Source: Candidatus Culexmicrobium cathedralense
GTDB taxonomy: Archaea > Thermoproteota > Methanomethylicia > Culexarchaeales > Culexmicrobiaceae
Length of the DNA stretch: 64,000 bases
Assembly: GCA_025061115.1 (NCBI GenBank)
Contig: JANZKC010000003.1
Span: 1-64,000, forward strand
Reading direction: 5' to 3'
Under the pieces are notes generated by a model. That model was not told the origin of the DNA. It did not search any database and was given only the letters and a program-made list of their open reading frames with translations. Made by a program: the position numbers and the translations under genes. This document shows positions 1 to 64,000 of the stretch, in pieces. Position 1 is the first letter of the stretch. Every line of letters begins with the position of its first letter.

Positions 1-93
1 AACATTCAGCAAAGTACATTTAGGAGCTAAGCTTGAATTACCATAGGCAAGAGATTTAATGTCCTAATTAGTAATTGGCTGAGGGTGATTGGC

Positions 94-228
94 GTGGGTA
101 AAGTGCGATACGTATGTAAGGATTGTAATGCAAATAAGAAGGGAGGCTACTTCAGCGTTGATTCTAGTAATTTGAAAAATGTCTCATGCCCGTACTGCGG
201 ATCCAAGAACGTTAAGCGTCTAGGTTAA
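94..228 (+). CDS. 44-aa zinc-ribbon microprotein (CxxC...CPxCG, FmdB-like)
   Basis: Not in ORF track. Manual translation GTG94..TAA228 = MGKVRYVCKDCNANKKGGYFSVDSSNLKNVSCPYCGSKNVKRLG; RBS GAGGGTGA at 81-88. Confidence 0.75.
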   Translation: MGKVRYVCKDCNANKKGGYFSVDSSNLKNVSCPYCGSKNVKRLG

Positions 229-285
229 TTCAATTGCGATATAATTAATTATTCCTATAATTCTCATTATATTTGAGGTTTAATC

Positions 286-1656
286 ATGAAGGACCTGCTA
301 TTGAAAATCATTAATGAAATTGAAGAGAAAGGTGCAGAGTACGTTGAAATTAGGGTTCAAAATAATAACAACACTCTAATAAACATCAGGGATAACAAGG
401 TGGAGGCCATAACTGCTGCACTTGAAAGGGGAGCTGCTATTAGAGTTCTAGTTAATGGAGCTTGGGGTTTCAGTACTACTGGAGACTTGTCTAGAGAATC
501 ATTGACTTCAGCTGCCAATTCGGCATTTAAAATGGCTAAAGTTGCTAGCGAAAGCATTAAGGAGCCCGTTAAGCTTGCTGAAATAAAGTCAGTGGAGGAT
601 AAAGTTTCAGTTCCATTTAAATTAAATCCGAAGGACGTTAGCATAGATATTAAAGTTAAAAATCTTCTTGAAATTAGCAAGACCTGCTTTTCAATTGACA
701 ATAGAATTAAAACTGTAAGTGTAAGATATGCGGATTTAGTTACCGATCAAGTATTGGCAACTAATGAGGGAACTTACATCGAGCAGTTGAAGATGTATGT
801 TTGGAATTACTGCTGGGTTACTGGAAAAAGTGACGGTGTTTTAGCTAGTGCAAGAGATGAAATTGGCGCTCATGGCTATGAGTTATTTGAACGTGATCCG
901 CCAAGTAAAATTGCAGAGAGAGTTTCTAGAAAGGTTCTGCAGCAATTTGAAGCTAAAACACCTAAGAGAGGGCAATTTCCAGCAGTTATTGGAACTGACG
1001 TAGTTGGCGTATTGGCTCATGAAGCTTTAGGCCATATTTGTGAAGCTGACTTAACTCTTGCTGGAAGTGCAATCTTAGGGAAAATTGGTGAGAAAATAGC
1101 AAGCGATGTAGTTACAATTAAAGATAGTGCACTAATTGAAGAGGGCTTCGGCTACTTAACTTATGATGATGAGGGAGTTAGAGGGCAAGAAACGACTTTA
1201 ATTGAGAATGGTGTTTTAGTTGGATTGATGCATAATAGGGAAACTGCTGCGAAAATGAATGTTCCCCCAACAGGTAATGCTAGAGCTCAAGACTTCAGAT
1301 ACCCACCACTAATTAGAATGAGAAATACGTACTTTGAAGTTGGAGACTACACTTTTGAAGAATTGCTTGAAGGCATAAAGTTTGGCTACTACTTGGAGTC
1401 GTTTAGAGGCGGTCAAGCAAATCTCGATGGAACATTTACCATTGGAATTCAAAGCGCATTTGAAATAGTTAATGGCGAGTTAGGAGCACCTGTAAGGAAC
1501 ATTGGAATTAGCGGGAATACTCTTGAAACGCTGATGGAGGTTGATGCAGTGGGTAAGGACTTTGGACTTGAAATGGGTCGATGCGGGAAGGGGCAGTACA
1601 TGTTTCAAAGTTCAGGCGGCCCGCCGATCAGAGTTAAAAGAATATTGATTGGATAG
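286..1656 (+). CDS. tldD: TldD family metalloprotease
   Basis: N-terminal G..IRV....AWGF, HEALGH metal motif, TGNAR..D, RMRNT, C-terminal CGKGQ Cys ligand. Confidence 0.93.
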   Translation: MKDLLLKIINEIEEKGAEYVEIRVQNNNNTLINIRDNKVEAITAALERGAAIRVLVNGAWGFSTTGDLSRESLTSAANSAFKMAKVASESIKEPVKLAEIKSVEDKVSVPFKLNPKDVSIDIKVKNLLEISKTCFSIDNRIKTVSVRYADLVTDQVLATNEGTYIEQLKMYVWNYCWVTGKSDGVLASARDEIGAHGYELFERDPPSKIAERVSRKVLQQFEAKTPKRGQFPAVIGTDVVGVLAHEALGHICEADLTLAGSAILGKIGEKIASDVVTIKDSALIEEGFGYLTYDDEGVRGQETTLIENGVLVGLMHNRETAAKMNVPPTGNARAQDFRYPPLIRMRNTYFEVGDYTFEELLEGIKFGYYLESFRGGQANLDGTFTIGIQSAFEIVNGELGAPVRNIGISGNTLETLMEVDAVGKDFGLEMGRCGKGQYMFQSSGGPPIRVKRILIG

Positions 1657-1658
1657 GG

Positions 1659-3026
1659 GTGAAGATCGTGTATTTAGATTTGTGTAGAAAAGCTGTTAAT
1701 GAAGGATTAAAACTCGGTGCAACCGAGATTGAAGCCTCACTACTTTTAATGAGGAATATTAGCGCTGAAATTGAGCGCGGTCAAATTAAAGGCTGTAGCG
1801 CTACAGATGATGGAGGAATTGGAATTAGAGCGATAGTTAATAGGAAGATAGGCTTCGCCTACACCAACAATCTAACTGTTGAAAGCGTTATAGAAGCTGT
1901 GCGATCTGCCGTTAAAGCTGCAAGAGCAAGCTTGGAAGATAATAAGTGGAAGAGCCTTCCTGAACCCCGGCCTTATCCATCGCCAGCTGATGGCTATGAT
2001 GAAAAGTTAGCTTCTCTACCTGCTGAAAGGGCTGTTGAAATTTGTCAAGAAGTTATCGATGCAGCAGTAGATTACAGTAAAAAAGTTTTGCCAGCATTTG
2101 GAGAAACAGCTATTTCAATTGGAGAAGTAGTTATAGTGAATAGCCATGGAGTTGAAGTTCATGATAAGTACACTAGAATAGAGTGCTACTTGGCAGCAAT
2201 GGCAAAAATTGGAGATACAACTTCTCCAATTTGCCATGAATTCTCTCAATCTAGGAAATACGAAGTAAATCCTAGGGAGATCGGCTCCAAGGCTGCGGAA
2301 TTAGCTGTAAAGTCAACTAAAATTGGAAGAGCTGAGCCGGGAAAATTCACAGTGATTTTCGATCCAATAGCCTTGGCATCATTATTAACCTTCACCTTTG
2401 CCGAGGTCATTAGAGGCGACATGGTTATACGTGGTCGAAGTCCCTATCGCGACAAGATAGGTGAAAGGGTTGCTTCAGAGAAAATATCATTTTACGACGA
2501 TGGAACACTTCCAGGAGGAATTTACTCTGGAAAATGCGATTTAGAGGGCGTTCCCAGGCAGAGAACCCCAATAATCATTAATGGTATTCTCGAAGGCTTC
2601 ATCTATGATAGTTACTGGGCAAACATAGCTGAAGTTGAAAGTACGGGAAATGCTTGGAGAGGCGGAGGCGGATTAAGACTTCCTCCTTATGCAACGCTGC
2701 CATTCATTCAGCCAAGCAACTTAGTTCTAGAAGCTAAAGACATCGTCGAGAGCGACTTGATCAAGGAAATTAAGAATGGATATTACGTAAGAGACCTCCA
2801 AGGTGCACATCAGTCAAATCCAGAAACTGGCGAATTTTCAGTTGCAGCAGTGCCATGCTGGAAAATAGAAAATGGCGAGCTTAAACACGCAGTAAGAGGA
2901 GTTATGCTAGCCGGAAACGTGTACGAAATAATCAAAAACATCACATTAGTTGGAGATAGGTCGAGGCAAGTAAACTTCTTCATATTGCCACAAGTGGCAA
3001 TAGAGGGTGTTCAAGTAATTACGTAG
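1659..3026 (+). CDS. pmbA: PmbA/TldE family protein (non-catalytic TldD partner)
   Basis: GIGIR, DLEG, STGNA, NPETGEFS motifs; no HExxxH; starts 2 nt after tldD. Confidence 0.9.
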   Translation: MKIVYLDLCRKAVNEGLKLGATEIEASLLLMRNISAEIERGQIKGCSATDDGGIGIRAIVNRKIGFAYTNNLTVESVIEAVRSAVKAARASLEDNKWKSLPEPRPYPSPADGYDEKLASLPAERAVEICQEVIDAAVDYSKKVLPAFGETAISIGEVVIVNSHGVEVHDKYTRIECYLAAMAKIGDTTSPICHEFSQSRKYEVNPREIGSKAAELAVKSTKIGRAEPGKFTVIFDPIALASLLTFTFAEVIRGDMVIRGRSPYRDKIGERVASEKISFYDDGTLPGGIYSGKCDLEGVPRQRTPIIINGILEGFIYDSYWANIAEVESTGNAWRGGGGLRLPPYATLPFIQPSNLVLEAKDIVESDLIKEIKNGYYVRDLQGAHQSNPETGEFSVAAVPCWKIENGELKHAVRGVMLAGNVYEIIKNITLVGDRSRQVNFFILPQVAIEGVQVIT

Positions 3027-3135
3027 TTCTAAAATATCAAATTTGTACATTTATATATATATTGAAATAAAAATAAAATAATAAATATTAAAAATTCAAG
3101 TAAGATATAAATTAGCCCAATAAAGTAAAGATTGA

Positions 3136-3912
3136 ATGGGATTGCCATTGGAGATGAGCTCCCAATACGTCCTTTTTCTCTTAATTTTGAATGCGATCAT
3201 TATGGGTTATAATGACGGTAATGAAGTGTATCATTTGGAATATGTAGGTTTTTTGCCTAGAGCGGATTATGTTTTTAAAATTGAACTTATAAATAGTAGT
3301 GATATTTCTGCTAAGAAAGTCAATTTTAATGTAACAATTATAAAGATCGATAACACTTATAATCTCTGCATTTCTATAGTTATGGATTCCTTGGTGAAGC
3401 AAGTTAGTGTTAATGTTTCCCAGCAAAATGGGCGACTATTTTTTGAAGATGCGCCAACAATTTTTATTGTTGAACCATTCATTTTACAAAAAAGTAGTGG
3501 TTCAATTTATGTGACTTCCTGTCTAGATTGGAAGATCTTTGGAGAAATAATTAGAATGGGCAAATTTCCCACAGCAATGGATGCTTATCGTGTTGAGGCA
3601 CTTGCAATTTCAGCTTATCATTATAGGGGTGATGTAAAAGCAATGCCTTTGAATTTAGCTTATGACCCAGATAACGGGTTTTTAGTTCACTTTAGCGGTG
3701 TTATTAGTGATCCCTTATTGTTAAAAATGGGAATAAAACATATATGGGGTGGTGAATGGAGATTAAAAGAATATTCAAATAATATCAAATTAAGACTTAT
3801 TTCTCCAAATTATGTTAATATCAATTTATCATATTTGCTATTCATATTTATCTTAATTTTTATTTTAGCGTTTATAACATTTTATATGATATTGGGAGGT
3901 GGAATTAGGTGA
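3136..3912 (+). CDS. Hypothetical exported/membrane-anchored protein
   Basis: Hydrophobic N-terminus and C-terminal TM helix; stop overlaps the ABC ATPase start (GTGA). Confidence 0.7.
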   Translation: MGLPLEMSSQYVLFLLILNAIIMGYNDGNEVYHLEYVGFLPRADYVFKIELINSSDISAKKVNFNVTIIKIDNTYNLCISIVMDSLVKQVSVNVSQQNGRLFFEDAPTIFIVEPFILQKSSGSIYVTSCLDWKIFGEIIRMGKFPTAMDAYRVEALAISAYHYRGDVKAMPLNLAYDPDNGFLVHFSGVISDPLLLKMGIKHIWGGEWRLKEYSNNIKLRLISPNYVNINLSYLLFIFILIFILAFITFYMILGGGIR

Positions 3913-4835
3913 AGTATATCATTGAAGTTCAAGACTTAGTCAAGACATTTAATTCTACTCTGGCTCTTAATGGTCTTTCCTTTAAGGCTCCCAAAGGCGT
4001 TATTGGGTTTATTGGACCCAATGGTGCTGGAAAGACCACAACTATCAAGATTTTACTTGGGTTAATTAGGGCTGATTCGGGTAGTGCTAATATTTTGGGT
4101 TTCGATTGTTGGAGGGAATCATTTGAAATTAAGAGGCGTATAGGTGTTCTTCATGAAAAGGTTGCTTTTTACGACTTTATGAGCGGCTTTGAATATCTGC
4201 TTTTAGTGGCTAAAATAAAGAATGTTTCAAGCCCGCGCGAGGAGGTTGTTGAAACGTTGAAGCTTGTTGAACTCGACGAGAAAGCTTGGTATAGGCAGAT
4301 TAAGGGATATTCTGCGGGTATGAAGCAGAGATTGGGGTTAGCTCAGGCATTAATTGGATCGCCAGAATTAATTATACTAGACGAACCTACATCAAATCTG
4401 GATCCGCTTGGTAGAATGAAGTTTCTCAAGATTATAGAAGCGTTACATAGGGAGCGGGAAATAAACTTCTTAATTTCAAGCCATATTTTACCTGAGCTGC
4501 AAAAAGTTTGTAACTACGTTATACTGATAGATAAAGGCAGGGCTATTAAAACAGGCTTCCTAGATGATTTAATTAAAGAGATAAGCTATTTTCCATTCAG
4601 AATTAAAGCATATCCTTTAGAGCCCCTAGCTTCAGAACTGCAAAAATTTGATTATGTGAAGGATGTTTCAATCCAAGGCGATTACCTAATAGTTAAAGTA
4701 TTGGATAAGAGCATCTTCCTGAGGAATTTGATCTTATTGGCAGCAAGATTAAATGTAACATTGGAGGATGTGAAGCTTATAGAATCAGAATTGGAATTAC
4801 TATTCAAGGAGGGTTTAAAAAATGAGTCTCTTTAA
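3909..4835 (+). CDS. ABC transporter ATP-binding protein (ABC-2/multidrug exporter type)
   Basis: Walker A GPNGAGKTT, signature YSAGMKQR, Walker B ILDEP, SSH loop. Confidence 0.95.
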   Translation: MKYIIEVQDLVKTFNSTLALNGLSFKAPKGVIGFIGPNGAGKTTTIKILLGLIRADSGSANILGFDCWRESFEIKRRIGVLHEKVAFYDFMSGFEYLLLVAKIKNVSSPREEVVETLKLVELDEKAWYRQIKGYSAGMKQRLGLAQALIGSPELIILDEPTSNLDPLGRMKFLKIIEALHREREINFLISSHILPELQKVCNYVILIDKGRAIKTGFLDDLIKEISYFPFRIKAYPLEPLASELQKFDYVKDVSIQGDYLIVKVLDKSIFLRNLILLAARLNVTLEDVKLIESELELLFKEGLKNESL

Positions 4836-5631
4836 CGTCGAAGTAATGAAGGCTGAATTTAAGAATATTTGGTCATCGTGGCTTCTTGAAATCTCAATAT
4901 TTATTCCTCTCTTCTCTTGTTTAATTTACAATCCCCATCTCTTCGGAATATTTCCTTATGAAGATGTAGGTATGGCGATTCAAGAAATGGTTGCAGCTAG
5001 GACGATAAGTGTTTTCCATTATGCCTTAACTTTTATGATTGTTATATGTTCAGCTGTTTCCGCCATATCATTTGCTAGGGATTATGAGAAGGGGCTACTT
5101 CAAACATTATTTTCTTTACCGCTTTCAAGAACGGAGATCTTCTTATCTAAAATGCTTTCAATTGTTTTGGTCTCTTCAATAATAGTTTCAATTTCCCTCA
5201 CAATCACGCTCATGCTCGATTTCTACTTCGCAATATCTTACCTTTTGAAGCCTATTTTAATAGGATTCTTAATGGCATTTGCACCATTAATTTTCTACTT
5301 TAGTTTGTCAGCATTTATCGCACTTATAATTAGGAAGACTGTGGCTTCAACAGTTATATCCATAGTTTTATCTTATGTGTTGCAGGCGTCGCCACCTGCA
5401 CTATCAGATATAAACTACTATATGCCAGATAAAATTCCAATATTCGTACTTTGTAAATTACTTGGTTATAGAAGTACCCCCAGTTTTCATTCTGGTTATG
5501 GTTTACCATCCACTCTTTTGGCAAATGCACCATCAATAGAGCTTCTTTTGATTCTTTTAGTTATCTATTCAATTGGCATGATGGCTGTCACGTACACTTA
5601 CTTTACAAAGAAGATGGAGTTGGCAGGATGA
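4822..5631 (+). CDS. ABC-2 type transporter permease
   Basis: About 6 TM segments, DYEKGLLQTLFSLPLSR motif; overlaps the ATPase gene. Confidence 0.88.
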   Translation: MSLFNVEVMKAEFKNIWSSWLLEISIFIPLFSCLIYNPHLFGIFPYEDVGMAIQEMVAARTISVFHYALTFMIVICSAVSAISFARDYEKGLLQTLFSLPLSRTEIFLSKMLSIVLVSSIIVSISLTITLMLDFYFAISYLLKPILIGFLMAFAPLIFYFSLSAFIALIIRKTVASTVISIVLSYVLQASPPALSDINYYMPDKIPIFVLCKLLGYRSTPSFHSGYGLPSTLLANAPSIELLLILLVIYSIGMMAVTYTYFTKKMELAG

Positions 5632-6119
5632 TGAAACGAATAGGTAGAATTTCATTAATTATAGGATTAACTATCCTGCTTACCTCACTTATAAATGCAA
5701 ATCTAGAACCTTCAATTAAGTATGGGTTTGGATATCCAACATCAACGTACTTGATCATAACTTTTCCAGTAAATGATGTCAATTTTACAATAGGTGCATT
5801 ACCAGGAAGCGGAGATGTTTACAAGGGAAATATAACTTTGCAGCTATTGGATGACGCTGGGGAAATTATTACTGAGGTGGAGGGTTTAACTCCACTCCAC
5901 TTTCGCATCAATTTATACAGGAGAGGTGTCTATATGATTAGAATTATGAAGACAGGCAATGTAGCACTAAGCATACCCATATCAATTGAAATTAAAAGAG
6001 TTAACATTGAATATGACAAAGTTTATGCTGGGGGCATAATCTCAGTTTTATCCGCAATAATATTACTTTTCTCACATTTTATCACTCCAAAATTTCACAA
6101 GAAAATAATAGGTTCATAG
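5628..6119 (+). CDS. Hypothetical membrane protein (2 TM flanking a beta-rich loop)
   Basis: ATGA overlap with the permease; N- and C-terminal hydrophobic helices. Confidence 0.7.
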   Translation: MMKRIGRISLIIGLTILLTSLINANLEPSIKYGFGYPTSTYLIITFPVNDVNFTIGALPGSGDVYKGNITLQLLDDAGEIITEVEGLTPLHFRINLYRRGVYMIRIMKTGNVALSIPISIEIKRVNIEYDKVYAGGIISVLSAIILLFSHFITPKFHKKIIGS

Positions 6120-6350
6120 ACATAAATTTAGAAATCTAACTTGAATATTGTATTTGTAGAAATGGCTTAATTAAAACGATAAAATTACATAACTCGCACG
6201 CGAAATAAGCGTTGACTTGCAGAATCAACCCTAAATCAAACACTAAAAGAATATAAGAAAATATCCTAAGTTTAACCATCTAATTTTAGTATGTTGGCAA
6301 GTTTAAATGTCTTGGTTTGGGCATCTGATTATAAAATTCTTCATGAACTC

Positions 6351-6848
6351 CTACTTTGTTCTTATGATTTTCATAGCTTTTTCCACTGCTTCTTCAGGTG
6401 TTTCAGCTACTTCAATGTTATACTTGCCTATTTCAGCTTCTGCTAATAGGTCTGAAAATCCTCCAGTGCCTTTCAGTATTATAACTGGCTTTTCATATGC
6501 GAGTGCTAATCCTATTTCTGAAAGTGTTCCCGGCCCGCCTGCAATAGCTATAACTACATCACCTGCCAACACGTTTAGAGCATTTCTGGCATAGCCTAGT
6601 CCTGTGGGAATTGCTATGTCAACATACTTGTTTGCTTCATCTCTGGTAAATCCAGGGAGTATGCCGACTGTTATGCCGCCTTCATCTTTAACACCTTTAC
6701 AGACTGCTTCCATTACTCCTGTTCTTCCTCCCGTAATGACAATTACACCATTTTTAGCAAGTAACTTTCCAACCTTGACGGCTTTTTCATATACTTCTTC
6801 TGAGATTTTAGAGCTACTGCCAATTACAGTGACGTACGCCTTTTTCAT
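6351..6848 (-). CDS. LOG/SLOG family Rossmann-fold protein (TIGR00725-like)
   Basis: TGGRTGVME, GILPG, TGLGYARN, GGPGTLSEI motifs. Confidence 0.88.
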   Translation of the reverse strand: MKKAYVTVIGSSSKISEEVYEKAVKVGKLLAKNGVIVITGGRTGVMEAVCKGVKDEGGITVGILPGFTRDEANKYVDIAIPTGLGYARNALNVLAGDVVIAIAGGPGTLSEIGLALAYEKPVIILKGTGGFSDLLAEAEIGKYNIEVAETPEEAVEKAMKIIRTK

Positions 6849-7062
6849 ATTGGCACCTCAGGATCAAGTCAAATTTATTGATTCTTCCTAATTACTGCTT
6901 GCATTGGATTCAGCTTGACTAAAATATCAATTAATTGTAATATGTAATCTTAAGCGTAATTTACTTACAAAAAATTAAAATCTTAAAAATTATTTTAATC
7001 ATTTTCAATTGATTTATAGTTTAATTTATTCTGGCGGCTTCTTTTCTTCTCTGTCATCATTT

Positions 7063-7548
7063 TCACCTCCTACTTGTAATCTCATAGGAGGGGCATGTAG
7101 TGCTAGTTTTAGTCTCTTGGATAAAGCTCCTTGTAATCATGTCTCTGGAGTTTTGATATTCTGAGTTTATTGAGTAGGTTTTGCTCCATCCAATGTTGAC
7201 GTTTAGGATTCCGAGAGTTTCTAGCATTTTTAGTCGTTTACATATGGCTTTTCTTGATGCTTCTCCTCTGATTGCCTTTATTTCTCTTACTATTTCAGAG
7301 ATATTTAGTGCCCCCTTAATTGCTAGGAGCTTTAATATGAGTTTTGAAATTTCATCCGAGGCTAACCCTGCCTTAGCTGATATTTCACTTACAATTTTCA
7401 ATCTTCTCAGCACTTCCGAATAGTCTTTATAGATTTCACTTAGGTTTATCTGTCTGCTTATTATGATGAGCATCTCTATTTCATCAAGCTTCCTTAGAAT
7501 TCTTTACAGTAGATTTATCATGTTATCGTAATTTTATATGTTGGGCAA
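7063..7548 (-). pseudogene. Winged-HTH-like regulator with disrupted N-terminus (intact part 7063..7473)
   Basis: LNISEIVREI...SRKAICKRLKMLETLGIL HTH-like segment. The frame continues upstream to TTG7548 (RBS GGTGA) through two in-frame TAA at 7504-7506 and 7534-7536. Confidence 0.55.
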
Positions 7549-7644
7549 TGCATTCACCAATTCTGGGCTTTATCTTCAAAACTTAAGCATTGCTTTGTTC
7601 GAATGAAAAATTTATATGTTAAAATAATGTTTTGCTTTTTCCTT

Positions 7645-7761
7645 TTACCACTCTTCCTCTTCTTCCTCTTCCAGCTCCTCGTCCCATTCCTCTTCTTCCC
7701 AGTCCTCTAGTTCCTCTTCTTCCTCCTCTTCGTAATCCCACTTTTCTTTCCATTTAGACAT
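7645..7761 (-). CDS. 38-aa poly-glutamate/tryptophan acidic microprotein
   Basis: Not in ORF track. ATG7761..TAA7645 = MSKWKEKWDYEEEEEEELEDWEEEEWDEELEEEEEEEW; RBS-like GGGGCGA upstream; mixed GAA/GAG codons. Confidence 0.75.
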   Translation of the reverse strand: MSKWKEKWDYEEEEEEELEDWEEEEWDEELEEEEEEEW

Positions 7762-7900
7762 GCTGCTCGCCCCGCATGCAGCTTTTTTCGTCTTTCTTTA
7801 ATGTTTTTTGTAATTGCGTGTTGAGACTCTTGTTCTTGAATTACTTAAGTTAAATTTCTTAGGGAATTGAAATTAAATGCTGGCTTGTTTCTGTTGTGAT

Positions 7901-9121
7901 TCACGCTTTTATGTCGTAAACTATTTCAAATTCGCTTACTTTATCTGAGTTGTTTTTAATCCACCTTTCTACATAGCTGCACTCGACTATTAGTTTTGTA
8001 ATTTCCTTCTGCTTTGCATATTTTATTGCTGCGTCAACTATTCTGCCCGCTATTCCGAGGCCCCTGTATTCTTGAGGTGTGTATGTGCTTTGCATTTTCA
8101 TGGTTTTTCCTTCAATTTTAAATCGGTGGTATGCCCTTTTTCCTGGTTCAATTTCAATGTAAATCAGGCCTTCCTTTTCATCTATCTTCACTTTCTTCAT
8201 TTTCGCTTTTAATGCTTTGACGTACTTGTTTGCGCTTATTGCTGCTACTGCTCCATCCCCTGCTGCTACGACAACTTGAAGTCCTCTTCCAGTGCAGTCT
8301 CCTGCAGCGTAAACTCCTGGAACGTTCGTTTCTTGATTCAAGTTGACTTTTATGAAGCCTATTTTATTCAATTCTAGTCCGGCTTTTTTGAAGATTTCGG
8401 TTTTAGGTTCGTCTCCTTTGGCAATGAATATTGCTGATACAAATATTTTTTGCTCTTTTCGTTCTCCTTTAACTGTTATTGCTTCTACTCTTTCTTCGCC
8501 TATGATCTCTCTTAACTCTGCATCTACAATCTCTACGTTTTCTTGCTGCTTTAATCTTTCAATTAATGGTTCGGGTGCCTCCAGCTTTTCCCCATCCGTT
8601 ATTAAGTAGACTTTTCTAGCTAGGTTTGATAGGAATAGTGTTTCTTCGATTGCTTTTTCACTGTTTCCAAGTATTGCAACGTCTTTACCTTTGAAGATTG
8701 GGCCGTCGCAGACTGCGCAGTAGCTTACTCCTTTGCCCATTAGCTTTGCTTCTCCTGGCTTTAAGGCCTTCTTTTTCTCAAGTCCAGTTGCAATTATTAT
8801 TGATAGTGCCTTATATTCGCCGCTTCTAGTTCTTACTTTCTTAACTATGTCTTTAAGGTCTAAGTCCACCACTGCTTCTGGATATTTTATTTCGGCTCCA
8901 AATTTTATTGCTTGTTCGTACATTTTCATGGCTAGTTCTAGTCCATTTGTTGGCTGAGTTAATCCTGGAAAGTTTTCTAAATGAGGTATTTCTCCAAGTT
9001 TTCCTCCTGGCGATGCTTTTTCGAGCACTAGTGTTTTAAGGCCAGCTCTTGCAGAGTATGTTGCTGCTGTTAATCCAGCTGGTCCTCCTCCAATAATTAT
9101 GACGTCATACATGGCTATCAT
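7901..9121 (-). CDS. trxB: Thioredoxin reductase-like flavoprotein fused to a C-terminal YjdJ-like GNAT domain
   Basis: GGGPAG FAD motif, SYCAVCDG redox pair, TNVPGVYAAGD; C-terminal STYTPQEYRGLGIA...ECSYVERW matches short GNAT (Acetyltransf_CG type). Confidence 0.85.
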   Translation of the reverse strand: MIAMYDVIIIGGGPAGLTAATYSARAGLKTLVLEKASPGGKLGEIPHLENFPGLTQPTNGLELAMKMYEQAIKFGAEIKYPEAVVDLDLKDIVKKVRTRSGEYKALSIIIATGLEKKKALKPGEAKLMGKGVSYCAVCDGPIFKGKDVAILGNSEKAIEETLFLSNLARKVYLITDGEKLEAPEPLIERLKQQENVEIVDAELREIIGEERVEAITVKGERKEQKIFVSAIFIAKGDEPKTEIFKKAGLELNKIGFIKVNLNQETNVPGVYAAGDCTGRGLQVVVAAGDGAVAAISANKYVKALKAKMKKVKIDEKEGLIYIEIEPGKRAYHRFKIEGKTMKMQSTYTPQEYRGLGIAGRIVDAAIKYAKQKEITKLIVECSYVERWIKNNSDKVSEFEIVYDIKA

Positions 9122-9122
9122 C

Positions 9123-9731
9123 CTAGATTTCCTTTGGCTTTATAAATTCGAATCCAAGCCTCTTCAATATTTCGGTTAGGTAGATTTGCTGTGCGCTTCT
9201 TTCAACCATGCATATTAGCCTATATGCTTGCTCTAGAGTTTGTGCGGCTGTGAATGTTCCGTGTCCTCTCACGATGACTGCGTGATGCTCTTTTAGTGCA
9301 GCTGCAACTTTCTTGGCCAGCTGCTCTGAACCTGCTCTGCCTTCAACTATTGGGACTTCCCTTAATATGTGGCTGGCTTCAGCGTCTATTGGCTTCATTT
9401 TTTCTGTGAAGAATGATATCGCTATTGCATATGGGCTGTGGGCGTGCATTACTGCTAGATTTTGAGTTTGCAAGTACACTTCTCTGTGAACTACTGTTTC
9501 GGTTGATGATATGGCATCGAAGCTTGTTACTTCATGTAAGCTTACTTCTATAACGTCTTCTGGTTTTATATCCTCTAGCGTGCAGCCATGCCTTGTTATG
9601 TATATTTTGCTTCCTGCTCTTATGCTCATGTTGCCTCCGTGGCCGGCTGCGTAGCCCTTTTCAGTTAATCTTCTTCCGTAGAGTCTAAATAGCTTATAGG
9701 CTTCTTCACGAAGCTTCACGTTTAACCACAT
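9123..9731 (-). CDS. Class II aldolase/adducin family protein (FucA/MtnB-like)
   Basis: GGNMSIR, SSTETVVH, HAHSPY, VRGHG zinc-binding pattern; true start may be GTG9719. Confidence 0.88.
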   Translation of the reverse strand: MWLNVKLREEAYKLFRLYGRRLTEKGYAAGHGGNMSIRAGSKIYITRHGCTLEDIKPEDVIEVSLHEVTSFDAISSTETVVHREVYLQTQNLAVMHAHSPYAIAISFFTEKMKPIDAEASHILREVPIVEGRAGSEQLAKKVAAALKEHHAVIVRGHGTFTAAQTLEQAYRLICMVERSAQQIYLTEILKRLGFEFIKPKEI

Positions 9732-11475
9732 CCAGTAATTCTAGCTCTTTTAATTTGTTTTCAAGTGGAACTCCGTTTGGATCCCATCCTCTAAATTCAT
9801 AGTATCGTTTAAGCATTTCTCTTAAAGGAACTTTGCCTCCCATCAAAAGTCTGGCTGGTAGGGTGTCGTCGCTGAATTTTAATCCTGCCCTTAAGTTGAA
9901 TAGGCGTTCTAAGTTCCAAATTCTCTCTCCAATTTTCAGTAATTTTCCTCTATCGAATGGCTTTCCAATTGTAGCCGTGATGATGTGGCTTATGATTTCA
10001 TCATCTAATTCTAGGGTTGCGAATTTGCAGATTATTAGAGAGTCTACTGCTGCAAGGAAGTTTTGATTTACAGCTACAAGCTCTGCTTTACCAATGGGCG
10101 TTTTCCTATCAATTAGTATTGGCACTCCAAGTACTTCCATTGCAACTATATATGACCTTAAATGGCATCCTCCTCGATTTGATGTGGCGTAAGCTAATGC
10201 CATGCCATAGAGTTCTCTTGGATCATAGGCTGGCAGTTCCAGCTTTTTAACAGTCATTGCGAGTTCATTTGCCTTAAAAGCTTTTGCTAATCTTTCAGCT
10301 CCAAGCGCCATTATTTTCCCTAAATCCTCTCGCTTAGCTATTTTTTCTATCAAATTTGTTATGGCTTCTCCATCTCCCCAGCTAATTTTCTCATTAATTA
10401 CTCCTCTTTGAGATAGTTCGATTAAGCAGGCAATCGTGCTTCCAGTGCTAATGGTGTCTAAGCCCAATTCGTCGCATAATTTGCTTGCCGAAAATACTTG
10501 CTTCAGCTCCTTTACCTGGCAGTTTACTCCTAAAGCCCATAGGCTCTCGTACTCCGGCCTATGCATTTTCACTCCGTCGACTTCAATTTTGGCTTTACAT
10601 GCTATAGGACACATTGGGCATGCTTCTCTATCCGTTACATATTCTTCAATGACTTCACCTGAGTAAATCCCTGCTTCAGTCCATGATTTTTCGCAGAAGT
10701 TTCTTGTTGGAAGAGCTTCAATGTTATCTATTATTTTGGTTAGAAATGGTGTTCCAAGCTTAGGTAGAACTTTGCCGGTTATTGGGTTGATTTTAATTCG
10801 ATCAATGGCCTTTCCGCTAAGCTTACTTAGTAGCTCTGCATTTGCAACTTCCACTTTTGAATTTCCTCTAATTGCAATTGCCTTTAGATTTTTTGATCCC
10901 ATAACTGCTCCTAATCCACCTCTACCGAAAAAGTTTCCATCTCCGGCTCTTATGCATGCGAAGTAAACTTGATTTTCGCCGGCGGGGCCAATGCATGCAA
11001 CTTCGAATTCATTTCCAAAGTCTTGCTTAATTGCTTTTATTGTCTCGCTTGTTTTCATGCCCCAATACGCATCTGCCCCTTTTACTTTAACTTCTCCACA
11101 GTCGATTATTATTACTGCTGGCTTTGAGCTTGAGCCTGAAATTATTATTGCATCGTATCCTGAAGCTTTAATTTCAGGTCCAAGTTGACCTCCTGCGTTT
11201 GAGTCGAATATTGTTCCTGTTAGTGGAGATTTGCTTACTGCAGCGCATCTACTGCTCGATGGGGTGATTGTTCCAGTTAATGGTCCAGCTGCAAATATCA
11301 GTATGTTTTCAGATGATAGTGGATTAACTTGAGGGTCTACCATACAAAAAATTAGATAAACTCCAATACCCCTTCCGCCGAGGAAGCTGAGTGCAGTTTC
11401 ATCGTTTAGCGTTCGAACTTTAGATTTTTTATTTGTTAAGTCAACTTCAAGTAGCTTGCCCATCCAACCGTACAT
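9706..11475 (-). CDS. aor: Aldehyde:ferredoxin oxidoreductase (tungsten AOR family)
   Basis: GGRGIG, SPLTG, GRGGLGAVMGSKNLKAI, CPMCPIAC, DELGLDTI, RGGCHL motifs. Confidence 0.93.
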   Translation of the reverse strand: MYGWMGKLLEVDLTNKKSKVRTLNDETALSFLGGRGIGVYLIFCMVDPQVNPLSSENILIFAAGPLTGTITPSSSRCAAVSKSPLTGTIFDSNAGGQLGPEIKASGYDAIIISGSSSKPAVIIIDCGEVKVKGADAYWGMKTSETIKAIKQDFGNEFEVACIGPAGENQVYFACIRAGDGNFFGRGGLGAVMGSKNLKAIAIRGNSKVEVANAELLSKLSGKAIDRIKINPITGKVLPKLGTPFLTKIIDNIEALPTRNFCEKSWTEAGIYSGEVIEEYVTDREACPMCPIACKAKIEVDGVKMHRPEYESLWALGVNCQVKELKQVFSASKLCDELGLDTISTGSTIACLIELSQRGVINEKISWGDGEAITNLIEKIAKREDLGKIMALGAERLAKAFKANELAMTVKKLELPAYDPRELYGMALAYATSNRGGCHLRSYIVAMEVLGVPILIDRKTPIGKAELVAVNQNFLAAVDSLIICKFATLELDDEIISHIITATIGKPFDRGKLLKIGERIWNLERLFNLRAGLKFSDDTLPARLLMGGKVPLREMLKRYYEFRGWDPNGVPLENKLKELELLDVVKREAS

Positions 11476-11543
11476 CGCGTCACCTGTTCACTATGTTTAG
11501 TGTAATTGGTGCTTAAAAGGCGCGCTCTAATTGATGGGTAAAG

Positions 11544-11771
11544 CTAAGCTTCCTCTTCGGTTACTACTCTAGCGGTCGCGTACCTGCTTCTTACTGCGGT
11601 TATAAGTATTTTTACGTGATCGCCAGGTTTTGTTCCGGGAACGAAGATTATGAATCCTTGGATTCGAGTCAATCCTTCGCCTCGCCTGCTAAGCTCGGTA
11701 ATGTCTACTTCATATGTTTGACCTACTTCAACTGGCTTTTTACCGCCAAAACTTCTCCTTCTTCCGTACAA
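11544..11771 (-). CDS. Single TRAM-domain RNA-binding protein (archaeal cold-shock-type RNA chaperone family)
   Basis: KPVEVGQTYEVDI...GEGLTRIQGFIIFVPG..PGD.V pattern; RBS AGGAGGG. Confidence 0.9.
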   Translation of the reverse strand: MYGRRRSFGGKKPVEVGQTYEVDITELSRRGEGLTRIQGFIIFVPGTKPGDHVKILITAVRSRYATARVVTEEEA

Positions 11772-11791
11772 ATCCTACCCTCCTTTAACGT

Positions 11792-11839
11792 TTTTCTAGC
11801 TCAGCTAGAAAATGTGAATTCATAGTCTAGCTAAGCTAG
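11792..11839 (-). promoter_or_regulatory. Structured 5' leader / twin-palindrome element upstream of the TRAM gene
   Basis: Two CTAGC-NNN-GCTAG palindromes 31 bp apart that also pair with each other over 14 bp; TATA-like CTTATATTA (minus strand) at 11861-11869. Confidence 0.6.
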
Positions 11840-11940
11840 CCTTCAAACATTGTCGCCGAGTAATATAAGGGTTTTGGTTTCAAGTTATTTGTCATAGGCA
11901 AAAATATTAATTTCGTTTTCACTATTTAACTGGGAAGTTT

Positions 11941-13263
11941 ATGCGCAGGAATGTGATGCTCAGCTCCAATAGGTTTTCAGTATTAATTGCTATAGCACTG
12001 CTAATTTTGACTTTCTCATTAACAGTTTACGGGCTTGCATCCGCAGCTAATGCCAAGCGAGTCTACCTTGCTGAACTTGAGATGACTATTGATCGCGGCG
12101 CTTACGAGTTCTTAAGTGATGCTCTAGCTAAGGCTGAAAGGGATGGGGCTCCATTAATATTGAGGTTAAACACTTACGGCGGCTACATGGAGAGCATGGA
12201 CCTGATAATCGACCTCATATTAAACGCAAAAGTAACTGTTGTTGCTTGGATTGGCCCTAGAGGTGCAAAAGCTACTTCAGCTGGAACATTCATAGCTATG
12301 GCGGCTCAGCGCATAGTAATGGCTGACGGAACTGTCATTGGGTCATGCCAGCCCAGGTCCATTGATCCTGCTCAGCCTGTTGACCCTAAAGTTCTCAACT
12401 ATGCTATTGCTAAAATGAGAGCTTTAGCTGAGAGGCGCTATGGCGTTAATGATAGTAGAGTTGATATTGCAGTTAAGTTTGTAACTGAAAATTTGGATTT
12501 AACTGCTAGGGAGGCTTACTCTCTTAAAATGATAGACTTTTTGGCCGACTCGGTTGAGGAGATTCTCGACGAATTAGGTTTAACAGGCGCTGAAGTGATA
12601 ACTCTCTCTCCAGGAATAACTTCTCAGATCTACTCATTTCTAAATGATCCACTAATTATTGGGCTCTTCTTTGAACTTGGCTTCTGGCTAATATTAATAG
12701 ACCTATTTACAGCGGGTATTCAGGTTTATGGTTTTGTGGGAGCAGCATTAATAGTACTCGCCCTATTTGGAATGGGAATACTGGGTGTAAGTGCAACCAT
12801 CATTGCATTGATGATCGTTGGAGCAGCTCTAGTTTTTGTCGAGCTCAAATATCCGGGAATACAAATCTTCGGCTTCGCTGGCCTAGCTATGTGGATTATA
12901 AGCATAATTCTTATGTATCGTGAGCAGCCATATATTGAAGTGACAATACCGCAATATGCGATCATAGCATCCCTCGCGGTTGGCGGGGGATTTCTCTTAT
13001 TCTACCTCCATAGACTTAGGCAAGCAATGAGGTTGAGAAAACGTATGTTTGATCCCAAAAAGCTCATCGGAATGGTTGGAACTGCAAAAACAGATATAAA
13101 GCCCGGTAAGTACGGTGTAGTTCACGCAGCATCCGACAACTGGACTGCATTTTCTGATTATGAGATAAAGGCTGGAGAAAAAGTTAAGATCATAGAAGTA
13201 GTGGGCTTGAAAATCAAAGTTGTGCCATTAAAGAAGGAAGCGTCATCAAATGCTGCTAGCTAA
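11941..13263 (+). CDS. nfeD: NfeD family membrane-bound serine protease
   Basis: LNTYGG, ATSAGTFI (catalytic Ser), TM bundle, C-terminal OB fold (LIGMVG...WTA...GEKV). Confidence 0.88.
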   Translation: MRRNVMLSSNRFSVLIAIALLILTFSLTVYGLASAANAKRVYLAELEMTIDRGAYEFLSDALAKAERDGAPLILRLNTYGGYMESMDLIIDLILNAKVTVVAWIGPRGAKATSAGTFIAMAAQRIVMADGTVIGSCQPRSIDPAQPVDPKVLNYAIAKMRALAERRYGVNDSRVDIAVKFVTENLDLTAREAYSLKMIDFLADSVEEILDELGLTGAEVITLSPGITSQIYSFLNDPLIIGLFFELGFWLILIDLFTAGIQVYGFVGAALIVLALFGMGILGVSATIIALMIVGAALVFVELKYPGIQIFGFAGLAMWIISIILMYREQPYIEVTIPQYAIIASLAVGGGFLLFYLHRLRQAMRLRKRMFDPKKLIGMVGTAKTDIKPGKYGVVHAASDNWTAFSDYEIKAGEKVKIIEVVGLKIKVVPLKKEASSNAAS

Positions 13264-13305
13264 AGCTTTATTTACATTTAGTATAAGGTTAAATGGTGAT
13301 TTTAA

Positions 13306-14313
13306 TTGCTGCTTGGAAGGTTTCCCCGCGTTAAATTAGTAACCCTACCAACACCTCTGGAATATGCCCCGAGGCTAAGTGAAGAACTTGGAGTTAAAAT
13401 TTACATGAAGCGCGACGATGCCATGGAATTGGCTTTTGGGGGAAATAAAGTTAGGAAACTTGAATTTCTATTGGCTGATGCTCTCGAGAAAGGTGCAGAC
13501 ACCATTATAACTTCGGGTGCCCTCTGCTCCAATCATGCCAGATTAACTTCTGCTGCCGCTCGGAAGCTAGGTTTAAATGTAGTGCTGATTTTGAGGAACA
13601 TTGGTCCAAAAGCAGTCAAGGGCAACCTCCTATTGGATGCCATTTTAGGTGCGGACATAAGGGTGGTTGAGGCTGATAAAAGCGAGATACCTAGAATCAT
13701 GGAGGAAACTGCTAAGGAGCTGCTTGATAACGGGAGAAAGCCATACATAATCCCCGGCGGTGGTGCAAATGCGATAGGATCCCTAGGATATTTAAATGCT
13801 TCAATTGAGCTTCTACATCAGTTAAATGAATTGAAAGTCAAGGCAGACTACCTAGTTCACTCAACTGGTTCAGGTGCAACTCAAACAGGATTAACGCTTG
13901 GATTTAAAGCTTTGAATGCAGACATCAAAGTTTTAGGAATAGCTTGTGGAGGTAGTAAGGAGTCGATTACCAACGTAGTTAAGAATCTTGCTGATGACAC
14001 ATCAAAGCTAGTTGACCTCCAGTTTTCGCTTAACTACAACGAAATAACAGTATATGACGAGTATACATGTGGAGGCTACGGCGTGATCACGAGGGATGTT
14101 GTAGATGCAGTTAAAAAGGTCGCCAAACTCGAGGGAGTGCTGCTAGATCCAGTGTACACTGGAAAAGCTATGATGGGACTTTTCGATTTAGTTGAAAAAG
14201 GAGACATACCGAAGGGGAGCACAGTCGTATTCCTTCACACCGGAGGAACGCCGCTGATATTCCAGTATGAGGATGAATTGAAGAAGTACGGCTTTAACGT
14301 CAATTTCCCCTAA
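13306..14313 (+). CDS. D-cysteine desulfhydrase / ACC deaminase family PLP enzyme
   Basis: PTPL, KRDD...GGNKVRKLE (PLP Lys), SNH, LDPVYTGKA, FLHTGG. Confidence 0.92.
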   Translation: MLLGRFPRVKLVTLPTPLEYAPRLSEELGVKIYMKRDDAMELAFGGNKVRKLEFLLADALEKGADTIITSGALCSNHARLTSAAARKLGLNVVLILRNIGPKAVKGNLLLDAILGADIRVVEADKSEIPRIMEETAKELLDNGRKPYIIPGGGANAIGSLGYLNASIELLHQLNELKVKADYLVHSTGSGATQTGLTLGFKALNADIKVLGIACGGSKESITNVVKNLADDTSKLVDLQFSLNYNEITVYDEYTCGGYGVITRDVVDAVKKVAKLEGVLLDPVYTGKAMMGLFDLVEKGDIPKGSTVVFLHTGGTPLIFQYEDELKKYGFNVNFP

Positions 14314-14341
14314 ATCCATTTTTAGCGTAGTTGAAGTGAAG

Positions 14342-14367
14342 TTATGTATAGAAATTTTTATATATAA
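14342..14367 (+). promoter_or_regulatory. Imperfect 26-bp palindrome overlapping BRE/TATA of the ArsR-led operon (candidate operator)
   Basis: TTATGTATAGAAA|TTTTTATATATAA, 11/13 complementary, includes TTTATATA; AT-rich, so chance occurrence is possible. Confidence 0.4.
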
Positions 14368-14404
14368 TATTATTTTTAATACTTCTTGTGGAGGTAGCCC
14401 TATT

Positions 14405-14722
14405 GTGGAAATTAAGAGTGAAAGGGAGCTGGTTCGATTGTTAAAAGCGCTGGCAAATCCATTGAGGTTAAGAATTTTAGCGAGCCTATGCAATGAGCCT
14501 AAAAGCATTTATACATTATCTAGAGAATTGAAAAAGCCATATCCTCTTGTTCACATTTACTTAACGAGTTTGAAGAAGCTTGGCTTAATAAGAACAGTTA
14601 GAATTGAAAAGAGAGCAGGTTCTCTACCTCCAATTCGCTATTATGTGACTGAGGATTTTCAAATTGTTATTAATCCGAAATTAATTAGGAAATTGATCAG
14701 AGAGCGTGATGAATATGAGTAA
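14405..14722 (+). CDS. ArsR/SmtB family winged-HTH regulator
   Basis: KALANPLRLRIL..L...PKSIYTLSREL pattern; start moved to GTG14405 after RBS GGAGGT at 14390. Confidence 0.85.
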   Translation: MEIKSERELVRLLKALANPLRLRILASLCNEPKSIYTLSRELKKPYPLVHIYLTSLKKLGLIRTVRIEKRAGSLPPIRYYVTEDFQIVINPKLIRKLIRERDEYE

Positions 14723-15053
14723 ATTTTCTGCATTCATGGCTTCACTAATGATTATTGCAATTGGATGTGGTGTTCCTGCAATAACAATTTACTTTACAGT
14801 CAATTATGGTTTTAATGAAATAATATCCGGCATAATATGCTTCGCGGCTATTGCTGGAGCTTTCGTGTTGGGGGTAGTTGGTTTAGAGGGAGGCCTGTTT
14901 TCAATGCCTTATGGAGATTCAAGTAAAGTTGATAGGGAGAAATTGAACATGCTTAGGGCTCATCAAAGAGCAACGCTTGAAGAGCTTGATGAAATTGCCA
15001 AGATATTAAGGGAAATTCGAGATGCACTTAAGGAGGCTCAGGAGGTGGAGTAG
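14706..15053 (+). CDS. Small 2-TM membrane protein with C-terminal coiled coil
   Basis: Two hydrophobic helices, then LEELDEIAKILREIRDALKE; overlaps the ArsR gene. Confidence 0.8.
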   Translation: MMNMSKFSAFMASLMIIAIGCGVPAITIYFTVNYGFNEIISGIICFAAIAGAFVLGVVGLEGGLFSMPYGDSSKVDREKLNMLRAHQRATLEELDEIAKILREIRDALKEAQEVE

Positions 15054-15197
15054 ATGAGCAAATTAAAGTTGAAATACAAGAGTGCAACTGATGAAGAGGT
15101 CGTTGAAGAGATGAGGAGAAGACTTAATGAAATAAAGATGCTTCTTATCGAGATTAGGGATTTGTTAAAGACTGCTGTGGGGTTGCATAGTGGCTGA
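15054..15197 (+). CDS. 47-aa coiled-coil microprotein
   Basis: Not in ORF track. ATG directly follows the upstream TAG, RBS GGAGGTGG; MSKLKLKYKSATDEEVVEEMRRRLNEIKMLLIEIRDLLKTAVGLHSG; fills the operon gap exactly. Confidence 0.8.
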   Translation: MSKLKLKYKSATDEEVVEEMRRRLNEIKMLLIEIRDLLKTAVGLHSG

Positions 15198-15969
15198 AAA
15201 ATATGATGAATATGAAAAACTGCTTAAGCGCAGTCCTAAAGTGAAAATTAGCGGTTCAGGAAGAGTTTCAGATGAGGAAGTCATCATAAGTGGTAGCGGT
15301 AAAATTCTAAGCGATATAGAGACGAAGGTGTTCAAAGTTTCGGGATCAGCTTATATTGATGGCAAGCTTGTCGCTGAATATGTTAAAATTTCTGGATCCG
15401 CATCATTTCATGATGATGTTGAGGCTAGAGAAATAGTTATTTCTGGATCCGCTTCGTTTCACGGTAAAGTTACATGCAAGTTGATGAGAGTTTCAGGTAG
15501 CTGTAAATTGCTAAGCGATTTAGATGTTTTCGACCACTTAAGATCTTCAGGTTCACTTAAAGTTGAAGGAAACATAAATTCTCACGGACTTGTTGAACTT
15601 AAAGGTGCATTTAGTATTAGAGGTACAATTACAGCTGGAAAGCTCTACGCGGATGTTAGGAGTAAGTCTGAAGTTAATGGTGGAATAAGAGCTGATGATG
15701 TTGAAATTTATGGTGGAGTTCATGAAACTGGCATCGTTCTATTTGGCATAACGATTGTAGGATTAAGACGTAAAGGTGCAAAGCTATACACTTCAGCTAT
15801 TTTTGCCAAAAATATAGTACACATAGAGGGTGTAGTTTGCAATAATGTTGAGGGTTTCATTGTTGAAATTGGCAGAGGATGCGAGATTAGGGGAAAAGTT
15901 AGGTATAGAAATAGCGTTGAAATTCACTCCGACGCGAAACTTGCTAGTCCTCCTGAAAAAATAGTGTAG
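15190..15969 (+). CDS. Polymer-forming cytoskeletal (bactofilin-like, YhbE/YhbF-type) beta-helix protein
   Basis: (I/V)SGS(G/A) repeats with 17-aa period (DNA repeat ATTTCTGGATCCGC 51 nt apart); C-terminal VEIGRGCEIRGKVRY. Confidence 0.75.
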   Translation: MAEKYDEYEKLLKRSPKVKISGSGRVSDEEVIISGSGKILSDIETKVFKVSGSAYIDGKLVAEYVKISGSASFHDDVEAREIVISGSASFHGKVTCKLMRVSGSCKLLSDLDVFDHLRSSGSLKVEGNINSHGLVELKGAFSIRGTITAGKLYADVRSKSEVNGGIRADDVEIYGGVHETGIVLFGITIVGLRRKGAKLYTSAIFAKNIVHIEGVVCNNVEGFIVEIGRGCEIRGKVRYRNSVEIHSDAKLASPPEKIV

Positions 15970-16099
15970 AGATTTACTTTTTAAGCTTCGAATTAACTGC
16001 TTTTCCTTGAAAGTACATATATAAGTTAAGTTCTGCCCTGAAAGATTATGTTTTAAATATTGACGGCTTAATTAAATGAAGTAAAATGCATGGTTTGAG

Positions 16100-16816
16100 G
16101 TGATGCAGTTGATTAAAGCTGTCTTCTTCGACTTTTGGAAAACATTATTCCAGCCAACAGTTGAAATAAATGAATATTATAGAATTAGAGTTGAGAAACT
16201 TCACGAAGTCCTATGTGAAGTTGATTCGAGTTTGTCATTAAAAGAAGTCGATGAGGCCTATTGGAGAATTCGAGGCTTATGTGATGAAGTTAGGAGTTTG
16301 GGCGTTGAAGTTCCTTTACAATTTGAAGTTAAATTGCTACTTCACAATTTAAGGCTGCACTTCTTTAATGACGATCTTATTTTTAAGCTCATTGAAGCTT
16401 ACATGCATCCATTTGTTCATTTTACTAAGCCAATGAATGATGTTAGAATGGTTTTAGAGCGAATAAGGCGTCTGGGTTTAAGGGTGGCTTTGATTTCAAA
16501 TGTGCTGAGCGGGCGGCACATTACAGCCGTGCTTGAAAAATGGGACTTAATTTCATTTTTCGACGCTTTAATTTACTCAGATGAAGTTGGTTTTAGGAAG
16601 CCTAGATTAGAAATATTCGATTATGCTTTTTCGCTATTGAATGTTAGGGCTGATGAATCTGTGATGGTCGGTGATGATGTTGAAGCTGACATCAAAGGTG
16701 CATTGAATTGTGGGATGAGGGCTATTCACGTCCATAGAGGCTGTAGCAATTATGAATTGGCCGTGAAGAGCCTACTTGAAGCTCTAAAAATAATTGAGAA
16801 GTGGGCTGCCCCCTGA
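16100..16816 (+). CDS. HAD superfamily hydrolase
   Basis: FFDFWKTL motif I, ISN, RKP, VGDDVEADIKGA. Confidence 0.88.
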   Translation: MMQLIKAVFFDFWKTLFQPTVEINEYYRIRVEKLHEVLCEVDSSLSLKEVDEAYWRIRGLCDEVRSLGVEVPLQFEVKLLLHNLRLHFFNDDLIFKLIEAYMHPFVHFTKPMNDVRMVLERIRRLGLRVALISNVLSGRHITAVLEKWDLISFFDALIYSDEVGFRKPRLEIFDYAFSLLNVRADESVMVGDDVEADIKGALNCGMRAIHVHRGCSNYELAVKSLLEALKIIEKWAAP

Positions 16817-16817
16817 A

Positions 16818-17295
16818 TTAATACTCGTAAGAAATGATTTTTTGACGAACCTGCATTTTGCTCCAACAATTGTTTTTGGGAGCGACTTTGGGATAAGGAC
16901 TTCATCGCAAAAATATGCTATCAACTTGTTTTGTAAAGACGTTCACGTCAACGTCCGGCTCAAATTTTAACTTTTTAATTGCTATAAATGAGGTGGGTTT
17001 GCCGCTTTCTTCAAGATCTTTTCTTGATATACTTAGTTCATCCACGTGCCTCAGAATTCTCACTCTTCCTTTTTCGAGTTCCTCTATGAAGGCTTTGGCA
17101 ATATCGCTGGTTGCTTTTACTATTTTCTTAGCTACTATTTCTGACCCTTTAAGTATTGCCAGGTAAAGCTTTATTGCTTCATTTGTAACTTCTCCTACTG
17201 TTTTACCCATTTCCTTGGATAAAATTAGAAGCTGCCGGTATATTTTTCGTTAAGTCCTCTAGTACTTTTGATTTTTTTACTTTTTCCTCATTCAT
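16818..17295 (-). pseudogene. Frameshifted ribbon-helix-helix-like protein gene
   Basis: RGLNEK/IYRQLLILSKEMGKTVGEVTNEAIKLYL (RHH-like) and the tail CDEVLIPKSLPKTIVGAKCRFVKK lie in frames shifted relative to ORF 16902..17210; shifts occur in A/T runs. Confidence 0.65.
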
Positions 17296-17318
17296 GGCAT
17301 TTTCCTTATGTATTGCTT

Positions 17319-17334
17319 GTATGACATGTCATAC
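17319..17334. promoter_or_regulatory. Perfect 16-bp palindrome GTATGACATGTCATAC, candidate operator
   Basis: Exact inverted repeat overlapping TATA-like TTAAGTA (minus strand), 24 bp upstream of the RHH-like gene. Confidence 0.6.
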
Positions 17335-17652
17335 TTAACCTTTTTTGAATCCCAGCGCGAATCCTCCGAGAAATGCGGCTGCAAATGGTAGATTCGCTAC
17401 AACTTGACTGACGATTGATGTACCTTCGCCTGCAAATCCTTTAATCAAACTCTCAATTTTTTGGACTAGTTGTTCGTAATTTACCTGAAGTATTCCCTGC
17501 CATTGTAAGTAGATTAATGCTAGTGTTAGAAGTCCCAGAATGAGGATTAGCAATTTCAGTAGCTTCTTAAACGCATAGCCAACTGCGAATCCAGCGATTG
17601 CGCCAAATCCAAGCTGAAAAATTATTGCGTTTAATTCGCTCATCACTTGCAC
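17335..17652 (-). CDS. FUN14 family membrane protein
   Basis: QLGFGAIAGFAVGYAFKK...GILQVNY...FLGGFALG pattern. Confidence 0.85.
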   Translation of the reverse strand: MQVMSELNAIIFQLGFGAIAGFAVGYAFKKLLKLLILILGLLTLALIYLQWQGILQVNYEQLVQKIESLIKGFAGEGTSIVSQVVANLPFAAAFLGGFALGFKKG

Positions 17653-17741
17653 CTCTCGGCTCTATAATCTATAACATGCTTTATAAATTCTCCTGGATCT
17701 GTTTATTTTGAGTGTTAAATTCACGTTTCAGTCGTTTCTGA

Positions 17742-18308
17742 TCATCGAGTAGATTTGATATTTCTTGGTGCAGTAAAATATTTTGATCCTAAGTGGAGTG
17801 GAAGTTCTACCTTATCGATATCCCATATTCCTTTTTTGAAGCTGTCCTTGTCTGCATATGCTGCAACTACTTGGCCTAGAAATATCGTTATTTCTCCAGC
17901 TTCAACTGCATTTACAAGTTTGCACTCTAAGTGTGCGATGCAATTTTCAATTATTGGAGCTTTAACCCTTCTAGCTTTAGCAAGCTTTAATTTTAGCAGT
18001 TCAATTTTGTTGACTCTTTTCCCACTTCTTGTTCCAGCAGTCCAGATTTCCTTGATCATGCTCATGTCTGGAACATTTACGGTGAATTCTTTGGTTTTTC
18101 TTATGAGTTCATTGGTGTATGCTTTGCGTGATATTGCTAGTGCTATAAGTGGCGGCACTTCGCTTACGGGCATGCTCCATGAGCAGGTCATTACGTTGGG
18201 TTTTCCATTTTCATCTGTTGAAACAATTAGTAATGATAATTTGGGGTGAAGCAATTTGTAGAAGTCGTCTTCAACGTCTATCTTATTATATTCTTTCACG
18301 TTCATCAC
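17742..18308 (-). CDS. Flavin reductase-like FMN-binding protein
   Basis: NVMTCSW.MPVS..PP, EFTVNVP, GTRSG...K, AHLEC. Confidence 0.88.
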   Translation of the reverse strand: MMNVKEYNKIDVEDDFYKLLHPKLSLLIVSTDENGKPNVMTCSWSMPVSEVPPLIALAISRKAYTNELIRKTKEFTVNVPDMSMIKEIWTAGTRSGKRVNKIELLKLKLAKARRVKAPIIENCIAHLECKLVNAVEAGEITIFLGQVVAAYADKDSFKKGIWDIDKVELPLHLGSKYFTAPRNIKSTR

Positions 18309-18335
18309 CTAAATGTCATCGGCTTCCCGTATATT

Positions 18336-19439
18336 TCACTTCTTCAGTCGACCGTACTTGATCATGATGTCTATGAGCTTATCTATTGGTATTGCATGTC
18401 TAACGTGGTTGTCTCTTCCTTCCATTGTTACTGCCTTTAATATTGAGTTTATTATTGCTTCTTCAACTGCTTCAGCTGCTGCCTTGAATAGTGGTGATAG
18501 TTTTTGATCTATTAGAACTTTCTCTTCATGAATTGGCTGTTCAGAGTAATGGGGAATTTTAATTGCTGTTGAAAATGCAACTACAAAGTCTCCGCTTCCA
18601 TGGGATGAGTAGCTTCCAGTTCTAGCAAGCCCGTGAGTTGCTCTTTTAGCTAGTCTGTGAAGTTGTCTTGCTGTTAGTGGCGCGTCGGTTGCAATTACCA
18701 TTACAATTGATCCACCTTTTTGAGGTTGAGTGCTTCTCATGTAGTTTCTTAATTCCCATCCCACTGGTACTCCTGTTATTAGAAGGTCTTCTCTTCTTCC
18801 GAAGTTCGAGAGGACGAGTGCGCCGACGGTATAGCCACCATATTTAGCTGGAAGTTTTCGTGAAGAAGTTCCTATTCCTCCTTTAAATTCAAATGCGGAC
18901 ATGCCTGTTCCTGCTCCTACAGCTCCTTCTTCAATTGCTCCGCCTTTGGCGCTCTTGATGGCTTCAAATACATGTTCATGTTTAACGTGTCTTCCTCGAA
19001 TGTCATTTAAGTAACTGTCATTGCATTCAAGAACGACTGGATTGACGGTTCCCGTCGTAACTCCTATGTCTGGATTTAATTGAAGCATGTAATCTATTAT
19101 TGCATCTGCAACCAAGCCGACATTTAATGTGTTCGTTAAAGCTATCGGAGTTTCAAGTTGCCCTAGCTCATTTAGCTGTATGAGTCCAATCGGTTTTCCA
19201 AATCCATTAATTACGAATGAGCTAGCTCTCACCTTATTTTTAAAGGGGTTGCCTTCATGAGGCAGAATTACTGTAACTCCAGTTCTCACTGGACCTTTTC
19301 CAGGTATGAGCTTTCCACTCCCCCTTATGATTGTGCAGTGGCCTACGAGGACGCCTTTCACGTCGGTTATCGAGTTATATTTTCCCGGATTTAAGTGCCC
19401 AATTTCAATTCCAATTTCTCTTGCACGAGGTCTTTCCAA
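18336..19439 (-). CDS. dmpA: DmpA-like L-aminopeptidase/D-esterase (peptidase S58)
   Basis: NSITDVKGV.VGH, RTGVT, ECND, EGAVGAGTGM, GGSI autoprocessing site, GSGD. Confidence 0.92.
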   Translation of the reverse strand: MERPRAREIGIEIGHLNPGKYNSITDVKGVLVGHCTIIRGSGKLIPGKGPVRTGVTVILPHEGNPFKNKVRASSFVINGFGKPIGLIQLNELGQLETPIALTNTLNVGLVADAIIDYMLQLNPDIGVTTGTVNPVVLECNDSYLNDIRGRHVKHEHVFEAIKSAKGGAIEEGAVGAGTGMSAFEFKGGIGTSSRKLPAKYGGYTVGALVLSNFGRREDLLITGVPVGWELRNYMRSTQPQKGGSIVMVIATDAPLTARQLHRLAKRATHGLARTGSYSSHGSGDFVVAFSTAIKIPHYSEQPIHEEKVLIDQKLSPLFKAAAEAVEEAIINSILKAVTMEGRDNHVRHAIPIDKLIDIMIKYGRLKK

Positions 19440-19481
19440 TCACATCACCAAACGAAGTTTTTGAGTTTGATTTTTAAGTGA

Positions 19482-19760
19482 TTAGATTGGTTTAGCCTTA
19501 TAGACTTCTATTTCGTCGATGCTTCTGATTGCGCAGCTATACTCTTCTATAGTTTCAATTACGTCATCGAAATCTATGTCTTTGCCTTCAATGGTTATTG
19601 ATATGGTTTCAGTGTTCGCATCTACCTCCTTAACTACTATTGCGACATCATTAGTTCCCGATACTTCGCAGAGAGCTTTAGAGAGGTCGACTAAGGATAT
19701 TTCTCGAGGCTTTAATACGTCAATAACTATTCTCTTAAGCTTAACATCCGACTCAGACAT
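19482..19760 (-). CDS. DUF211 family protein
   Basis: LKRIVIDVLKP...EVD..T...ITIEG...AIRSIDE pattern. Confidence 0.82.
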   Translation of the reverse strand: MSESDVKLKRIVIDVLKPREISLVDLSKALCEVSGTNDVAIVVKEVDANTETISITIEGKDIDFDDVIETIEEYSCAIRSIDEIEVYKAKPI

Positions 19761-19771
19761 ACACCTCCCCC

Positions 19772-20413
19772 CTACAAGCTATATAGAACGTGCAACAATA
19801 ATCCGAGAATTCCAGTTACTAGTCCAGCACATGTAGTTGCAATGCTATAGTAAAGGATTCTTTCGCCAGATATTTTGCCGAGAAATAGCCCGAGAACCAT
19901 TAGTAGTACTAATATGGTAGCTATTGAAGCTAGTATTGCTGTCCAAGCATCTATTACTCCTATGACTGCTAGTAATATTGGTATTAGAGATATTGCCGTA
20001 GCAAGTACTGGAGAGAGAGCGTCGATGAAGGCAGCCATGATGGCTGCGACTTTAGCTGCTCTCTCAATTACGGAGTCATCTAAGTCTATGTGAAGCGCTC
20101 TTTCAAGTTTTTTAATTCTTCTTGAGCGCTCAGCTTCTTCAGCTAAGTAAGCGCCGAAAAATCCTGAAACGCCCATTGCAATTCCAGCGCCTATTCCTGT
20201 TGTTAAAATGATTTTTGGAGATAGTCCTCCTCCTATTATTGCTCCAATTAATACTCCTAACATTGTAACTGCGCCATCAAATGCGTTCATGACGAAGTAT
20301 CTTCTTGCAATTTCACTTACACCTGAGAGCTTTATGTAGTACCTTAAATTGTCAGCTTTTTCTTCCAATACTTCTAAGAAGCTGAGGGAATCGCTTTCTT
20401 CTTCTCCACCCAA
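19772..20413 (-). CDS. VIT1/CCC1-like membrane protein (TIGR00267-like)
   Basis: RRYFVMNAFDG, GVSGFFGAYLAEEAER; usual neighbour of DUF211. Confidence 0.82.
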   Translation of the reverse strand: MGGEEESDSLSFLEVLEEKADNLRYYIKLSGVSEIARRYFVMNAFDGAVTMLGVLIGAIIGGGLSPKIILTTGIGAGIAMGVSGFFGAYLAEEAERSRRIKKLERALHIDLDDSVIERAAKVAAIMAAFIDALSPVLATAISLIPILLAVIGVIDAWTAILASIATILVLLMVLGLFLGKISGERILYYSIATTCAGLVTGILGLLLHVLYSL

Positions 20414-20527
20414 CTTATATGTTAACCTCCAAAATAGATAGAGTGTTATTTGCTATTAAAATTTGCGACCACAAAATCGATGTGAAATGATAAAGTAAAA
20501 TAAAGTGGTAAAATAAGGTGAGGATTT

Positions 20528-22129
20528 CTAGTGTCCAAGAATTTCCTCTATTTCGTCAGTGTCGCATTCTTCAACTAGTGGTATGCCTGTAACTTTAGCT
20601 GCTCTTTCAGTTAGTGCCATGAGGTCTTTTCTGTCGATTAGGTCTAGGCGCCACTTTCTGCATCCGGCTACTAGCTGCTTTAGTGAGAACGCCATTTTGT
20701 CGAAGTAGCTGTATAGACCAACTGCTGGTAGCGGTATTTCCTTCCACCTTTCACCGAATCGGGTCTTTAGCTCAGGTATTGCTGAGAAGAACTTGTATGG
20801 GTCTTCACCGTACTTGTTCTTGAACCAGGCTGGAAGCTTGCCTTTCTCAGCTAGCTCTACGAAGTATCTTGCCTTCATAACGGCGGTTATCGGTGCTCTT
20901 GCCATTGCTATTGCCTTGACGTAGGGGCCTTCTCCAAAGTTGCTTAGAGCTATGGCTTTGAACACTTGGGTTTCATTTGAGAATCCGCCTGCCATTACAA
21001 TGTCAGGTATGTACATTCCCTTCTTGTACATGATTCTAATGCACTTCAACACTAGAGCTTCGAGGTACACAGTGGGTATGCCCATTTCCTGCATCATTGG
21101 AATTGGACTCATCCCAGTTCCGCCGCCAGCTCCATCGAAGGTCACGTAGTTAACCTTTGCTTCAGAAGCAACTTTCAATGTCCAAGCAACAACTGCTGGC
21201 CTATACGCTCCAGTTTTTAGCGTAACGTATTTTGCTCCTTGCTCTCTAAGCCACTCAACGTCTTCAACGAAGTCTCTAGCTCTTGGCATTCCAACTCTGC
21301 TGTGCCTTTCAAAGCTTCTTAGGGTTCCATCTCTAAATGCCTCTTGAACTACTGGGTCTTCTGGATCTGGAATTACTATGTATCCTCTCTTCTTGAGCTC
21401 AATAGCCCTTTTCAGATCCTTAATCCTGACTTCTCCTCCGATAGCCTTTGCGCCTTGACCCCACTTTCTCTCTATGCCGTTGACTTCGAGCTTGCTTAGA
21501 ACGTAAACGTCAACACCCAAGCGCATGTCTTCAACGTTTGTCTGGACAATTATTTCGCCGTACTTTCCATCCCAAAACTGCTTGTAAGTTTGAATTCTGT
21601 ACTTCATATCAACTGTGTCTACAACTTTTCCATTGCTGTCGAACTTTGCCTCCATATCCATTCCGACCACATTTTCGCCTACTGTCATTATTGTGCCTGA
21701 AATTGCAGTTCCAACTGCAAGGCCATCCCAGTTGTTCTTTGCAACTGCTGTTGAGCCTAAAGCTGCAACTAGGAATGGCACCTTTAGAGGTATTCCTCCT
21801 ATCTTTGTTGTTACGTCTACGTTTGGAAATATTGCTACATCGGAGTCTTCAGCTATTCCCTTAGCGCCTCTCACTTCAGCTTGAATGTTGAAGTGCGACC
21901 AGTCTAGGCCGTAGTTCTTGTTTGATGCTGCGGTGCTCCAGCCGAACCAGTCTGGTGAGGGGTAAACGAGTTCTTTACCCCTGATTGCTGACATGCCAAC
22001 TTCGCATGGGAATGGGCAGTCCTTAATGCATAGTGGGCATAAGCCGCTGAAGGGACTTACTTCAGCTAGTGGTACTCTAGTTGATGTTTCATTTGTAGGT
22101 TTTCTATTTCCATATCTTTCAGATAGCAT
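20528..22129 (-). CDS. FMN-binding glutamate synthase family protein (GltB domain-2-like)
   Basis: KWGQGAKAIGG, DGAGGGTG, AGG, ARAP FMN-barrel motifs; N-terminal CxxCxxxCxxxC. Confidence 0.85.
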   Translation of the reverse strand: MLSERYGNRKPTNETSTRVPLAEVSPFSGLCPLCIKDCPFPCEVGMSAIRGKELVYPSPDWFGWSTAASNKNYGLDWSHFNIQAEVRGAKGIAEDSDVAIFPNVDVTTKIGGIPLKVPFLVAALGSTAVAKNNWDGLAVGTAISGTIMTVGENVVGMDMEAKFDSNGKVVDTVDMKYRIQTYKQFWDGKYGEIIVQTNVEDMRLGVDVYVLSKLEVNGIERKWGQGAKAIGGEVRIKDLKRAIELKKRGYIVIPDPEDPVVQEAFRDGTLRSFERHSRVGMPRARDFVEDVEWLREQGAKYVTLKTGAYRPAVVAWTLKVASEAKVNYVTFDGAGGGTGMSPIPMMQEMGIPTVYLEALVLKCIRIMYKKGMYIPDIVMAGGFSNETQVFKAIALSNFGEGPYVKAIAMARAPITAVMKARYFVELAEKGKLPAWFKNKYGEDPYKFFSAIPELKTRFGERWKEIPLPAVGLYSYFDKMAFSLKQLVAGCRKWRLDLIDRKDLMALTERAAKVTGIPLVEECDTDEIEEILGH

Positions 22130-22345
22130 TTAAAATCACCCTCCACACAAAATTCCATTTCATGGGCGTTGAGCAATAGCGAAAATCTAAATATAAGGTT
22201 TACTGAAAAATGTTCATTTAACGTCTCCTAAATATTTCTTTTACTTAACTAATGTGAATCATAGCTTTTTGGCTTAAAAGGTTAAATTGGTTGAAGCTGA
22301 AAGATTCATTAGGCTATTTGCGAAACATATGTTGAGAGGATTTGT

Positions 22346-23677
22346 TTGAAGATGATTGAAGTAGAAGAGGAAATTATGCTTAGGCTAAGAGGGGGGAAGG
22401 TCGCATATCACCTCGTTGATGGTGAAACGATTTTAATTGATGCTGGCTTATATCCATTTGACAAAAGTAAAATTCCGATTCAATGCAAATTGCCGGAGGA
22501 AAAGCTTGAAGAAAAATTTGGGTACACTAGCGGGAATAGGTCCGTGGTGTTTAGATTTGGTGATGGCTGGTTTAAAGCTAAGGCGATAGGTATTCCTTCA
22601 GGAGTTTCCCAGCCGATTTATCGTCGAAGAATCGTGCACACATACTACTTGTATAATGCTTTTATTGGGTCTGGAAGAGTAGTGTGGGGTTTCATGACCA
22701 TTGGAGAAGCAGAGCGAGAAATATATTGGATGAATAAAGCTTGGGAGCTTGATTTACCAGCAACTCGTCCAATTGGAATTGGAGTTTATCCTAAAGTGAA
22801 AATTCTTGAGTTTCCAAATAGGCATGCTTTATTCAACTTCCTAAGGGCAAAGAGCCGAGATGAAGTTTTGAACTTATTTGAATGCGATGGTAAAAATGCT
22901 GGTGCGGCCTGCCTTTTTAGCCTTGAACCAGGCGATGTCAGAGCCGACGAAATTCTATATGGCCTTTTATTTCCAAGAATTGATGAGCTCATGGATTTAG
23001 AGGAATGCAAGGCATATTTGAGGTGGCTAGGGTCTTCTTGCGCTTACAATTTAAGGCTGCATCATAATAGTGGAATTTTGCATGGTACTATACGTAGAGA
23101 GGATGGGTTAATGACTAACTCTCACTTAGCAAATCACATTGTTGGTTTTGAAAAAACTTGGGTTACCGATTATCACATGGCTTCAGAAATTAGAAGTAGG
23201 GCTGAAGAGAAGCTTAAGTTAGAGGAGTACTACTGCTTATGGCATGTAATGAATCCGCTTCCAGCAGCTAGTTTACTGGTCAGGGCAAGAAGAAGGAGAA
23301 TATCTCTTCTCGAATTACCTCAAATCCAGTTTGAAGTAGCGCCTTACAAGAGCTTTTATGTGTGGGAGAACATCATGAAGATTCACGCTGGATTATATTC
23401 TCCTGCAAGCATTTATGAAGAGCTAACTGCATCATTAATTGACGGAATGGAGTATGGGTATAATAGGGGTAAAGTGCTTGAGGTTGAGCGGAAGTTAAAA
23501 AGGAAAATGCTAATTAATCTATCTATTCTTAAGGAGGAGCTCTGGAACCTTTATGGCTTGCCGAAGGGAATGCAGCGGGGAGTTGAAGTTTTGCGCAACT
23601 TGATGAGGGTGAAAAAGCTGGATGAAGATTACCTGAATCGAAAAATTTTGGAGTTGAAAGAGATACTGTGCGTCTAG
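22346..23677 (+). CDS. Hypothetical protein, SelO/atypical protein-kinase-like fold
   Basis: Motif order SGNRS, FKAKAIG, EAERE, LPATRP, GILHG, N..VTDY parallels SelO-type kinase fold. Confidence 0.55.
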   Translation: MKMIEVEEEIMLRLRGGKVAYHLVDGETILIDAGLYPFDKSKIPIQCKLPEEKLEEKFGYTSGNRSVVFRFGDGWFKAKAIGIPSGVSQPIYRRRIVHTYYLYNAFIGSGRVVWGFMTIGEAEREIYWMNKAWELDLPATRPIGIGVYPKVKILEFPNRHALFNFLRAKSRDEVLNLFECDGKNAGAACLFSLEPGDVRADEILYGLLFPRIDELMDLEECKAYLRWLGSSCAYNLRLHHNSGILHGTIRREDGLMTNSHLANHIVGFEKTWVTDYHMASEIRSRAEEKLKLEEYYCLWHVMNPLPAASLLVRARRRRISLLELPQIQFEVAPYKSFYVWENIMKIHAGLYSPASIYEELTASLIDGMEYGYNRGKVLEVERKLKRKMLINLSILKEELWNLYGLPKGMQRGVEVLRNLMRVKKLDEDYLNRKILELKEILCV

Positions 23678-25041
23678 CGTAGCATGTCAGCTTCGACTTC
23701 TGTGAGAACTTCCTCGATGATGTCTATTGCTTTGTCCATTAGTTCCCTAGTTATGGTTAGTGGTGGAGCAATTCTAATCGTAGATTTGCCTGCACCTATC
23801 ACTGCAATGCCTCGTTTAAAGCAGCGTATCAGCGTCTCAGAAAGCTCTTTAACTGCGGGCTCCTTGGTTTCCTTATTGCGGACTAACTCTACTCCAATCA
23901 TTAATCCCTTACCTCTAACGTCGCCTATGATTTCCATTTTCTCCTGCATTTCCTTGAACCGCTTAATCGTATACTCTCCAATTTTAGTTGCATTTTCGAG
24001 CAGATTTTCCTCTTTAATTATTTCTATAACTACGTTGGCGGCAGCGCATGAAACTGGATTTCCTCCAAATGTTGATGCGTGGCTTCCCTTCGGCAGGTTC
24101 ATTATCTCTTCTCTGCCGATTATTGCTCCAAGAGGCATTCCTGCAGCGATGCCCTTGGCAACTGTAATTAAGTCTGGAGCTACATTCCAGTGTTCGATTG
24201 CAAACCACTTTCCAGTTCTTCCCATGCCTGCTTGAACTTCATCTGAAATCATTAAAATGCCGTATTTTTCGCATAGCTTCTTTATTTTTAGCCAGTAGTT
24301 CGGCGGAGGAACCACGTATCCTCCCTCTCCTTGAATTGGCTCGAAAATTATGCATGCAGTTTCATCTGGTGGAACGTACTTTTTGAAGTAATATTCCTCT
24401 ATGAAGTCTACGCACCAGTATCCGCAGTCAGGGTATTCCTGCTTCCAAGGGCACCTGTAGCAGTATGGGTATGGGACATGCTCGACGCATGGCAGAAGTG
24501 GTGAAAACCACTTTCTCTGAACAGGTTTGCTTGAAGTTAGAGCCATCGCTCCGAAGAGCCTTCCATGGAACGAACCTATGTACGCTATTATGTAGGGCCT
24601 AGATCCTTTAAAGTACGCCCTTGCAGCTTTTATGGAACCTTCAACTGCTTCAGCTCCGCTATTGCAGAAGAAAACCTTTTTCTTGAATTTTCCTGGAACT
24701 ATCTCTACGATTTTTTTGGCTAAAGCTACTGCCGATTCATAGTAGAAGTCGGTTAATGAGTAGTGGAGAAGCTTTTCGCACTGCTTCATAATTGCTTCAA
24801 TAACTTTTGGATGCCTATGCCCAACAGAAATGACTGCAATTCCAGCATTTAAGTCAATATATTTATTTCCATCAACGTCAATTAGTATGCAATCTTCGGC
24901 TCTATCCACGACGAGTGGATACCACCTTACAAATGACTGCATCAAGTATTCAGAATCTTCCTCTAGTAGCTTCTTTGCTTTAGGTCCTGGAGGAGTTACG
25001 ATGATTTTTGGAATATCGTCTAATTTCATGTTTATCCCCAT
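23674..25041 (-). CDS. Class III PLP aminotransferase (ornithine/lysine/4-aminobutyrate omega-aminotransferase-like)
   Basis: NSGAEA, SFHGR, EPIQGEGG, DEVQAGMGRTG, AKG, STFGGNP. Confidence 0.9.
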   Translation of the reverse strand: MGINMKLDDIPKIIVTPPGPKAKKLLEEDSEYLMQSFVRWYPLVVDRAEDCILIDVDGNKYIDLNAGIAVISVGHRHPKVIEAIMKQCEKLLHYSLTDFYYESAVALAKKIVEIVPGKFKKKVFFCNSGAEAVEGSIKAARAYFKGSRPYIIAYIGSFHGRLFGAMALTSSKPVQRKWFSPLLPCVEHVPYPYCYRCPWKQEYPDCGYWCVDFIEEYYFKKYVPPDETACIIFEPIQGEGGYVVPPPNYWLKIKKLCEKYGILMISDEVQAGMGRTGKWFAIEHWNVAPDLITVAKGIAAGMPLGAIIGREEIMNLPKGSHASTFGGNPVSCAAANVVIEIIKEENLLENATKIGEYTIKRFKEMQEKMEIIGDVRGKGLMIGVELVRNKETKEPAVKELSETLIRCFKRGIAVIGAGKSTIRIAPPLTITRELMDKAIDIIEEVLTEVEADMLR

Positions 25042-25072
25042 TCATCAAATTAAGAAACAAAGTATAAAAGGT

Positions 25073-26683
25073 TTAAGAGGTTGCAGAATATACGATAGCT
25101 CCATTAACGATTGTCATTATAACTTCAATGTCCTTCAACTTTTCAGCTGGAATTTCCGTTGGGTCATCTGATAATACGACTATGTCTGCAACTTTCCCCA
25201 CTTTAATTGAGCCCTTTATATCTTCTTCGAAACCTAAGTAAGCCGCGTCCAAAGTAAACATTCTTATTGCTTCTAGTGGAGTTAAGCACTCGTTGGCGGT
25301 GTATTCATACAATTTTATTTTTTCGAATTTGCCTCTTGTAACTGCGGAGTATATTTGGTAGATTGGGTCGAGTGGATCTACTGGGCAGTCTGATCCACCT
25401 CCAATTCTAACTCCACTTTTCATCATTGACTTGAATGGGTATACCCACTTAGCTCTCCTTGGACCTACCCTGTCCACCGACCAAAAGTCTGAAATTATAA
25501 ATCGAGGCTGGACGGAAGCAACCATTCCAAGTTCGCTCATTCGCTTAATGAGATCTTCTCTAATTACCGATGCATGTTCAATTCTATGCCTATGGTCTAA
25601 ACGTGGATTTTTCTTGATTGCTGCTTCCACAGCGTTTATAGCCATCTCTATCGCTCTATCCCCGATAGCGTGAATTGCTAGTTGTAATCCTGCTTCATGG
25701 GCTTTCTCGACTATTGCCGCAAGCTTCTGGTATGGTAGCACTACTATTCCCATGTTATTTGGATTTACGGGATCATCGGCGTATGGCTCGCTTAATGCAG
25801 CTGTTCTCGCTCCTAGGGATCCATCAACGAGTAGTTTTACTCCATTGATTTTGAGGTTATCATCTCCAAATCCTCGCATAACTCCAAGTTTAGTTAAGTG
25901 TTCTAAGCAGTCTGATTTAATGTATAGGCAGACTTTAAGTGGAAGTTTATCCATTTTCTTTAAAATTTGAAGCAGCCTAAATTCTTCTGGTGTTGCAGAT
26001 ACAAAGTGCACTGTTGTGATTCCATGCTTCACAGCTTCTTTACAAGCTTTTTCTGCTGCTTCTAAAGATTCCTCTAAAGTTGGTTTTGGAATTTTCTCCC
26101 ATACAAACTGCATTGCCTTTTCTCTCAAAATCCCGGTTGGCTCGCCACTTTCATTCCTGTCTATTTTGCCTCCTTCAGGATCCGGTGTATCTTTCGTTAT
26201 ACCTGCTATTTCCAATGCCTTTGAGTTTACCACGCATATATGGCCGCAAACTCGTCTTAACATCACTGGATTTTCCGGAGAAACTTCGTCCAAATCCCAT
26301 CTCGTAGGGTATCGGCCTTCAATAAATTTATCTTGGTCCCAGCCTCTACCAAGAATCCACCTTCCTTTCGGCGTAACTTCAACTTTTGATTTAACTTTAC
26401 TCTTAATGTCTTCGATTGACGTTGCATCTCTTAAGTCGATCCACATTAATGAAAAGCCGAAGCCTATCAGGTGTATGTGCGTGTCGATGAAGCCTGGAAC
26501 AACTGTTTTACCTTTGACATCAATTACTTTAGTATTTCCGCCGATAAGTTCTTCAACATCCTTGTTTGATCCTACATAAATTATCTTTTTATCTTTAATT
26601 GCAATTGCTTCTGCTTTAGGTTTTTCCTCATCCATCGTTATTACATTCGCATTTAGTATAACTAGGTCTGCAAATAAATTCAC
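25073..26683 (-). CDS. Amidohydrolase-3 family, YtcJ-like
   Basis: PGFIDTHIH, DGSLGARTA, HAIGD, RIEHAS, GSDCPV. Confidence 0.9.
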   Translation of the reverse strand: MNLFADLVILNANVITMDEEKPKAEAIAIKDKKIIYVGSNKDVEELIGGNTKVIDVKGKTVVPGFIDTHIHLIGFGFSLMWIDLRDATSIEDIKSKVKSKVEVTPKGRWILGRGWDQDKFIEGRYPTRWDLDEVSPENPVMLRRVCGHICVVNSKALEIAGITKDTPDPEGGKIDRNESGEPTGILREKAMQFVWEKIPKPTLEESLEAAEKACKEAVKHGITTVHFVSATPEEFRLLQILKKMDKLPLKVCLYIKSDCLEHLTKLGVMRGFGDDNLKINGVKLLVDGSLGARTAALSEPYADDPVNPNNMGIVVLPYQKLAAIVEKAHEAGLQLAIHAIGDRAIEMAINAVEAAIKKNPRLDHRHRIEHASVIREDLIKRMSELGMVASVQPRFIISDFWSVDRVGPRRAKWVYPFKSMMKSGVRIGGGSDCPVDPLDPIYQIYSAVTRGKFEKIKLYEYTANECLTPLEAIRMFTLDAAYLGFEEDIKGSIKVGKVADIVVLSDDPTEIPAEKLKDIEVIMTIVNGAIVYSATS

Positions 26684-26774
26684 TAAAACGCACCTCCGAA
26701 CTAATTTTAATTGATGATAATATAAGAGTTGAGTGTGTCAATTTAAGTGATATTGAGTTGAGAGGGAGGTTCAT

Positions 26775-27635
26775 TTGAAGTTAGTCATAGACTTTGTCAA
26801 ATATCAAGGATGTGGAAATGACTTTATAATAATAGATGAACTTGATCATGAAATCGTCCCTGAGGAGCTGAAAGGCGCAGTCTCAAGAATTATTTGCAAG
26901 CGAAGATTTTCAGTAGGTGCAGACGATGTCCTATACTTGCTTCCATCCAATAAAGCTTATGCATGGATGCGTATTTTCGAACCCGACGGCACCGAAGCAG
27001 ACATGTGTGGAAATGGGATAAGGTGCGCTGCAAGCTACCTTTGTGAAAAGCTTAGGAAAAATAGCGTTCTAATAGAAACAAAAGCCGGAGCAAAGTTGAT
27101 CAAGAAGATAGATGGTTACTTTAAGGTTGATATGGGTAGGCTTCTAAGAAAACTCTATGAGCTCAAGGATTTCGTCAGCGTTGAGTTTGAGGAGGAAGAG
27201 GACCTTATAGGAAGGCGTGTATCATTTCCGTTGGTAGGTGAACTGGAAATTTCAATAGTTAAAGTTGGAGAGCCACATGCTGTAATTTTTGTTGAAGATG
27301 TTGAAAAGGAGGATATGGAGGAATACGCTAAGGCAATTGCAATGAACAAAAAGTTTTTCCCAAAGGGAATAAGTGTAAATTTGGTTCAAATTGTCAGTGA
27401 AAATACAATAAAAGTTAGAACTTATGAGAGGGGAGTTTGGGGAGAAACTTTAGCTTGTGGAACCGGCTCAACTGCTTCAGCAGCAGTAGCTTATATCTTG
27501 GGTAAAGTTAAGGATAAGAAGATCAAGGTAAAAGTGAGGGGTGGAGAACTAACGATACTTGTGGAAGGGAATGCCTTATACTTGATCGGTCCTGCTCAAA
27601 AAGTATTTGATGGGAGAATTGAAATAAATGTTTAA
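26775..27635 (+). CDS. dapF: DapF-fold PLP-independent epimerase/racemase with altered substrate pocket
   Basis: GNDF, MCGNG and ACGTG two-Cys catalytic motifs, YERG; pocket Asn residues changed (see findings), so DAP specificity is doubtful. Confidence 0.85.
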   Translation: MKLVIDFVKYQGCGNDFIIIDELDHEIVPEELKGAVSRIICKRRFSVGADDVLYLLPSNKAYAWMRIFEPDGTEADMCGNGIRCAASYLCEKLRKNSVLIETKAGAKLIKKIDGYFKVDMGRLLRKLYELKDFVSVEFEEEEDLIGRRVSFPLVGELEISIVKVGEPHAVIFVEDVEKEDMEEYAKAIAMNKKFFPKGISVNLVQIVSENTIKVRTYERGVWGETLACGTGSTASAAVAYILGKVKDKKIKVKVRGGELTILVEGNALYLIGPAQKVFDGRIEINV

Positions 27636-28092
27636 TTACCAAATTATTCTTTCATGACATCTATAAATAAACTCGTTAAGGCAATAAAATTTCTTGCTTC
27701 AGCAATTGCATCAGAAATAAATGTTGGAAACACTGCTACAGCTCTACATTTAGCTGCGTTAATAGAGTTTACCTTTGGCTAATGGAGAACGTGTTCATAG
27801 AAGATTTTTGAGCTTAACTTATCATATTAATGATGCGTCGTTAACTCCGAGTGCGGTAGTATTGCAGTTCAAGCAAGTGGAATTGCTTTAAGCCTTAATA
27901 GTTCAGCTAAAGTTAAAGTTGCATTTGAAGTAGCTGTCAGTGTTAGCTAAGCAATGTAAATTGGCATAGTAATTGAAGGAGTAAGAGGGATTGAATGTGC
28001 TTCAATAGTTCAGAAAAACTTAGATTAAACCGCAATATTAAGAATGTAAACTGCCAATTTAGATTAAATTGCATAACTGGAGGTGGCTTAAG

Positions 28093-29721
28093 GTGTATGA
28101 TCTCGTTATTAAGAATGGGCGTGTAATTGACGGCACCGGCAACCCATGGTTTAAAGCTGACATAGCAGTTAAAGATGGAAAGGTAGTTGAAATTGGAGAA
28201 ATACCACAGTCAAAAGCTGATGAAGTTATTGATGCAACTGGCCAAATTGTATGTCCGGGTTTCATAGACATGCACAGCCACTCAGACCTTTTTCTTCTAA
28301 TAAATCCAAAGGCTGAAAGCAAAATTAGGCAGGGCGTAACGACCGAGGTTATCGGCAATTGTGGAGCAAGCCTATTCCCAATATTACCTGGTAAAGTGGA
28401 GATTTTCATGAAGCGAGTTGGCGCATTAGCTGAGGAAGTTACTTGGGACTGGCATACGCTTGATGAATATGCCGAGAAGCTTGAGAATCAGGGGATTTCC
28501 GTAAATGTCGTTCCACTTGTTGGTCATGGCACCTTAAGGATCAATGTTATGGAATTTGAGAATAGAGCTCCAACAAAAAATGAATTGGATGAGATGAAGG
28601 CTTTGCTCGAAGACTCTCTTAAAGTTGGAGCTTTCGGCATGTCGACTGGACTGATATACACGCCTGGGTCGTATGCCAATACTGAAGAGATAATTGAGCT
28701 GGCAAAAGTTGCTTCAAGATATGGCGGAATATATGCGTCTCATGTTAGAAGCGAAAGCACGTGGCTTTTAGAAGCAGTGAGGGAGGCAATTAGAATCGGT
28801 AAGGAAGCTGATATTCCAGTTGAAATTTCACATTTAAAGTCAGCTGGAAGGAGGAATTGGGGAAAAGTTAGAGATGCTTTAAGAATTATTGAAGCTGCTA
28901 GGGATGAGGGCGTAGAGGTTACGTGCGACTTTTACCCATATACTGCTGGAAGTACTGGTCTTGCTGCATGTTTACCTCCTTGGGCTCATGAGGGCGGATT
29001 GGAGGAAATGCTAAAAAGGCTCAACGACCCGTCGGCAAGAGCTAAGATGAAGAAAGACATAGAACGGGGATTGCCTGGGTGGGAAAATCTGGCTGGAACA
29101 GCTGGTTGGGACAGCATAGTTGTAGCTTACTGTGAAAAGAATAAGGAGTATGAAGGATTAAGCATAGCTGAAATAGCAAAGATGAGGGGTGTGGATCCTT
29201 TTGATGCTGCATTCGACCTTCTTCTAGAGGAGGAGGGTGTTGTAAGCATTATTTTGCATATGATCTGTGAAGATGACATGCGATACGTCATGAAGCATCA
29301 GCTAACGATGGTTGGAACGGACGGCTCATGCTATGCGCCGTACGGGCCATTGGCTAGGGGGAAGCCTCACCCGAGGAATTATGGAACGTTTCCAAGAATT
29401 TTAGGTAGGTATGTTAGAGATGAGAAAGTGCTTTCACTGCAGGATGCAATTAGGAAGATGACTTCAATGCCTGCGCAGAAACTTGGATTGAGAGATCGCG
29501 GCTTAATTAGAGAGGGATTTTGGGCTGACATAGTGATATTTGACCCGCATAAGGTACTCGATAAAGCTACCTTTAAGAATCCGCATCAGTATCCTGAGGG
29601 AATAACCTATGTCATTGTTAATGGGAAAGTTGCAATAGAAAAAGGGGAGCATACGGGCGTTTTGGCAGGGAAGGTTTTAAGGAGAGGTTCTCATCGATAC
29701 TCCGCCAATACCAAGTCGTAA
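28093..29721 (+). CDS. N-acyl-D-amino-acid deacylase (D-aminoacylase)
   Basis: PGFIDMHSHSD, GNCG, STGLIY.PG, HVRSE, SHLK, HPRNYGTF; start set at GTG28093 after RBS GGAGGTGG. Confidence 0.92.
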   Translation: MYDLVIKNGRVIDGTGNPWFKADIAVKDGKVVEIGEIPQSKADEVIDATGQIVCPGFIDMHSHSDLFLLINPKAESKIRQGVTTEVIGNCGASLFPILPGKVEIFMKRVGALAEEVTWDWHTLDEYAEKLENQGISVNVVPLVGHGTLRINVMEFENRAPTKNELDEMKALLEDSLKVGAFGMSTGLIYTPGSYANTEEIIELAKVASRYGGIYASHVRSESTWLLEAVREAIRIGKEADIPVEISHLKSAGRRNWGKVRDALRIIEAARDEGVEVTCDFYPYTAGSTGLAACLPPWAHEGGLEEMLKRLNDPSARAKMKKDIERGLPGWENLAGTAGWDSIVVAYCEKNKEYEGLSIAEIAKMRGVDPFDAAFDLLLEEEGVVSIILHMICEDDMRYVMKHQLTMVGTDGSCYAPYGPLARGKPHPRNYGTFPRILGRYVRDEKVLSLQDAIRKMTSMPAQKLGLRDRGLIREGFWADIVIFDPHKVLDKATFKNPHQYPEGITYVIVNGKVAIEKGEHTGVLAGKVLRRGSHRYSANTKS

Positions 29722-30617
29722 ACCATATCTCTTTCAGTCAATATCCCAACAAGCTCATTATTTTCAACTACTGGTAGTGCTCCAATTCTCCTCTCGGACA
29801 TTATTTTTGTTGCTTCGCCCAATTCGGCATCTGGACTTATTGTTATGACTGGAGATGACATGATATTCGATATGGGTATTCGAATTAAGTCGTATATGCT
29901 GCATTTGGGCGACAGCTGAATTGCCCTTTTCAATTGAAATAGCTTTACTATATCCATGGCAACAACTATTCCAACCAGCTTGTCATCAACTATAACTGGA
30001 AGCCTTCTAAAACCTAAATTTATCATGGTTTGGGAAGCTTCTTTAACTGTTGTTTCTGGGGATGCCGTAACTACATCCTTTGTCATTATGTCCTTTACCT
30101 TCTTTCCGGTAACCTTATTAGCCAAATATCGAAGCACATCTCTTTCGGTGATGATGCCAAACACCTTTTCATCTTCATCTACTATTGGGACTGCCCCCAC
30201 ATTATTGACTACCATCCGCTCTAGAACATCTACAAACGTCTCGTCAATATATGCCTTAACGACGTTCCTCACCATTATTGATTCAATAGGCTCTTCAACC
30301 GCCTTATACAAATTTCCTTCATGCCTATTAACTATGATGTTGAAGTAATCTCCACCGCCAAAATAATTCACCAAGTCTGTTGCAGTTACAATTCCTAGCA
30401 GCCTCTTGTCAGGCATGGTGATTGGAACCCTTCTGAATCCGTGGCTTACCATCATTTGAATAACCTCTTTAACTGGAGCTCGCTGGGATGCCGTTATTAC
30501 AGGTTTCTTAACAATTACGCTCAGTTCAAATTCTCTTTCGTAAATTTTATCTGAGAAGTTGGGCTTGCCATCACTCCTTAAAAAGCGAGGTTCAATTCTT
30601 CTCATTTTACATTTCAT
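29691..30617 (-). CDS. CBS-domain-only protein (two CBS pairs)
   Basis: Four repeats of RxPV...LxGI(V/I/L)TxxD; no enzymatic domain. Confidence 0.92.
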   Translation of the reverse strand: MKCKMRRIEPRFLRSDGKPNFSDKIYEREFELSVIVKKPVITASQRAPVKEVIQMMVSHGFRRVPITMPDKRLLGIVTATDLVNYFGGGDYFNIIVNRHEGNLYKAVEEPIESIMVRNVVKAYIDETFVDVLERMVVNNVGAVPIVDEDEKVFGIITERDVLRYLANKVTGKKVKDIMTKDVVTASPETTVKEASQTMINLGFRRLPVIVDDKLVGIVVAMDIVKLFQLKRAIQLSPKCSIYDLIRIPISNIMSSPVITISPDAELGEATKIMSERRIGALPVVENNELVGILTERDMVYDLVLAEYR

Positions 30618-30664
30618 TTAGTCACCGATGATAATTAGGTTAATACAAATATATACGCATTAGG

Positions 30665-31114
30665 TTAATGCGTTACTGCAACTTTATTTCCACCGGCCCT
30701 TTTAACTTCTCTCAAAAGCTTTAACGCTCTCTTTCTCGTATAGCTGTTATATGCATCTCTTCTATTTTTAGCTGGCTTGCCTGTTACTGGTCCCAAAGCT
30801 ACTGCAATAGATATGGAAGCACCTAACCGACTTATTTCCATCCTAATACGCTCTAGATCTTCAATGATTTCTTCCAAATCCTTCTCAGAAATGTCTGGTA
30901 TTTCAAGAACAACTTCTTCCGTACCTCTCTTTTCATCTAAACCATAAATAACCACTGCAAAGTGCTTGCGAACGAATTGCCAGACCAGCGTTGTGAGTGT
31001 TCCAGTAATTATATTTGGCACATACTCGCTCCATCCTCGACTTTTGCTGAGCTCCTCAAACTTGTCTAAATCCATTATTATGACGCATCCAGTTAGCATA
31101 ACTTCAAACACCAA
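30665..31114 (-). CDS. Stand-alone GGDEF-like (nucleotide cyclase palm) domain protein
   Basis: IIMDLDKF, RGTEEV, LERIR, SISIAVA, VKRAGGNKV map in order onto the GGDEF consensus; alternative start ATG31099. Confidence 0.65.
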   Translation of the reverse strand: MVFEVMLTGCVIIMDLDKFEELSKSRGWSEYVPNIITGTLTTLVWQFVRKHFAVVIYGLDEKRGTEEVVLEIPDISEKDLEEIIEDLERIRMEISRLGASISIAVALGPVTGKPAKNRRDAYNSYTRKRALKLLREVKRAGGNKVAVTH

Positions 31115-31137
31115 TTTACTTAATGGTTAAGTTTTTG

Positions 31138-31195
31138 ATTTCAGCTGAGGACCACTTCTTCATCTGGTGGTCGGGCGGGGTATTTTCATCATCAA
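31138..31195 (-). ncRNA. C/D-box methylation-guide sRNA
   Basis: Minus strand: C box ATGATGA (31186-92), 11-nt guide, D' CCGA, C' ATGAAGA, 12-nt guide, D CTGA (31141-44); canonical spacing; TATA about 24 nt upstream. Confidence 0.85.
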
Positions 31196-31218
31196 GAACT
31201 ATAAGAGTGCTAAGGTAA

Positions 31219-31226
31219 ATATAAAA
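31219..31226. promoter_or_regulatory. TATA-like element usable in both directions (rgy and C/D sRNA)
   Basis: ATATAAAA on plus / TTTTATAT on minus; about 24 nt from the sRNA 5' end and 35 nt from the rgy ATG. Confidence 0.5.
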
Positions 31227-31261
31227 TTGGCTGAATTGAAGCGATGACCCGAGGTTGAATC

Positions 31262-34200
31262 ATGAACTCGATTAGGAGTCATGGAATATATAGGCATGCT
31301 TGTCCAAACTGCAGGGGCGAGGAAGATGATGGCAGGCTCTTTCTGGGAGCTCCATGCTTTAAGTGCTTCCCACGTGAAGTTGAAAGTAGAATTTCAATCT
31401 ACAAATTATATGATCTTCTAAGGAATTATGGTTCTCTTAAAGAAGTTAAAGAGCTATTTAAATTGCATAAGGGCTTGGATGAAGTTGATGAGCTTTTCCA
31501 TAAAGCGACTGGAAGTAGGTTGTGGAGCATTCAAAGAACATGGGTTAAGCGTGTTTTGAAAGGAAGGAGTTTCACTATCATAGCTCCTACTGGTGTTGGC
31601 AAAACTGTTTTCGGCATGATAATGGCTCTTTTTCTTGCCTTAAAGGGTAAAAAAGCATACATCATAGAGCCAACCACTCCACTTGTACTTCAAGTTTATA
31701 ATAGGTTAATTAGTTTCGCAGATAAAGCAGGATTAGATGTGCAAATAATTGCTTATCATGCCCGTCTCAAACCTAAAATTAAGAGCGAAGTACTAAGCAA
31801 GATTTCAAATGGGGACTTCGATATTCTCATAACAACATCAAGATTTCTAACTGCGCGATTTGATGCTTTAAAGGGTAAGCATTTCCATTTCATATTTGTT
31901 GATGATGTCGATGCGATATTGAAGAGCTCTAAAAATATCGACCGTATTCTAAGCTTGCTTGGATTTACTGATGACGAAATTGCAGACGCTTACGAGCTCG
32001 TTAAACTTAGGAATAGAATTACCAAGTTAATTAGCTTGCATAGGAAAAGTCCGGAGATCAAAGAGTTAATGGAAAATTACGATAAACTTGTGAAGCGAGT
32101 AGCAAAGATTAAGGGCAAATCGAAATCGATTCTCGTTGTTTCGAGTGCTACGGGAAGACCTAGAGGACTGCGCGTTAAACTATTTAGAGAACTTTTAGGC
32201 TTTGACGTTGGATCTAGGTCGGAGCTACTTAGAAACGTAGTAGATGTTTACTGCAAGGTTTCTCCTGAAAAATCAATTGAGGAGATGATAGTTGAGCTGG
32301 CAAGTAATCTTGGATCAGGAGGACTCGTATTCGTTCCAGTAGATAAGGGTCTCGAGTACGCTGAGAAGTTAGCAGAAATACTTGTTGAAAGCGGAATTAA
32401 AGCTGAAGCTTTTTCCTCCAAGAACATTGAAGCTTTAAGTAGGTTTATTGAAGGGGAAAGCGATGTCTTAGTTGGCGTAGCTTATTACTATGGAGTTATG
32501 GTTAGAGGCCTCGATCTACCAGATAAAGTGAGGTATGCATTATTCGCCGGGATTCCAAAATTTAAGTTTAACACCAAGTTAGATGAGCCTCATCCCTCAA
32601 ATATTCTTCGTGGATTAACGATAATTAGCGAAGTTGTTGAAGGAATTGAGGAAAAAAGGCGAATTGAAAGGCTAATTGCTAGGGTTAGGCGTTACATGCA
32701 AATTTTGCCTGTGGCGCTCTTAAATGAAATTGGTGGCAAGCTAGCTGAAGGCATTAAACCTAGTACTGACGCTGAAAGAGTATTTTACGAGGCTCTTCAA
32801 GTACTTAGGAGCTACTTGGCTAGAAGCGACATCAAGGATAAGCTGAAGAAACTGGAAGATGTAAGGTTGATCGAAGAAAACGGGAAAACTTTCATTTTAA
32901 TACCGGATGTCATGACTTACATTCAAGCTAGCGGTAGGACATCCAGAATGTTCGCTGGAGGATTGACGAAGGGGCTCTCGATTGTAGTGGTTGATGATGA
33001 GCACTTACTTAAGGGACTTATGAAGCGCGCTAAGTGGATTATTGAAGACATGGAGTGGCGAAGCTTAGAAGAAGTTGACATAAAATCCATAATTGATGAG
33101 ATAGATAGAGATAGGCTAGCGGTTAAGCAGTTGCGTGAAGGTAAAATAAGAATGGAATTTAAAGATCCAATGAAGACGGCGCTGATGGTTGTAGAATCGC
33201 CAAATAAAGCTAGAACTATCGCCAACTTCTTTGGGAAGCCTAGCGTGAGGAGATTTGAAGAACTTAAGGTATACGAGGTTTCTACTGGAGAGCTACTTTT
33301 AATGATCACCGCAAGTGGCGGCCACATTTATGACTTAGTGACAGACGTAGGTTATCATGGAGTTTTACTTCCAAAAGATGGTGGAGCCTTCCTCCCAGTA
33401 TACACTGCAATAAGAAGGTGTTTGAAGTGCGGATATCAATTCAGCGATGACCTGGATAAGTGTCCTAAGTGCGGCAGTAGCGTTTTGAGGAATTCGCTTA
33501 AAGTAATTGACTTCATTAGAGCTCTCTGCGAAGAAGTTGATTTAGTGCTGATCGGAACTGATCCTGACACTGAAGGAGAGAAAATTGGGTGGGATTTAGC
33601 TGCTCTCCTCACGCCATACGCGAAAGAGGTTAAGCGAATAGAATTCCACGAAGTAACTAAAAGGGCAATACTGGAAGCATTAAGGAGCGCGAGAAGCTTC
33701 GATACAAATCTCGTAGAAGCGCAGATAGTTAGGAGAGTTGAAGATAGGTGGATAGGTTTTGAATTGAGCAAACGATTATGGAGTGCATTCAAGAGAAGGG
33801 GATTATCTGCAGGTAGAGTTCAAACACCAGTTTTAGGCTGGATTATTGAGAGGGAGAGGGAGTTTAAGGAGAGCTTTAAGAACGTGTACTCAATATTGCT
33901 GCCATATGGCATTAAAGTTGAATTGACGGAAGATGAAGTATTGGAAAAGCTCGTCAAAGCTGAGCTCGTCAAGGCGAAAATTAAGGTCTTGGACGTGGTT
34001 GAAGAAGATATGCACCCGCCTCCACCCTACACGACTGATACTTACCTGCACGATGCTTCTAAAAAGCTTAGGTTAACCGCACCTGAAGCCATGCAAATAG
34101 CGCAGGACCTATTTGAACTAGGCTTCATAACATATCACAGAACAGATAGCACGAGAGTCTCCACATTTGGACAATATGTTGCTAAGGAATATTTGTCTGA

Positions 34201-34909
34201 GAAATTTGGAGCTAAAGCCGAAGAACTTTACATGCCTAGAAGCTGGGGGGAGGCTGGTGCACATGAGTGCATAAGGCCTACAAGGCCATTGGACGTAAAT
34301 AGGGTAAGAGAGCTCATAGCTGAGGGAATAATAACGCCAATAAAGCCTCTAACTAAAAGGCACTTTCTCGCCTATGATATGATCTTTAAGCGATTCATTG
34401 CAAGCCAAATGAAGGCGGCAAAAGTAGTAAGGCAGAAAATAGAGCTAAGCATACTGGGAGTAGCTAGAAATATAGATAGGATCATTAAGGTTAAGGAGCC
34501 TGGCTTCTTAACGGTTAATCCAATAGTAAGAGTTGAGGTTAAAGTCGAGGAAGGCGAAGTAAAGCCGGTAAAAGTTGATGTAAGGCGAAAGGCGCTGGTA
34601 ACCCTTTACACGCATGGAGATGTGATAAGGCTTATGAAGGAGCGCGGAATTGGCAGGCCATCAACCTACGCCAAAATAGTTCAAACTTTAATACAGCGAG
34701 GATATGTTATGGAGACAAAAAGGAAGAAATTGATGCCGACAAAACTAGGCAAAAGCGTCTATAGGTATTTAGCTTCAAAATATGGCAATCTAGTATCGGA
34801 GAAGAGAACTGCAATGCTTGAAGAGATAATGGATCAGATCGAGAGAGGGGAGCGCAATTACATTGAAGTTTTAAGTGAGCTATATAGGGAAATTTCGTCA
34901 ATACCTTAA
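31262..34909 (+). CDS. rgy: Reverse gyrase
   Basis: N-terminal Zn finger, APTGVGKT, DDVD, YIQASGRTSR helicase motifs; VESPNKA, DPDTEGE, SAGRVQ, ITYHRTD topoisomerase IA motifs; 1215 aa. Confidence 0.98.
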   Translation: MNSIRSHGIYRHACPNCRGEEDDGRLFLGAPCFKCFPREVESRISIYKLYDLLRNYGSLKEVKELFKLHKGLDEVDELFHKATGSRLWSIQRTWVKRVLKGRSFTIIAPTGVGKTVFGMIMALFLALKGKKAYIIEPTTPLVLQVYNRLISFADKAGLDVQIIAYHARLKPKIKSEVLSKISNGDFDILITTSRFLTARFDALKGKHFHFIFVDDVDAILKSSKNIDRILSLLGFTDDEIADAYELVKLRNRITKLISLHRKSPEIKELMENYDKLVKRVAKIKGKSKSILVVSSATGRPRGLRVKLFRELLGFDVGSRSELLRNVVDVYCKVSPEKSIEEMIVELASNLGSGGLVFVPVDKGLEYAEKLAEILVESGIKAEAFSSKNIEALSRFIEGESDVLVGVAYYYGVMVRGLDLPDKVRYALFAGIPKFKFNTKLDEPHPSNILRGLTIISEVVEGIEEKRRIERLIARVRRYMQILPVALLNEIGGKLAEGIKPSTDAERVFYEALQVLRSYLARSDIKDKLKKLEDVRLIEENGKTFILIPDVMTYIQASGRTSRMFAGGLTKGLSIVVVDDEHLLKGLMKRAKWIIEDMEWRSLEEVDIKSIIDEIDRDRLAVKQLREGKIRMEFKDPMKTALMVVESPNKARTIANFFGKPSVRRFEELKVYEVSTGELLLMITASGGHIYDLVTDVGYHGVLLPKDGGAFLPVYTAIRRCLKCGYQFSDDLDKCPKCGSSVLRNSLKVIDFIRALCEEVDLVLIGTDPDTEGEKIGWDLAALLTPYAKEVKRIEFHEVTKRAILEALRSARSFDTNLVEAQIVRRVEDRWIGFELSKRLWSAFKRRGLSAGRVQTPVLGWIIEREREFKESFKNVYSILLPYGIKVELTEDEVLEKLVKAELVKAKIKVLDVVEEDMHPPPPYTTDTYLHDASKKLRLTAPEAMQIAQDLFELGFITYHRTDSTRVSTFGQYVAKEYLSEKFGAKAEELYMPRSWGEAGAHECIRPTRPLDVNRVRELIAEGIITPIKPLTKRHFLAYDMIFKRFIASQMKAAKVVRQKIELSILGVARNIDRIIKVKEPGFLTVNPIVRVEVKVEEGEVKPVKVDVRRKALVTLYTHGDVIRLMKERGIGRPSTYAKIVQTLIQRGYVMETKRKKLMPTKLGKSVYRYLASKYGNLVSEKRTAMLEEIMDQIERGERNYIEVLSELYREISSIP

Positions 34910-34957
34910 TTCCAGCATATTTGTCTAAGATCATTAATGGCTCTGGATTAATTGCAT

Positions 34958-36151
34958 TTAGCTTCTTAAATTTACACTCCATCTTTCTGATATCGACTTT
35001 AATCTCTTGAATGCGAATAACTTCTCCTTACTGCCAACTCTCATATCCGATATGATTTGCTCAAGCTCGTAAACTACGCTGTCGTAAACTTTTCGGTTAA
35101 TTGGATATGGTATTCCATCTTTACCTCCAACTGCGAAAGACCATTTAATTGGGTCGAATATGTGTGTTATAGGATCCTTCTTAGATGGCGGTTCGTCGTA
35201 AATGAGTTCTGAAATTAATGCTAGCGCCCTGAGAGTTGAAGGTCCTATGCCCCTAAATAAAAGAAAACTTTCAAAATCCTCAGGCTTAACTTGGAACACA
35301 TTTCTTAGCGCTCTCCAATTGATTGCTATTTCTTCAATTGGCTTGTAATAATCTAGCTTTACGGCTAATTCATTTTTGCCGCTAAACCACCTGGTTATTG
35401 GACAATTCTTTCTCAGAAACCTCTTAATAGAACCTAAATCTCTCTTTAGCTTTGCAGGTCCATGATTAATAATTTCTAGAATCGTATTCCTGCAGCTTCT
35501 ACTCTCTCTAGCAACTAGATTTAAAGTTGATTCGCTTATTTTAACGTCGACTATGGCGTTATGAGGGTCTTCAACGAACTTCCTTACTTTGCTTGACAGC
35601 CAATGATATCTTCTAGCCATGCGCTTTTCAACGTTCATTCCCTGCTGAATTACAGTCCACGATCCGCTTTTTGAAACTATCATTGAGTGGTGATATATTG
35701 AGTAGCCATCTTGAAGAGCTGCATTGTCAATTTTTGCTACTAACCTACTAATTCTAGCAAGCTTCTCTCCATACTCCTCTCCTAAATCAAGCTTGATGGC
35801 TGCCTGTTTAACTTCAATTGGCGTTTCCAGACTTTTCTTCCCTTTACCGCCGGCTATGGCTATTTCAACTTCACTTTTGTTTAGAGCTTGCCTTAGAACT
35901 CCGCAGACAACTGTTGTGGACCCTGAGGAATGCCAATCGAATCCTAGAACATTGCTGAAAGCTTGAAACCACAGTGGATTTGCAAGCCTTTCGAGAAATT
36001 TGTCCTCTCCAAATTCGTTCACGAAGACTGTGATAATTGCATTTGCTAGTTTAACCATTCTATTAAATAGCCATCTTGGAACTGATCCTTCATGTAATGG
36101 TAGTTCTGCTATTCCTTTGATGCTCAATTTTACTCCCAATTCAATATGCAC
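34958..36151 (-). CDS. DUF763 family protein
   Basis: LPLHEG.VP.WLF.RM, DWHSSGSTT, QQGM, ARRYHW, GGKDGIPYP. Confidence 0.9.
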   Translation of the reverse strand: MHIELGVKLSIKGIAELPLHEGSVPRWLFNRMVKLANAIITVFVNEFGEDKFLERLANPLWFQAFSNVLGFDWHSSGSTTVVCGVLRQALNKSEVEIAIAGGKGKKSLETPIEVKQAAIKLDLGEEYGEKLARISRLVAKIDNAALQDGYSIYHHSMIVSKSGSWTVIQQGMNVEKRMARRYHWLSSKVRKFVEDPHNAIVDVKISESTLNLVARESRSCRNTILEIINHGPAKLKRDLGSIKRFLRKNCPITRWFSGKNELAVKLDYYKPIEEIAINWRALRNVFQVKPEDFESFLLFRGIGPSTLRALALISELIYDEPPSKKDPITHIFDPIKWSFAVGGKDGIPYPINRKVYDSVVYELEQIISDMRVGSKEKLFAFKRLKSISERWSVNLRS

Positions 36152-36183
36152 TTTTAGGAATATTTTTGTTGCTGATTTGGTTT

Positions 36184-36591
36184 CTACCTATAAGCTCTGC
36201 GCCTTAAGGCTGTTAACTCTTCGATTGCTAAGATGTTTTCTCTAATCATAATGTTCTTTAATGTTTTTCTAAAATACCTATGAACTTTAACTCCCATTTC
36301 TTCAAGCTCATTTTCAAGTCGTTTTGAGAGCTTTTCACCTTCGCTGTCGAAGTCCATTAGCACTGCTATTCTTTTCCCTTTGAATTTCTCTGCTAATTTT
36401 TCAGTGAATTGAAATATTGGCTTTCTAGAATCGCAGAACCTTATGATTTTACCTCTATATCCATATCTTCTCAGCGCTTTTTCGTCGTGTGACCCTTCAA
36501 CTATTACTGCATCTACGGAGAAATTTAACTCTTCGATCAATTTTTCTATGCGCTTCATTAATTCAAAGTCCGCTTTTCTTTTCCTCTTCAT
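36184..36591 (-). CDS. Small Toprim-domain protein (RNase M5-like)
   Basis: IVEG..D and DFDSEG Toprim motifs. Confidence 0.85.
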   Translation of the reverse strand: MKRKRKADFELMKRIEKLIEELNFSVDAVIVEGSHDEKALRRYGYRGKIIRFCDSRKPIFQFTEKLAEKFKGKRIAVLMDFDSEGEKLSKRLENELEEMGVKVHRYFRKTLKNIMIRENILAIEELTALRRRAYR

Positions 36592-37110
36592 TTACCCTTT
36601 CCTCGCGTGGAGAAGTATGTGTCCTGCTTCTGGTAGGAGCAGCTTTTCTAATGCTAATTTTACAGCTGATTTTGATCCAGGAATACAAGCTAATAGCTTT
36701 CCATTAACTATTCCTGCACATGCTCTTGAGATTATTGCTGAGCTTCCAATCTCCCTATAACTTAAAAATCTAAATATTTCTCCAAATCCTTCGAGTTCTT
36801 TCTCAATAATTTCTTTAATTACTTCATAAGTATAGTCTTTCAATCCTACTCCTGTTCCTCCAATAAATATGATTACATCAGCTTCATTTAGGCTATTTTT
36901 AATGCTTCTCCTAATTTCTTCAGGATCATCTGGAATAATTACCTTATTAGTTATTTCGTAGCCATAATTTTTGATGAGCTTTCCTGCTAATTCTCCAGAT
37001 TCATCTTTTACTTCTTCTCCCTTCATTAATCGGCGATATCTTGAGCTACTTACTACTACGATTTTAAATTTTAAGTCCTTTAGGGCTTTAGCTTTATGCT
37101 CCCTACTCAT
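36592..37110 (-). CDS. moaB: Molybdenum/tungsten cofactor biosynthesis protein MoaB/MogA
   Basis: DESG, IPDD, GGTG...D.T.E, GFGEIFR, SRA, PGS. Confidence 0.92.
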   Translation of the reverse strand: MSREHKAKALKDLKFKIVVVSSSRYRRLMKGEEVKDESGELAGKLIKNYGYEITNKVIIPDDPEEIRRSIKNSLNEADVIIFIGGTGVGLKDYTYEVIKEIIEKELEGFGEIFRFLSYREIGSSAIISRACAGIVNGKLLACIPGSKSAVKLALEKLLLPEAGHILLHARKG

Positions 37111-38064
37111 TCAACTCCCCCTATAAATTAGAGTTCCAGCTTCTCCTTTAATTGCTTCAACCGCTCGTTCTAGATCGGCAATTATTGCTTTTTCTCCACC
37201 CCACTCGAGAAATCTAATGCATGCTAAAACTTTTGGACCCATGCTTCCAGGTAGGAAGTGCCCTTCAGAATAATATTTCTTCGCTTCTTCAAGTGTCATC
37301 TTATCTAAGGGTTTTTCATTAGGCTTTCCATAGTTTAATCTAACCTTATCGATGTCGGTTAAAATTAATAGGATGTCTGCTTTAACGACTTCAGCCAGCT
37401 TTTCACTTGCCAAGTCCTTGTCGATGACTGCTTCAACACCTTTAAGCTCACCATGTTCTTCAACTACTGGAATGCCTCCTCCACCTGTAGCTATTACTAT
37501 CATGCCCTCCTCAACCATAGCTCTTATGGCATCTCCTTCAATGACCTTTATTGGATCTGGAGATGGTACTACCCTCCTATAAACCCTGCCTTCTCCTGGC
37601 TTTATCTTCTTTATGATGTAACCTTTATTCCTAGCAATTTTTTCTGCTTCATCTTTATTGTAAAATGGGCCCACAGGCTTGGTTGGATTATTAAAGGCAG
37701 GGTCGTTCTTGTCGACTAAAACTTGAGTAACCACAGTCACAACGGGCTTTCCAATTCCTTCTGCGCGCAACATGTTCTGTAAAGTTTGCTGCAACATGTA
37801 TCCAATTTGACCTTGAGTCATTGCGCCTAAAATGTCAAGAGGCTGGGGCGGAACTCTGTCTTCAGCCTCCTCCTGCTGAATCATTAAATTGCCAACTTGA
37901 GGTCCATTGCCATGCGTTATTATTAACTGATAGCCCATTTTAACTAATTGAATTAAATTTTTACATGTTTTCCTAACATTTCTGAGCTGCTCCTCAGCAG
38001 TTCCTATTTCGTCAGCCTTTTTAATTGCGTTGCCGCCCAGGGCCACTAAGACTCTTTTAGTCAT
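37111..38064 (-). CDS. arcC: Carbamate kinase
   Basis: ALGGNA, HGNGPQVG, PTKPVG, RRVVPSP, GGGGIP, AVIDKD, GSMGPK; start ATG38064 after RBS GGAGGT. Confidence 0.95.
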   Translation of the reverse strand: MTKRVLVALGGNAIKKADEIGTAEEQLRNVRKTCKNLIQLVKMGYQLIITHGNGPQVGNLMIQQEEAEDRVPPQPLDILGAMTQGQIGYMLQQTLQNMLRAEGIGKPVVTVVTQVLVDKNDPAFNNPTKPVGPFYNKDEAEKIARNKGYIIKKIKPGEGRVYRRVVPSPDPIKVIEGDAIRAMVEEGMIVIATGGGGIPVVEEHGELKGVEAVIDKDLASEKLAEVVKADILLILTDIDKVRLNYGKPNEKPLDKMTLEEAKKYYSEGHFLPGSMGPKVLACIRFLEWGGEKAIIADLERAVEAIKGEAGTLIYRGS

Positions 38065-38173
38065 ATTAAACCTCCAGCAAATCTTTAATTGACATTTTAG
38101 TAGCTCATTGAGTGGGAATTTATATTTGTACATTAAATCTAATATAAGTTTCCAACTAAATTTAATTTGGTGA

Positions 38174-38506
38174 ATGTTATTGTCTAGTTTATCTTATGGA
38201 AAAGTTGCGGCAGCAATATTCTTCCTATACTTGGGGATCTCGGTATGGCTATACTCGAGCCAAGTAGTAACTGACGTTCTGATGTTATTTGCTGGATTAC
38301 TGATAATGATTGGGGCATGGACAATTGTCTTTGGATTTATTGGTGTGAGGAGGGATTTGACTTTCTGGCTTGCTAACGGTTCTTTTATATCATTAATTTC
38401 AGCAGCCATCTTTGCATTCCAACTAACAGGGCAAATTTCAACATCAATTGCAGTACTATTCATAGGAATAGGATTACTAATCGTTGCTTTCATTTTAAGA
38501 CGCTAA
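38174..38506 (+). CDS. Hypothetical 4-TM membrane protein
   Basis: Almost entirely hydrophobic; GGTGA next to the start. Confidence 0.65.
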   Translation: MLLSSLSYGKVAAAIFFLYLGISVWLYSSQVVTDVLMLFAGLLIMIGAWTIVFGFIGVRRDLTFWLANGSFISLISAAIFAFQLTGQISTSIAVLFIGIGLLIVAFILRR

Positions 38507-38587
38507 CTCGAGATAAAAATGGCAGCGTTGATGCAAGTTTAAAATGAAAATAAAGAAGAAATAATTTATGCGTATTTTCATTTCTTT

Positions 38588-39601
38588 TTAAATTATTTCC
38601 TTAATGTTTTTGATTACGCTCCATACTTCATTTGGAATATACTTCTTTCCTAAAATAAAACTTAAAACTTTACTTTTTAATGATAGTTTTAATCTAAATC
38701 CGCAAGCATATGGATGTCCCCCTCCACCATATTTTTGAGCAATCGGCAAAAGGTTTATTTCTTTGCCTTTGGAGCCTACGTAAAGTGAAATGGCGTTGTT
38801 TCGTCTTAGAACCATAATGAAATCTAAATCCAGTTTTTCGGATATTTTTCTTGCAATCCAGCTTTTTGGAAGATTTACCTTTCGCAAATCTATGATTGCA
38901 AATTTCAAATTATTATGGGTTTTCATCTTAATTGCTCGTTTTATTGTTTTTGAAACTTCAGCTTCCGCTTCCTTTCTTAATCGGTCTGAAATTCTCCTTA
39001 TTTCATCATCGAAAAATATTCCCTGGGTAAATTTTTTGAGAAGCTTCTTTTTCCATTTGCTTTTGTAGGTTAAGATTCTAAGTATAGGGCTTTCATTAAA
39101 TTTATCTCTCAATGAATCGATATCGTCGGCGTACATTGCTATCTTCTTTGAGATTTCATCTTCCGGCATGAATTTTTCTAGAACTATTCTTGCTGCACTT
39201 GGTGCTTTTTCCATTAAAATTAGCTCAGCTATGTTGGATAACTTTTGAATGTATTCCCTTCTCCACTTGTGATGATCTATCCATGTAATTTTTGAACCAT
39301 GATTTTTTATTTGTTTTAATTGCCTGAGAATTGAATGTTCATCAATAATGTTTGGGGATATGTCTGTTATGTATAGAGTAATTGAAGATTTTGGAATTAC
39401 GCTTAGGACTCTTAATAATGATGAGGGTCCAGAGAATATGACTGAAATTGCTTTCTCATCGATTTTTTCCTTTAATTTCAGGTATCTTTTGAGAATTGCT
39501 GCGCATGAAATTCCATCTACGTCTGAGTGCGTTATTATGATTGCTTTAGGTTTTTTAAAGGCTATTTTCGCTCTGAGCTTGATTTCATCCAGCTTTCTCA
39601 T
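38588..39601 (-). CDS. DHH/DHHA1 family phosphoesterase
   Basis: HSDVDG, TD, IDHH, GGGHPYACG motifs. Confidence 0.9.
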   Translation of the reverse strand: MRKLDEIKLRAKIAFKKPKAIIITHSDVDGISCAAILKRYLKLKEKIDEKAISVIFSGPSSLLRVLSVIPKSSITLYITDISPNIIDEHSILRQLKQIKNHGSKITWIDHHKWRREYIQKLSNIAELILMEKAPSAARIVLEKFMPEDEISKKIAMYADDIDSLRDKFNESPILRILTYKSKWKKKLLKKFTQGIFFDDEIRRISDRLRKEAEAEVSKTIKRAIKMKTHNNLKFAIIDLRKVNLPKSWIARKISEKLDLDFIMVLRRNNAISLYVGSKGKEINLLPIAQKYGGGGHPYACGFRLKLSLKSKVLSFILGKKYIPNEVWSVIKNIKEII

Positions 39602-39681
39602 GCATGCTTCAATGTGAAATTTTCAGCTTAATATATTTAACTTTAAATTATTTATGCTAATTATTTTGCGAATAAAAATTC

Positions 39682-40023
39682 ATGTTAATATTCATTCTAG
39701 TAATATTTAAAAGTTGTTTTACAGATGTTATAGCGGTGACTTATTTGCTGATTGAACCTAGAAACTTAGGTTTTATATTACTATTAATTGGATTGGGACT
39801 GCTATTGACTTCATTTGGATTAGCTTATGTGGCTTATGCTTCAGCAGAGTTGACAGTAAGCTTAGGGGGCGATATTGTTGAGGCTTTTACAGCGCTTATT
39901 CAAGTTATTGCGATGCTTCTTCCAAGATTGATTTGGATTGCAATTATGGTTTTCATCGGTAGTATTGTGCTGTCTAAGGGTATTTCTCTATTAAGCTCTA
40001 AACCTTCCGAGGAAGCGGGTTAG
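39682..40023 (+). CDS. Hypothetical membrane protein
   Basis: Two long hydrophobic segments; first gene of a 3-gene run; true start probably further downstream. Confidence 0.65.
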   Translation: MLIFILVIFKSCFTDVIAVTYLLIEPRNLGFILLLIGLGLLLTSFGLAYVAYASAELTVSLGGDIVEAFTALIQVIAMLLPRLIWIAIMVFIGSIVLSKGISLLSSKPSEEAG

Positions 40024-40043
40024 TTAAGCTGCGGGGAAAATTA

Positions 40044-40754
40044 ATGATTGGAGCGACGTTGAGGAAGATATCTGCCGCATTTCTATTGGTTTCCATAGTC
40101 GCTGTCTTCCTAACACTTTACTTCATGGCTAATGACTTATCGACTTTAAGAGTCTTAGCAAGAATTGATGATATGATGGTTGATAGTGATGGAGTTCATT
40201 TTAATTTAGAGTTGAATTTTACCTATAATGGATTGCGGCCTTTAATCAATTTTAAAGCAGTGCTCTTATTAAATAATGAGTCATTCAGTTCGCGGGCATT
40301 GGATTTGAATAAAGGAACTACTATCTTCGTGATTCCATGCAAGCTTGGCCTATCCTATATTGGTAGAAATGTAACGGCATCAGTGGGCTTTAGCACTTCT
40401 TATGCTAACTTGATTCCAATTCATGTTTCACTACCTGCCAAGAGCTATATTCCGATTGAAGTGATAGCACCTGCTTCTGCAGTCTCCTCAATTGACTTTA
40501 ATTCGTCTCATGCTGAAGTTTCATGTATGATCATTGCTTTGGCAAACATCAAGCTTAGTGGAGTTGCGAAGCTTACTTCCAATGGAATTGAGGTTGCTAA
40601 GACTAACATCCCTCCACTGAAGAGAGAATCTACTCAATTGTTGAAGTGGTATGTTAGATTTGAGGATCTTGAGAAGCTTGATGCAATTGAATTTTACTTG
40701 GACACGCCTACAGGTTACATTAAAATTTACGAGTGGAGGTTAAAGGGTGGTTAG
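40044..40754 (+). CDS. Hypothetical protein with N-terminal TM anchor and beta-rich domain
   Basis: Signal/anchor helix, 236-aa open frame, overlaps the next gene. Confidence 0.7.
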   Translation: MIGATLRKISAAFLLVSIVAVFLTLYFMANDLSTLRVLARIDDMMVDSDGVHFNLELNFTYNGLRPLINFKAVLLLNNESFSSRALDLNKGTTIFVIPCKLGLSYIGRNVTASVGFSTSYANLIPIHVSLPAKSYIPIEVIAPASAVSSIDFNSSHAEVSCMIIALANIKLSGVAKLTSNGIEVAKTNIPPLKRESTQLLKWYVRFEDLEKLDAIEFYLDTPTGYIKIYEWRLKGG

Positions 40755-41226
40755 GTTAAATTGGCATAGAATTAGGAGGATATCTAAAAGAATTGTTTTA
40801 GGCGTTTTTTCAGGTTTATTTAATTATGTCTTATACTTCATAATTCCAGATTACATCTATAAGTTTCTTAGATTCATGATTTCGAGCGCTTATCCTGAAG
40901 TTGCAGGTGTTATTGGGCTTCCAGCAATTCGACCAACAGTGGAACTTTCAGCACTGGCGATATTCTTGATTTTAAGTTGCTTATCATCATTGCTTTCAGG
41001 TTCATGGTTTGGGTATTTAATTGCTGTAACTTCATCTTCTGTTTTCATGTTTTACGCCATTTCGCTCATGAATTTTGGAAGAATTTCCGTCGAGTACCAA
41101 GGTGTTGGCGTTACAGTTGAATTCTCGGTGCTTATAGTTGTTTGGTTTACGTCATTTATTTTGGATGTTTTGGGTCGAGCATTTGACTTGATTGAGCGCG
41201 AGGCGAAGTTTATCCCTACCCTCTAA
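40747..41226 (+). CDS. Hypothetical multi-TM membrane protein
   Basis: About 4 hydrophobic helices; overlaps the upstream gene. Confidence 0.7.
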   Translation: MVRLNWHRIRRISKRIVLGVFSGLFNYVLYFIIPDYIYKFLRFMISSAYPEVAGVIGLPAIRPTVELSALAIFLILSCLSSLLSGSWFGYLIAVTSSSVFMFYAISLMNFGRISVEYQGVGVTVEFSVLIVVWFTSFILDVLGRAFDLIEREAKFIPTL

Positions 41227-41395
41227 TGCCCCTTCCAAGTTTTCTTGCTGCTGCTATTGATGCGCTCATTGAGCCTAAAATAACGAATACTATTCCAATG
41301 TCTGAATTCGCCATTAATAGTACGACTCCGAGTACTGTTATTATAACGCCTAGAATCAGTATAAATGTTAATTCCTCTCCTCCACTTCTCCTCAT
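41216..41395 (-). CDS. 59-aa two-TM membrane microprotein
   Basis: Not in ORF track. MRRSGGEELTFILILGVIITVLGVVLLMANSDIGIVFVILGSMSASIAAARKLGRGIRG; RBS-like GGTGGAG; basic ends fit the positive-inside rule. Confidence 0.7.
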   Translation of the reverse strand: MRRSGGEELTFILILGVIITVLGVVLLMANSDIGIVFVILGSMSASIAAARKLGRGIRG

Positions 41396-41490
41396 GTTTG
41401 ATCTCCACCATTTAACTATACGACTTTAAGTTAAAAACTTAATGAATCTTAGTGCTTAAATCACTTTTATTTTCCCTTTTATTTAAACTA

Positions 41491-42048
41491 TTAAGTATTG
41501 CGGATGTTACTATTCTTAGCCCTTAAGATGGAGACTGTTCTTGCCATAATCTTGTAAATTAGCCTTAATGCGTTGAGGTCATCATAGCAGTGCTCTTTAA
41601 TTAATTTTAAGGCTTCTATTTCCCCAGATATTGCTTTCATATAGATTGGAGGCATATCTTTACCCTTCAACTCTATTTTCTTTGGGATGTTGAAGAACCT
41701 GGCGACTGAATCCAAGCTGTAGTCACTTAGCTTGAGTAGTTTTTTAGCATATATGCACAGGTCTATGTGCTCTTTCATCAGGATATTTGTGGGATCTAGT
41801 CCATGAAGCAAGCTTCTGGAAACTATCATGGGTATGTCGAAGCCATCGCCATACCATGTAACTATTATATCTACCTCTTCAATATTTGTAAGTAATTTTT
41901 TTAGCAGCTGCTTTTCCCCTTCAATTACGGTTCCCTCTAAAAATTCATGAATCCATTCTCCATCTTCGAACATTAGGCCGAATCCAACTATGAATCCGCT
42001 GTCAGCTGTTAGACTTGTGGCTTCAATGTCCAAAAACGATAGTTTCAT
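41491..42048 (-). CDS. RNase H-like DEDD 3'-5' exonuclease (RNase_H_2/YprB-like)
   Basis: FLDIEAT, TWYGDGFDIP, HIDL, SLD.VA, HCYDDL. Confidence 0.85.
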   Translation of the reverse strand: MKLSFLDIEATSLTADSGFIVGFGLMFEDGEWIHEFLEGTVIEGEKQLLKKLLTNIEEVDIIVTWYGDGFDIPMIVSRSLLHGLDPTNILMKEHIDLCIYAKKLLKLSDYSLDSVARFFNIPKKIELKGKDMPPIYMKAISGEIEALKLIKEHCYDDLNALRLIYKIMARTVSILRAKNSNIRNT

Positions 42049-42112
42049 AATGTTACCTCCAACTCATTTATATTGTAAGTCAGGTATCTTAATTTTATTT
42101 GAGGTGCATTGC

Positions 42113-42745
42113 TTGCTTAATTTCCTCGCAGAGGTTGTGGCAATTACTGCTTCAGGCGCTCTTTCTCCAGGTCCATTAACCATAGCTACTATTAGGAGAG
42201 GAATCGAGCATGGTTGGAAAGCAGGTTTTCAAGTATCTATTGGCCATACGATTGGCGAGTTTTCATTAGTCATAGTTTTGGCGCTTGGTTTTTCTAAATT
42301 TTTGATCTTCGATTTTGCTAGAATTATTGTTGGTATTGTTGGAGGAATTGCTTTGGCAATTTATGGTATAATGCAGTTGAGATCTATAAGTAAGGATGAC
42401 TTGGTTCATCCTCATGAAAATTATGATGGTAGTAGTGTTTGGATTGGACTTACCTTTTCAATATTTAATCCATATTTCATAGTGTGGTGGGCTACTGTTG
42501 GATTGAAGTTGATAGCGGATGCTCTTACCTATGCCTCATTTATGGGGATTATTGTTATGTACGTTGCTCACGTTTGGATGGATTATGCATGGCTCATGCT
42601 TTTATCGCACTTGGCATTTGAAGGTAAGCGGCTTTTTAGTGAAAAAGCTTATAGGCTGCTTTTAGTTGGGCTATCTTTAATGATGCTTATTTTCGCTACC
42701 TACTTTATAGTTGATTCTACTCTTATTTTGCTGGCTCAAACCTGA
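42113..42745 (+). CDS. LysE family translocator
   Basis: SGALSPGP, GH...E, NPYFIVWW.TVG; start TTG42113 after RBS GAGGTG. Confidence 0.88.
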   Translation: MLNFLAEVVAITASGALSPGPLTIATIRRGIEHGWKAGFQVSIGHTIGEFSLVIVLALGFSKFLIFDFARIIVGIVGGIALAIYGIMQLRSISKDDLVHPHENYDGSSVWIGLTFSIFNPYFIVWWATVGLKLIADALTYASFMGIIVMYVAHVWMDYAWLMLLSHLAFEGKRLFSEKAYRLLLVGLSLMMLIFATYFIVDSTLILLAQT

Positions 42746-43832
42746 TTTCATGATCGAAATAATCTTGCAATTTTTCTTTTAGAGCATTCTTCCTTCTATT
42801 GTGTTGCTCCAGAATATTTATGAGAGCATTTGCCAGCATTTCCTTGCATCTCCCACATATCAATTCTCCTGCAACGCACTTTTCCACATGTTTTTTGGCT
42901 TCATTCTCATCTGGAAACACGTATACTGTTAACCACTCGAAAACAACGCACTTATTCGGTTCTCCTCCAAGTTCCCTCTGCTCCTTAACTGTCGGCCTTC
43001 CGCCAGTAAATGCGTTCCAGACCTTCTTTTTAATGATCTCTGGCGTGTCATTGGTGAATATGCATGTTTCTGGCTTTGAAGCTGACATGGGCTCTCCAGT
43101 TAATCCCTTTAAGTATTTTGTGTAGATTGACGCTGGCTTGAACACCTTAATTTTACCAGCGATGTCTCGTGTTAATCTCATGTACGGATCCTGATCCATT
43201 GCAATAGGCACTACTACTGGATATCCATATTTTATTGTTGGCATAAGAATGTGTGCTGCTTGAACTGCAGCGTAAAATACAACTCCTGGATTTGCACTTT
43301 CATTCAATCCGAAGGTTGCTCTGACAGTGCTGTATGTCAAGTGTCTTGAAAGCTTTATGGATAATGGGTATACCCAGCTTGTTCGAGATGATATATACAT
43401 GTGAGTTTTTGATGGATCATAGCCTAGAGCGGCTATGTCAAGTGCATTGTCTATTGCATATTTATACGCCTCTTCAAGGCTGCCTACCTTTTCAAAGACG
43501 AACTTTTCATCATCTGATAGTGGTATAAAGACTTCAGCGTTCAGCTCTTTTTGCAGCCATCGAATGAAGTCGAATACTATTAGGTGTCCTAAATGCATGT
43601 AATTTGATGGTCCTCTTCCAGATACTATTGCTACTTGCTTTCCGCTCTTGAACTCTTTTAAGTACTCATCGAAGTCTCTATGTGCAAAGAAGAATCCAAA
43701 TTTAACTAATTTATATTTCTCCTTAAATATGTCTAAAATTTCTAAATTCAAAGGTTTGGCGCCGAATTCTTTAATTAGCTTTTCATAGTCTGCTTTTTTC
43801 TTTAATCCCTCAATCTCTCCAAACGCGACCAC
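42723..43832 (-). CDS. trpS: Tryptophan--tRNA ligase
   Basis: SGRGPS..MHLGH (HIGH), DDEK, DQDPY.RL.RD, AFTGG; KMSKS loop reads PMSAS. Confidence 0.92.
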   Translation of the reverse strand: MVAFGEIEGLKKKADYEKLIKEFGAKPLNLEILDIFKEKYKLVKFGFFFAHRDFDEYLKEFKSGKQVAIVSGRGPSNYMHLGHLIVFDFIRWLQKELNAEVFIPLSDDEKFVFEKVGSLEEAYKYAIDNALDIAALGYDPSKTHMYISSRTSWVYPLSIKLSRHLTYSTVRATFGLNESANPGVVFYAAVQAAHILMPTIKYGYPVVVPIAMDQDPYMRLTRDIAGKIKVFKPASIYTKYLKGLTGEPMSASKPETCIFTNDTPEIIKKKVWNAFTGGRPTVKEQRELGGEPNKCVVFEWLTVYVFPDENEAKKHVEKCVAGELICGRCKEMLANALINILEQHNRRKNALKEKLQDYFDHEIRFEPAK

Positions 43833-43936
43833 CCATCACCACTGCACCTCTTATTTTATGCAATTAAATAGATATGTACTATAGTTAAATGTTTTTTGAA
43901 ATTAATAGGTTTGTGTGCAGGGTGAGGTGAGAGATT

Positions 43937-44314
43937 ATGGTTAAGGTAATATATAAACCGATAAAGGAGGTAGTGATTTTCGAGTGCGTCTACTACCCAA
44001 ATTTGGAGCTATTTACTCGAAACTTGAGAGTCTTGATGAGGCTTGGGCAACCAGTACTCCTTGCTTGGGCTGAAGGCATCCTATTTACGCACACTTCCCT
44101 ATCGCCTGCAACTGATAAAGTAGTAAGTGAGCTCATGGAAGGAAGGGTATTTTGGCCATCAGTAGCGTACACCGTCTTGCCCAAATATCAACCAGTAATT
44201 AAAGTCAATGCACTAGAAATACATGTTGTGGACGTTTCACTGAATCCAGTTTTAAGGGAAGTTGCGATTTGGCTTAAAAATAGGATTAATCAGTTTAGAA
44301 TAAATTCGCAGTGA
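43937..44314 (+). CDS. Conserved hypothetical protein
   Basis: Strong RBS GAGGTGA, 125-aa frame; no family recognised. Confidence 0.7.
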   Translation: MVKVIYKPIKEVVIFECVYYPNLELFTRNLRVLMRLGQPVLLAWAEGILFTHTSLSPATDKVVSELMEGRVFWPSVAYTVLPKYQPVIKVNALEIHVVDVSLNPVLREVAIWLKNRINQFRINSQ

Positions 44315-44470
44315 AAAATTTTATTTCGCTTGAACTTCGCATAATCGGCGTGTTCAAATTTTTGAATGTAAATTTTTGCATCTTTCTAATAATGTTAAAA
44401 ATTAGTTAAACATCAAATGAAATAAATATTCGTTAGCCCACACGTAGCTCGGTGAATTTAAATTATTAGA

Positions 44471-45224
44471 ATGAGTAGGTCTGCTGCTATTTCTCTTGTT
44501 ACTATATTACTAATAGTTTCACTACTAGGAATGGTTATCTCCACATGACTAGCACGTAATAAACTTACTTTTAATCAAAGTTCGCAAGAAAGCGAAAAGC
44601 CTCATATAAGTACTATAACTGTTACAGGACAAGCATCCATCTATGCATATCCAGATCAAGCTGAATTGGTTATATCAATTATCACCCAAGCTAAATTAGC
44701 CGATGAAGCTGTCAAGGAAATTCAGCTAGGACAAGCGATGCCGTAGACGCTTTAATTAAATTAGGAATTTCAAAAAGCGATATTGAGATAATTCGATATT
44801 CTCTAGTTCCCATATACTACTATTCGTCTAAAGTAACATTGATAACTGGTTATAAATTTATCTACGAACTTTAAATAACAGTCCAACCCATCGATATTCT
44901 AGGCAAAGTGATGGATGAATCTGTAACTGCAGGTGCAAATAGAATTTCCTACATAGTATTTAAGCCGTCGGAAGAAAGCTCAAAGAGCTAAGAAATGAAG
45001 CATTGCGAAAAGCTTTAGAAAATGCAGTTGAAAAAGCCAATATAATGGCTGAAGTACTTAACATTCATTTGACTAGAGTTCTTCAAGTAACTGAAAACGT
45101 ATTTCAACCAAGTTGGAAACATTATTACGTTGAATATGGTGTGGTTGAAAGTGAAACCCCAATAATTCCAGGAGAATTCAAAGTAACTGCAAACGTGCAA
45201 GTAGTCTTCGAAACTTCTAGTTAA
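44471..45224 (+). pseudogene. SIMPL (DUF541) domain protein pseudogene
   Basis: Signal peptide, TITVTGQA...PDQA, AGANRI, ALENAVEKA..MA, TPIIPGE..VTANVQVVF recoverable across two frameshifts and internal TGA/TAA stops. Confidence 0.8.
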
Positions 45225-45347
45225 AATTTAGGTTCTTCTTATTATATTCTTATATTTTTTACTTAATTATTTAAATTGAGGCTGAAATATAAATTTTTTA
45301 TTTGATAACTGCTAGGATCTGATGGGCGCTAGCCAACGACTTGAAAC

Positions 45348-46157
45348 TTAATTATTAAGTTTTTTCATTAATGTGCTAGCGAGAATTTCAAGTTTATCTT
45401 TAAACTCGCAATTGAATTCCTTTGAAGCTTCAAGAGCTGCATTTAAGATTACCTTGCTCCATTTAGGTGTAATTTTAAGCAAATATTTTTCAATTTTAAT
45501 TAAATTTTTCCGATGAATTTTAGTTGCGGGTAAAGCGCACATAACTACCTTTAATATTGAAGCGAGAGCCAAGGCTCTATAGCTCAAATTTAGCTCACTT
45601 AAATTATAAACATCAAATTCATTTTCAGAAGGAATTAAAAGAAAATTTATGTATGCAAGCTGGTCCTCGATAAAATTTAATTTTATTAAGAACTCAGTAA
45701 CCTCATAGTCTTTTATGCCAATGGAAAGCAGGTAAGCTATTTTTTGAGATATTTCATAATTAAATTTTTTCAGGGATTTTGGAATTGTAAATAAATAGTA
45801 TTTCAAATCGCCGTGGAGTATTGAGTGAGCGGCTTCATGTCTTATGCAGCCGATGTAAGCTTTTTTAGGCATTTTCATCTTGGCATCTATGGAAACCATT
45901 ATTCTTGGATTTCCCAACCAAGCGTCATGTGTGGCATAGAATTCTTCAATTTCCCATAAAATAGGCATTCCATGTTTAATTCTCTCAGAATTTAAAAATG
46001 AGATCATCGAGCTTCTGCTTTCGAATATATATAAGTCAACAATAGAGGGTTTTCTCCCAGCTTGCTCAAAGCATTCTAGAATAACATTAAGTATCTCGTT
46101 AACTGATTTATCATCAACTTTCCCAAATCTTTTTACAATGATTTTACCGTTAACCAC
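45348..46157 (-). CDS. Hypothetical protein with HExxH (zincin-like) motif
   Basis: HDAW...PRI, IRHEAAH, downstream D.EV. Confidence 0.6.
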   Translation of the reverse strand: MVNGKIIVKRFGKVDDKSVNEILNVILECFEQAGRKPSIVDLYIFESRSSMISFLNSERIKHGMPILWEIEEFYATHDAWLGNPRIMVSIDAKMKMPKKAYIGCIRHEAAHSILHGDLKYYLFTIPKSLKKFNYEISQKIAYLLSIGIKDYEVTEFLIKLNFIEDQLAYINFLLIPSENEFDVYNLSELNLSYRALALASILKVVMCALPATKIHRKNLIKIEKYLLKITPKWSKVILNAALEASKEFNCEFKDKLEILASTLMKKLNN

Positions 46158-46338
46158 ATCTACATCATGTTTAGTAGCTTAAATTTTAACTTTCCCGCTT
46201 AACGTAAAATAGCGAAATATGCCGCTTAGGTTTATATGCAAGTTGAGAGCATTAAATTTTGAAAACATAGCATTGAAACTCCTATCCTGACAATTTAAAT
46301 TGGATATGCGTGGAATTAGATGATCAAGCAATTTCACA

Positions 46339-47676
46339 TTGATGTTGCGGGCATGTTCGGAGGTTCAATTATTGCAGTGTGGGAAGAATAAGCCTCTTGA
46401 AGTCATTATTGATAAAGGATGCACTTTAATGGTAGAGGGCCCCTCAACAATTGTTTTAAAATCTGGTGAAGTTGAAGTTTTTGGCGCAAAATTTAAGGAA
46501 GGCTGCAACTTTGAAGTTGAACTTTTCAAGTCTCTCCCTATTTATGCAATCAGGAAAAGCAAAGCTGAAATTTATGGCGGTAAGGCATCTCTCGTTCCGT
46601 GCGACACAATTCCCTCTGACTGGAGGAAGCTGCCTTCAAAATTGGGATTTAGAAAAAGAGGATTTAGAAAAGTTGTAGTTTTAGGTGGAATTGACGTAGG
46701 CAAGACAGGGCTCATAACCTTTTTAGCTAATAAACTTTGCAGTCGCGGTTTAAAAGTTGGCGTAATTGATGCTGATGTTGGTCAAAGCGACATTGGACCG
46801 CCAACAACAATTGGTTTAGGAGTAGTTGATGAGCCCATATCTTCGCTAAGCTGTGCGCGCTTTGTAGACGCAGTATTTATAGGACTTACATCCCCTGCTG
46901 CCCTACTTCACAGAGCAATTGCAGCTGTCATCCAGCTAATTAAAGTGGCATCAGATCGAGAGAAATGCAATGTAATTCTTATCGACACTACAGGCTGGAT
47001 CGACAGTAAAGGGAGAGACTATAAAATTCATAAAATATCTGCAATCTCGCCGGACTTCATAGTCGGAATTCAGCATAGAGATGAGCTGGAACCAATATTA
47101 AAATGGGCTGAAAGGCAATATCAAGTATTAAGAGTGCCTGCCGCTTCATATGCTAGACCCAGAACTAAAAGTGAAAGGAAAGCCATTAGAGAGTCAATTT
47201 ATAAGCGATGGTTTAAAGGTGCTACAGTTAAAGAGCTAAGCTTCGACAAGATAGCGCCAATTGGAACAACTCTATTTACTGGCACACCCATACCAAAACT
47301 GTTGCTAGATCACCTATGCAAAAATAGCGGAATGAATATCGTTTATGGCGAAAAAACTTCGGAAATGCTAATTCTGGTAGTGGATGGCGGGAGAGCAAAT
47401 GATGACCTCAAAAGTAAATTAGCTAAAGCATTCAACATTCAGAGAGTACAAGTCTGTCAATCTTCATTATTTAAGAATTTACTTGTCGCCTTCCAAAGCA
47501 AGGACAAGTTATTTGAAGGTCTAGGAATTATTGTAGATGCCGACTTTAAGAAACGCAAATTTAAAGTATTAACAAAAGTTGATTTAGAAAAAGAATTGAT
47601 AATGAACTTCGGCTACATAAAAATAAATTCAAATACTTTTGAAGAGGAAGAGTGGCTAAGAACCATTTTACCTTAA
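46339..47676 (+). CDS. clp1: Clp1/Grc3 family polynucleotide 5'-hydroxyl kinase
   Basis: GGIDVGKT P-loop, DADVGQSDIGPP, IDTTGW, RTKSERKAIR lid; true start likely TTG46372. Confidence 0.88.
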   Translation: MMLRACSEVQLLQCGKNKPLEVIIDKGCTLMVEGPSTIVLKSGEVEVFGAKFKEGCNFEVELFKSLPIYAIRKSKAEIYGGKASLVPCDTIPSDWRKLPSKLGFRKRGFRKVVVLGGIDVGKTGLITFLANKLCSRGLKVGVIDADVGQSDIGPPTTIGLGVVDEPISSLSCARFVDAVFIGLTSPAALLHRAIAAVIQLIKVASDREKCNVILIDTTGWIDSKGRDYKIHKISAISPDFIVGIQHRDELEPILKWAERQYQVLRVPAASYARPRTKSERKAIRESIYKRWFKGATVKELSFDKIAPIGTTLFTGTPIPKLLLDHLCKNSGMNIVYGEKTSEMLILVVDGGRANDDLKSKLAKAFNIQRVQVCQSSLFKNLLVAFQSKDKLFEGLGIIVDADFKKRKFKVLTKVDLEKELIMNFGYIKINSNTFEEEEWLRTILP

Positions 47677-47825
47677 TATTGGATAATATATTTTCTGTGA
47701 TATGCCCAGCGAACTTTGGAAGGTCAATATCGGAGAGGAATGGCCAATTTATTATGTGCCAAATGAGGGATTTCGAAATGAAGTAGATGAAGAATTGAAA
47801 GATCTCTCTGAGCTTAAAGAGGAAA

Positions 47826-48599
47826 TTATCTAAGCATAGAATGAATTTCTTTAAGCACTTTCACAGCACTTTCTTTGTTGTTTTTATAGAAATCCTTTTT
47901 CCATCTCCCAGCTCTTGGAGATGGATTTGGGAAAACTGCTACCTTACACTCCGCCAATTCTTCTAGTACTAAAAATGAAGGTCTGTCACCCTCGAGAAGT
48001 TTCTTCACCGTAAGCAATCCTCGTCCTCTAACTACCTCTTCTAATTGCATTTTAACAGTTTCCCTATACCCTTTCTTGAAAAGCCTCCTCAAAGCTTCTG
48101 AAGATGCACATATAATCAGTTCCGGTCTAATTTTGCTCAATTCTTTGGGAAAAGAGTAACAAAAACACCTGTCCATAGCCATTCTCTTATCTCTACCTTT
48201 TAGACATTTAAGGGTCTTCTTAAACACATGAGTCCAATAAACTTTCCTTAAGAAGATTTCAGCCCAATCATCCCTCAATTCATCTGAGAAAATGGGCTTA
48301 AATGTGCAATAGATGAAATCAAATATGTTTCTAGGCCATAACTTTCTCCTTGCATTAGGAATTTCTGCCGCCTTAACTAATCCACATAGAAGATCATTTT
48401 CAATGAATTCCTCTAATCTACTAACTCCCGGTCTAGGGTAATTGTAGGGAGACTCGGATATGAACATGACTTTCTGATGCAAAACGGGGAATATCAACGC
48501 AGGCTTATTAGACAGATAGCAATCGCAGCCTTTGCAGATTTCCTCCTTCCATTCTCTAGCTATTTCAACAAGCTTTCCAACCCTAACCATAAAAACCAC
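47826..48599 (-). CDS. Uracil-DNA glycosylase superfamily-like protein (divergent)
   Basis: VMFISESP (motif A-like), VYWTHVFK, RPELII, FPNPSP (motif B-like). Confidence 0.6.
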   Translation of the reverse strand: MVFMVRVGKLVEIAREWKEEICKGCDCYLSNKPALIFPVLHQKVMFISESPYNYPRPGVSRLEEFIENDLLCGLVKAAEIPNARRKLWPRNIFDFIYCTFKPIFSDELRDDWAEIFLRKVYWTHVFKKTLKCLKGRDKRMAMDRCFCYSFPKELSKIRPELIICASSEALRRLFKKGYRETVKMQLEEVVRGRGLLTVKKLLEGDRPSFLVLEELAECKVAVFPNPSPRAGRWKKDFYKNNKESAVKVLKEIHSMLR

Positions 48600-48890
48600 C
48601 GCGATATCATTATAAAATGCTAATATTAAATTAATATATCTAAGTAATTAATAATTTTATTTAACTTATTAATTTTTAGCTTACTAATTAACTATTTATA
48701 TAATCTTCACTAGATTTTTAATATGCATCGTTAAGGCGTCAAGATCTATGTTATAAAACTCACCATTATCTAAAAAACACTAATCAGGTCATAGTTAATC
48801 CAGCAACTTTCTTCTCCAATCCTGAGAGCTAACGGGTTAACTTGAGGAAAATTTTAAGCATAAATGAACTTAGTTTCATAAGGTGATGAA

Positions 48891-49637
48891 ATGGTGGTTG
48901 AAAAAATCTACTTAAACGACTCCTATGCTAAGGAGTTTGAAGCTACTGTTTTAAAGGTGGAGGATAAGGGAGGAAACATTTGCTTTGTAATTTTAGATAG
49001 AACTGCATTTCACCCAACTGCTGGCGGCCAGCCTCACGATACTGGATTCATCATAGGCTTGAATGGAAAAATGAACGTAACTGACGTGTATGAGGATGAT
49101 TCGGGCAATGTTATTCATGAAGGGGTAGTTGAAGGGTCGATTGCAGTTGGCGATAAGGTTAGAGGTCAAATAAACTGGGATAGGCGATATAGGTTAATGA
49201 GAATGCATACGGCTGCTCACATATTAATTCAAGCTGTCAGGGATTATTTCAGGTCGCCGGTTAGGTGCGTTAGTGCAGGTAAAAGCTTAGATCGAGGAAG
49301 GCTTGATTTTCAAGCAAAAATAAGTAGGGAAATGCTTCCAGAAATAGAGTCGATTGCAAATAGCGTGGTTTCCGAGGATAGACGGGTTATAATAAAGTAC
49401 ATGGCTCCTAGCGATGCTGTCAATTACTTGAAGAAGTATCATGAAAGCATTGATTTATATGCAAGGAAATATGCTTTGCCAGAAAAGATTAGAATTATTG
49501 AAATTGAGGGCTGGTATGCCATTCCATGTGGAGGTACACACGTTAAGAGGACTGGCGAAGTTGGTAGAATTAAGCTTCTTAAGAGAGCTAGCAAGGGTAA
49601 GGGTGTGGTTAGAATAGAGTACACAGTTGAACCTTGA
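48891..49637 (+). CDS. alaX: Alanyl-tRNA editing protein AlaX (AlaX-M)
   Basis: LDRTAFHP.AGGQPHD.G, MHTAAH and CGGTH zinc motifs. Confidence 0.93.
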   Translation: MVVEKIYLNDSYAKEFEATVLKVEDKGGNICFVILDRTAFHPTAGGQPHDTGFIIGLNGKMNVTDVYEDDSGNVIHEGVVEGSIAVGDKVRGQINWDRRYRLMRMHTAAHILIQAVRDYFRSPVRCVSAGKSLDRGRLDFQAKISREMLPEIESIANSVVSEDRRVIIKYMAPSDAVNYLKKYHESIDLYARKYALPEKIRIIEIEGWYAIPCGGTHVKRTGEVGRIKLLKRASKGKGVVRIEYTVEP

Positions 49638-49778
49638 GCAACCTTTTAAATGTATTTAAAATTCTTTAAAATGATTTTTCTCCTTTAATATTTCCACGCT
49701 TTTGTAGAAATCGCATTTTACTACTATTTCTTTATGCGATATTGTTTTCCCTAGCTTACTGCACTTCCAAGTCTTATT

Positions 49779-50018
49779 TTATTTAATTGCATATGCGCAT
49801 GAGTGGCATAGCGATTTTTCTGCCTTTAGCTTGTATTTCGATGCGAGGTTAGTTGGTGATAAGCGAACTGCTTCTCCGCATTTTTCGCAGTATAGTATTG
49901 AAATTTGGAGTTGGGGTGGAGGTGCTAATATGAATGTATTCATGGATGGGAACTTGGATGCGTCTAGCTTTAGTTTTCCTCCGCATCTTGGGCATTTTAA
50001 TTCTGATTTTTCCGTCAA
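49779..50018 (-). CDS. Small Cys-rich zinc-finger protein
   Basis: CPRCGG, CEKCG, CHSC; 4-nt overlap with the speE stop. Confidence 0.6.
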   Translation of the reverse strand: MTEKSELKCPRCGGKLKLDASKFPSMNTFILAPPPQLQISILYCEKCGEAVRLSPTNLASKYKLKAEKSLCHSCAYAIK

Positions 50019-50899
50019 TGCTCCAAATAATCTTTTAATGTTTCTCTTAAATATTGCAGGGCAATGTGAACCTTTGGCGTGTAAAACTTTGTTCTCAAGT
50101 TTCTTTCACTAAACCTCTCCGAGACTTCCTCTAGGGTCATGCTCATTGCGTTGTGTTTATCTGAGCCAAAGGCGAACGCCCATTGATTGGCGAATGATGG
50201 TATGTAAACCGCGTAGAAATCCACTATTTTGAATAGCTTCTTGAAATCCGAAGTTATCTTTCGTAGAGCTCCTGGATGCTGCTGTAAGCCTAGGGCTTGC
50301 GTTACAAGTATCCCCTCCTCGCTTAGAATATCCTTTGTTATTTTATAGAAGTCGACGGTGTAAAGGGGGACTGCCGGACCTATGTCGTCCGTTACATCCA
50401 TGAAAATTACATCGAATTCTTCATTTACCTCTTTAACGTACTTAAGCCCATCTTCAATAACTATTTGAGCTCTTGGGTCTTCGAAGGCTCCTTGAGGTAC
50501 AAATGGCATGTACTTCTTTACGACTCTGATCACTTCCTCATCAATTTCCACTAGAACTGCTTTTTCAACTGTTGGGTGTTTTAAGACTTCCCTCAGTGCC
50601 CCTCCATCTCCGCCTCCAATTATTAGAATTTTTCTTGGACATGGATGACTTATCATTACTGGATGCACAAATGATTCGTGATATATGTGCTCATCTTTCT
50701 CGCATATTTGTGTGCTGTGGTCTAGGTGGAGAGCAAGTCCGAAGTCGTAAGATTCAATGACTTCAATGAGCTGATACTTCGATTTTCCGGAATAAACTAT
50801 CGATTTAACTCTTTCGACCGTGTGCGCGTTTGGAGTCATGGGTTCAAGATAAAAAAGCTCTCCATCAATTTCAGTTAGACCACTTTTGATTTTCATCAT
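50015..50899 (-). CDS. speE: Spermidine synthase / polyamine aminopropyltransferase
   Basis: SKYQ, DEHIYHE, IIGGGDGG.LRE, VEID, FDVIFMD. Confidence 0.92.
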   Translation of the reverse strand: MMKIKSGLTEIDGELFYLEPMTPNAHTVERVKSIVYSGKSKYQLIEVIESYDFGLALHLDHSTQICEKDEHIYHESFVHPVMISHPCPRKILIIGGGDGGALREVLKHPTVEKAVLVEIDEEVIRVVKKYMPFVPQGAFEDPRAQIVIEDGLKYVKEVNEEFDVIFMDVTDDIGPAVPLYTVDFYKITKDILSEEGILVTQALGLQQHPGALRKITSDFKKLFKIVDFYAVYIPSFANQWAFAFGSDKHNAMSMTLEEVSERFSERNLRTKFYTPKVHIALQYLRETLKDYLEH

Positions 50900-50996
50900 G
50901 ATAGTTAAAGGTAAGCTATGTAATATAACTCTTGCCTAGGGACTCGAATCGTTAGCCCTTCAGGTTGAAATAAAAATGTGGTAGCTGGGTGAGCAC

Positions 50997-52073
50997 TCAC
51001 TCTCCAAATATGAGCCACTTTCCATCTTTCATGACTAATTTGCCGTCAAAGTATATTTCACCGCCTTTGCGAAGGTCTTTAATCATATCCCAGTGGATTG
51101 CTGACTCATTTTTGCTTAGAGTCGCCTTGTATCCTCTACCTAAGGCTAAGTGTATTGTCCCTCCTATTTTCTCGTCAAATAAAATGTTTTTCACTGGCCT
51201 AGTTATGTTATAATTTAATCCAATTCCAAATTCTCCTATTCGTTTGGCTCCTTCATCCGTGTCGAGCATTTTCTTTAGGAACTTTTGGTTTTTAGTTGCT
51301 TTTGCTTCAACTACAGCTCCATTCTCAAATTTCAAGGTTATGTCTTCGACGACATTCCCAAGTCTTACTGCTGGAACATCGAATCTGATATATCCATTTA
51401 CGCTGTCTTCAACGACGCTTGTGTAAACTTCGCCGTCCGGCATGTTTCTTTTGCCGTCGGCTACAAGCGCATTTCTTCCCTTTATGCTGAATTCTAGTTC
51501 AGTGTCGTCGCTAACAATTTTCACCTCGTCTGTTGAGTCAAGGAGCTCCTTTATCTTCTGCATTTTTTCAGACATAGCTCTCCAGTCAACTAGGCATGCG
51601 TTGAAGACGAAGTCTTCAAATTCTTCAAATGACATTTCTGCTTCCTGTGCTAGAGCGTTGGTTGGATAGTAGAATACGACCCACCTTGTTTTTTCAACTC
51701 TCCAGTCTCTTATTGGTCTAAGAACTTTAAGCCTTGCGCTTATTCTTCCTGGATCTATGTTGATGAGCTCTCTAAGATTTGTTGGCGCTCTAATGGCGAA
51801 GTAGACGTCTGTATGCTGAATTTCATAGTATTCGTGCTCGGGAAACCAATTTATTTGATTATCAGTTGCATATTTATAGAATATGTAATCTGCTAGTGGC
51901 AAATCTATTTTAATCCATGGGTGAGCTCCTCTTAAAATCGACAGCCTATAGATTTCCAGAGCTAAATCCTTAGCTTCAAGCCCAGCGTGAATGAGTACTC
52001 TGTCCCCTTCTTTTATCTCCGTCGAGTAGTCCACAAGTATTTCTGCAACCTTCCTTAATCTCTCATCAACCAT
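50997..52073 (-). CDS. Aminopeptidase, M29 (AmpS/AmpT) family
   Basis: NMPDGEV, GEFGIG.N, LFDEKI.GTIHLALG, SAIHWD. Confidence 0.92.
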   Translation of the reverse strand: MVDERLRKVAEILVDYSTEIKEGDRVLIHAGLEAKDLALEIYRLSILRGAHPWIKIDLPLADYIFYKYATDNQINWFPEHEYYEIQHTDVYFAIRAPTNLRELINIDPGRISARLKVLRPIRDWRVEKTRWVVFYYPTNALAQEAEMSFEEFEDFVFNACLVDWRAMSEKMQKIKELLDSTDEVKIVSDDTELEFSIKGRNALVADGKRNMPDGEVYTSVVEDSVNGYIRFDVPAVRLGNVVEDITLKFENGAVVEAKATKNQKFLKKMLDTDEGAKRIGEFGIGLNYNITRPVKNILFDEKIGGTIHLALGRGYKATLSKNESAIHWDMIKDLRKGGEIYFDGKLVMKDGKWLIFGE

Positions 52074-52196
52074 TTACATCACCACAAATACCTCTATCAA
52101 AATCAGATTTAACTTTACTTATAAAATCGTCAGCTGTAATGGCTAGCTATTAACATCCCAATCTTTATAAAACTTCTAGGTCGCATAATGTGAGAG

Positions 52197-53258
52197 GTGC
52201 ATGCCTCATTGAAGATACGGCGCTTCGAGGTCGCTGCATTATCATTAATGTTTGCAATGTATTTCGCAGCCATGGCAATGAAATTTCAAAGTTTAGAAGT
52301 TGCATTAAGTATTGTTGCAGGTTTATGGCTTATTCTACGAAGCAGTAAAGTTGCAGTTGAGGGCCTGAGATCTGCAGTTATGCACATGGGTCAAACTGAG
52401 TATATTGCAGGGATGATTTCGAGTTTTGCTTCAAATACTCCTGAACTTGCCGTCGCTCTGATTATGGTTATTAAGGGAATGAGCATTCAATCTAAATCTC
52501 TAATTGAAACTGCAGTTTTAACAGTGATCATTACGGCCGGCTTTGATGTTCTTGTTTTAGGCATACTAATTGTAATGATGAGCTGGAGTAAAGGAGAGCT
52601 TCCATTTCCCTATAGAGCAATTGCTCATGAAAGTGATATTATAAGGATGACGATAATAATTTGCTCATTGATGTTTTCGCTTGGGGTTATTGAAGGTAAT
52701 GAGGGTTTCATTCCTCAAGAGTTGGGATTGCTCCTAATTTTAACTTATGTTTCCTACTTGGTGCTTGCTGCTAGAAGTCAGAAGGAGCATTATGCGGAAA
52801 AGCCAAAGCTTTCAGGTAATGCTACGATCCTCTATCTTTGTGCCGGCTTTGCTTCAATGATAATTGGAGGTAAACTTTTAACTAATGTTGCTGAGCATAT
52901 TTTGCATAATCTGCACCTGCCAGTTGTTGTTACAGCGATGATTATTGGGTGCTTAAGTAGCGTACCAGAATATGGAATTATTATCTTAAGTGCCAGTAAG
53001 GGGCACGTGGAAATGGGATTAGCTAATCTTTTAGCTGGAATGACTCAATGCATTTTCATAGCGATTGGCTTGATGTCGCTTTTAACTTCAATTCCGCTGG
53101 ATGGGTACATAATGTTTCAGTTAATTTCTATAGCTGCTACTCTTTGGATGGTGAAGAAGGCGATTTTGGACGATAATAAGTTGACTTTGGATGAAGGGAT
53201 GTTTATCATAATTCTTCAGGTAATGGTTTTCATAATGCTTGAAAGGCTTAGAGCTTAA
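52197..53258 (+). CDS. Sodium/calcium exchanger (CaCA) family membrane protein
   Basis: Alpha-repeat-like ASNTPE and SSVPE motifs; about 10 TM. Confidence 0.78.
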   Translation: MHASLKIRRFEVAALSLMFAMYFAAMAMKFQSLEVALSIVAGLWLILRSSKVAVEGLRSAVMHMGQTEYIAGMISSFASNTPELAVALIMVIKGMSIQSKSLIETAVLTVIITAGFDVLVLGILIVMMSWSKGELPFPYRAIAHESDIIRMTIIICSLMFSLGVIEGNEGFIPQELGLLLILTYVSYLVLAARSQKEHYAEKPKLSGNATILYLCAGFASMIIGGKLLTNVAEHILHNLHLPVVVTAMIIGCLSSVPEYGIIILSASKGHVEMGLANLLAGMTQCIFIAIGLMSLLTSIPLDGYIMFQLISIAATLWMVKKAILDDNKLTLDEGMFIIILQVMVFIMLERLRA

Positions 53259-53313
53259 AATTAGTAGGAACTAATAAAAGATACTTTGCTAATTTTACGG
53301 TGGAGGAAGAATT

Positions 53314-53697
53314 TTGCAAATAGTAAGTGAAATTTTAAGTAAGAGTGATAATTTTTCGATGTTGATGGGTGATATTCTCAGAGTTTTAAGCTTAAGCTTT
53401 GGGAGGCTCTGGCTAAGCGAGTTAATTATGGAAATTGAGGGTTTTAGAAGTAGTTTTGGTGAGGTTGGGAAAGTTAATGCTGATGATGTTGCTGATGCAG
53501 TGGATAATCTGGAAAGGTTGAATGTATTGCAGACTGAAAAGAGATTGAGAAGCTCCATGCTTTCAGGTAGCATACCGGACTTGATGGTTACCTTGCTAAA
53601 TCTAAGTTCGGTTTTAACTATTGTTAGAAATGATCCGCGCTTTCTACAATATATGAGGTTGAAGGACGCTGCATTCAAGGATTTGAGAGGTAAATAA
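53314..53697 (+). CDS. Hypothetical protein (winged-helix-like)
   Basis: RBS GGAGG; LWLSEL...AVDNLERLNVL pattern; collinear with neighbours. Confidence 0.6.
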   Translation: MQIVSEILSKSDNFSMLMGDILRVLSLSFGRLWLSELIMEIEGFRSSFGEVGKVNADDVADAVDNLERLNVLQTEKRLRSSMLSGSIPDLMVTLLNLSSVLTIVRNDPRFLQYMRLKDAAFKDLRGK

Positions 53698-53743
53698 AGG
53701 TAACTGTAAACTTTAATTTCTTTTTCATACATGATTTCTTAGA

Positions 53744-55078
53744 ATGTTCAGTCCTGAAAAGGTTATCAATAAGGCTTTGCTTTTGGGTGCTGAACGTGCT
53801 GATGCTATACTCTTAGAAGTTGATCAGGTGGAGCAAGCTTTTAGAGGAGGTATTGTTGAATCAAATGAAGCTAAGACGAGGATTTATGGCGTGAGAGTTG
53901 TAGTTTCGGGAGTTATGGGGATTGCTTCCAGCACTAGGCCTGATGCTGAAAGGCTGGTCAAATCGGCCATTAAGGCTGCTTCGATTGGCTCTAGAGCTAG
54001 GAAGCTTGCTTCTGGCGAGCTGGCTCGAGGGCGCTATAGGTTTCCCGAAGTTCATCCTGTAATTGAAAACTTCATGAGTGAAATTTCGGATTACATATTA
54101 GCATTTACTTCAGAGGTGCGTGAGCGTTTAAGTGGATTAATTAGGTTTATTGAAGTTGTTGCAACCGGAAGTAGAGTTAAGAGATTATTGGTTTCAAGTG
54201 AAGGTGTTGATGCATTTGAGGAAAAACCGTTAGTGGACTTCTCTGCTTCAGCGATAGTGTCTGGTAGGAAGGAGATATCTAGCATCGCAATTGGTGGAGC
54301 AGGTGGACTGGAGGTTGTTATTGACGTTAATCCTAAAAAGCTAGCAAAAGCTTTAATTGCAAGAAGTATTGCGGGGGCCATGGCTAGGAAGTTAAAGCCG
54401 GCATTTAGAGGTTTCGCTTTTCCAATAATATTGAGTGGTAAATCTGCTGCTGCTCTTATTCATGAAGCCGTTGGACATACTTTGGAGGCAGACGTGGCAC
54501 TTGAGAGGGGAAAGCCCATTAAGATAGGAGTTAAGGTGGCTTCCAAAGAGCTCACAGTCATCGATGATCCCCTCACTCCAGGTGGATATGGAAGTTACTT
54601 CTTCGATGATGAAGGAATAGTTGCTAAGAGAAAGACTCTCATTGAAAATGGTTTCATAGTTGACGTTCTCCATAACAGGTGGTCAGCATATGAATATGGC
54701 GCCATCCCTAAGGGTAATGGAAGAGGATTATTCTTCTTTCCAAAAGCATTAATGAGTAATATTAAAGTTAAACCTGGAGATTGGAGATTTAAAGAAATAA
54801 TTGAGGAAACAAAATTTGGATTTCTAGTGAATGACGTAGTCAAAGCAGAGCTTGTTGATGGAATGGTAACTTTAATCCCAGATGAAGCATGGCTCGTTGA
54901 AAAGGGTGAAGTAAAAACTCCAGTTATGCTTAGGGAAATCAGAATTCCCTTGAATAAAGCGCTTAATAAGATAGATGCCATTGCAAGAGAAGTGGCCTCC
55001 AGATTTACTGTAGAAAAGGGTCTTCCTATTGGTGAGTATTCGCCTCCATTAAGAATATCTGAAGCTTATGTTTTCTAG
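53744..55078 (+). CDS. Divergent TldD-like protein
   Basis: YGVRV, HEAVGH, FDDEG, GNGRG, MSN; C-terminal Cys ligand motif absent. Confidence 0.85.
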   Translation: MFSPEKVINKALLLGAERADAILLEVDQVEQAFRGGIVESNEAKTRIYGVRVVVSGVMGIASSTRPDAERLVKSAIKAASIGSRARKLASGELARGRYRFPEVHPVIENFMSEISDYILAFTSEVRERLSGLIRFIEVVATGSRVKRLLVSSEGVDAFEEKPLVDFSASAIVSGRKEISSIAIGGAGGLEVVIDVNPKKLAKALIARSIAGAMARKLKPAFRGFAFPIILSGKSAAALIHEAVGHTLEADVALERGKPIKIGVKVASKELTVIDDPLTPGGYGSYFFDDEGIVAKRKTLIENGFIVDVLHNRWSAYEYGAIPKGNGRGLFFFPKALMSNIKVKPGDWRFKEIIEETKFGFLVNDVVKAELVDGMVTLIPDEAWLVEKGEVKTPVMLREIRIPLNKALNKIDAIAREVASRFTVEKGLPIGEYSPPLRISEAYVF

Positions 55079-55335
55079 AGAAACTTAGAGGCATATGCTA
55101 AGGTTGAAACTTGTAAAAGAGCTATTGAAATTGAACAATAACTTCATTCTTGCTATTTATAAGCTAGAGGAACGGTCTATAGCATATTTCTTCACACTAA
55201 TGAGCATGCCAGGAATAATTATGCAAATTATAGCGTCACTATTAGTCGGTCCCCTGTGGAATATGGAGAATATTTCCAATAGCGATAATGCTGTACCTCT
55301 TAACATCAATTCCGATAGAATAATAAAAGTCTAAA

Positions 55336-55605
55336 TCATCCACGCCTATATGGTGTTATAGTGAAAAGAAGAATTGAAAAAACAACTAAAAGGGCAGATA
55401 AAGCATAAGGCAGTTGAGCATGAATGGATGCTATAAAACCTGCAATTAAAGGAGAAACGATCCCAATCACTTTTGAAGCAGCACTCAAAACACCCATATA
55501 AGTACCCTTAGACTCCTCAGGTATAGTTGAGTAAAGAATGTCTCTTTGAAATGGAAATGCAATTGCACCACCAATTGACATTAAAAATGCAGGATTTCTA
55601 ATCAA
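55336..55605 (-). pseudogene. MFS transporter C-terminal fragment
   Basis: IPEESKGTYMG...IVSPLIAGFIA matches the last three MFS helices; upstream is AT-rich and non-coding. Confidence 0.65.
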
Positions 55606-55864
55606 AACTGTAAAATTATGTTTAATGTCATAATATGTACTTAAAAAGCATTAAAATCAGATTTTATCAAATAATATAAATTAATGTAATTGAAATCAGA
55701 TAAGAATAATAAAATATTTAAAAGAATTCATATTTAAAGATATAAAGTTGAATTCAATTGAAACATTAAAGGCTGCAAAGCGATTTCAGATGAGAAGAAA
55801 GTTACTGAGTACAGATTTTATATGAATTATTGCAATCTTTAACGATTTGTTCTTGAGAAAGTCG

Positions 55865-55894
55865 TAAATACGTATAAATATGTTTAAGTATGTA
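55865..55894 (+). repeat. Three tandem 10-bp direct repeats (TAARTAYGTW) over the promoter of the RHH-Zn gene
   Basis: TAAATACGTA TAAATATGTT TAAGTATGTA, ending 22 bp before ATG55917. Confidence 0.6.
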
Positions 55895-55916
55895 TAAGGC
55901 AGGTGTGTGGTGATTT

Positions 55917-56246
55917 ATGGGTGAGCTTAAAGATCCAAGAGTTAAATTAACAATTACAGTTGATGAAGATGTCCTTAAAATGGCTAAAGGCAAGGCGAAG
56001 GAATGCGGCATCACTTTATCTAGAGCAATTGAAAAATTTCTTAAATTCTTTGCAGATCCCCATGTTTACTGCTTTAAATGTGGAGAGAAGTTTAGAGTTA
56101 GTGAAGCTGAGATATGCCCTAAATGCGGTTGGCTCAGTTGTCCAAGCTGCAGTGCTTGTAGGTGTGATTTAAGCGAGGAAACTGCTATTGCCATTTTTCA
56201 TATGAGGCGAGTTTACGAGGATCTATTAGTAAGAAGAATTAAGTAA
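55917..56246 (+). CDS. Ribbon-helix-helix (DUF6364-like) protein with Cys-rich zinc-binding C-terminus
   Basis: KLTITVDEDVLKMAK..A...GITLSRAIE.FL RHH; CFKC, CPKC, CPSCSACRC. Confidence 0.78.
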   Translation: MGELKDPRVKLTITVDEDVLKMAKGKAKECGITLSRAIEKFLKFFADPHVYCFKCGEKFRVSEAEICPKCGWLSCPSCSACRCDLSEETAIAIFHMRRVYEDLLVRRIK

Positions 56247-56258
56247 GAGGTATTACTC

Positions 56259-56942
56259 ATGCCTTATCATAATCATAATGAAAATTTTAACCCATCAGTT
56301 AGGAGTATATCCTTAATAGCTTCTCTTTCAGCTATATACGTGATTTGCACGTTGATACCAATTTCTCCATTCATTGGAGGCCCATCCATACTAACATTAA
56401 ACTTGATAATAGTTCCTCTTATCGCGTTATTACTTAACCCCGTCGAAGCTTTGTTCGCTGCTATAATTGGTAGCTTAGTTTCCATGTGGATGATACCAAC
56501 TGCATTAGCAAATATTTTCGGTCCATCTGCGGTGTTGCTTCCAACTTTAGGTGCTTTCATGGGGAGCTTCTCAAAGTATAGATATGGAAAATTAATTGTA
56601 GGAGTATATCTCGCATTCTGCATAATGGCCTTCACTACAGCCATACCTGAATTTCCATTCTGGGTAGCTCCGCACGCTCTGGCTCTAATTCTTTGCCTAA
56701 CAGCTGAATTCATTGAAAATGAGAAAATTAAAACTATGATAATAGCATATGTCTCAACAATGTGTGAGCAAGCAATAATGATGAATCTTGCTGTTTACCA
56801 AGTCCAACTTCCATGGCAAGTTTTTGCAGTAGCATTTCCATTTATGATATATGAAAGAGTCTTAGCCGCATTTGGAGGCTTTATACTTTATATTGCTCTT
56901 AAAAAAGCACCTATACTCAGCGACCTAATTAAATCTTCTTAA
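56259..56942 (+). CDS. ECF transporter S-component-like membrane protein
   Basis: About 6-7 TM, N-terminal AxxxA-like helix, IPISPFIGG, LL.P..A..A..IG, YER near the C-terminus. Confidence 0.65.
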   Translation: MPYHNHNENFNPSVRSISLIASLSAIYVICTLIPISPFIGGPSILTLNLIIVPLIALLLNPVEALFAAIIGSLVSMWMIPTALANIFGPSAVLLPTLGAFMGSFSKYRYGKLIVGVYLAFCIMAFTTAIPEFPFWVAPHALALILCLTAEFIENEKIKTMIIAYVSTMCEQAIMMNLAVYQVQLPWQVFAVAFPFMIYERVLAAFGGFILYIALKKAPILSDLIKSS

Positions 56943-58327
56943 ATTTCATTATCTCCATAATTATAGTGCTTTTCAAGCCCCTTTGCGTCTTTCTTAAGTC
57001 TTTTTGCTGCTTGCTGAATCATTAATTTAACGTGAATTTCTCTTGGAGATCCTAGCACTTTCTTCATCTCTAATAATTCCTCCGTCCTGCTTGGCGGCTC
57101 CAATTTTACTTTAAGCTTGTTTAAAACGTATTTTATGACTTCATTAAAGTTCCTGCTACACTTAACTGCTTCAGCAACGAGTTGATGCATTTCCCTATAA
57201 GGTGCGCCCTGCTTCATTGAAATGTATTCAGCTAAGTATGCAGTTAATGTCATGTATTTTTCTGCATCTGCGCTCATTTTCTTCGCATTTACTTTCATTT
57301 TAAGTATGAAGTCTGCTAGGACAGTTGCACTTTCAATTGCATTCTTAAGGACTTTCCATGCATGTCTACTTATTTCCTGCAAATCCAAATTATAGCCTGA
57401 AGGTAGCCCTTTAATGATGCTTAATATGCTCATGAGAGATCCGATGGACTCTCCACTTCTTGCTCTTACGATCTCCATTGTTATTGGATTTCTCTTGTGA
57501 GGCATTATGCTGCTGGTAGCTAAGTGGTGTTCATGGGGAGTTATGTAGTTGAATTGAGGAGTGCTCCAAATAATTAAGTCCTCAGCAATCCTGCTTAAAA
57601 ATACTTGTAGGCTAGTTGTAGTGGCAGTAACTAGAGTTAGAAAGTTCCTTGCACTTGTAGCTGCCAACGTGTTAATTACTATTTTGCTCATTCCAATCAT
57701 TTTAGCAAGCTTTTTCCTATTAAGTGGAACAATCGTTCCTGCAATTGCCGCTGCCCCGAGTGGAGATTTCTCAACTATTTCATTCAGCAAAAAGCGGAGC
57801 ACATTGAAGTAACATGACAATTCCTCTTCAATGTATAAAAGGTAGTGAGCAAGTGTTATTGGCTGTGCAGGTTGAAGATGGGTGAATCCCGGCATTATTG
57901 TTCTAATGTTACTTTGAGCTTTCCCGATGAGCGCTTCTCTCAACCTATTGAGACTTGAAAGAAGTTCCAATGTGAGTGTTCGTGTGTGAAGCCTTAATGC
58001 TGCTGACACGTGATCATTTCTGCTTTTGCCGAGGCTAATCCAATTGGCTGTTCTTCCAACTTTATTTTTCAAGTAAATTTCAATTGCCTCATGCACATCT
58101 TCGGCTTTTATTGAGAATAATGGCGACGGATCTCGAATTAAATCGTCTACTACTTTTGCTACCTTATTAGCTTCGTTTTTTGGTATTAAATTTAATTCAG
58201 TTAAATGGTTGATGTGTACCTTAAGTGCTTGAAGAACTTCAGCTGCTATTTCCCTGTCATCAATCATTGATGACGTATACTTTCTAAGCCATTCGGGCTG
58301 TTTGTCTAGGAGCTTCTTCCTATACAT
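56939..58327 (-). CDS. argH: Argininosuccinate lyase
   Basis: EDVH, SRND, PGFTHLQ.AQP, SSIMPHKRNP, GYNLDLQE; adjacent to argG. Confidence 0.93.
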   Translation of the reverse strand: MYRKKLLDKQPEWLRKYTSSMIDDREIAAEVLQALKVHINHLTELNLIPKNEANKVAKVVDDLIRDPSPLFSIKAEDVHEAIEIYLKNKVGRTANWISLGKSRNDHVSAALRLHTRTLTLELLSSLNRLREALIGKAQSNIRTIMPGFTHLQPAQPITLAHYLLYIEEELSCYFNVLRFLLNEIVEKSPLGAAAIAGTIVPLNRKKLAKMIGMSKIVINTLAATSARNFLTLVTATTTSLQVFLSRIAEDLIIWSTPQFNYITPHEHHLATSSIMPHKRNPITMEIVRARSGESIGSLMSILSIIKGLPSGYNLDLQEISRHAWKVLKNAIESATVLADFILKMKVNAKKMSADAEKYMTLTAYLAEYISMKQGAPYREMHQLVAEAVKCSRNFNEVIKYVLNKLKVKLEPPSRTEELLEMKKVLGSPREIHVKLMIQQAAKRLKKDAKGLEKHYNYGDNEI

Positions 58328-58348
58328 TTTGTTTCACAATTAATGCTT

Positions 58349-59563
58349 CTAGCTTATATTGGAAGAGGTTTGTTTAGCTAGTTCTCTCATTTTTTCAGTT
58401 GCAATCCTTGTTTGGAGACCCCATATTTCGATGAATCCCTTTGCGAGTGATTGGTCAAATCTACTCCAAGCTTCATATGTAATGAGATTTAAGTCGTACA
58501 GGCTAAGCGGAGATCTTCTACCTACAATTTGTACAGATCCTTTGTACAGTTTAACTTTAACCTCGCCAGTAACTCTTTTCTGCGTTGAATTTATGAATTC
58601 GTCGAGATCTTCTCGCAGCGGATCCATCCAGAGTCCTGCATAGACTAAGTAGCTCCAATGCATATCTACAATGTTCTTGAACATTACTTCATGTCTAGTT
58701 AAAGTCATTTTTTCTAGCTCCTTATGGGCTTCTATGAGTATTGTCGCGGCTGGCGCTTCATAAACTTCCCTAGACTTCAATCCCACGATTCTGTCTTCTA
58801 TGTGATCTATTCTTCCTACACCATGTTTTCCGCCGATCAAGTTTAACTCCTGAATCAAGTCTGCGAGTTTCATTCGCTCGCCATTAATTGCAGTTGGGCA
58901 TCCTTCTTTAAATTCGATGGAAACATATTCAGGCTCGTCTGGAGCTTTCTTAGGACTTGCTGTCCATTTAAAAACTTTTTCTGGCGGCTCGGCTGATGGG
59001 TCTTCAAGCACTCCACATTCAATGCTTCGACCCCAGAGATTTTCGTCAACACTATATGGGTCCTTATCTATTTTAACTGGAATATTCTTCTTAAGCGCGT
59101 ATTTAACTTCCCAATTCCTAGTTAACTTCAATTCTCTAACTGGAGCTATAACTTTCAAATTCGGAGCAAGCGCTTTAATCGTAATTTCAAACCTTATTTG
59201 ATCATTCCCCTTACCAGTACATCCATGTGCAACTGCATCAGCACTTTCTTTTAAAGCAATTTCAACTAACTTCTTTGCAATTAATGGCCTTGAAAGTGCA
59301 CTTGAAATTGGGTATTTTCCCTCATAGAGTGCATTGGCTTTTAAGGCAGGAAGTACGTAGTTTGCTGCAAATTCGCTTTTGGAGTCAATTGTATAATGCT
59401 TTACTGCACCGAGCTTTTCAGCTCTCCAAGCTATTTCATCAAAGTTCTTTGCTTGGCCCAGGTCTAAGCTCATAGTTATGACTTCAGCTCCATACTTTTC
59501 TTGAAGAATCTTCACGAGTACTGATGTATCTAAACCTCCCGAATATGCCAATACGACTCTCAT
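58349..59563 (-). CDS. argG: Argininosuccinate synthase
   Basis: AYSGGLDTS, HGCTGKGNDQIRF, SVDENLWGRSIE, KSREVYEAP. Confidence 0.97.
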   Translation of the reverse strand: MRVVLAYSGGLDTSVLVKILQEKYGAEVITMSLDLGQAKNFDEIAWRAEKLGAVKHYTIDSKSEFAANYVLPALKANALYEGKYPISSALSRPLIAKKLVEIALKESADAVAHGCTGKGNDQIRFEITIKALAPNLKVIAPVRELKLTRNWEVKYALKKNIPVKIDKDPYSVDENLWGRSIECGVLEDPSAEPPEKVFKWTASPKKAPDEPEYVSIEFKEGCPTAINGERMKLADLIQELNLIGGKHGVGRIDHIEDRIVGLKSREVYEAPAATILIEAHKELEKMTLTRHEVMFKNIVDMHWSYLVYAGLWMDPLREDLDEFINSTQKRVTGEVKVKLYKGSVQIVGRRSPLSLYDLNLITYEAWSRFDQSLAKGFIEIWGLQTRIATEKMRELAKQTSSNIS

Positions 59564-59642
59564 ATATAATACCCAGAGAGTGCATTTGCTTTGTAAAGTT
59601 ATATTTTGCGTAATTAACGTTTCATCTAATTAATAATTTGTT

Positions 59643-60344
59643 TCATTTAGAACAATTCTCGGATCTTAAATCTAGAATGGCTTTCTCAAGAGTGGCAAAA
59701 GCTTTTGAAGCATCCTTCCTATCTACAATTAATATTGTATCTTCGTGGCATGAAATTATTTGGGTGATGTTGATTCCTTTTCTTGCAAGCAATGCAGTTA
59801 TGTATGAGATTACGCCTGGAACTTCAATTACGCTTCGCGGACTTAAAAGAATTATTGCAGATTGGTTATCGATGAAAACCTCAATATCATCCTCTCCAAT
59901 AATTTCAACAACTTTTTTCAGCTCTCTACCATCAAAAATTAGCGTGAATGTCTGCAATCCTTGAGTTAATTGAAAGAATCTCGATGCAACCACGCGTTTC
60001 ATGAGGCTGTCTAGCTTGTCAGTTAATGCTTCTTGCCTTACCGTTAAAACTACAATGTCACTTTTCAGCTCTAAAACTGTGTTAGCAATAACTTCCCTAA
60101 TTTTATTTTCAAGTATTTTATTATCCTTTATTAGTTCATCACTAAATCTAATTAAAGCCATTTTAATAGCTTCGATTCTCACGTTTCTTCTTCCTGTTGT
60201 TTTTTCAACTTCGGGTTTAATTCTCGCTGCGAGAGCGGAGTAGTTTATAACTCCCATCTTGATGCAATCCGTTATGCTTGGATGCTGAAGAATGATTCTT
60301 CGAACGGCTTCAGCAACAGAGATATCACTTCCACTATTACTCAT
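59643..60344 (-). CDS. ACT-domain-containing protein with helical (possibly DNA-binding) N-terminus
   Basis: INYSALA..I, AIKMAL.R, then PGVISYI...LARKGINITQIIS ACT motif. Confidence 0.8.
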   Translation of the reverse strand: MSNSGSDISVAEAVRRIILQHPSITDCIKMGVINYSALAARIKPEVEKTTGRRNVRIEAIKMALIRFSDELIKDNKILENKIREVIANTVLELKSDIVVLTVRQEALTDKLDSLMKRVVASRFFQLTQGLQTFTLIFDGRELKKVVEIIGEDDIEVFIDNQSAIILLSPRSVIEVPGVISYITALLARKGINITQIISCHEDTILIVDRKDASKAFATLEKAILDLRSENCSK

Positions 60345-60397
60345 AGAGCTTTACCTCAAATCAAAATGTTAAGTTGAAAGTTAAATTATAGCTATTG

Positions 60398-60688
60398 CTA
60401 CTTCTCGCGTTTTTCTTCGTCGCTTAACTTACTTAGGAACTCCTTCTTCCATTCCTCAAATTTCCTCTTGTAATCCCTTTCTATACTCTCTTCAATTCTT
60501 TTTCGCTCTCTTTCATACATTTCAGCTAGCATGGCCATGGCTTTTCTCTGTGCTTCTTCAAAGGCCTTTGTTTTCATCTTCTCCCTAAATATTCCATAAG
60601 TTAAGAATGCTCCAATAGAGAAGGAAAGTGCAGCTAGTATTGCTTCGCCAATCCAATCTACCAATGATTCACACTCCACATGTTTCAA
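60398..60688 (-). CDS. Hypothetical single-TM coiled-coil protein
   Basis: N-terminal TM followed by a charged helix; collinear with neighbours. Confidence 0.65.
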   Translation of the reverse strand: MKHVECESLVDWIGEAILAALSFSIGAFLTYGIFREKMKTKAFEEAQRKAMAMLAEMYERERKRIEESIERDYKRKFEEWKKEFLSKLSDEEKREK

Positions 60689-60698
60689 TTATAATTAC

Positions 60699-62648
60699 TT
60701 AGTTCTGGACTTCGCCTTTTAAGTGTTTATTGAACCACCTTAGCGTATGCTTTAACCTCTTAATTCTATGGCTTGGCTTGCCAGACCTGCTAAATACATG
60801 TCCTCCCTTCATGAATAAGACAAGTTCCACAGTTTTGCCTAAGTACTTGAGTGCAGTGAAGAATAGGAGTGCTTGGTCGAACCAGCATCTGTAATCTTCG
60901 AGGCTGTGAATTATCATTAGAGGCGTTTCCACTTTAGGTGCGTGAGCTAGCGGTGATTTTTCAATGTATCCTTTCATGTTACTCCAATAATCATCACCGA
61001 TTTGATCTGGAACGAAGTGAAAGCCTATGTCTGCAGTTCCGAACTCTGCAATCCAGCTTGATATTCCATTAAGTGAAACAGCTGCCTTGAACTTATTGGT
61101 TTGAGTTACAATCCAGTTGGTCATAAATCCTCCATAGGATAAGCCCATGACGCCGAGCTTGTCTGGATCTATGAATTCGTATTTCGAAATAACGTAGTCA
61201 ATCCCCTCGATCAAATCCTTGTAATCTCGCTCCCCATAATGCCTTCTGATATCGGCAAATTCCTCACTATAGCCGTCACTTCCGCGCGGGTTTAAGTAGA
61301 CAACCACGTAGCCATTGGATGCTAAAATTTGATTCTCAAACATAAAGCTATATCCAAATGCGCTCTTCGGCCCTCCATGAATGTTTAGTATTGTTGGGTA
61401 CTTCTTCCCTGGAATCATTTCAACTGGTTTCATGATCCAGCCTTCAATCTTAACGCCATCAGAAGCTATAAACTCAAACCTTTCAGGTTTGGAAAGGCTA
61501 ACTCGCTTCAGCCACTCATCATTAAATGCAGTTAGCTTTACATCACCTCTTTCATCTTTAACCCAAACCTCAGCAGGCTCAACTTCGGTAATCTTAGTAT
61601 ATGCTATTGCATTATTTTCAATTGTAAAGTTGTCAATAATGAAATCTCCAACAATTACAGGCTCAATTTTCTTTTCGGTTAGCTTCAATTTGTAGACATT
61701 AATTCTACCTTCACTTGAGAGTGGGAAGTAGATGTAATCTCCTATCCATATTGGTGGCTGATCTACTCTAATTGGTCCGCGTACATCATAGTATACTCGC
61801 TTGCTGGAGCCTCTATCAAGTTTGCCTGTTAAGTTTTCAATATAATCTCCATCACGACTTGCAATCCAAATAGTTTCATGGGTTGCGTATCCTCTATGGA
61901 GGTCGCTTGCTCTAAAGACTACGTATTCATCATCTGGGCTCCAATTTAAAGTTCCAATCCGCATGCCTTTACCAGTAATTTTTCTAGCTTCTCCTCCGTT
62001 TACTGAAGCAATGTAGATGTAGTTTTCTAATGGTTTCATGTCATCAATTTTAGCTGCATATGCTATTTCGTCTCCTTTATTTGAAAATGTAGCTGAAACA
62101 ACATCGAAGTCTCCACTTGTTATCTGCCTAACCTCACTTGAGAGTGAGTCAACAATGAATAAGTGCTTTCTAAAGTGGTGTGTATAACCTATGCCATCAA
62201 ACCATATTGGAATCCTATTAATAGCATGCACTTCTTCATCGTGTTGTTCATCGAAAACTTTTGAAATGAACATTATACTTCTGCCATCAGAACTCCATTG
62301 CGGTGATTCAATCCCTTCCTCACGCTTTAAAACAAGTCTTGGCTCACCGCCAGAAATTGAAAGAACCCAAAGCTCGTTGCCTTTATTTCCTTCGCGCAAT
62401 GTTCTCTTAGATAAGAATAGTAATTGCCTACCGTCAGGGGACCATCTTGGCCAATAGTCCTTATCTCCACTAGTGGTTAGCCTTACTTCGCCAGTAATCC
62501 TGTCGATAACCCAGATATTCATAATGTAGTCGTCTTTAACTTCATCTACGCGAATCGTAACGAATGCGATCAAGTCGCCTGAAGGAGATATTTGAGGGTC
62601 AACGACGGAAATAATTTTGTTTAAATCTTTAAGTTCAAGCTTCCTCAT
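60699..62648 (-). CDS. S9 family peptidase (acylaminoacyl/dipeptidyl aminopeptidase)
   Basis: WSPDG beta-propeller repeats, IHGGP, GLSYGG, D.R, GH catalytic triad. Confidence 0.93.
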   Translation of the reverse strand: MRKLELKDLNKIISVVDPQISPSGDLIAFVTIRVDEVKDDYIMNIWVIDRITGEVRLTTSGDKDYWPRWSPDGRQLLFLSKRTLREGNKGNELWVLSISGGEPRLVLKREEGIESPQWSSDGRSIMFISKVFDEQHDEEVHAINRIPIWFDGIGYTHHFRKHLFIVDSLSSEVRQITSGDFDVVSATFSNKGDEIAYAAKIDDMKPLENYIYIASVNGGEARKITGKGMRIGTLNWSPDDEYVVFRASDLHRGYATHETIWIASRDGDYIENLTGKLDRGSSKRVYYDVRGPIRVDQPPIWIGDYIYFPLSSEGRINVYKLKLTEKKIEPVIVGDFIIDNFTIENNAIAYTKITEVEPAEVWVKDERGDVKLTAFNDEWLKRVSLSKPERFEFIASDGVKIEGWIMKPVEMIPGKKYPTILNIHGGPKSAFGYSFMFENQILASNGYVVVYLNPRGSDGYSEEFADIRRHYGERDYKDLIEGIDYVISKYEFIDPDKLGVMGLSYGGFMTNWIVTQTNKFKAAVSLNGISSWIAEFGTADIGFHFVPDQIGDDYWSNMKGYIEKSPLAHAPKVETPLMIIHSLEDYRCWFDQALLFFTALKYLGKTVELVLFMKGGHVFSRSGKPSHRIKRLKHTLRWFNKHLKGEVQN

Positions 62649-62715
62649 GCAATCACCAATTTAGATTCGATCGAAAATAGTTAAAAAGCTAATTATCAGG
62701 CGATGGATGCACTCG

Positions 62716-63474
62716 TTATTCAAGTACTCTATTTTTCTTTGCTGCGTGAAAAACAAGTGTAGGTGCGTCTGGGAAGGAAGCTGACTTAACTTCAAATCCC
62801 TGAGATTTCAACGTTCTATCTATTTCGTTTTGCCACTTCCTATCTCTGCCAGCAAAAATAGACATGCTGCCTCCTAATTTAAGCACCTTAGATAACGTGT
62901 AGAGGGATTCACGCGAGTATAATGCTGGATTTCTCCTAGGATTAGGTCCTCCATCATGAATTATGTGGTCAAACATTAGGTTTAAAGCATCTGCAGCTTT
63001 CAATGAATCGTAAAGAACAATTTTTACATGCTTCCTCCAGAGCGATTCCCTATACGCTGAAACAGTATTCCTAAATAATGCAATAGCAAGCACGAATGGA
63101 GAAACGTCAATAGTTACGAATAGTGATGGATTAGCCCATTCAATAGCGACATAACACGTCCTGCCAATTCCAGTTCCAATTTCGAGAACTCTGCCGCCAT
63201 CAGGAATAGCTTCAGGCCAAGCAATAATTGAGCCACAATAAACCATTCTCATGATATTGAAATCACCTTTCCTATAAGCTAAACCGCCGGTAATTTCATC
63301 AATAAGCTGAAAAACTTCACAATCGTTCAAAGGCTTAACAAATCTTTCATAAGTATCTTTAGCAATCAATCTAGACTTCTCATCCGCAGCATCAAACTGC
63401 CTCCTCCTGAGTAAATTCAACATTTCCTCTTCAATGCTTTCAACTGCTCTTCTTGCTTCCCATAACTTGGTCAT
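62716..63474 (-). CDS. Class I SAM-dependent methyltransferase
   Basis: VLEIGTGIG motif I, TIDVS, FDHIIHD. Confidence 0.82.
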   Translation of the reverse strand: MTKLWEARRAVESIEEEMLNLLRRRQFDAADEKSRLIAKDTYERFVKPLNDCEVFQLIDEITGGLAYRKGDFNIMRMVYCGSIIAWPEAIPDGGRVLEIGTGIGRTCYVAIEWANPSLFVTIDVSPFVLAIALFRNTVSAYRESLWRKHVKIVLYDSLKAADALNLMFDHIIHDGGPNPRRNPALYSRESLYTLSKVLKLGGSMSIFAGRDRKWQNEIDRTLKSQGFEVKSASFPDAPTLVFHAAKKNRVLE

Positions 63475-63548
63475 TTACTTTCCCTAACTATCAGCAGATT
63501 TAGTAACAGTTATACTTAATTTCTATCAAATGAATGCTGGTGATCTGC

Positions 63549-64000
63549 TTGGACGAATGTGACATTTTAATTGAAAATGGCTTGATTGTAGACGGCACAG
63601 GAAGCCCTGTGTTTAAGGGCTCAGTAGCCATTCAAGGTGACAGGATTGTTGAAGTTGGAAAAGTTAAATGTGACGCAAAGGTTGTCATTGATGCTTCTGG
63701 GCTAGTGGTTGCTCCTGGCTTCATAGACGTGCATACGCATGCTGATAAGACTCTACCGCTATTTCCAAAGGCTGAGAATTATGTGATGCAGGGAATTACA
63801 ACAACTATTGGCGGTAATTGTGGGAATGTAGCTGCACCAATTCTCGATTGGTGGCCTCCAAACATGTTTTGGGATCAAGACATTCTGTTTGAGTTGAAGC
63901 CATATAAGTATTATATTGAGGGCTTACTGCCGGCTGATGAGGTGAAGAAGAAGGTTAAGGAAATTTATGGCGTTGACATAACTTGGGGCTTATTCAAAGA
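63549..64000 (+). CDS. Second D-aminoacylase (partial, runs off window)
   Basis: Not in ORF track. TTG63549 after GGTGA: MDECDILIENGLIVDGTG...APGFIDVHTHAD...QGITT.IGGNCG. Confidence 0.88.
   Translation, partial: MDECDILIENGLIVDGTGSPVFKGSVAIQGDRIVEVGKVKCDAKVVIDASGLVVAPGFIDVHTHADKTLPLFPKAENYVMQGITTTIGGNCGNVAAPILDWWPPNMFWDQDILFELKPYKYYIEGLLPADEVKKKVKEIYGVDITWGLFK

Follow-up and report, generated by a model that had tools for sequence, protein, structure and literature searches.

An archaeal E-type DapF-like protein with an altered distal pocket, a candidate cofactor-independent racemase of basic amino acids

Results

Genes at the locus

The window analysed here is the whole stretch of 64,000 nucleotides at positions 1 to 64,000 of contig JANZKC010000003.1 from Candidatus Culexmicrobium cathedralense (assembly GCA_025061115.1). 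It contains a DapF-like gene among hydrolase and aminotransferase genes (Table 1), and these neighbours are as the original prediction had described them, namely a class III aminotransferase with a QGEGG motif, an Amidohydro_3 protein and a D-aminoacylase-family protein. The last of these scores 249 bits with PRK09061, under the cutoff of 340, and matches best in the PDB the D-aminoacylase 1m7j (335 bits), with the N-acyl-D-Glu deacylase 3gip at 307 bits. The YtcJ-like gene diverges from the DapF-like gene across a spacer of 91 bp, in which a GGAGG-like motif lies just 5' of the TTG start of the latter; an Rfam scan of positions 16000-32000 gave no matches. In the PDB, the YtcJ-like protein matches best two uncharacterised hydrolases, 3igh and 3icj. 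Its gene is syntenic in two other genomes (G001 and G003), and a Clostridia-labelled locus (L087) has two homologues of 33-36% identity. A hydantoin racemase is among the neighbours in G003.

Table 1. Features of the DapF-like locus, in window coordinates
Feature	Position	Strand	Details
Peptidase S58 (DmpA-like aminopeptidase)	18336..19439	-	367 aa; Pfam 417.5 bits
Glutamate-synthase-FMN-domain protein	20528-22129	-	syntenic within the window's family only
Protein of 443 aa, no family matches	22346-23677	+	syntenic within the window's family only
Class III (omega-type) aminotransferase	23674..25041	-	455 aa; QGEGG motif
YtcJ-like Amidohydro_3 metal hydrolase	25073..26683	-	536 aa; Pfam 473 bits
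AT-rich divergent intergenic spacer	26684..26774	.	sequence read
E-type DapF-like cofactor-independent racemase (candidate)	26775..27635	+	286 aa
D-aminoacylase-family amidohydrolase	28069..29721	+	550 aa; Pfam Amidohydro_3

The aminotransferase exceeds the cutoff of NF004426/PRK05769 (672.8 bits vs 552), and its best PDB match is 7vno (454 bits), which we take to be PH1423. According to Table 3 of PMC9986279, PH1423 and TK2101 are archaeal omega-aminotransferases of this class that act on L/D-Orn and L/D-Lys. Like the window protein, its solved homologues of the aminotransferase type, 7vno and 2eo5, have QGEGG; in the Ala/Ser racemase 9wqz and the Ile 2-epimerase 4ysn the motif reads QGD. The aminotransferase and YtcJ-like genes are syntenic within the window's family only, and there synteny extends over the entire neighbourhood, reverse gyrase included. 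The two genes at 20528..23677 are at most putative members of the system.

Residues and fold of the DapF-like protein

The DapF-like protein is recognised by Pfam DAP_epimerase (185.7 bits) and by the DapF equivalog TIGR00652 (251.4 bits, cutoff 114.65). All of the motifs that had drawn attention to it are present, these being GADD (residues 48-51), RIFEPDG (66-72), MCGNG (77-81), GEPH (165-168), SVN (200-202) and ACGTG (227-231). Alignment by HMMER to Haemophilus influenzae DapF (1gqz/2gke) equates N11, C73, E208, R209 and C217 of that enzyme with N15, C78, E218, R219 and C228 of the window protein, so numbered that the catalytic Cys pair is Cys78 and Cys228. The distal pocket is altered, with Q44, N64, N157 and N190 replaced by D51, E69, E166 and S200 and an aromatic residue, W222, inserted after ERGV; E218 and R219 are kept. 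In DapF, as described in PMC8225329 citing Pillai 2006, the distal carboxylate of the substrate is held by hydrogen bonds from N64, N157 and N190 and by a salt bridge to R209, and the distal amine is bound by E208 and Q44. The original reading of the pocket did not mention the retained Arg209 and Glu208, which are further ligands of the distal site. A structure predicted for P0001, a protein identical to that of the window except at residue 62, has a pLDDT of 92.5, and its best structural match is the DapF 9mro (TM 0.87-0.89).

Conservation of these changes was uneven. Asn is absent from positions 64 and 157 (H. influenzae numbering) in all of the 120 nearest database relatives of the window protein, 109 of which have Glu or Asp at both; the motif changes are not due to chance. 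N190, on the other hand, is retained in 174 of 186 E-type sequences, so that its replacement by Ser is a trait of the window's sub-clade, as is the change of position 44 to Asp, which is found in 68 of the 186. Two of the four substitutions quoted at the outset, those at N64 and N157, are thus acidic clade-wide, and N190S and GADD are not. The E-type pocket also has Asn or Asp in place of Glu192 (Asn in the window protein). At the 'E' of the NVE motif that had been taken as canonical, 47 of the 63 canonical sequences have Glu and H. influenzae has Gly, so that this residue is common but not universal. Glu208 is kept in 186/186 E-type sequences and Arg209 in 176/186.

In a tree of 210 rows, all 83 E-type rows fell within a single 90-row clade free of N/N rows, and a nested set of 83 rows that includes the window protein had an SH-like support of 96. 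The E-type proteins form a monophyletic, widespread and uncharacterised branch separate from ordinary DapF. Relatives at the level of the order have an E64/V157/S209 variant, in a neighbourhood unrelated to that of the window.

Distribution relative to the diaminopimelate pathway

A Pfam scan of 53 window ORFs turned up no biosynthetic gene of the dap or lys type; the sole amino-acid-kinase ORF is a carbamate kinase. The claim that none lies nearby is therefore upheld, but contig C10 (7.3 kb) of the same assembly, whose origin is uncertain, carries a full diaminopimelate (DAP) operon. A full DAP pathway in the genome had been named as evidence against repurposing and is formally present on C10. 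That operon has its own canonical dapF, whose product falls outside the E-type clade, and the window gene would be redundant there, so its presence does not count against the idea.

DapB was found neither on the main contigs of the assembly nor, as a true DapB, in any of 12 relatives of the window's genome, 10 of which nonetheless have a strong LysA. A DapF-family match occurs in 8 of 40 relatives, in each as one such gene. The native LysA of the window's genome (G000) is 38% identical to the canonical LysA of C10 and scores 484 bits with the lysA equivalog; it is encoded at a distance from the DapF-like locus.

In 121 Thermoplasmata genomes, the two types were told apart on profile A1, with 12 genomes having an E-type protein (370-405 bits), 16 a canonical DapF (182-213 bits) and none both. 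DapB and LysA were each above cutoff in 16/16 canonical and 0/12 E-type genomes, although genomes of the same class are related and these counts do not represent independent events. The E-type gene is the sole DapF-family gene in two Caldisericota genomes, which lack DapB; LysA was above cutoff in Caldisericum genome G041. One Chloroflexota genome, where the E-type protein is the only DapF-family match, does have DapB. No dapA, dapB, lysC, lysA or dapL was found nearby at the 80 loci examined. The E-type clade lies outside DAP/lysine synthesis, as the original prediction that this is not an ordinary DapF had anticipated.

Genes linked to E-type genes

Comparison of 66 E-type with 14 canonical-type loci identified the D-aminoacylase as the partner most widely conserved beside E-type genes, a homologue lying within 500 bp at 35/66 loci and at 0/14 canonical-type loci. 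The two genes adjoin in Thermoplasmata and the window's lineage as well as in one Chloroflexota genome, which bears out the functional tie that had been proposed. An ArgE/DapE-type M20 deacylase is nearby at 32/66 E-type and 0/14 canonical-type loci, and S58 peptidase homologues (48-54% identity, within 10 kb) occur at 22/66 and 0/14, respectively, recurring near Thermoplasmata E-type genes. A natural DUF917::E-type fusion was also found.

Lysine 2,3-aminomutase exceeded the TIGR03820 cutoff in 12/12 E-type and 4/109 other Thermoplasmata genomes, the former being related and hence not independent events. The neighbouring copies score 591-615 bits (cutoff 525) and fall under the cutoffs for Glu and Arg aminomutases. 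In two Bipolaricaulota loci this gene is 0-2 bp away from the E-type gene, and in an Atribacterota locus the distance is 1.25 kb; in locus L042 the gene order is AlaDh/PNT-type dehydrogenase, saccharopine dehydrogenase, E-type DapF, KamA. A lysine 2,3-aminomutase domain is absent from the window's genome, so that the link to lysine comes from other phyla; this genome gave no matches for lysine/ornithine aminomutase either, for which the control genomes were likewise silent. Searches for a lysine riboswitch in 14 bacterial loci were negative.

Discussion

It is suggested here, with a probability of roughly 0.55, that the window protein, without a cofactor, racemises a basic amino acid, lysine being the first choice and ornithine, in the window's lineage, the second. 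The E-type clade would comprise PLP-independent, two-cysteine racemases of the DapF fold that departed from the DAP pathway, with the machinery for holding and deprotonating the alpha-carbon intact. In the distal pocket, two of the three carboxylate-holding Asn have become Glu or Asp, Glu192 Asn or Asp, and an aromatic residue has been added to the Glu208-Arg209 loop; together these changes should leave the pocket with one more net negative charge and less room. The enzyme most likely acts on a basic amino acid that has no carboxylate at the distal end, lysine being DAP minus that group. The D-forms may be freed by the neighbouring D-aminoacylase, YtcJ-like amidohydrolase and S58 peptidase, inverted to L-forms by the racemase, and then catabolised by the adjacent omega-aminotransferase. 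Lysine is a reasonable substrate given the aminomutase association and the PRK05769-type aminotransferase. The comparisons show the identity of the clade, the residue changes, the phyletic pattern and the linkage of the genes, from which the substrate, the direction of flux and the geometry of the pocket are inferred. The place of the aminotransferase in the pathway is less general than was proposed, its link being conserved within the window's family only, while the Thermoplasmata class III enzyme is a different, HemL-like protein. Overall, the original observation is confirmed and its interpretation partly supported.

Arg209 is a counterpoint to lysine, since with this residue retained a substrate bearing a distal acid group would fit too. 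It is improbable, though conceivable, that the protein is still a DAP epimerase, one that equilibrates LL- or meso-DAP, salvaged from bacterial cell walls through the peptidases and amidohydrolases encoded next to it, for conversion to lysine by the native LysA. Such salvage would suit a lineage with LysA and no DapB, as in the 10 relatives and in Caldisericum, and it agrees with the score well above the DapF cutoff, the kept E208 and R209, the LysW route not being found in the window's genome, and D-aminoacylase and S58 neighbours fit for degrading cell-wall peptides. Against it, two carboxylate-binding Asn are acidic throughout the clade, the 12 E-type Thermoplasmata genomes without LysA offer DAP no outlet, LysA uses meso-DAP directly so that an epimerase would be needed for LL-DAP only, and the native lysA is not close to the locus. 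That the gene is simply the organism's lysine-biosynthetic dapF, with neutral motif changes, is extremely improbable and is contradicted by the phyletic pattern: E-type and canonical proteins exclude each other, the former going with the absence and the latter with the presence of DapB and LysA, and the assembly that lacks DapB on its main contigs holds a canonical DapF in the C10 operon. What speaks for it is that automated models call the protein DapF and that relatives go by the label 'diaminopimelate epimerase' in several sources.

A less unlikely possibility is that the substrate is a product of the neighbouring hydrolases other than a basic amino acid, such as another D-amino acid, a modified or amidated DAP, or an amino acid derived from a hydantoin or N-carbamoyl compound. 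The most constant partners (D-aminoacylase, ArgE/DapE-type M20, YtcJ-like, DUF917) are generic, the DUF917 fusion and the hydantoin racemase neighbour in G003 would fit, and the specificity of this fold is hard to tell from sequence; structure-based comparison predicted function better than BLAST in the work described in PMC11602996. The extra negative charge of the pocket nevertheless speaks against acidic substrates such as D-Glu and D-Asp, the KamA and saccharopine dehydrogenase associations are lysine-specific, and the histidine racemase model NF052224 gives the window protein 30 bits against a cutoff of 400. It is also very doubtful that the enzyme works biosynthetically from L to D, so that D-Lys or D-Orn would go into a component of the cell envelope or to a LysA-like D-specific decarboxylase that makes polyamines. 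In Caldisericota, whose E-type genomes lack DapB, the gene is directly 3' of a MurA-like gene, the native LysA is conserved without DapB, and LysA chemistry acts on a D-centre. However, Archaea have no peptidoglycan, the window partners are hydrolases and a catabolic aminotransferase, and the native LysA reaches 275 bits (cutoff 700) with the D-Orn/D-Lys decarboxylase model, well below its lysA equivalog score.

Comparison with known systems

The window protein shares the fold of DapF (EC 5.1.1.7; TIGR00652; 1gqz/2gke and the cyanobacterial 9mro, the last at an rmsd of 2.2 A) and is 28-35% identical to it. Both have the catalytic Cys pair, E208 and R209, as well as N11, which binds the alpha-amino group, and G74/N75 and G218/S219, which bind the alpha-carboxylate. 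Unlike DapF, it has Glu for N64 and N157, Ser for N190, Asn for E192 and an aromatic after ERGV, and belongs to a separate clade, found in genomes that lack DapB and LysA and at none of the examined loci beside dap genes.

Precedents exist for such a departure, among them the histidine racemases, which came to light by the same reasoning as is followed here. DapF homologues in organisms without the DAP pathway proved to be histidine racemases in which Glu residues bind the side chain, and in HisR (Fusobacterium nucleatum) and CntK (Staphylococcus aureus), which are cofactor-independent and of the DapF fold, the authors' models have Glu, including the Glu208 equivalent, bind the cationic or polar side chain (PMC11602996). 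These enzymes are structurally more distant from the window protein (TM 0.65-0.73), and the window locus differs in having no metallophore genes. The O-ureidoserine racemase DcsC (7vdy; E 6e-25 by sequence, TM 0.86-0.89) is likewise a repurposed DapF fold, but belongs to a D-cycloserine biosynthetic cluster, a context absent from the window locus. PddB of Streptoalloteichus, compared here by its description in PMC8225329, is a PLP-independent DapF homologue that racemises 2,4-diaminobutyrate, a diamino acid that has no distal carboxylate; it retains Glu208, but has other residues in place of all three distal Asn and Val in place of Arg209, and it serves poly-D-Dab biosynthesis and not catabolism. 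PLP-dependent lysine racemases such as Lyr of Proteus mirabilis catalyse the same reaction as is proposed here, but with an unrelated fold and a PLP cofactor (PMC3485190). The window enzyme has no PLP-binding fold and, if our reading is true, would be a new racemase that acts without a cofactor on lysine or on a basic amino acid like it.

Locus and identity of the DapF-like protein

Four genes make up the region 23674-29721 of the window (Table), one of them the DapF-like ORF considered here. This ORF scored 251.4 bits against the DapF equivalog profile of NCBIfam, TIGR00652 (cutoff 114.65), and 185.7 bits against Pfam PF01678 (cutoff 34.7), and its top sequence matches among solved structures were all diaminopimelate epimerases (9mro, E 9e-43). 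It fell under the cutoffs of the HisR/CntK histidine racemase model NF052224 (30 bits; cutoff 400) and of the bifunctional DapF/glutamate racemase model NF038284 (145.9 bits; cutoff 350). Among named sources, its closest relatives come from MAGs labelled Culexarchaeum, Culexmicrobium and Methanomethylicia. The presence of reverse gyrase in the window indicates a hyperthermophile host.

Genes of the DapF-like locus and other features of the window
Feature	Position	Strand	Basis
PLP enzyme, D-cysteine-desulfhydrase/ACC-deaminase family	13306-14313	+	
Protein of 533 aa	20528-22129	-	Glutamate-synthase FMN-domain match
ORF of 443 aa	22346-23677	+	No Pfam or NCBIfam match
Class-III aminotransferase, 455 aa	23674-25041	-	ORF call and profile search
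Amidohydro_3 hydrolase, 536 aa, YtcJ-like	25073-26683	-	ORF call and Pfam
DapF-like ORF, 286 aa	26775-27635	+	Pfam and NCBIfam
Amidohydro_3 protein, 550 aa, putative D-aminoacylase family	28069-29721	+	Pfam and PDB matches
Reverse gyrase	31262-34909		
Carbamate kinase (arcC)	37111-38133	-	444 bits
Basic-amino-acid exporter, LysE-type	41990-42745	+	
Argininosuccinate synthase and lyase-family gene	56939-59563	-	

Many functions related to arginine, ornithine and D-amino acids lie within the window. The 443-aa ORF overlaps the stop of the aminotransferase gene and is syntenic, at 58-75% identity, in the relatives' genomes G001 and G003; the 533-aa protein carries a Cys-rich motif at its N-terminus and is 84% identical in G003. 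In G001, a same-genus MAG that is 57% complete, the DapF-like gene is broken by an in-frame TAA (L024 on contig C17, 4310-5187) and the D-aminoacylase gene is in two ORFs (7156-8808), so that either the locus is decaying or the assembly is faulty here. An Rfam search of window positions 16000-32000 gave no match at E<=0.1.

Catalytic centre and distal pocket

The window protein combines the DapF fold and an intact two-Cys centre with a remodelled, more acidic distal pocket. When it is aligned to H. influenzae DapF, whose numbering is followed here for residue roles, N11, Q44, N64, C73 and N157 correspond to N15, D51, E69, C78 and E166, and N190, E208, R209 and C217 to S200, E218, R219 and C228; relative to that enzyme there is also an additional Trp, W222, in an ERG-V-W-GET loop. 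Passages of PMC8225329 describe the reacting centre as held by N11, G74, N75, G218 and S219, the distal carboxylate of DAP as hydrogen-bonded by N64, N157 and N190 (citing Pillai 2006) and joined by a salt bridge to R209, and the distal amine as bound by E208 and Q44. Read with these roles, the alignment indicates that the catalytic end is intact, both catalytic Cys (C78 and C228) and the ligands N15, G79, N80, G229 and T230 being kept, and that three ligands of the distal carboxylate are changed, the Asn triad having given way to E69, E166 and S200; the equivalents of E208 and R209 (E218 and R219) are retained. The motifs quoted in the original prediction were all found in place, and its altered distal pocket stands in that the three Asn are replaced, but the retained E208 and R209 went unmentioned. 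Among the changes that it listed, Glu or Asp at 64 and 157 is clade-wide, whereas N190 to Ser and the change of position 44 to Asp are confined to the window's own sub-clade.

An AlphaFold model had a pLDDT of 92.5 and a pTM of 0.90; the protein modelled was P0001, a database sequence identical to the window protein except at residue 62. Without exception, its top 15 Foldseek matches were DapF structures. The best superpositions are with DapF structures that contain a ligand (9mro, TM 0.87-0.89, rmsd 2.2 A), and the model is much more distant from the histidine racemase structures 9cr1 and 9cr6 (TM 0.65-0.73). The predicted architecture is that of the DapF-fold superfamily, two pseudo-symmetric domains each giving one Cys.

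A distinct clade with acidic residues in place of asparagine

Asn is absent from positions 64 and 157 in all of the nearest 120 database relatives; 109 of them have Glu or Asp at both, and 118 have an aromatic residue at the inserted position. DapF-family sequences acidic at both positions by definition are here called E-type. A pool of 325 distinct sequences, made up of the 120 relatives, representatives and loci, held 186 of the E-type and 63 canonical ones. All 63 canonical sequences have Asn at 64, 157 and 190, and in 47 of them position 192 is Glu. In the E-type N11, C73, N75, E208 and C217 are almost invariant, Glu208 being present in 186/186 and Arg209 in 176 (95%); N190 is present in 174, position 192 is Asn or Asp, and the inserted residue is Tyr, Phe or Trp in 169. 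The clade signature is therefore N64 to E/D, N157 to E/D and E192 to N/D, with the aromatic insertion, and judged from sequence it would amount to a distal pocket with one additional negative charge and a smaller space.

In a FastTree phylogeny of 210 rows, all 83 E-type rows fell within one clade of 90, inside which there were no N/N sequences. Nested in it, a set of 83 rows that includes the window protein had an SH-like support of 96. The canonical DapF found on another contig (C10) of the same assembly lay outside. An exhaustive search of 1.84 billion representatives returned 134 length-filtered top matches, 24 of which were of the E-type.

Loss of Arg209 was considered as an argument and discarded, since Arg is kept in 95% of the E-type and the joint change of E157V and R209S belongs to a single lineage of eight sequences. 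Order-level relatives (L032 and L033) and the database relatives P0009-P0015 have E64, Val157 and Ser209 (RVLEPDG, GVPH and YESGVW). The L032/L033 genes lie in another neighbourhood, with a GT2 glycosyltransferase and ThiF, and this sub-lineage may represent another specificity change.

Relation to diaminopimelate and lysine biosynthesis

The assembly to which the window belongs (G000, reported contamination 7.65%) has a second DapF-family gene, on C10, with a score of 315 bits and motifs of the canonical kind (RIFNPDG, GNPH, NVE and GADG). It lies in a complete operon, asd(partial)-dapA-dapB-lysC-lysA-dapF-dapL, on this 7.3-kb contig (C10:1-7314, L029). The LysA of C10 is 38% identical to the native LysA on contig C1, and the GC3 of C10 is somewhat above that of the window's genes; the tetranucleotide correlation of C10 (0.82) is inside the spread of other small contigs and uninformative on its origin. 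C10 was seen in all four DNA runs that also contain the window's locus, as many short SNP-rich pieces, a pattern that fits the same genome or a co-resident population alike. Its source may be contamination, a transferred island or DNA that varies among strains. Whichever its origin, the operon has its own DapF, so the window's gene is dispensable to it.

More weight attaches to the distribution of these genes among genomes. A DapF-family match was found in eight of 40 relatives, one gene each, scoring 224-255 bits where complete and lower where cut or broken. A genuine DapB is missing from all 12 relatives of the window's genome that were examined for it; the weak N-terminal matches to it are, in the case of G000, due to a 2,4-diaminopentanoate-dehydrogenase-like protein. 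In a sample of 121 Thermoplasmata genomes of one class, E-type profile scores were bimodal: 12 genomes carry the E-type (370-405 bits), 16 the canonical type (182-213 bits) and none both. DapB and LysA were above cutoff in 16/16 canonical genomes, LysA typically adjoining dapF, and in 0/12 of the E-type. In two Caldisericota genomes the E-type is the sole DapF-family gene and DapB is absent; a Chloroflexota MAG (G045), which has only the E-type and has DapB, is the one counter-example. Among 80 loci around relatives, dapA, dapB, lysC, lysA and dapL were never neighbours. As the genomes are related these counts exceed the number of independent events, yet their direction is unambiguous, and the phyletic pattern of the E-type excludes a role in DAP/lysine biosynthesis.

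Several further observations touch on this pathway. An 'orphan' LysA of G000 (C1:239593-240900, L027:7594-8901) matches diaminopimelate decarboxylase at 484 bits, and a strong LysA is kept without DapB in 10/12 relatives (G001-G010) and in the Caldisericum genome G041; it may serve DAP salvage or be a D-amino-acid decarboxylase. The candidate for a LysW/AAA route in G000 was rejected, the best match being 21 bits within a 323-aa ORF and not LysW. According to passages of the GapMind 2026 paper, DapF2 is related by family to Alr2 of S. aureus, for which alanine racemase is a frequent annotation, and is therefore not a DapF-fold protein; an alternative DapB is not mentioned in those passages. 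The same authors report that E. coli lacking dapF grows normally but secretes DAP.

Annotation pipelines label the E-type clade as diaminopimelate epimerase, since it passes the equivalog cutoff, and the source names agree. The clade is well defined and widely distributed and is probably mis-annotated. Metabolic reconstructions may consequently be wrong on this point, a step of lysine or cell-wall synthesis that is probably not performed being credited to many uncultured archaea and bacteria.

Linkage to hydrolases predicted to release D-amino acids

E-type genes show a conserved linkage to hydrolases predicted to release D-amino acids, and a linkage to lysine catabolism is seen in three phyla besides that of the window. 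The ORFs of 80 loci, 66 with the E-type and 14 with the canonical type, were clustered and representatives annotated. A homologue of the window's 550-aa protein lies within 10 kb in 36/66 E-type loci, and in 35 of these within 500 bp; outside the window's lineage, in Thermoplasmata and one Chloroflexota genome, these homologues are 42-55% identical. Against the PDB the 550-aa protein matched D-aminoacylase 1m7j (335 bits) and N-acyl-D-Glu deacylase 3gip (307 bits), and on PRK09061 it scored 249 bits, under the cutoff of 340. An ArgE/DapE-type M20 deacylase is near the gene in 32/66 E-type loci, peptide-ABC ATPases in 25 and an S58 (DmpA-like) peptidase in 22, the last lying 7 kb upstream in the window. 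The 14 canonical-type loci have no D-aminoacylase, M20 or S58, one ABC ATPase being the sole exception.

Variants of this arrangement were seen. In G003, which belongs to the window's family, a DUF917 (S-Me-THD-like) gene stands downstream where the D-aminoacylase would be, together with an Asp/Glu/hydantoin racemase (L018:10013-11853), and P0126 is a natural fusion of DUF917 to E-type DapF, 630 aa in length. G000 has a second D-aminoacylase-like gene (PRK09061, 233 bits) on contig C3 (C3:250197-257538, L028:2198-9538), whose neighbours are a CpsA-like carboxypeptidase, another M20 amidohydrolase and two DapA-family genes (TIGR00674, 241 and 198 bits); this island looks like a further hydrolase cluster for modified amino acids. 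A MAG labelled Euryarchaeota (L037:3974-10861) brings together an MR_MLE enolase-superfamily racemase, an M20 peptidase, a DcuC carrier, DUF2148, a class-III aminotransferase that shares 43% identity with the window's and an E-type DapF, so that two racemase folds adjoin.

Links to lysine and ornithine

A radical-SAM lysine 2,3-aminomutase (KamA) occurs in 22/66 E-type loci, scoring 591-615 bits on TIGR03820 (cutoff 525) and falling under the Glu and Arg aminomutase cutoffs. It is present in 19 of the 21 Thermoplasmata-type loci with sufficient downstream flank, in one Atribacterota locus and in two Bipolaricaulota loci, where it is 0-2 bp from the E-type gene. The gene order in one Bipolaricaulota locus is AlaDh/PNT-type dehydrogenase, saccharopine dehydrogenase, E-type DapF, KamA and amino-acid-binding protein. 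Genome-wide, KamA is above cutoff in 12/12 E-type Thermoplasmata genomes as against 4/109 of the others. No lysine riboswitch was found when 129 kb of sequence from 14 bacterial E-type loci was searched with Rfam at gathering thresholds; the matches were tRNAs and a single TPP riboswitch.

KamA was not found in G000. The window's aminotransferase scored 672.8 bits on PRK05769 (cutoff 552), and its best PDB match is 7vno (454 bits), which from the structure title appears to be PH1423. It has QGEGG, as do 7vno and 2eo5, the racemases 9wqz and 4ysn having QGD; the distinction drawn in the original prediction is thus true among the four solved homologues compared. In Table 3 of PMC9986279 the related omega-aminotransferases PH1423 (P. 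horikoshii) and TK2101 (T. kodakarensis) are listed as acting on both the L- and the D-forms of Orn and Lys.

The window's sub-clade is additionally changed at positions 44 and 190. The arginine deiminase pathway yields ornithine. The Culexarchaeia paper proposes that arginine is broken down by this route, and the terms lysine, diaminopimelate, D-amino and racemase do not occur in its main text. This proposal, the carbamate kinase in the window, the lack of KamA in G000 and the additional changes of the sub-clade make ornithine a serious second candidate for the substrate in the window's lineage.

A 2,4-diaminopentanoate-dehydrogenase-like (Ord-like) gene of G000 (C2:429988-431028, L030:3989-5029; Pfam DAP_DH_C) adjoins a D-glutamate-cyclase-like gene (L030:2967-3992) and a Liv-type ABC transporter, was found in all relatives and hints at D-ornithine-type chemistry. 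PF09043 (D-ornithine/D-lysine aminomutase) had no match in G000, a result that is uninformative as the controls were silent too, and with 333 bits on NF040740 (cutoff 400) the Ord-like dehydrogenase stays a lead.

In Thermoplasmata a conserved 20-kb cluster (e.g. L047:792-20730, L065) contains MFS transporter, metallo-beta-lactamase, DUF1028, OppD/F, S58, M20 deacylase and D-aminoacylase genes, followed by E-type DapF, a HemL-like class-III enzyme, CoA transferase A/B, DUF35/HMGCS-like/thiolase, KamA and SAM synthetase. The gene content suggests a route of lysine fermentation that has not been described before and does without the B12 aminomutase. In Caldisericota (e.g. L090:4780-11910, L080, L085) a MurA-like (EPSP_synthase family) gene is directly upstream of the E-type gene, and is itself preceded by SHMT, UPRTase, a GT4 gene and UDP-GlcNAc 2-epimerase; DapB is absent in the two genomes checked, and the cell wall may there receive a D-diamino acid made by the E-type enzyme.

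Proposed function and alternatives

We infer, at a probability of about 55%, that the window protein is a racemase of basic amino acids (Lys/Orn). Lysine is DAP without its distal carboxylate, and its epsilon-ammonium could take the place of the distal amine of DAP at Glu208, while the two new carboxylates would occupy the site left by the carboxylate of DAP, where they would neutralise the charge and form a pair with Arg209, and the inserted aromatic would close off the smaller pocket. D-Lys (or D-Orn) from N-acyl-D-amino acids and D-peptides would be converted to the L-form, to be passed to the omega-aminotransferase in the window's lineage and to lysine 2,3-aminomutase elsewhere. The original prediction, which had proposed a racemase of this kind, is partly supported, some of its details needing correction. 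Independent comparative data bear out that the protein is not DapF (the clade tree, the loss of the Asn triad and the absence of DapB and LysA from E-type Thermoplasmata), that it is linked to D-aminoacylase (a homologue within 500 bp in 35/66 E-type and 0/14 canonical-type loci) and that it is lysine-related, through KamA in three other phyla.

Other functions were weighed against this. That the protein might be a DAP epimerase retained for salvage, alongside the orphan LysA, would accord with the retention of Arg209 and Glu208 and with LysA persisting without DapB in most relatives, but the acidic substitutions in the distal pocket and the existence of E-type genomes without LysA speak against it, and we regard it as improbable. 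That it is simply an ordinary DapF is highly improbable given the phyletic pattern. A racemase acting on some other product of the neighbouring hydrolases is unlikely, and operation in the biosynthetic direction, from L to D, to which the MurA neighbourhood of Caldisericota lends some weight, is very unlikely.

Returning to racemisation of basic amino acids, the E-type clade as a whole could be the first family of lysine (basic amino acid) racemases that needs no cofactor, distributed among sediment and hot-spring anaerobes, archaeal and bacterial, that have not been cultured; to this joint reading we give rather less than even odds. The enzyme would act as a gate, admitting to catabolism the D-lysine that comes from necromass, N-acyl-D-amino acids and D-peptides. 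For Thermoplasmata, Bipolaricaulota and Atribacterota, it might feed an undescribed lysine fermentation by KamA, the HemL-like class-III enzyme, CoA transferase and thiolase, possibly with no need of B12; in Caldisericota, behind murA and with no DapB, it might provide a D-diamino acid for the cell wall.

Comparison with known racemases

In 2021 the authors who described PddB named lysine and ornithine, in a passage of PMC8225329, as diamino acids whose racemases, if free of PLP, would be without precedent and might still come to light, and our literature search found no report of a cofactor-independent lysine racemase. If Lys/Orn racemisation is true, a new specificity would be added to the small repurposed set (His, Dab, O-ureidoserine), subsurface and hot-spring heterotrophs would have a concrete enzymatic route for D-amino-acid use, and a thermostable cofactor-free biocatalyst would be at hand.

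The window protein is like DapF in its profile score, two Cys, reacting-centre ligands and E208/R209, and unlike it in two defining features, the distal Asn triad and pathway co-occurrence. We propose that its mode of action is that of other DapF-fold racemases with a new substrate, namely HisR/CntK (His), PddB (2,4-Dab) and DcsC (O-ureidoserine), although by the tests available, profile scores and, for PddB, the retained Arg209, it is a member of none of these families. In PddB, as described in passages of PMC8225329, the three distal Asn are replaced and Arg209 has become hydrophobic, whereas the window protein has lost the Asn and kept the Arg (R219). The lysine racemase Lyr (PMC3485190) is PLP-dependent, in contrast to the cofactor-free enzyme proposed for the window.
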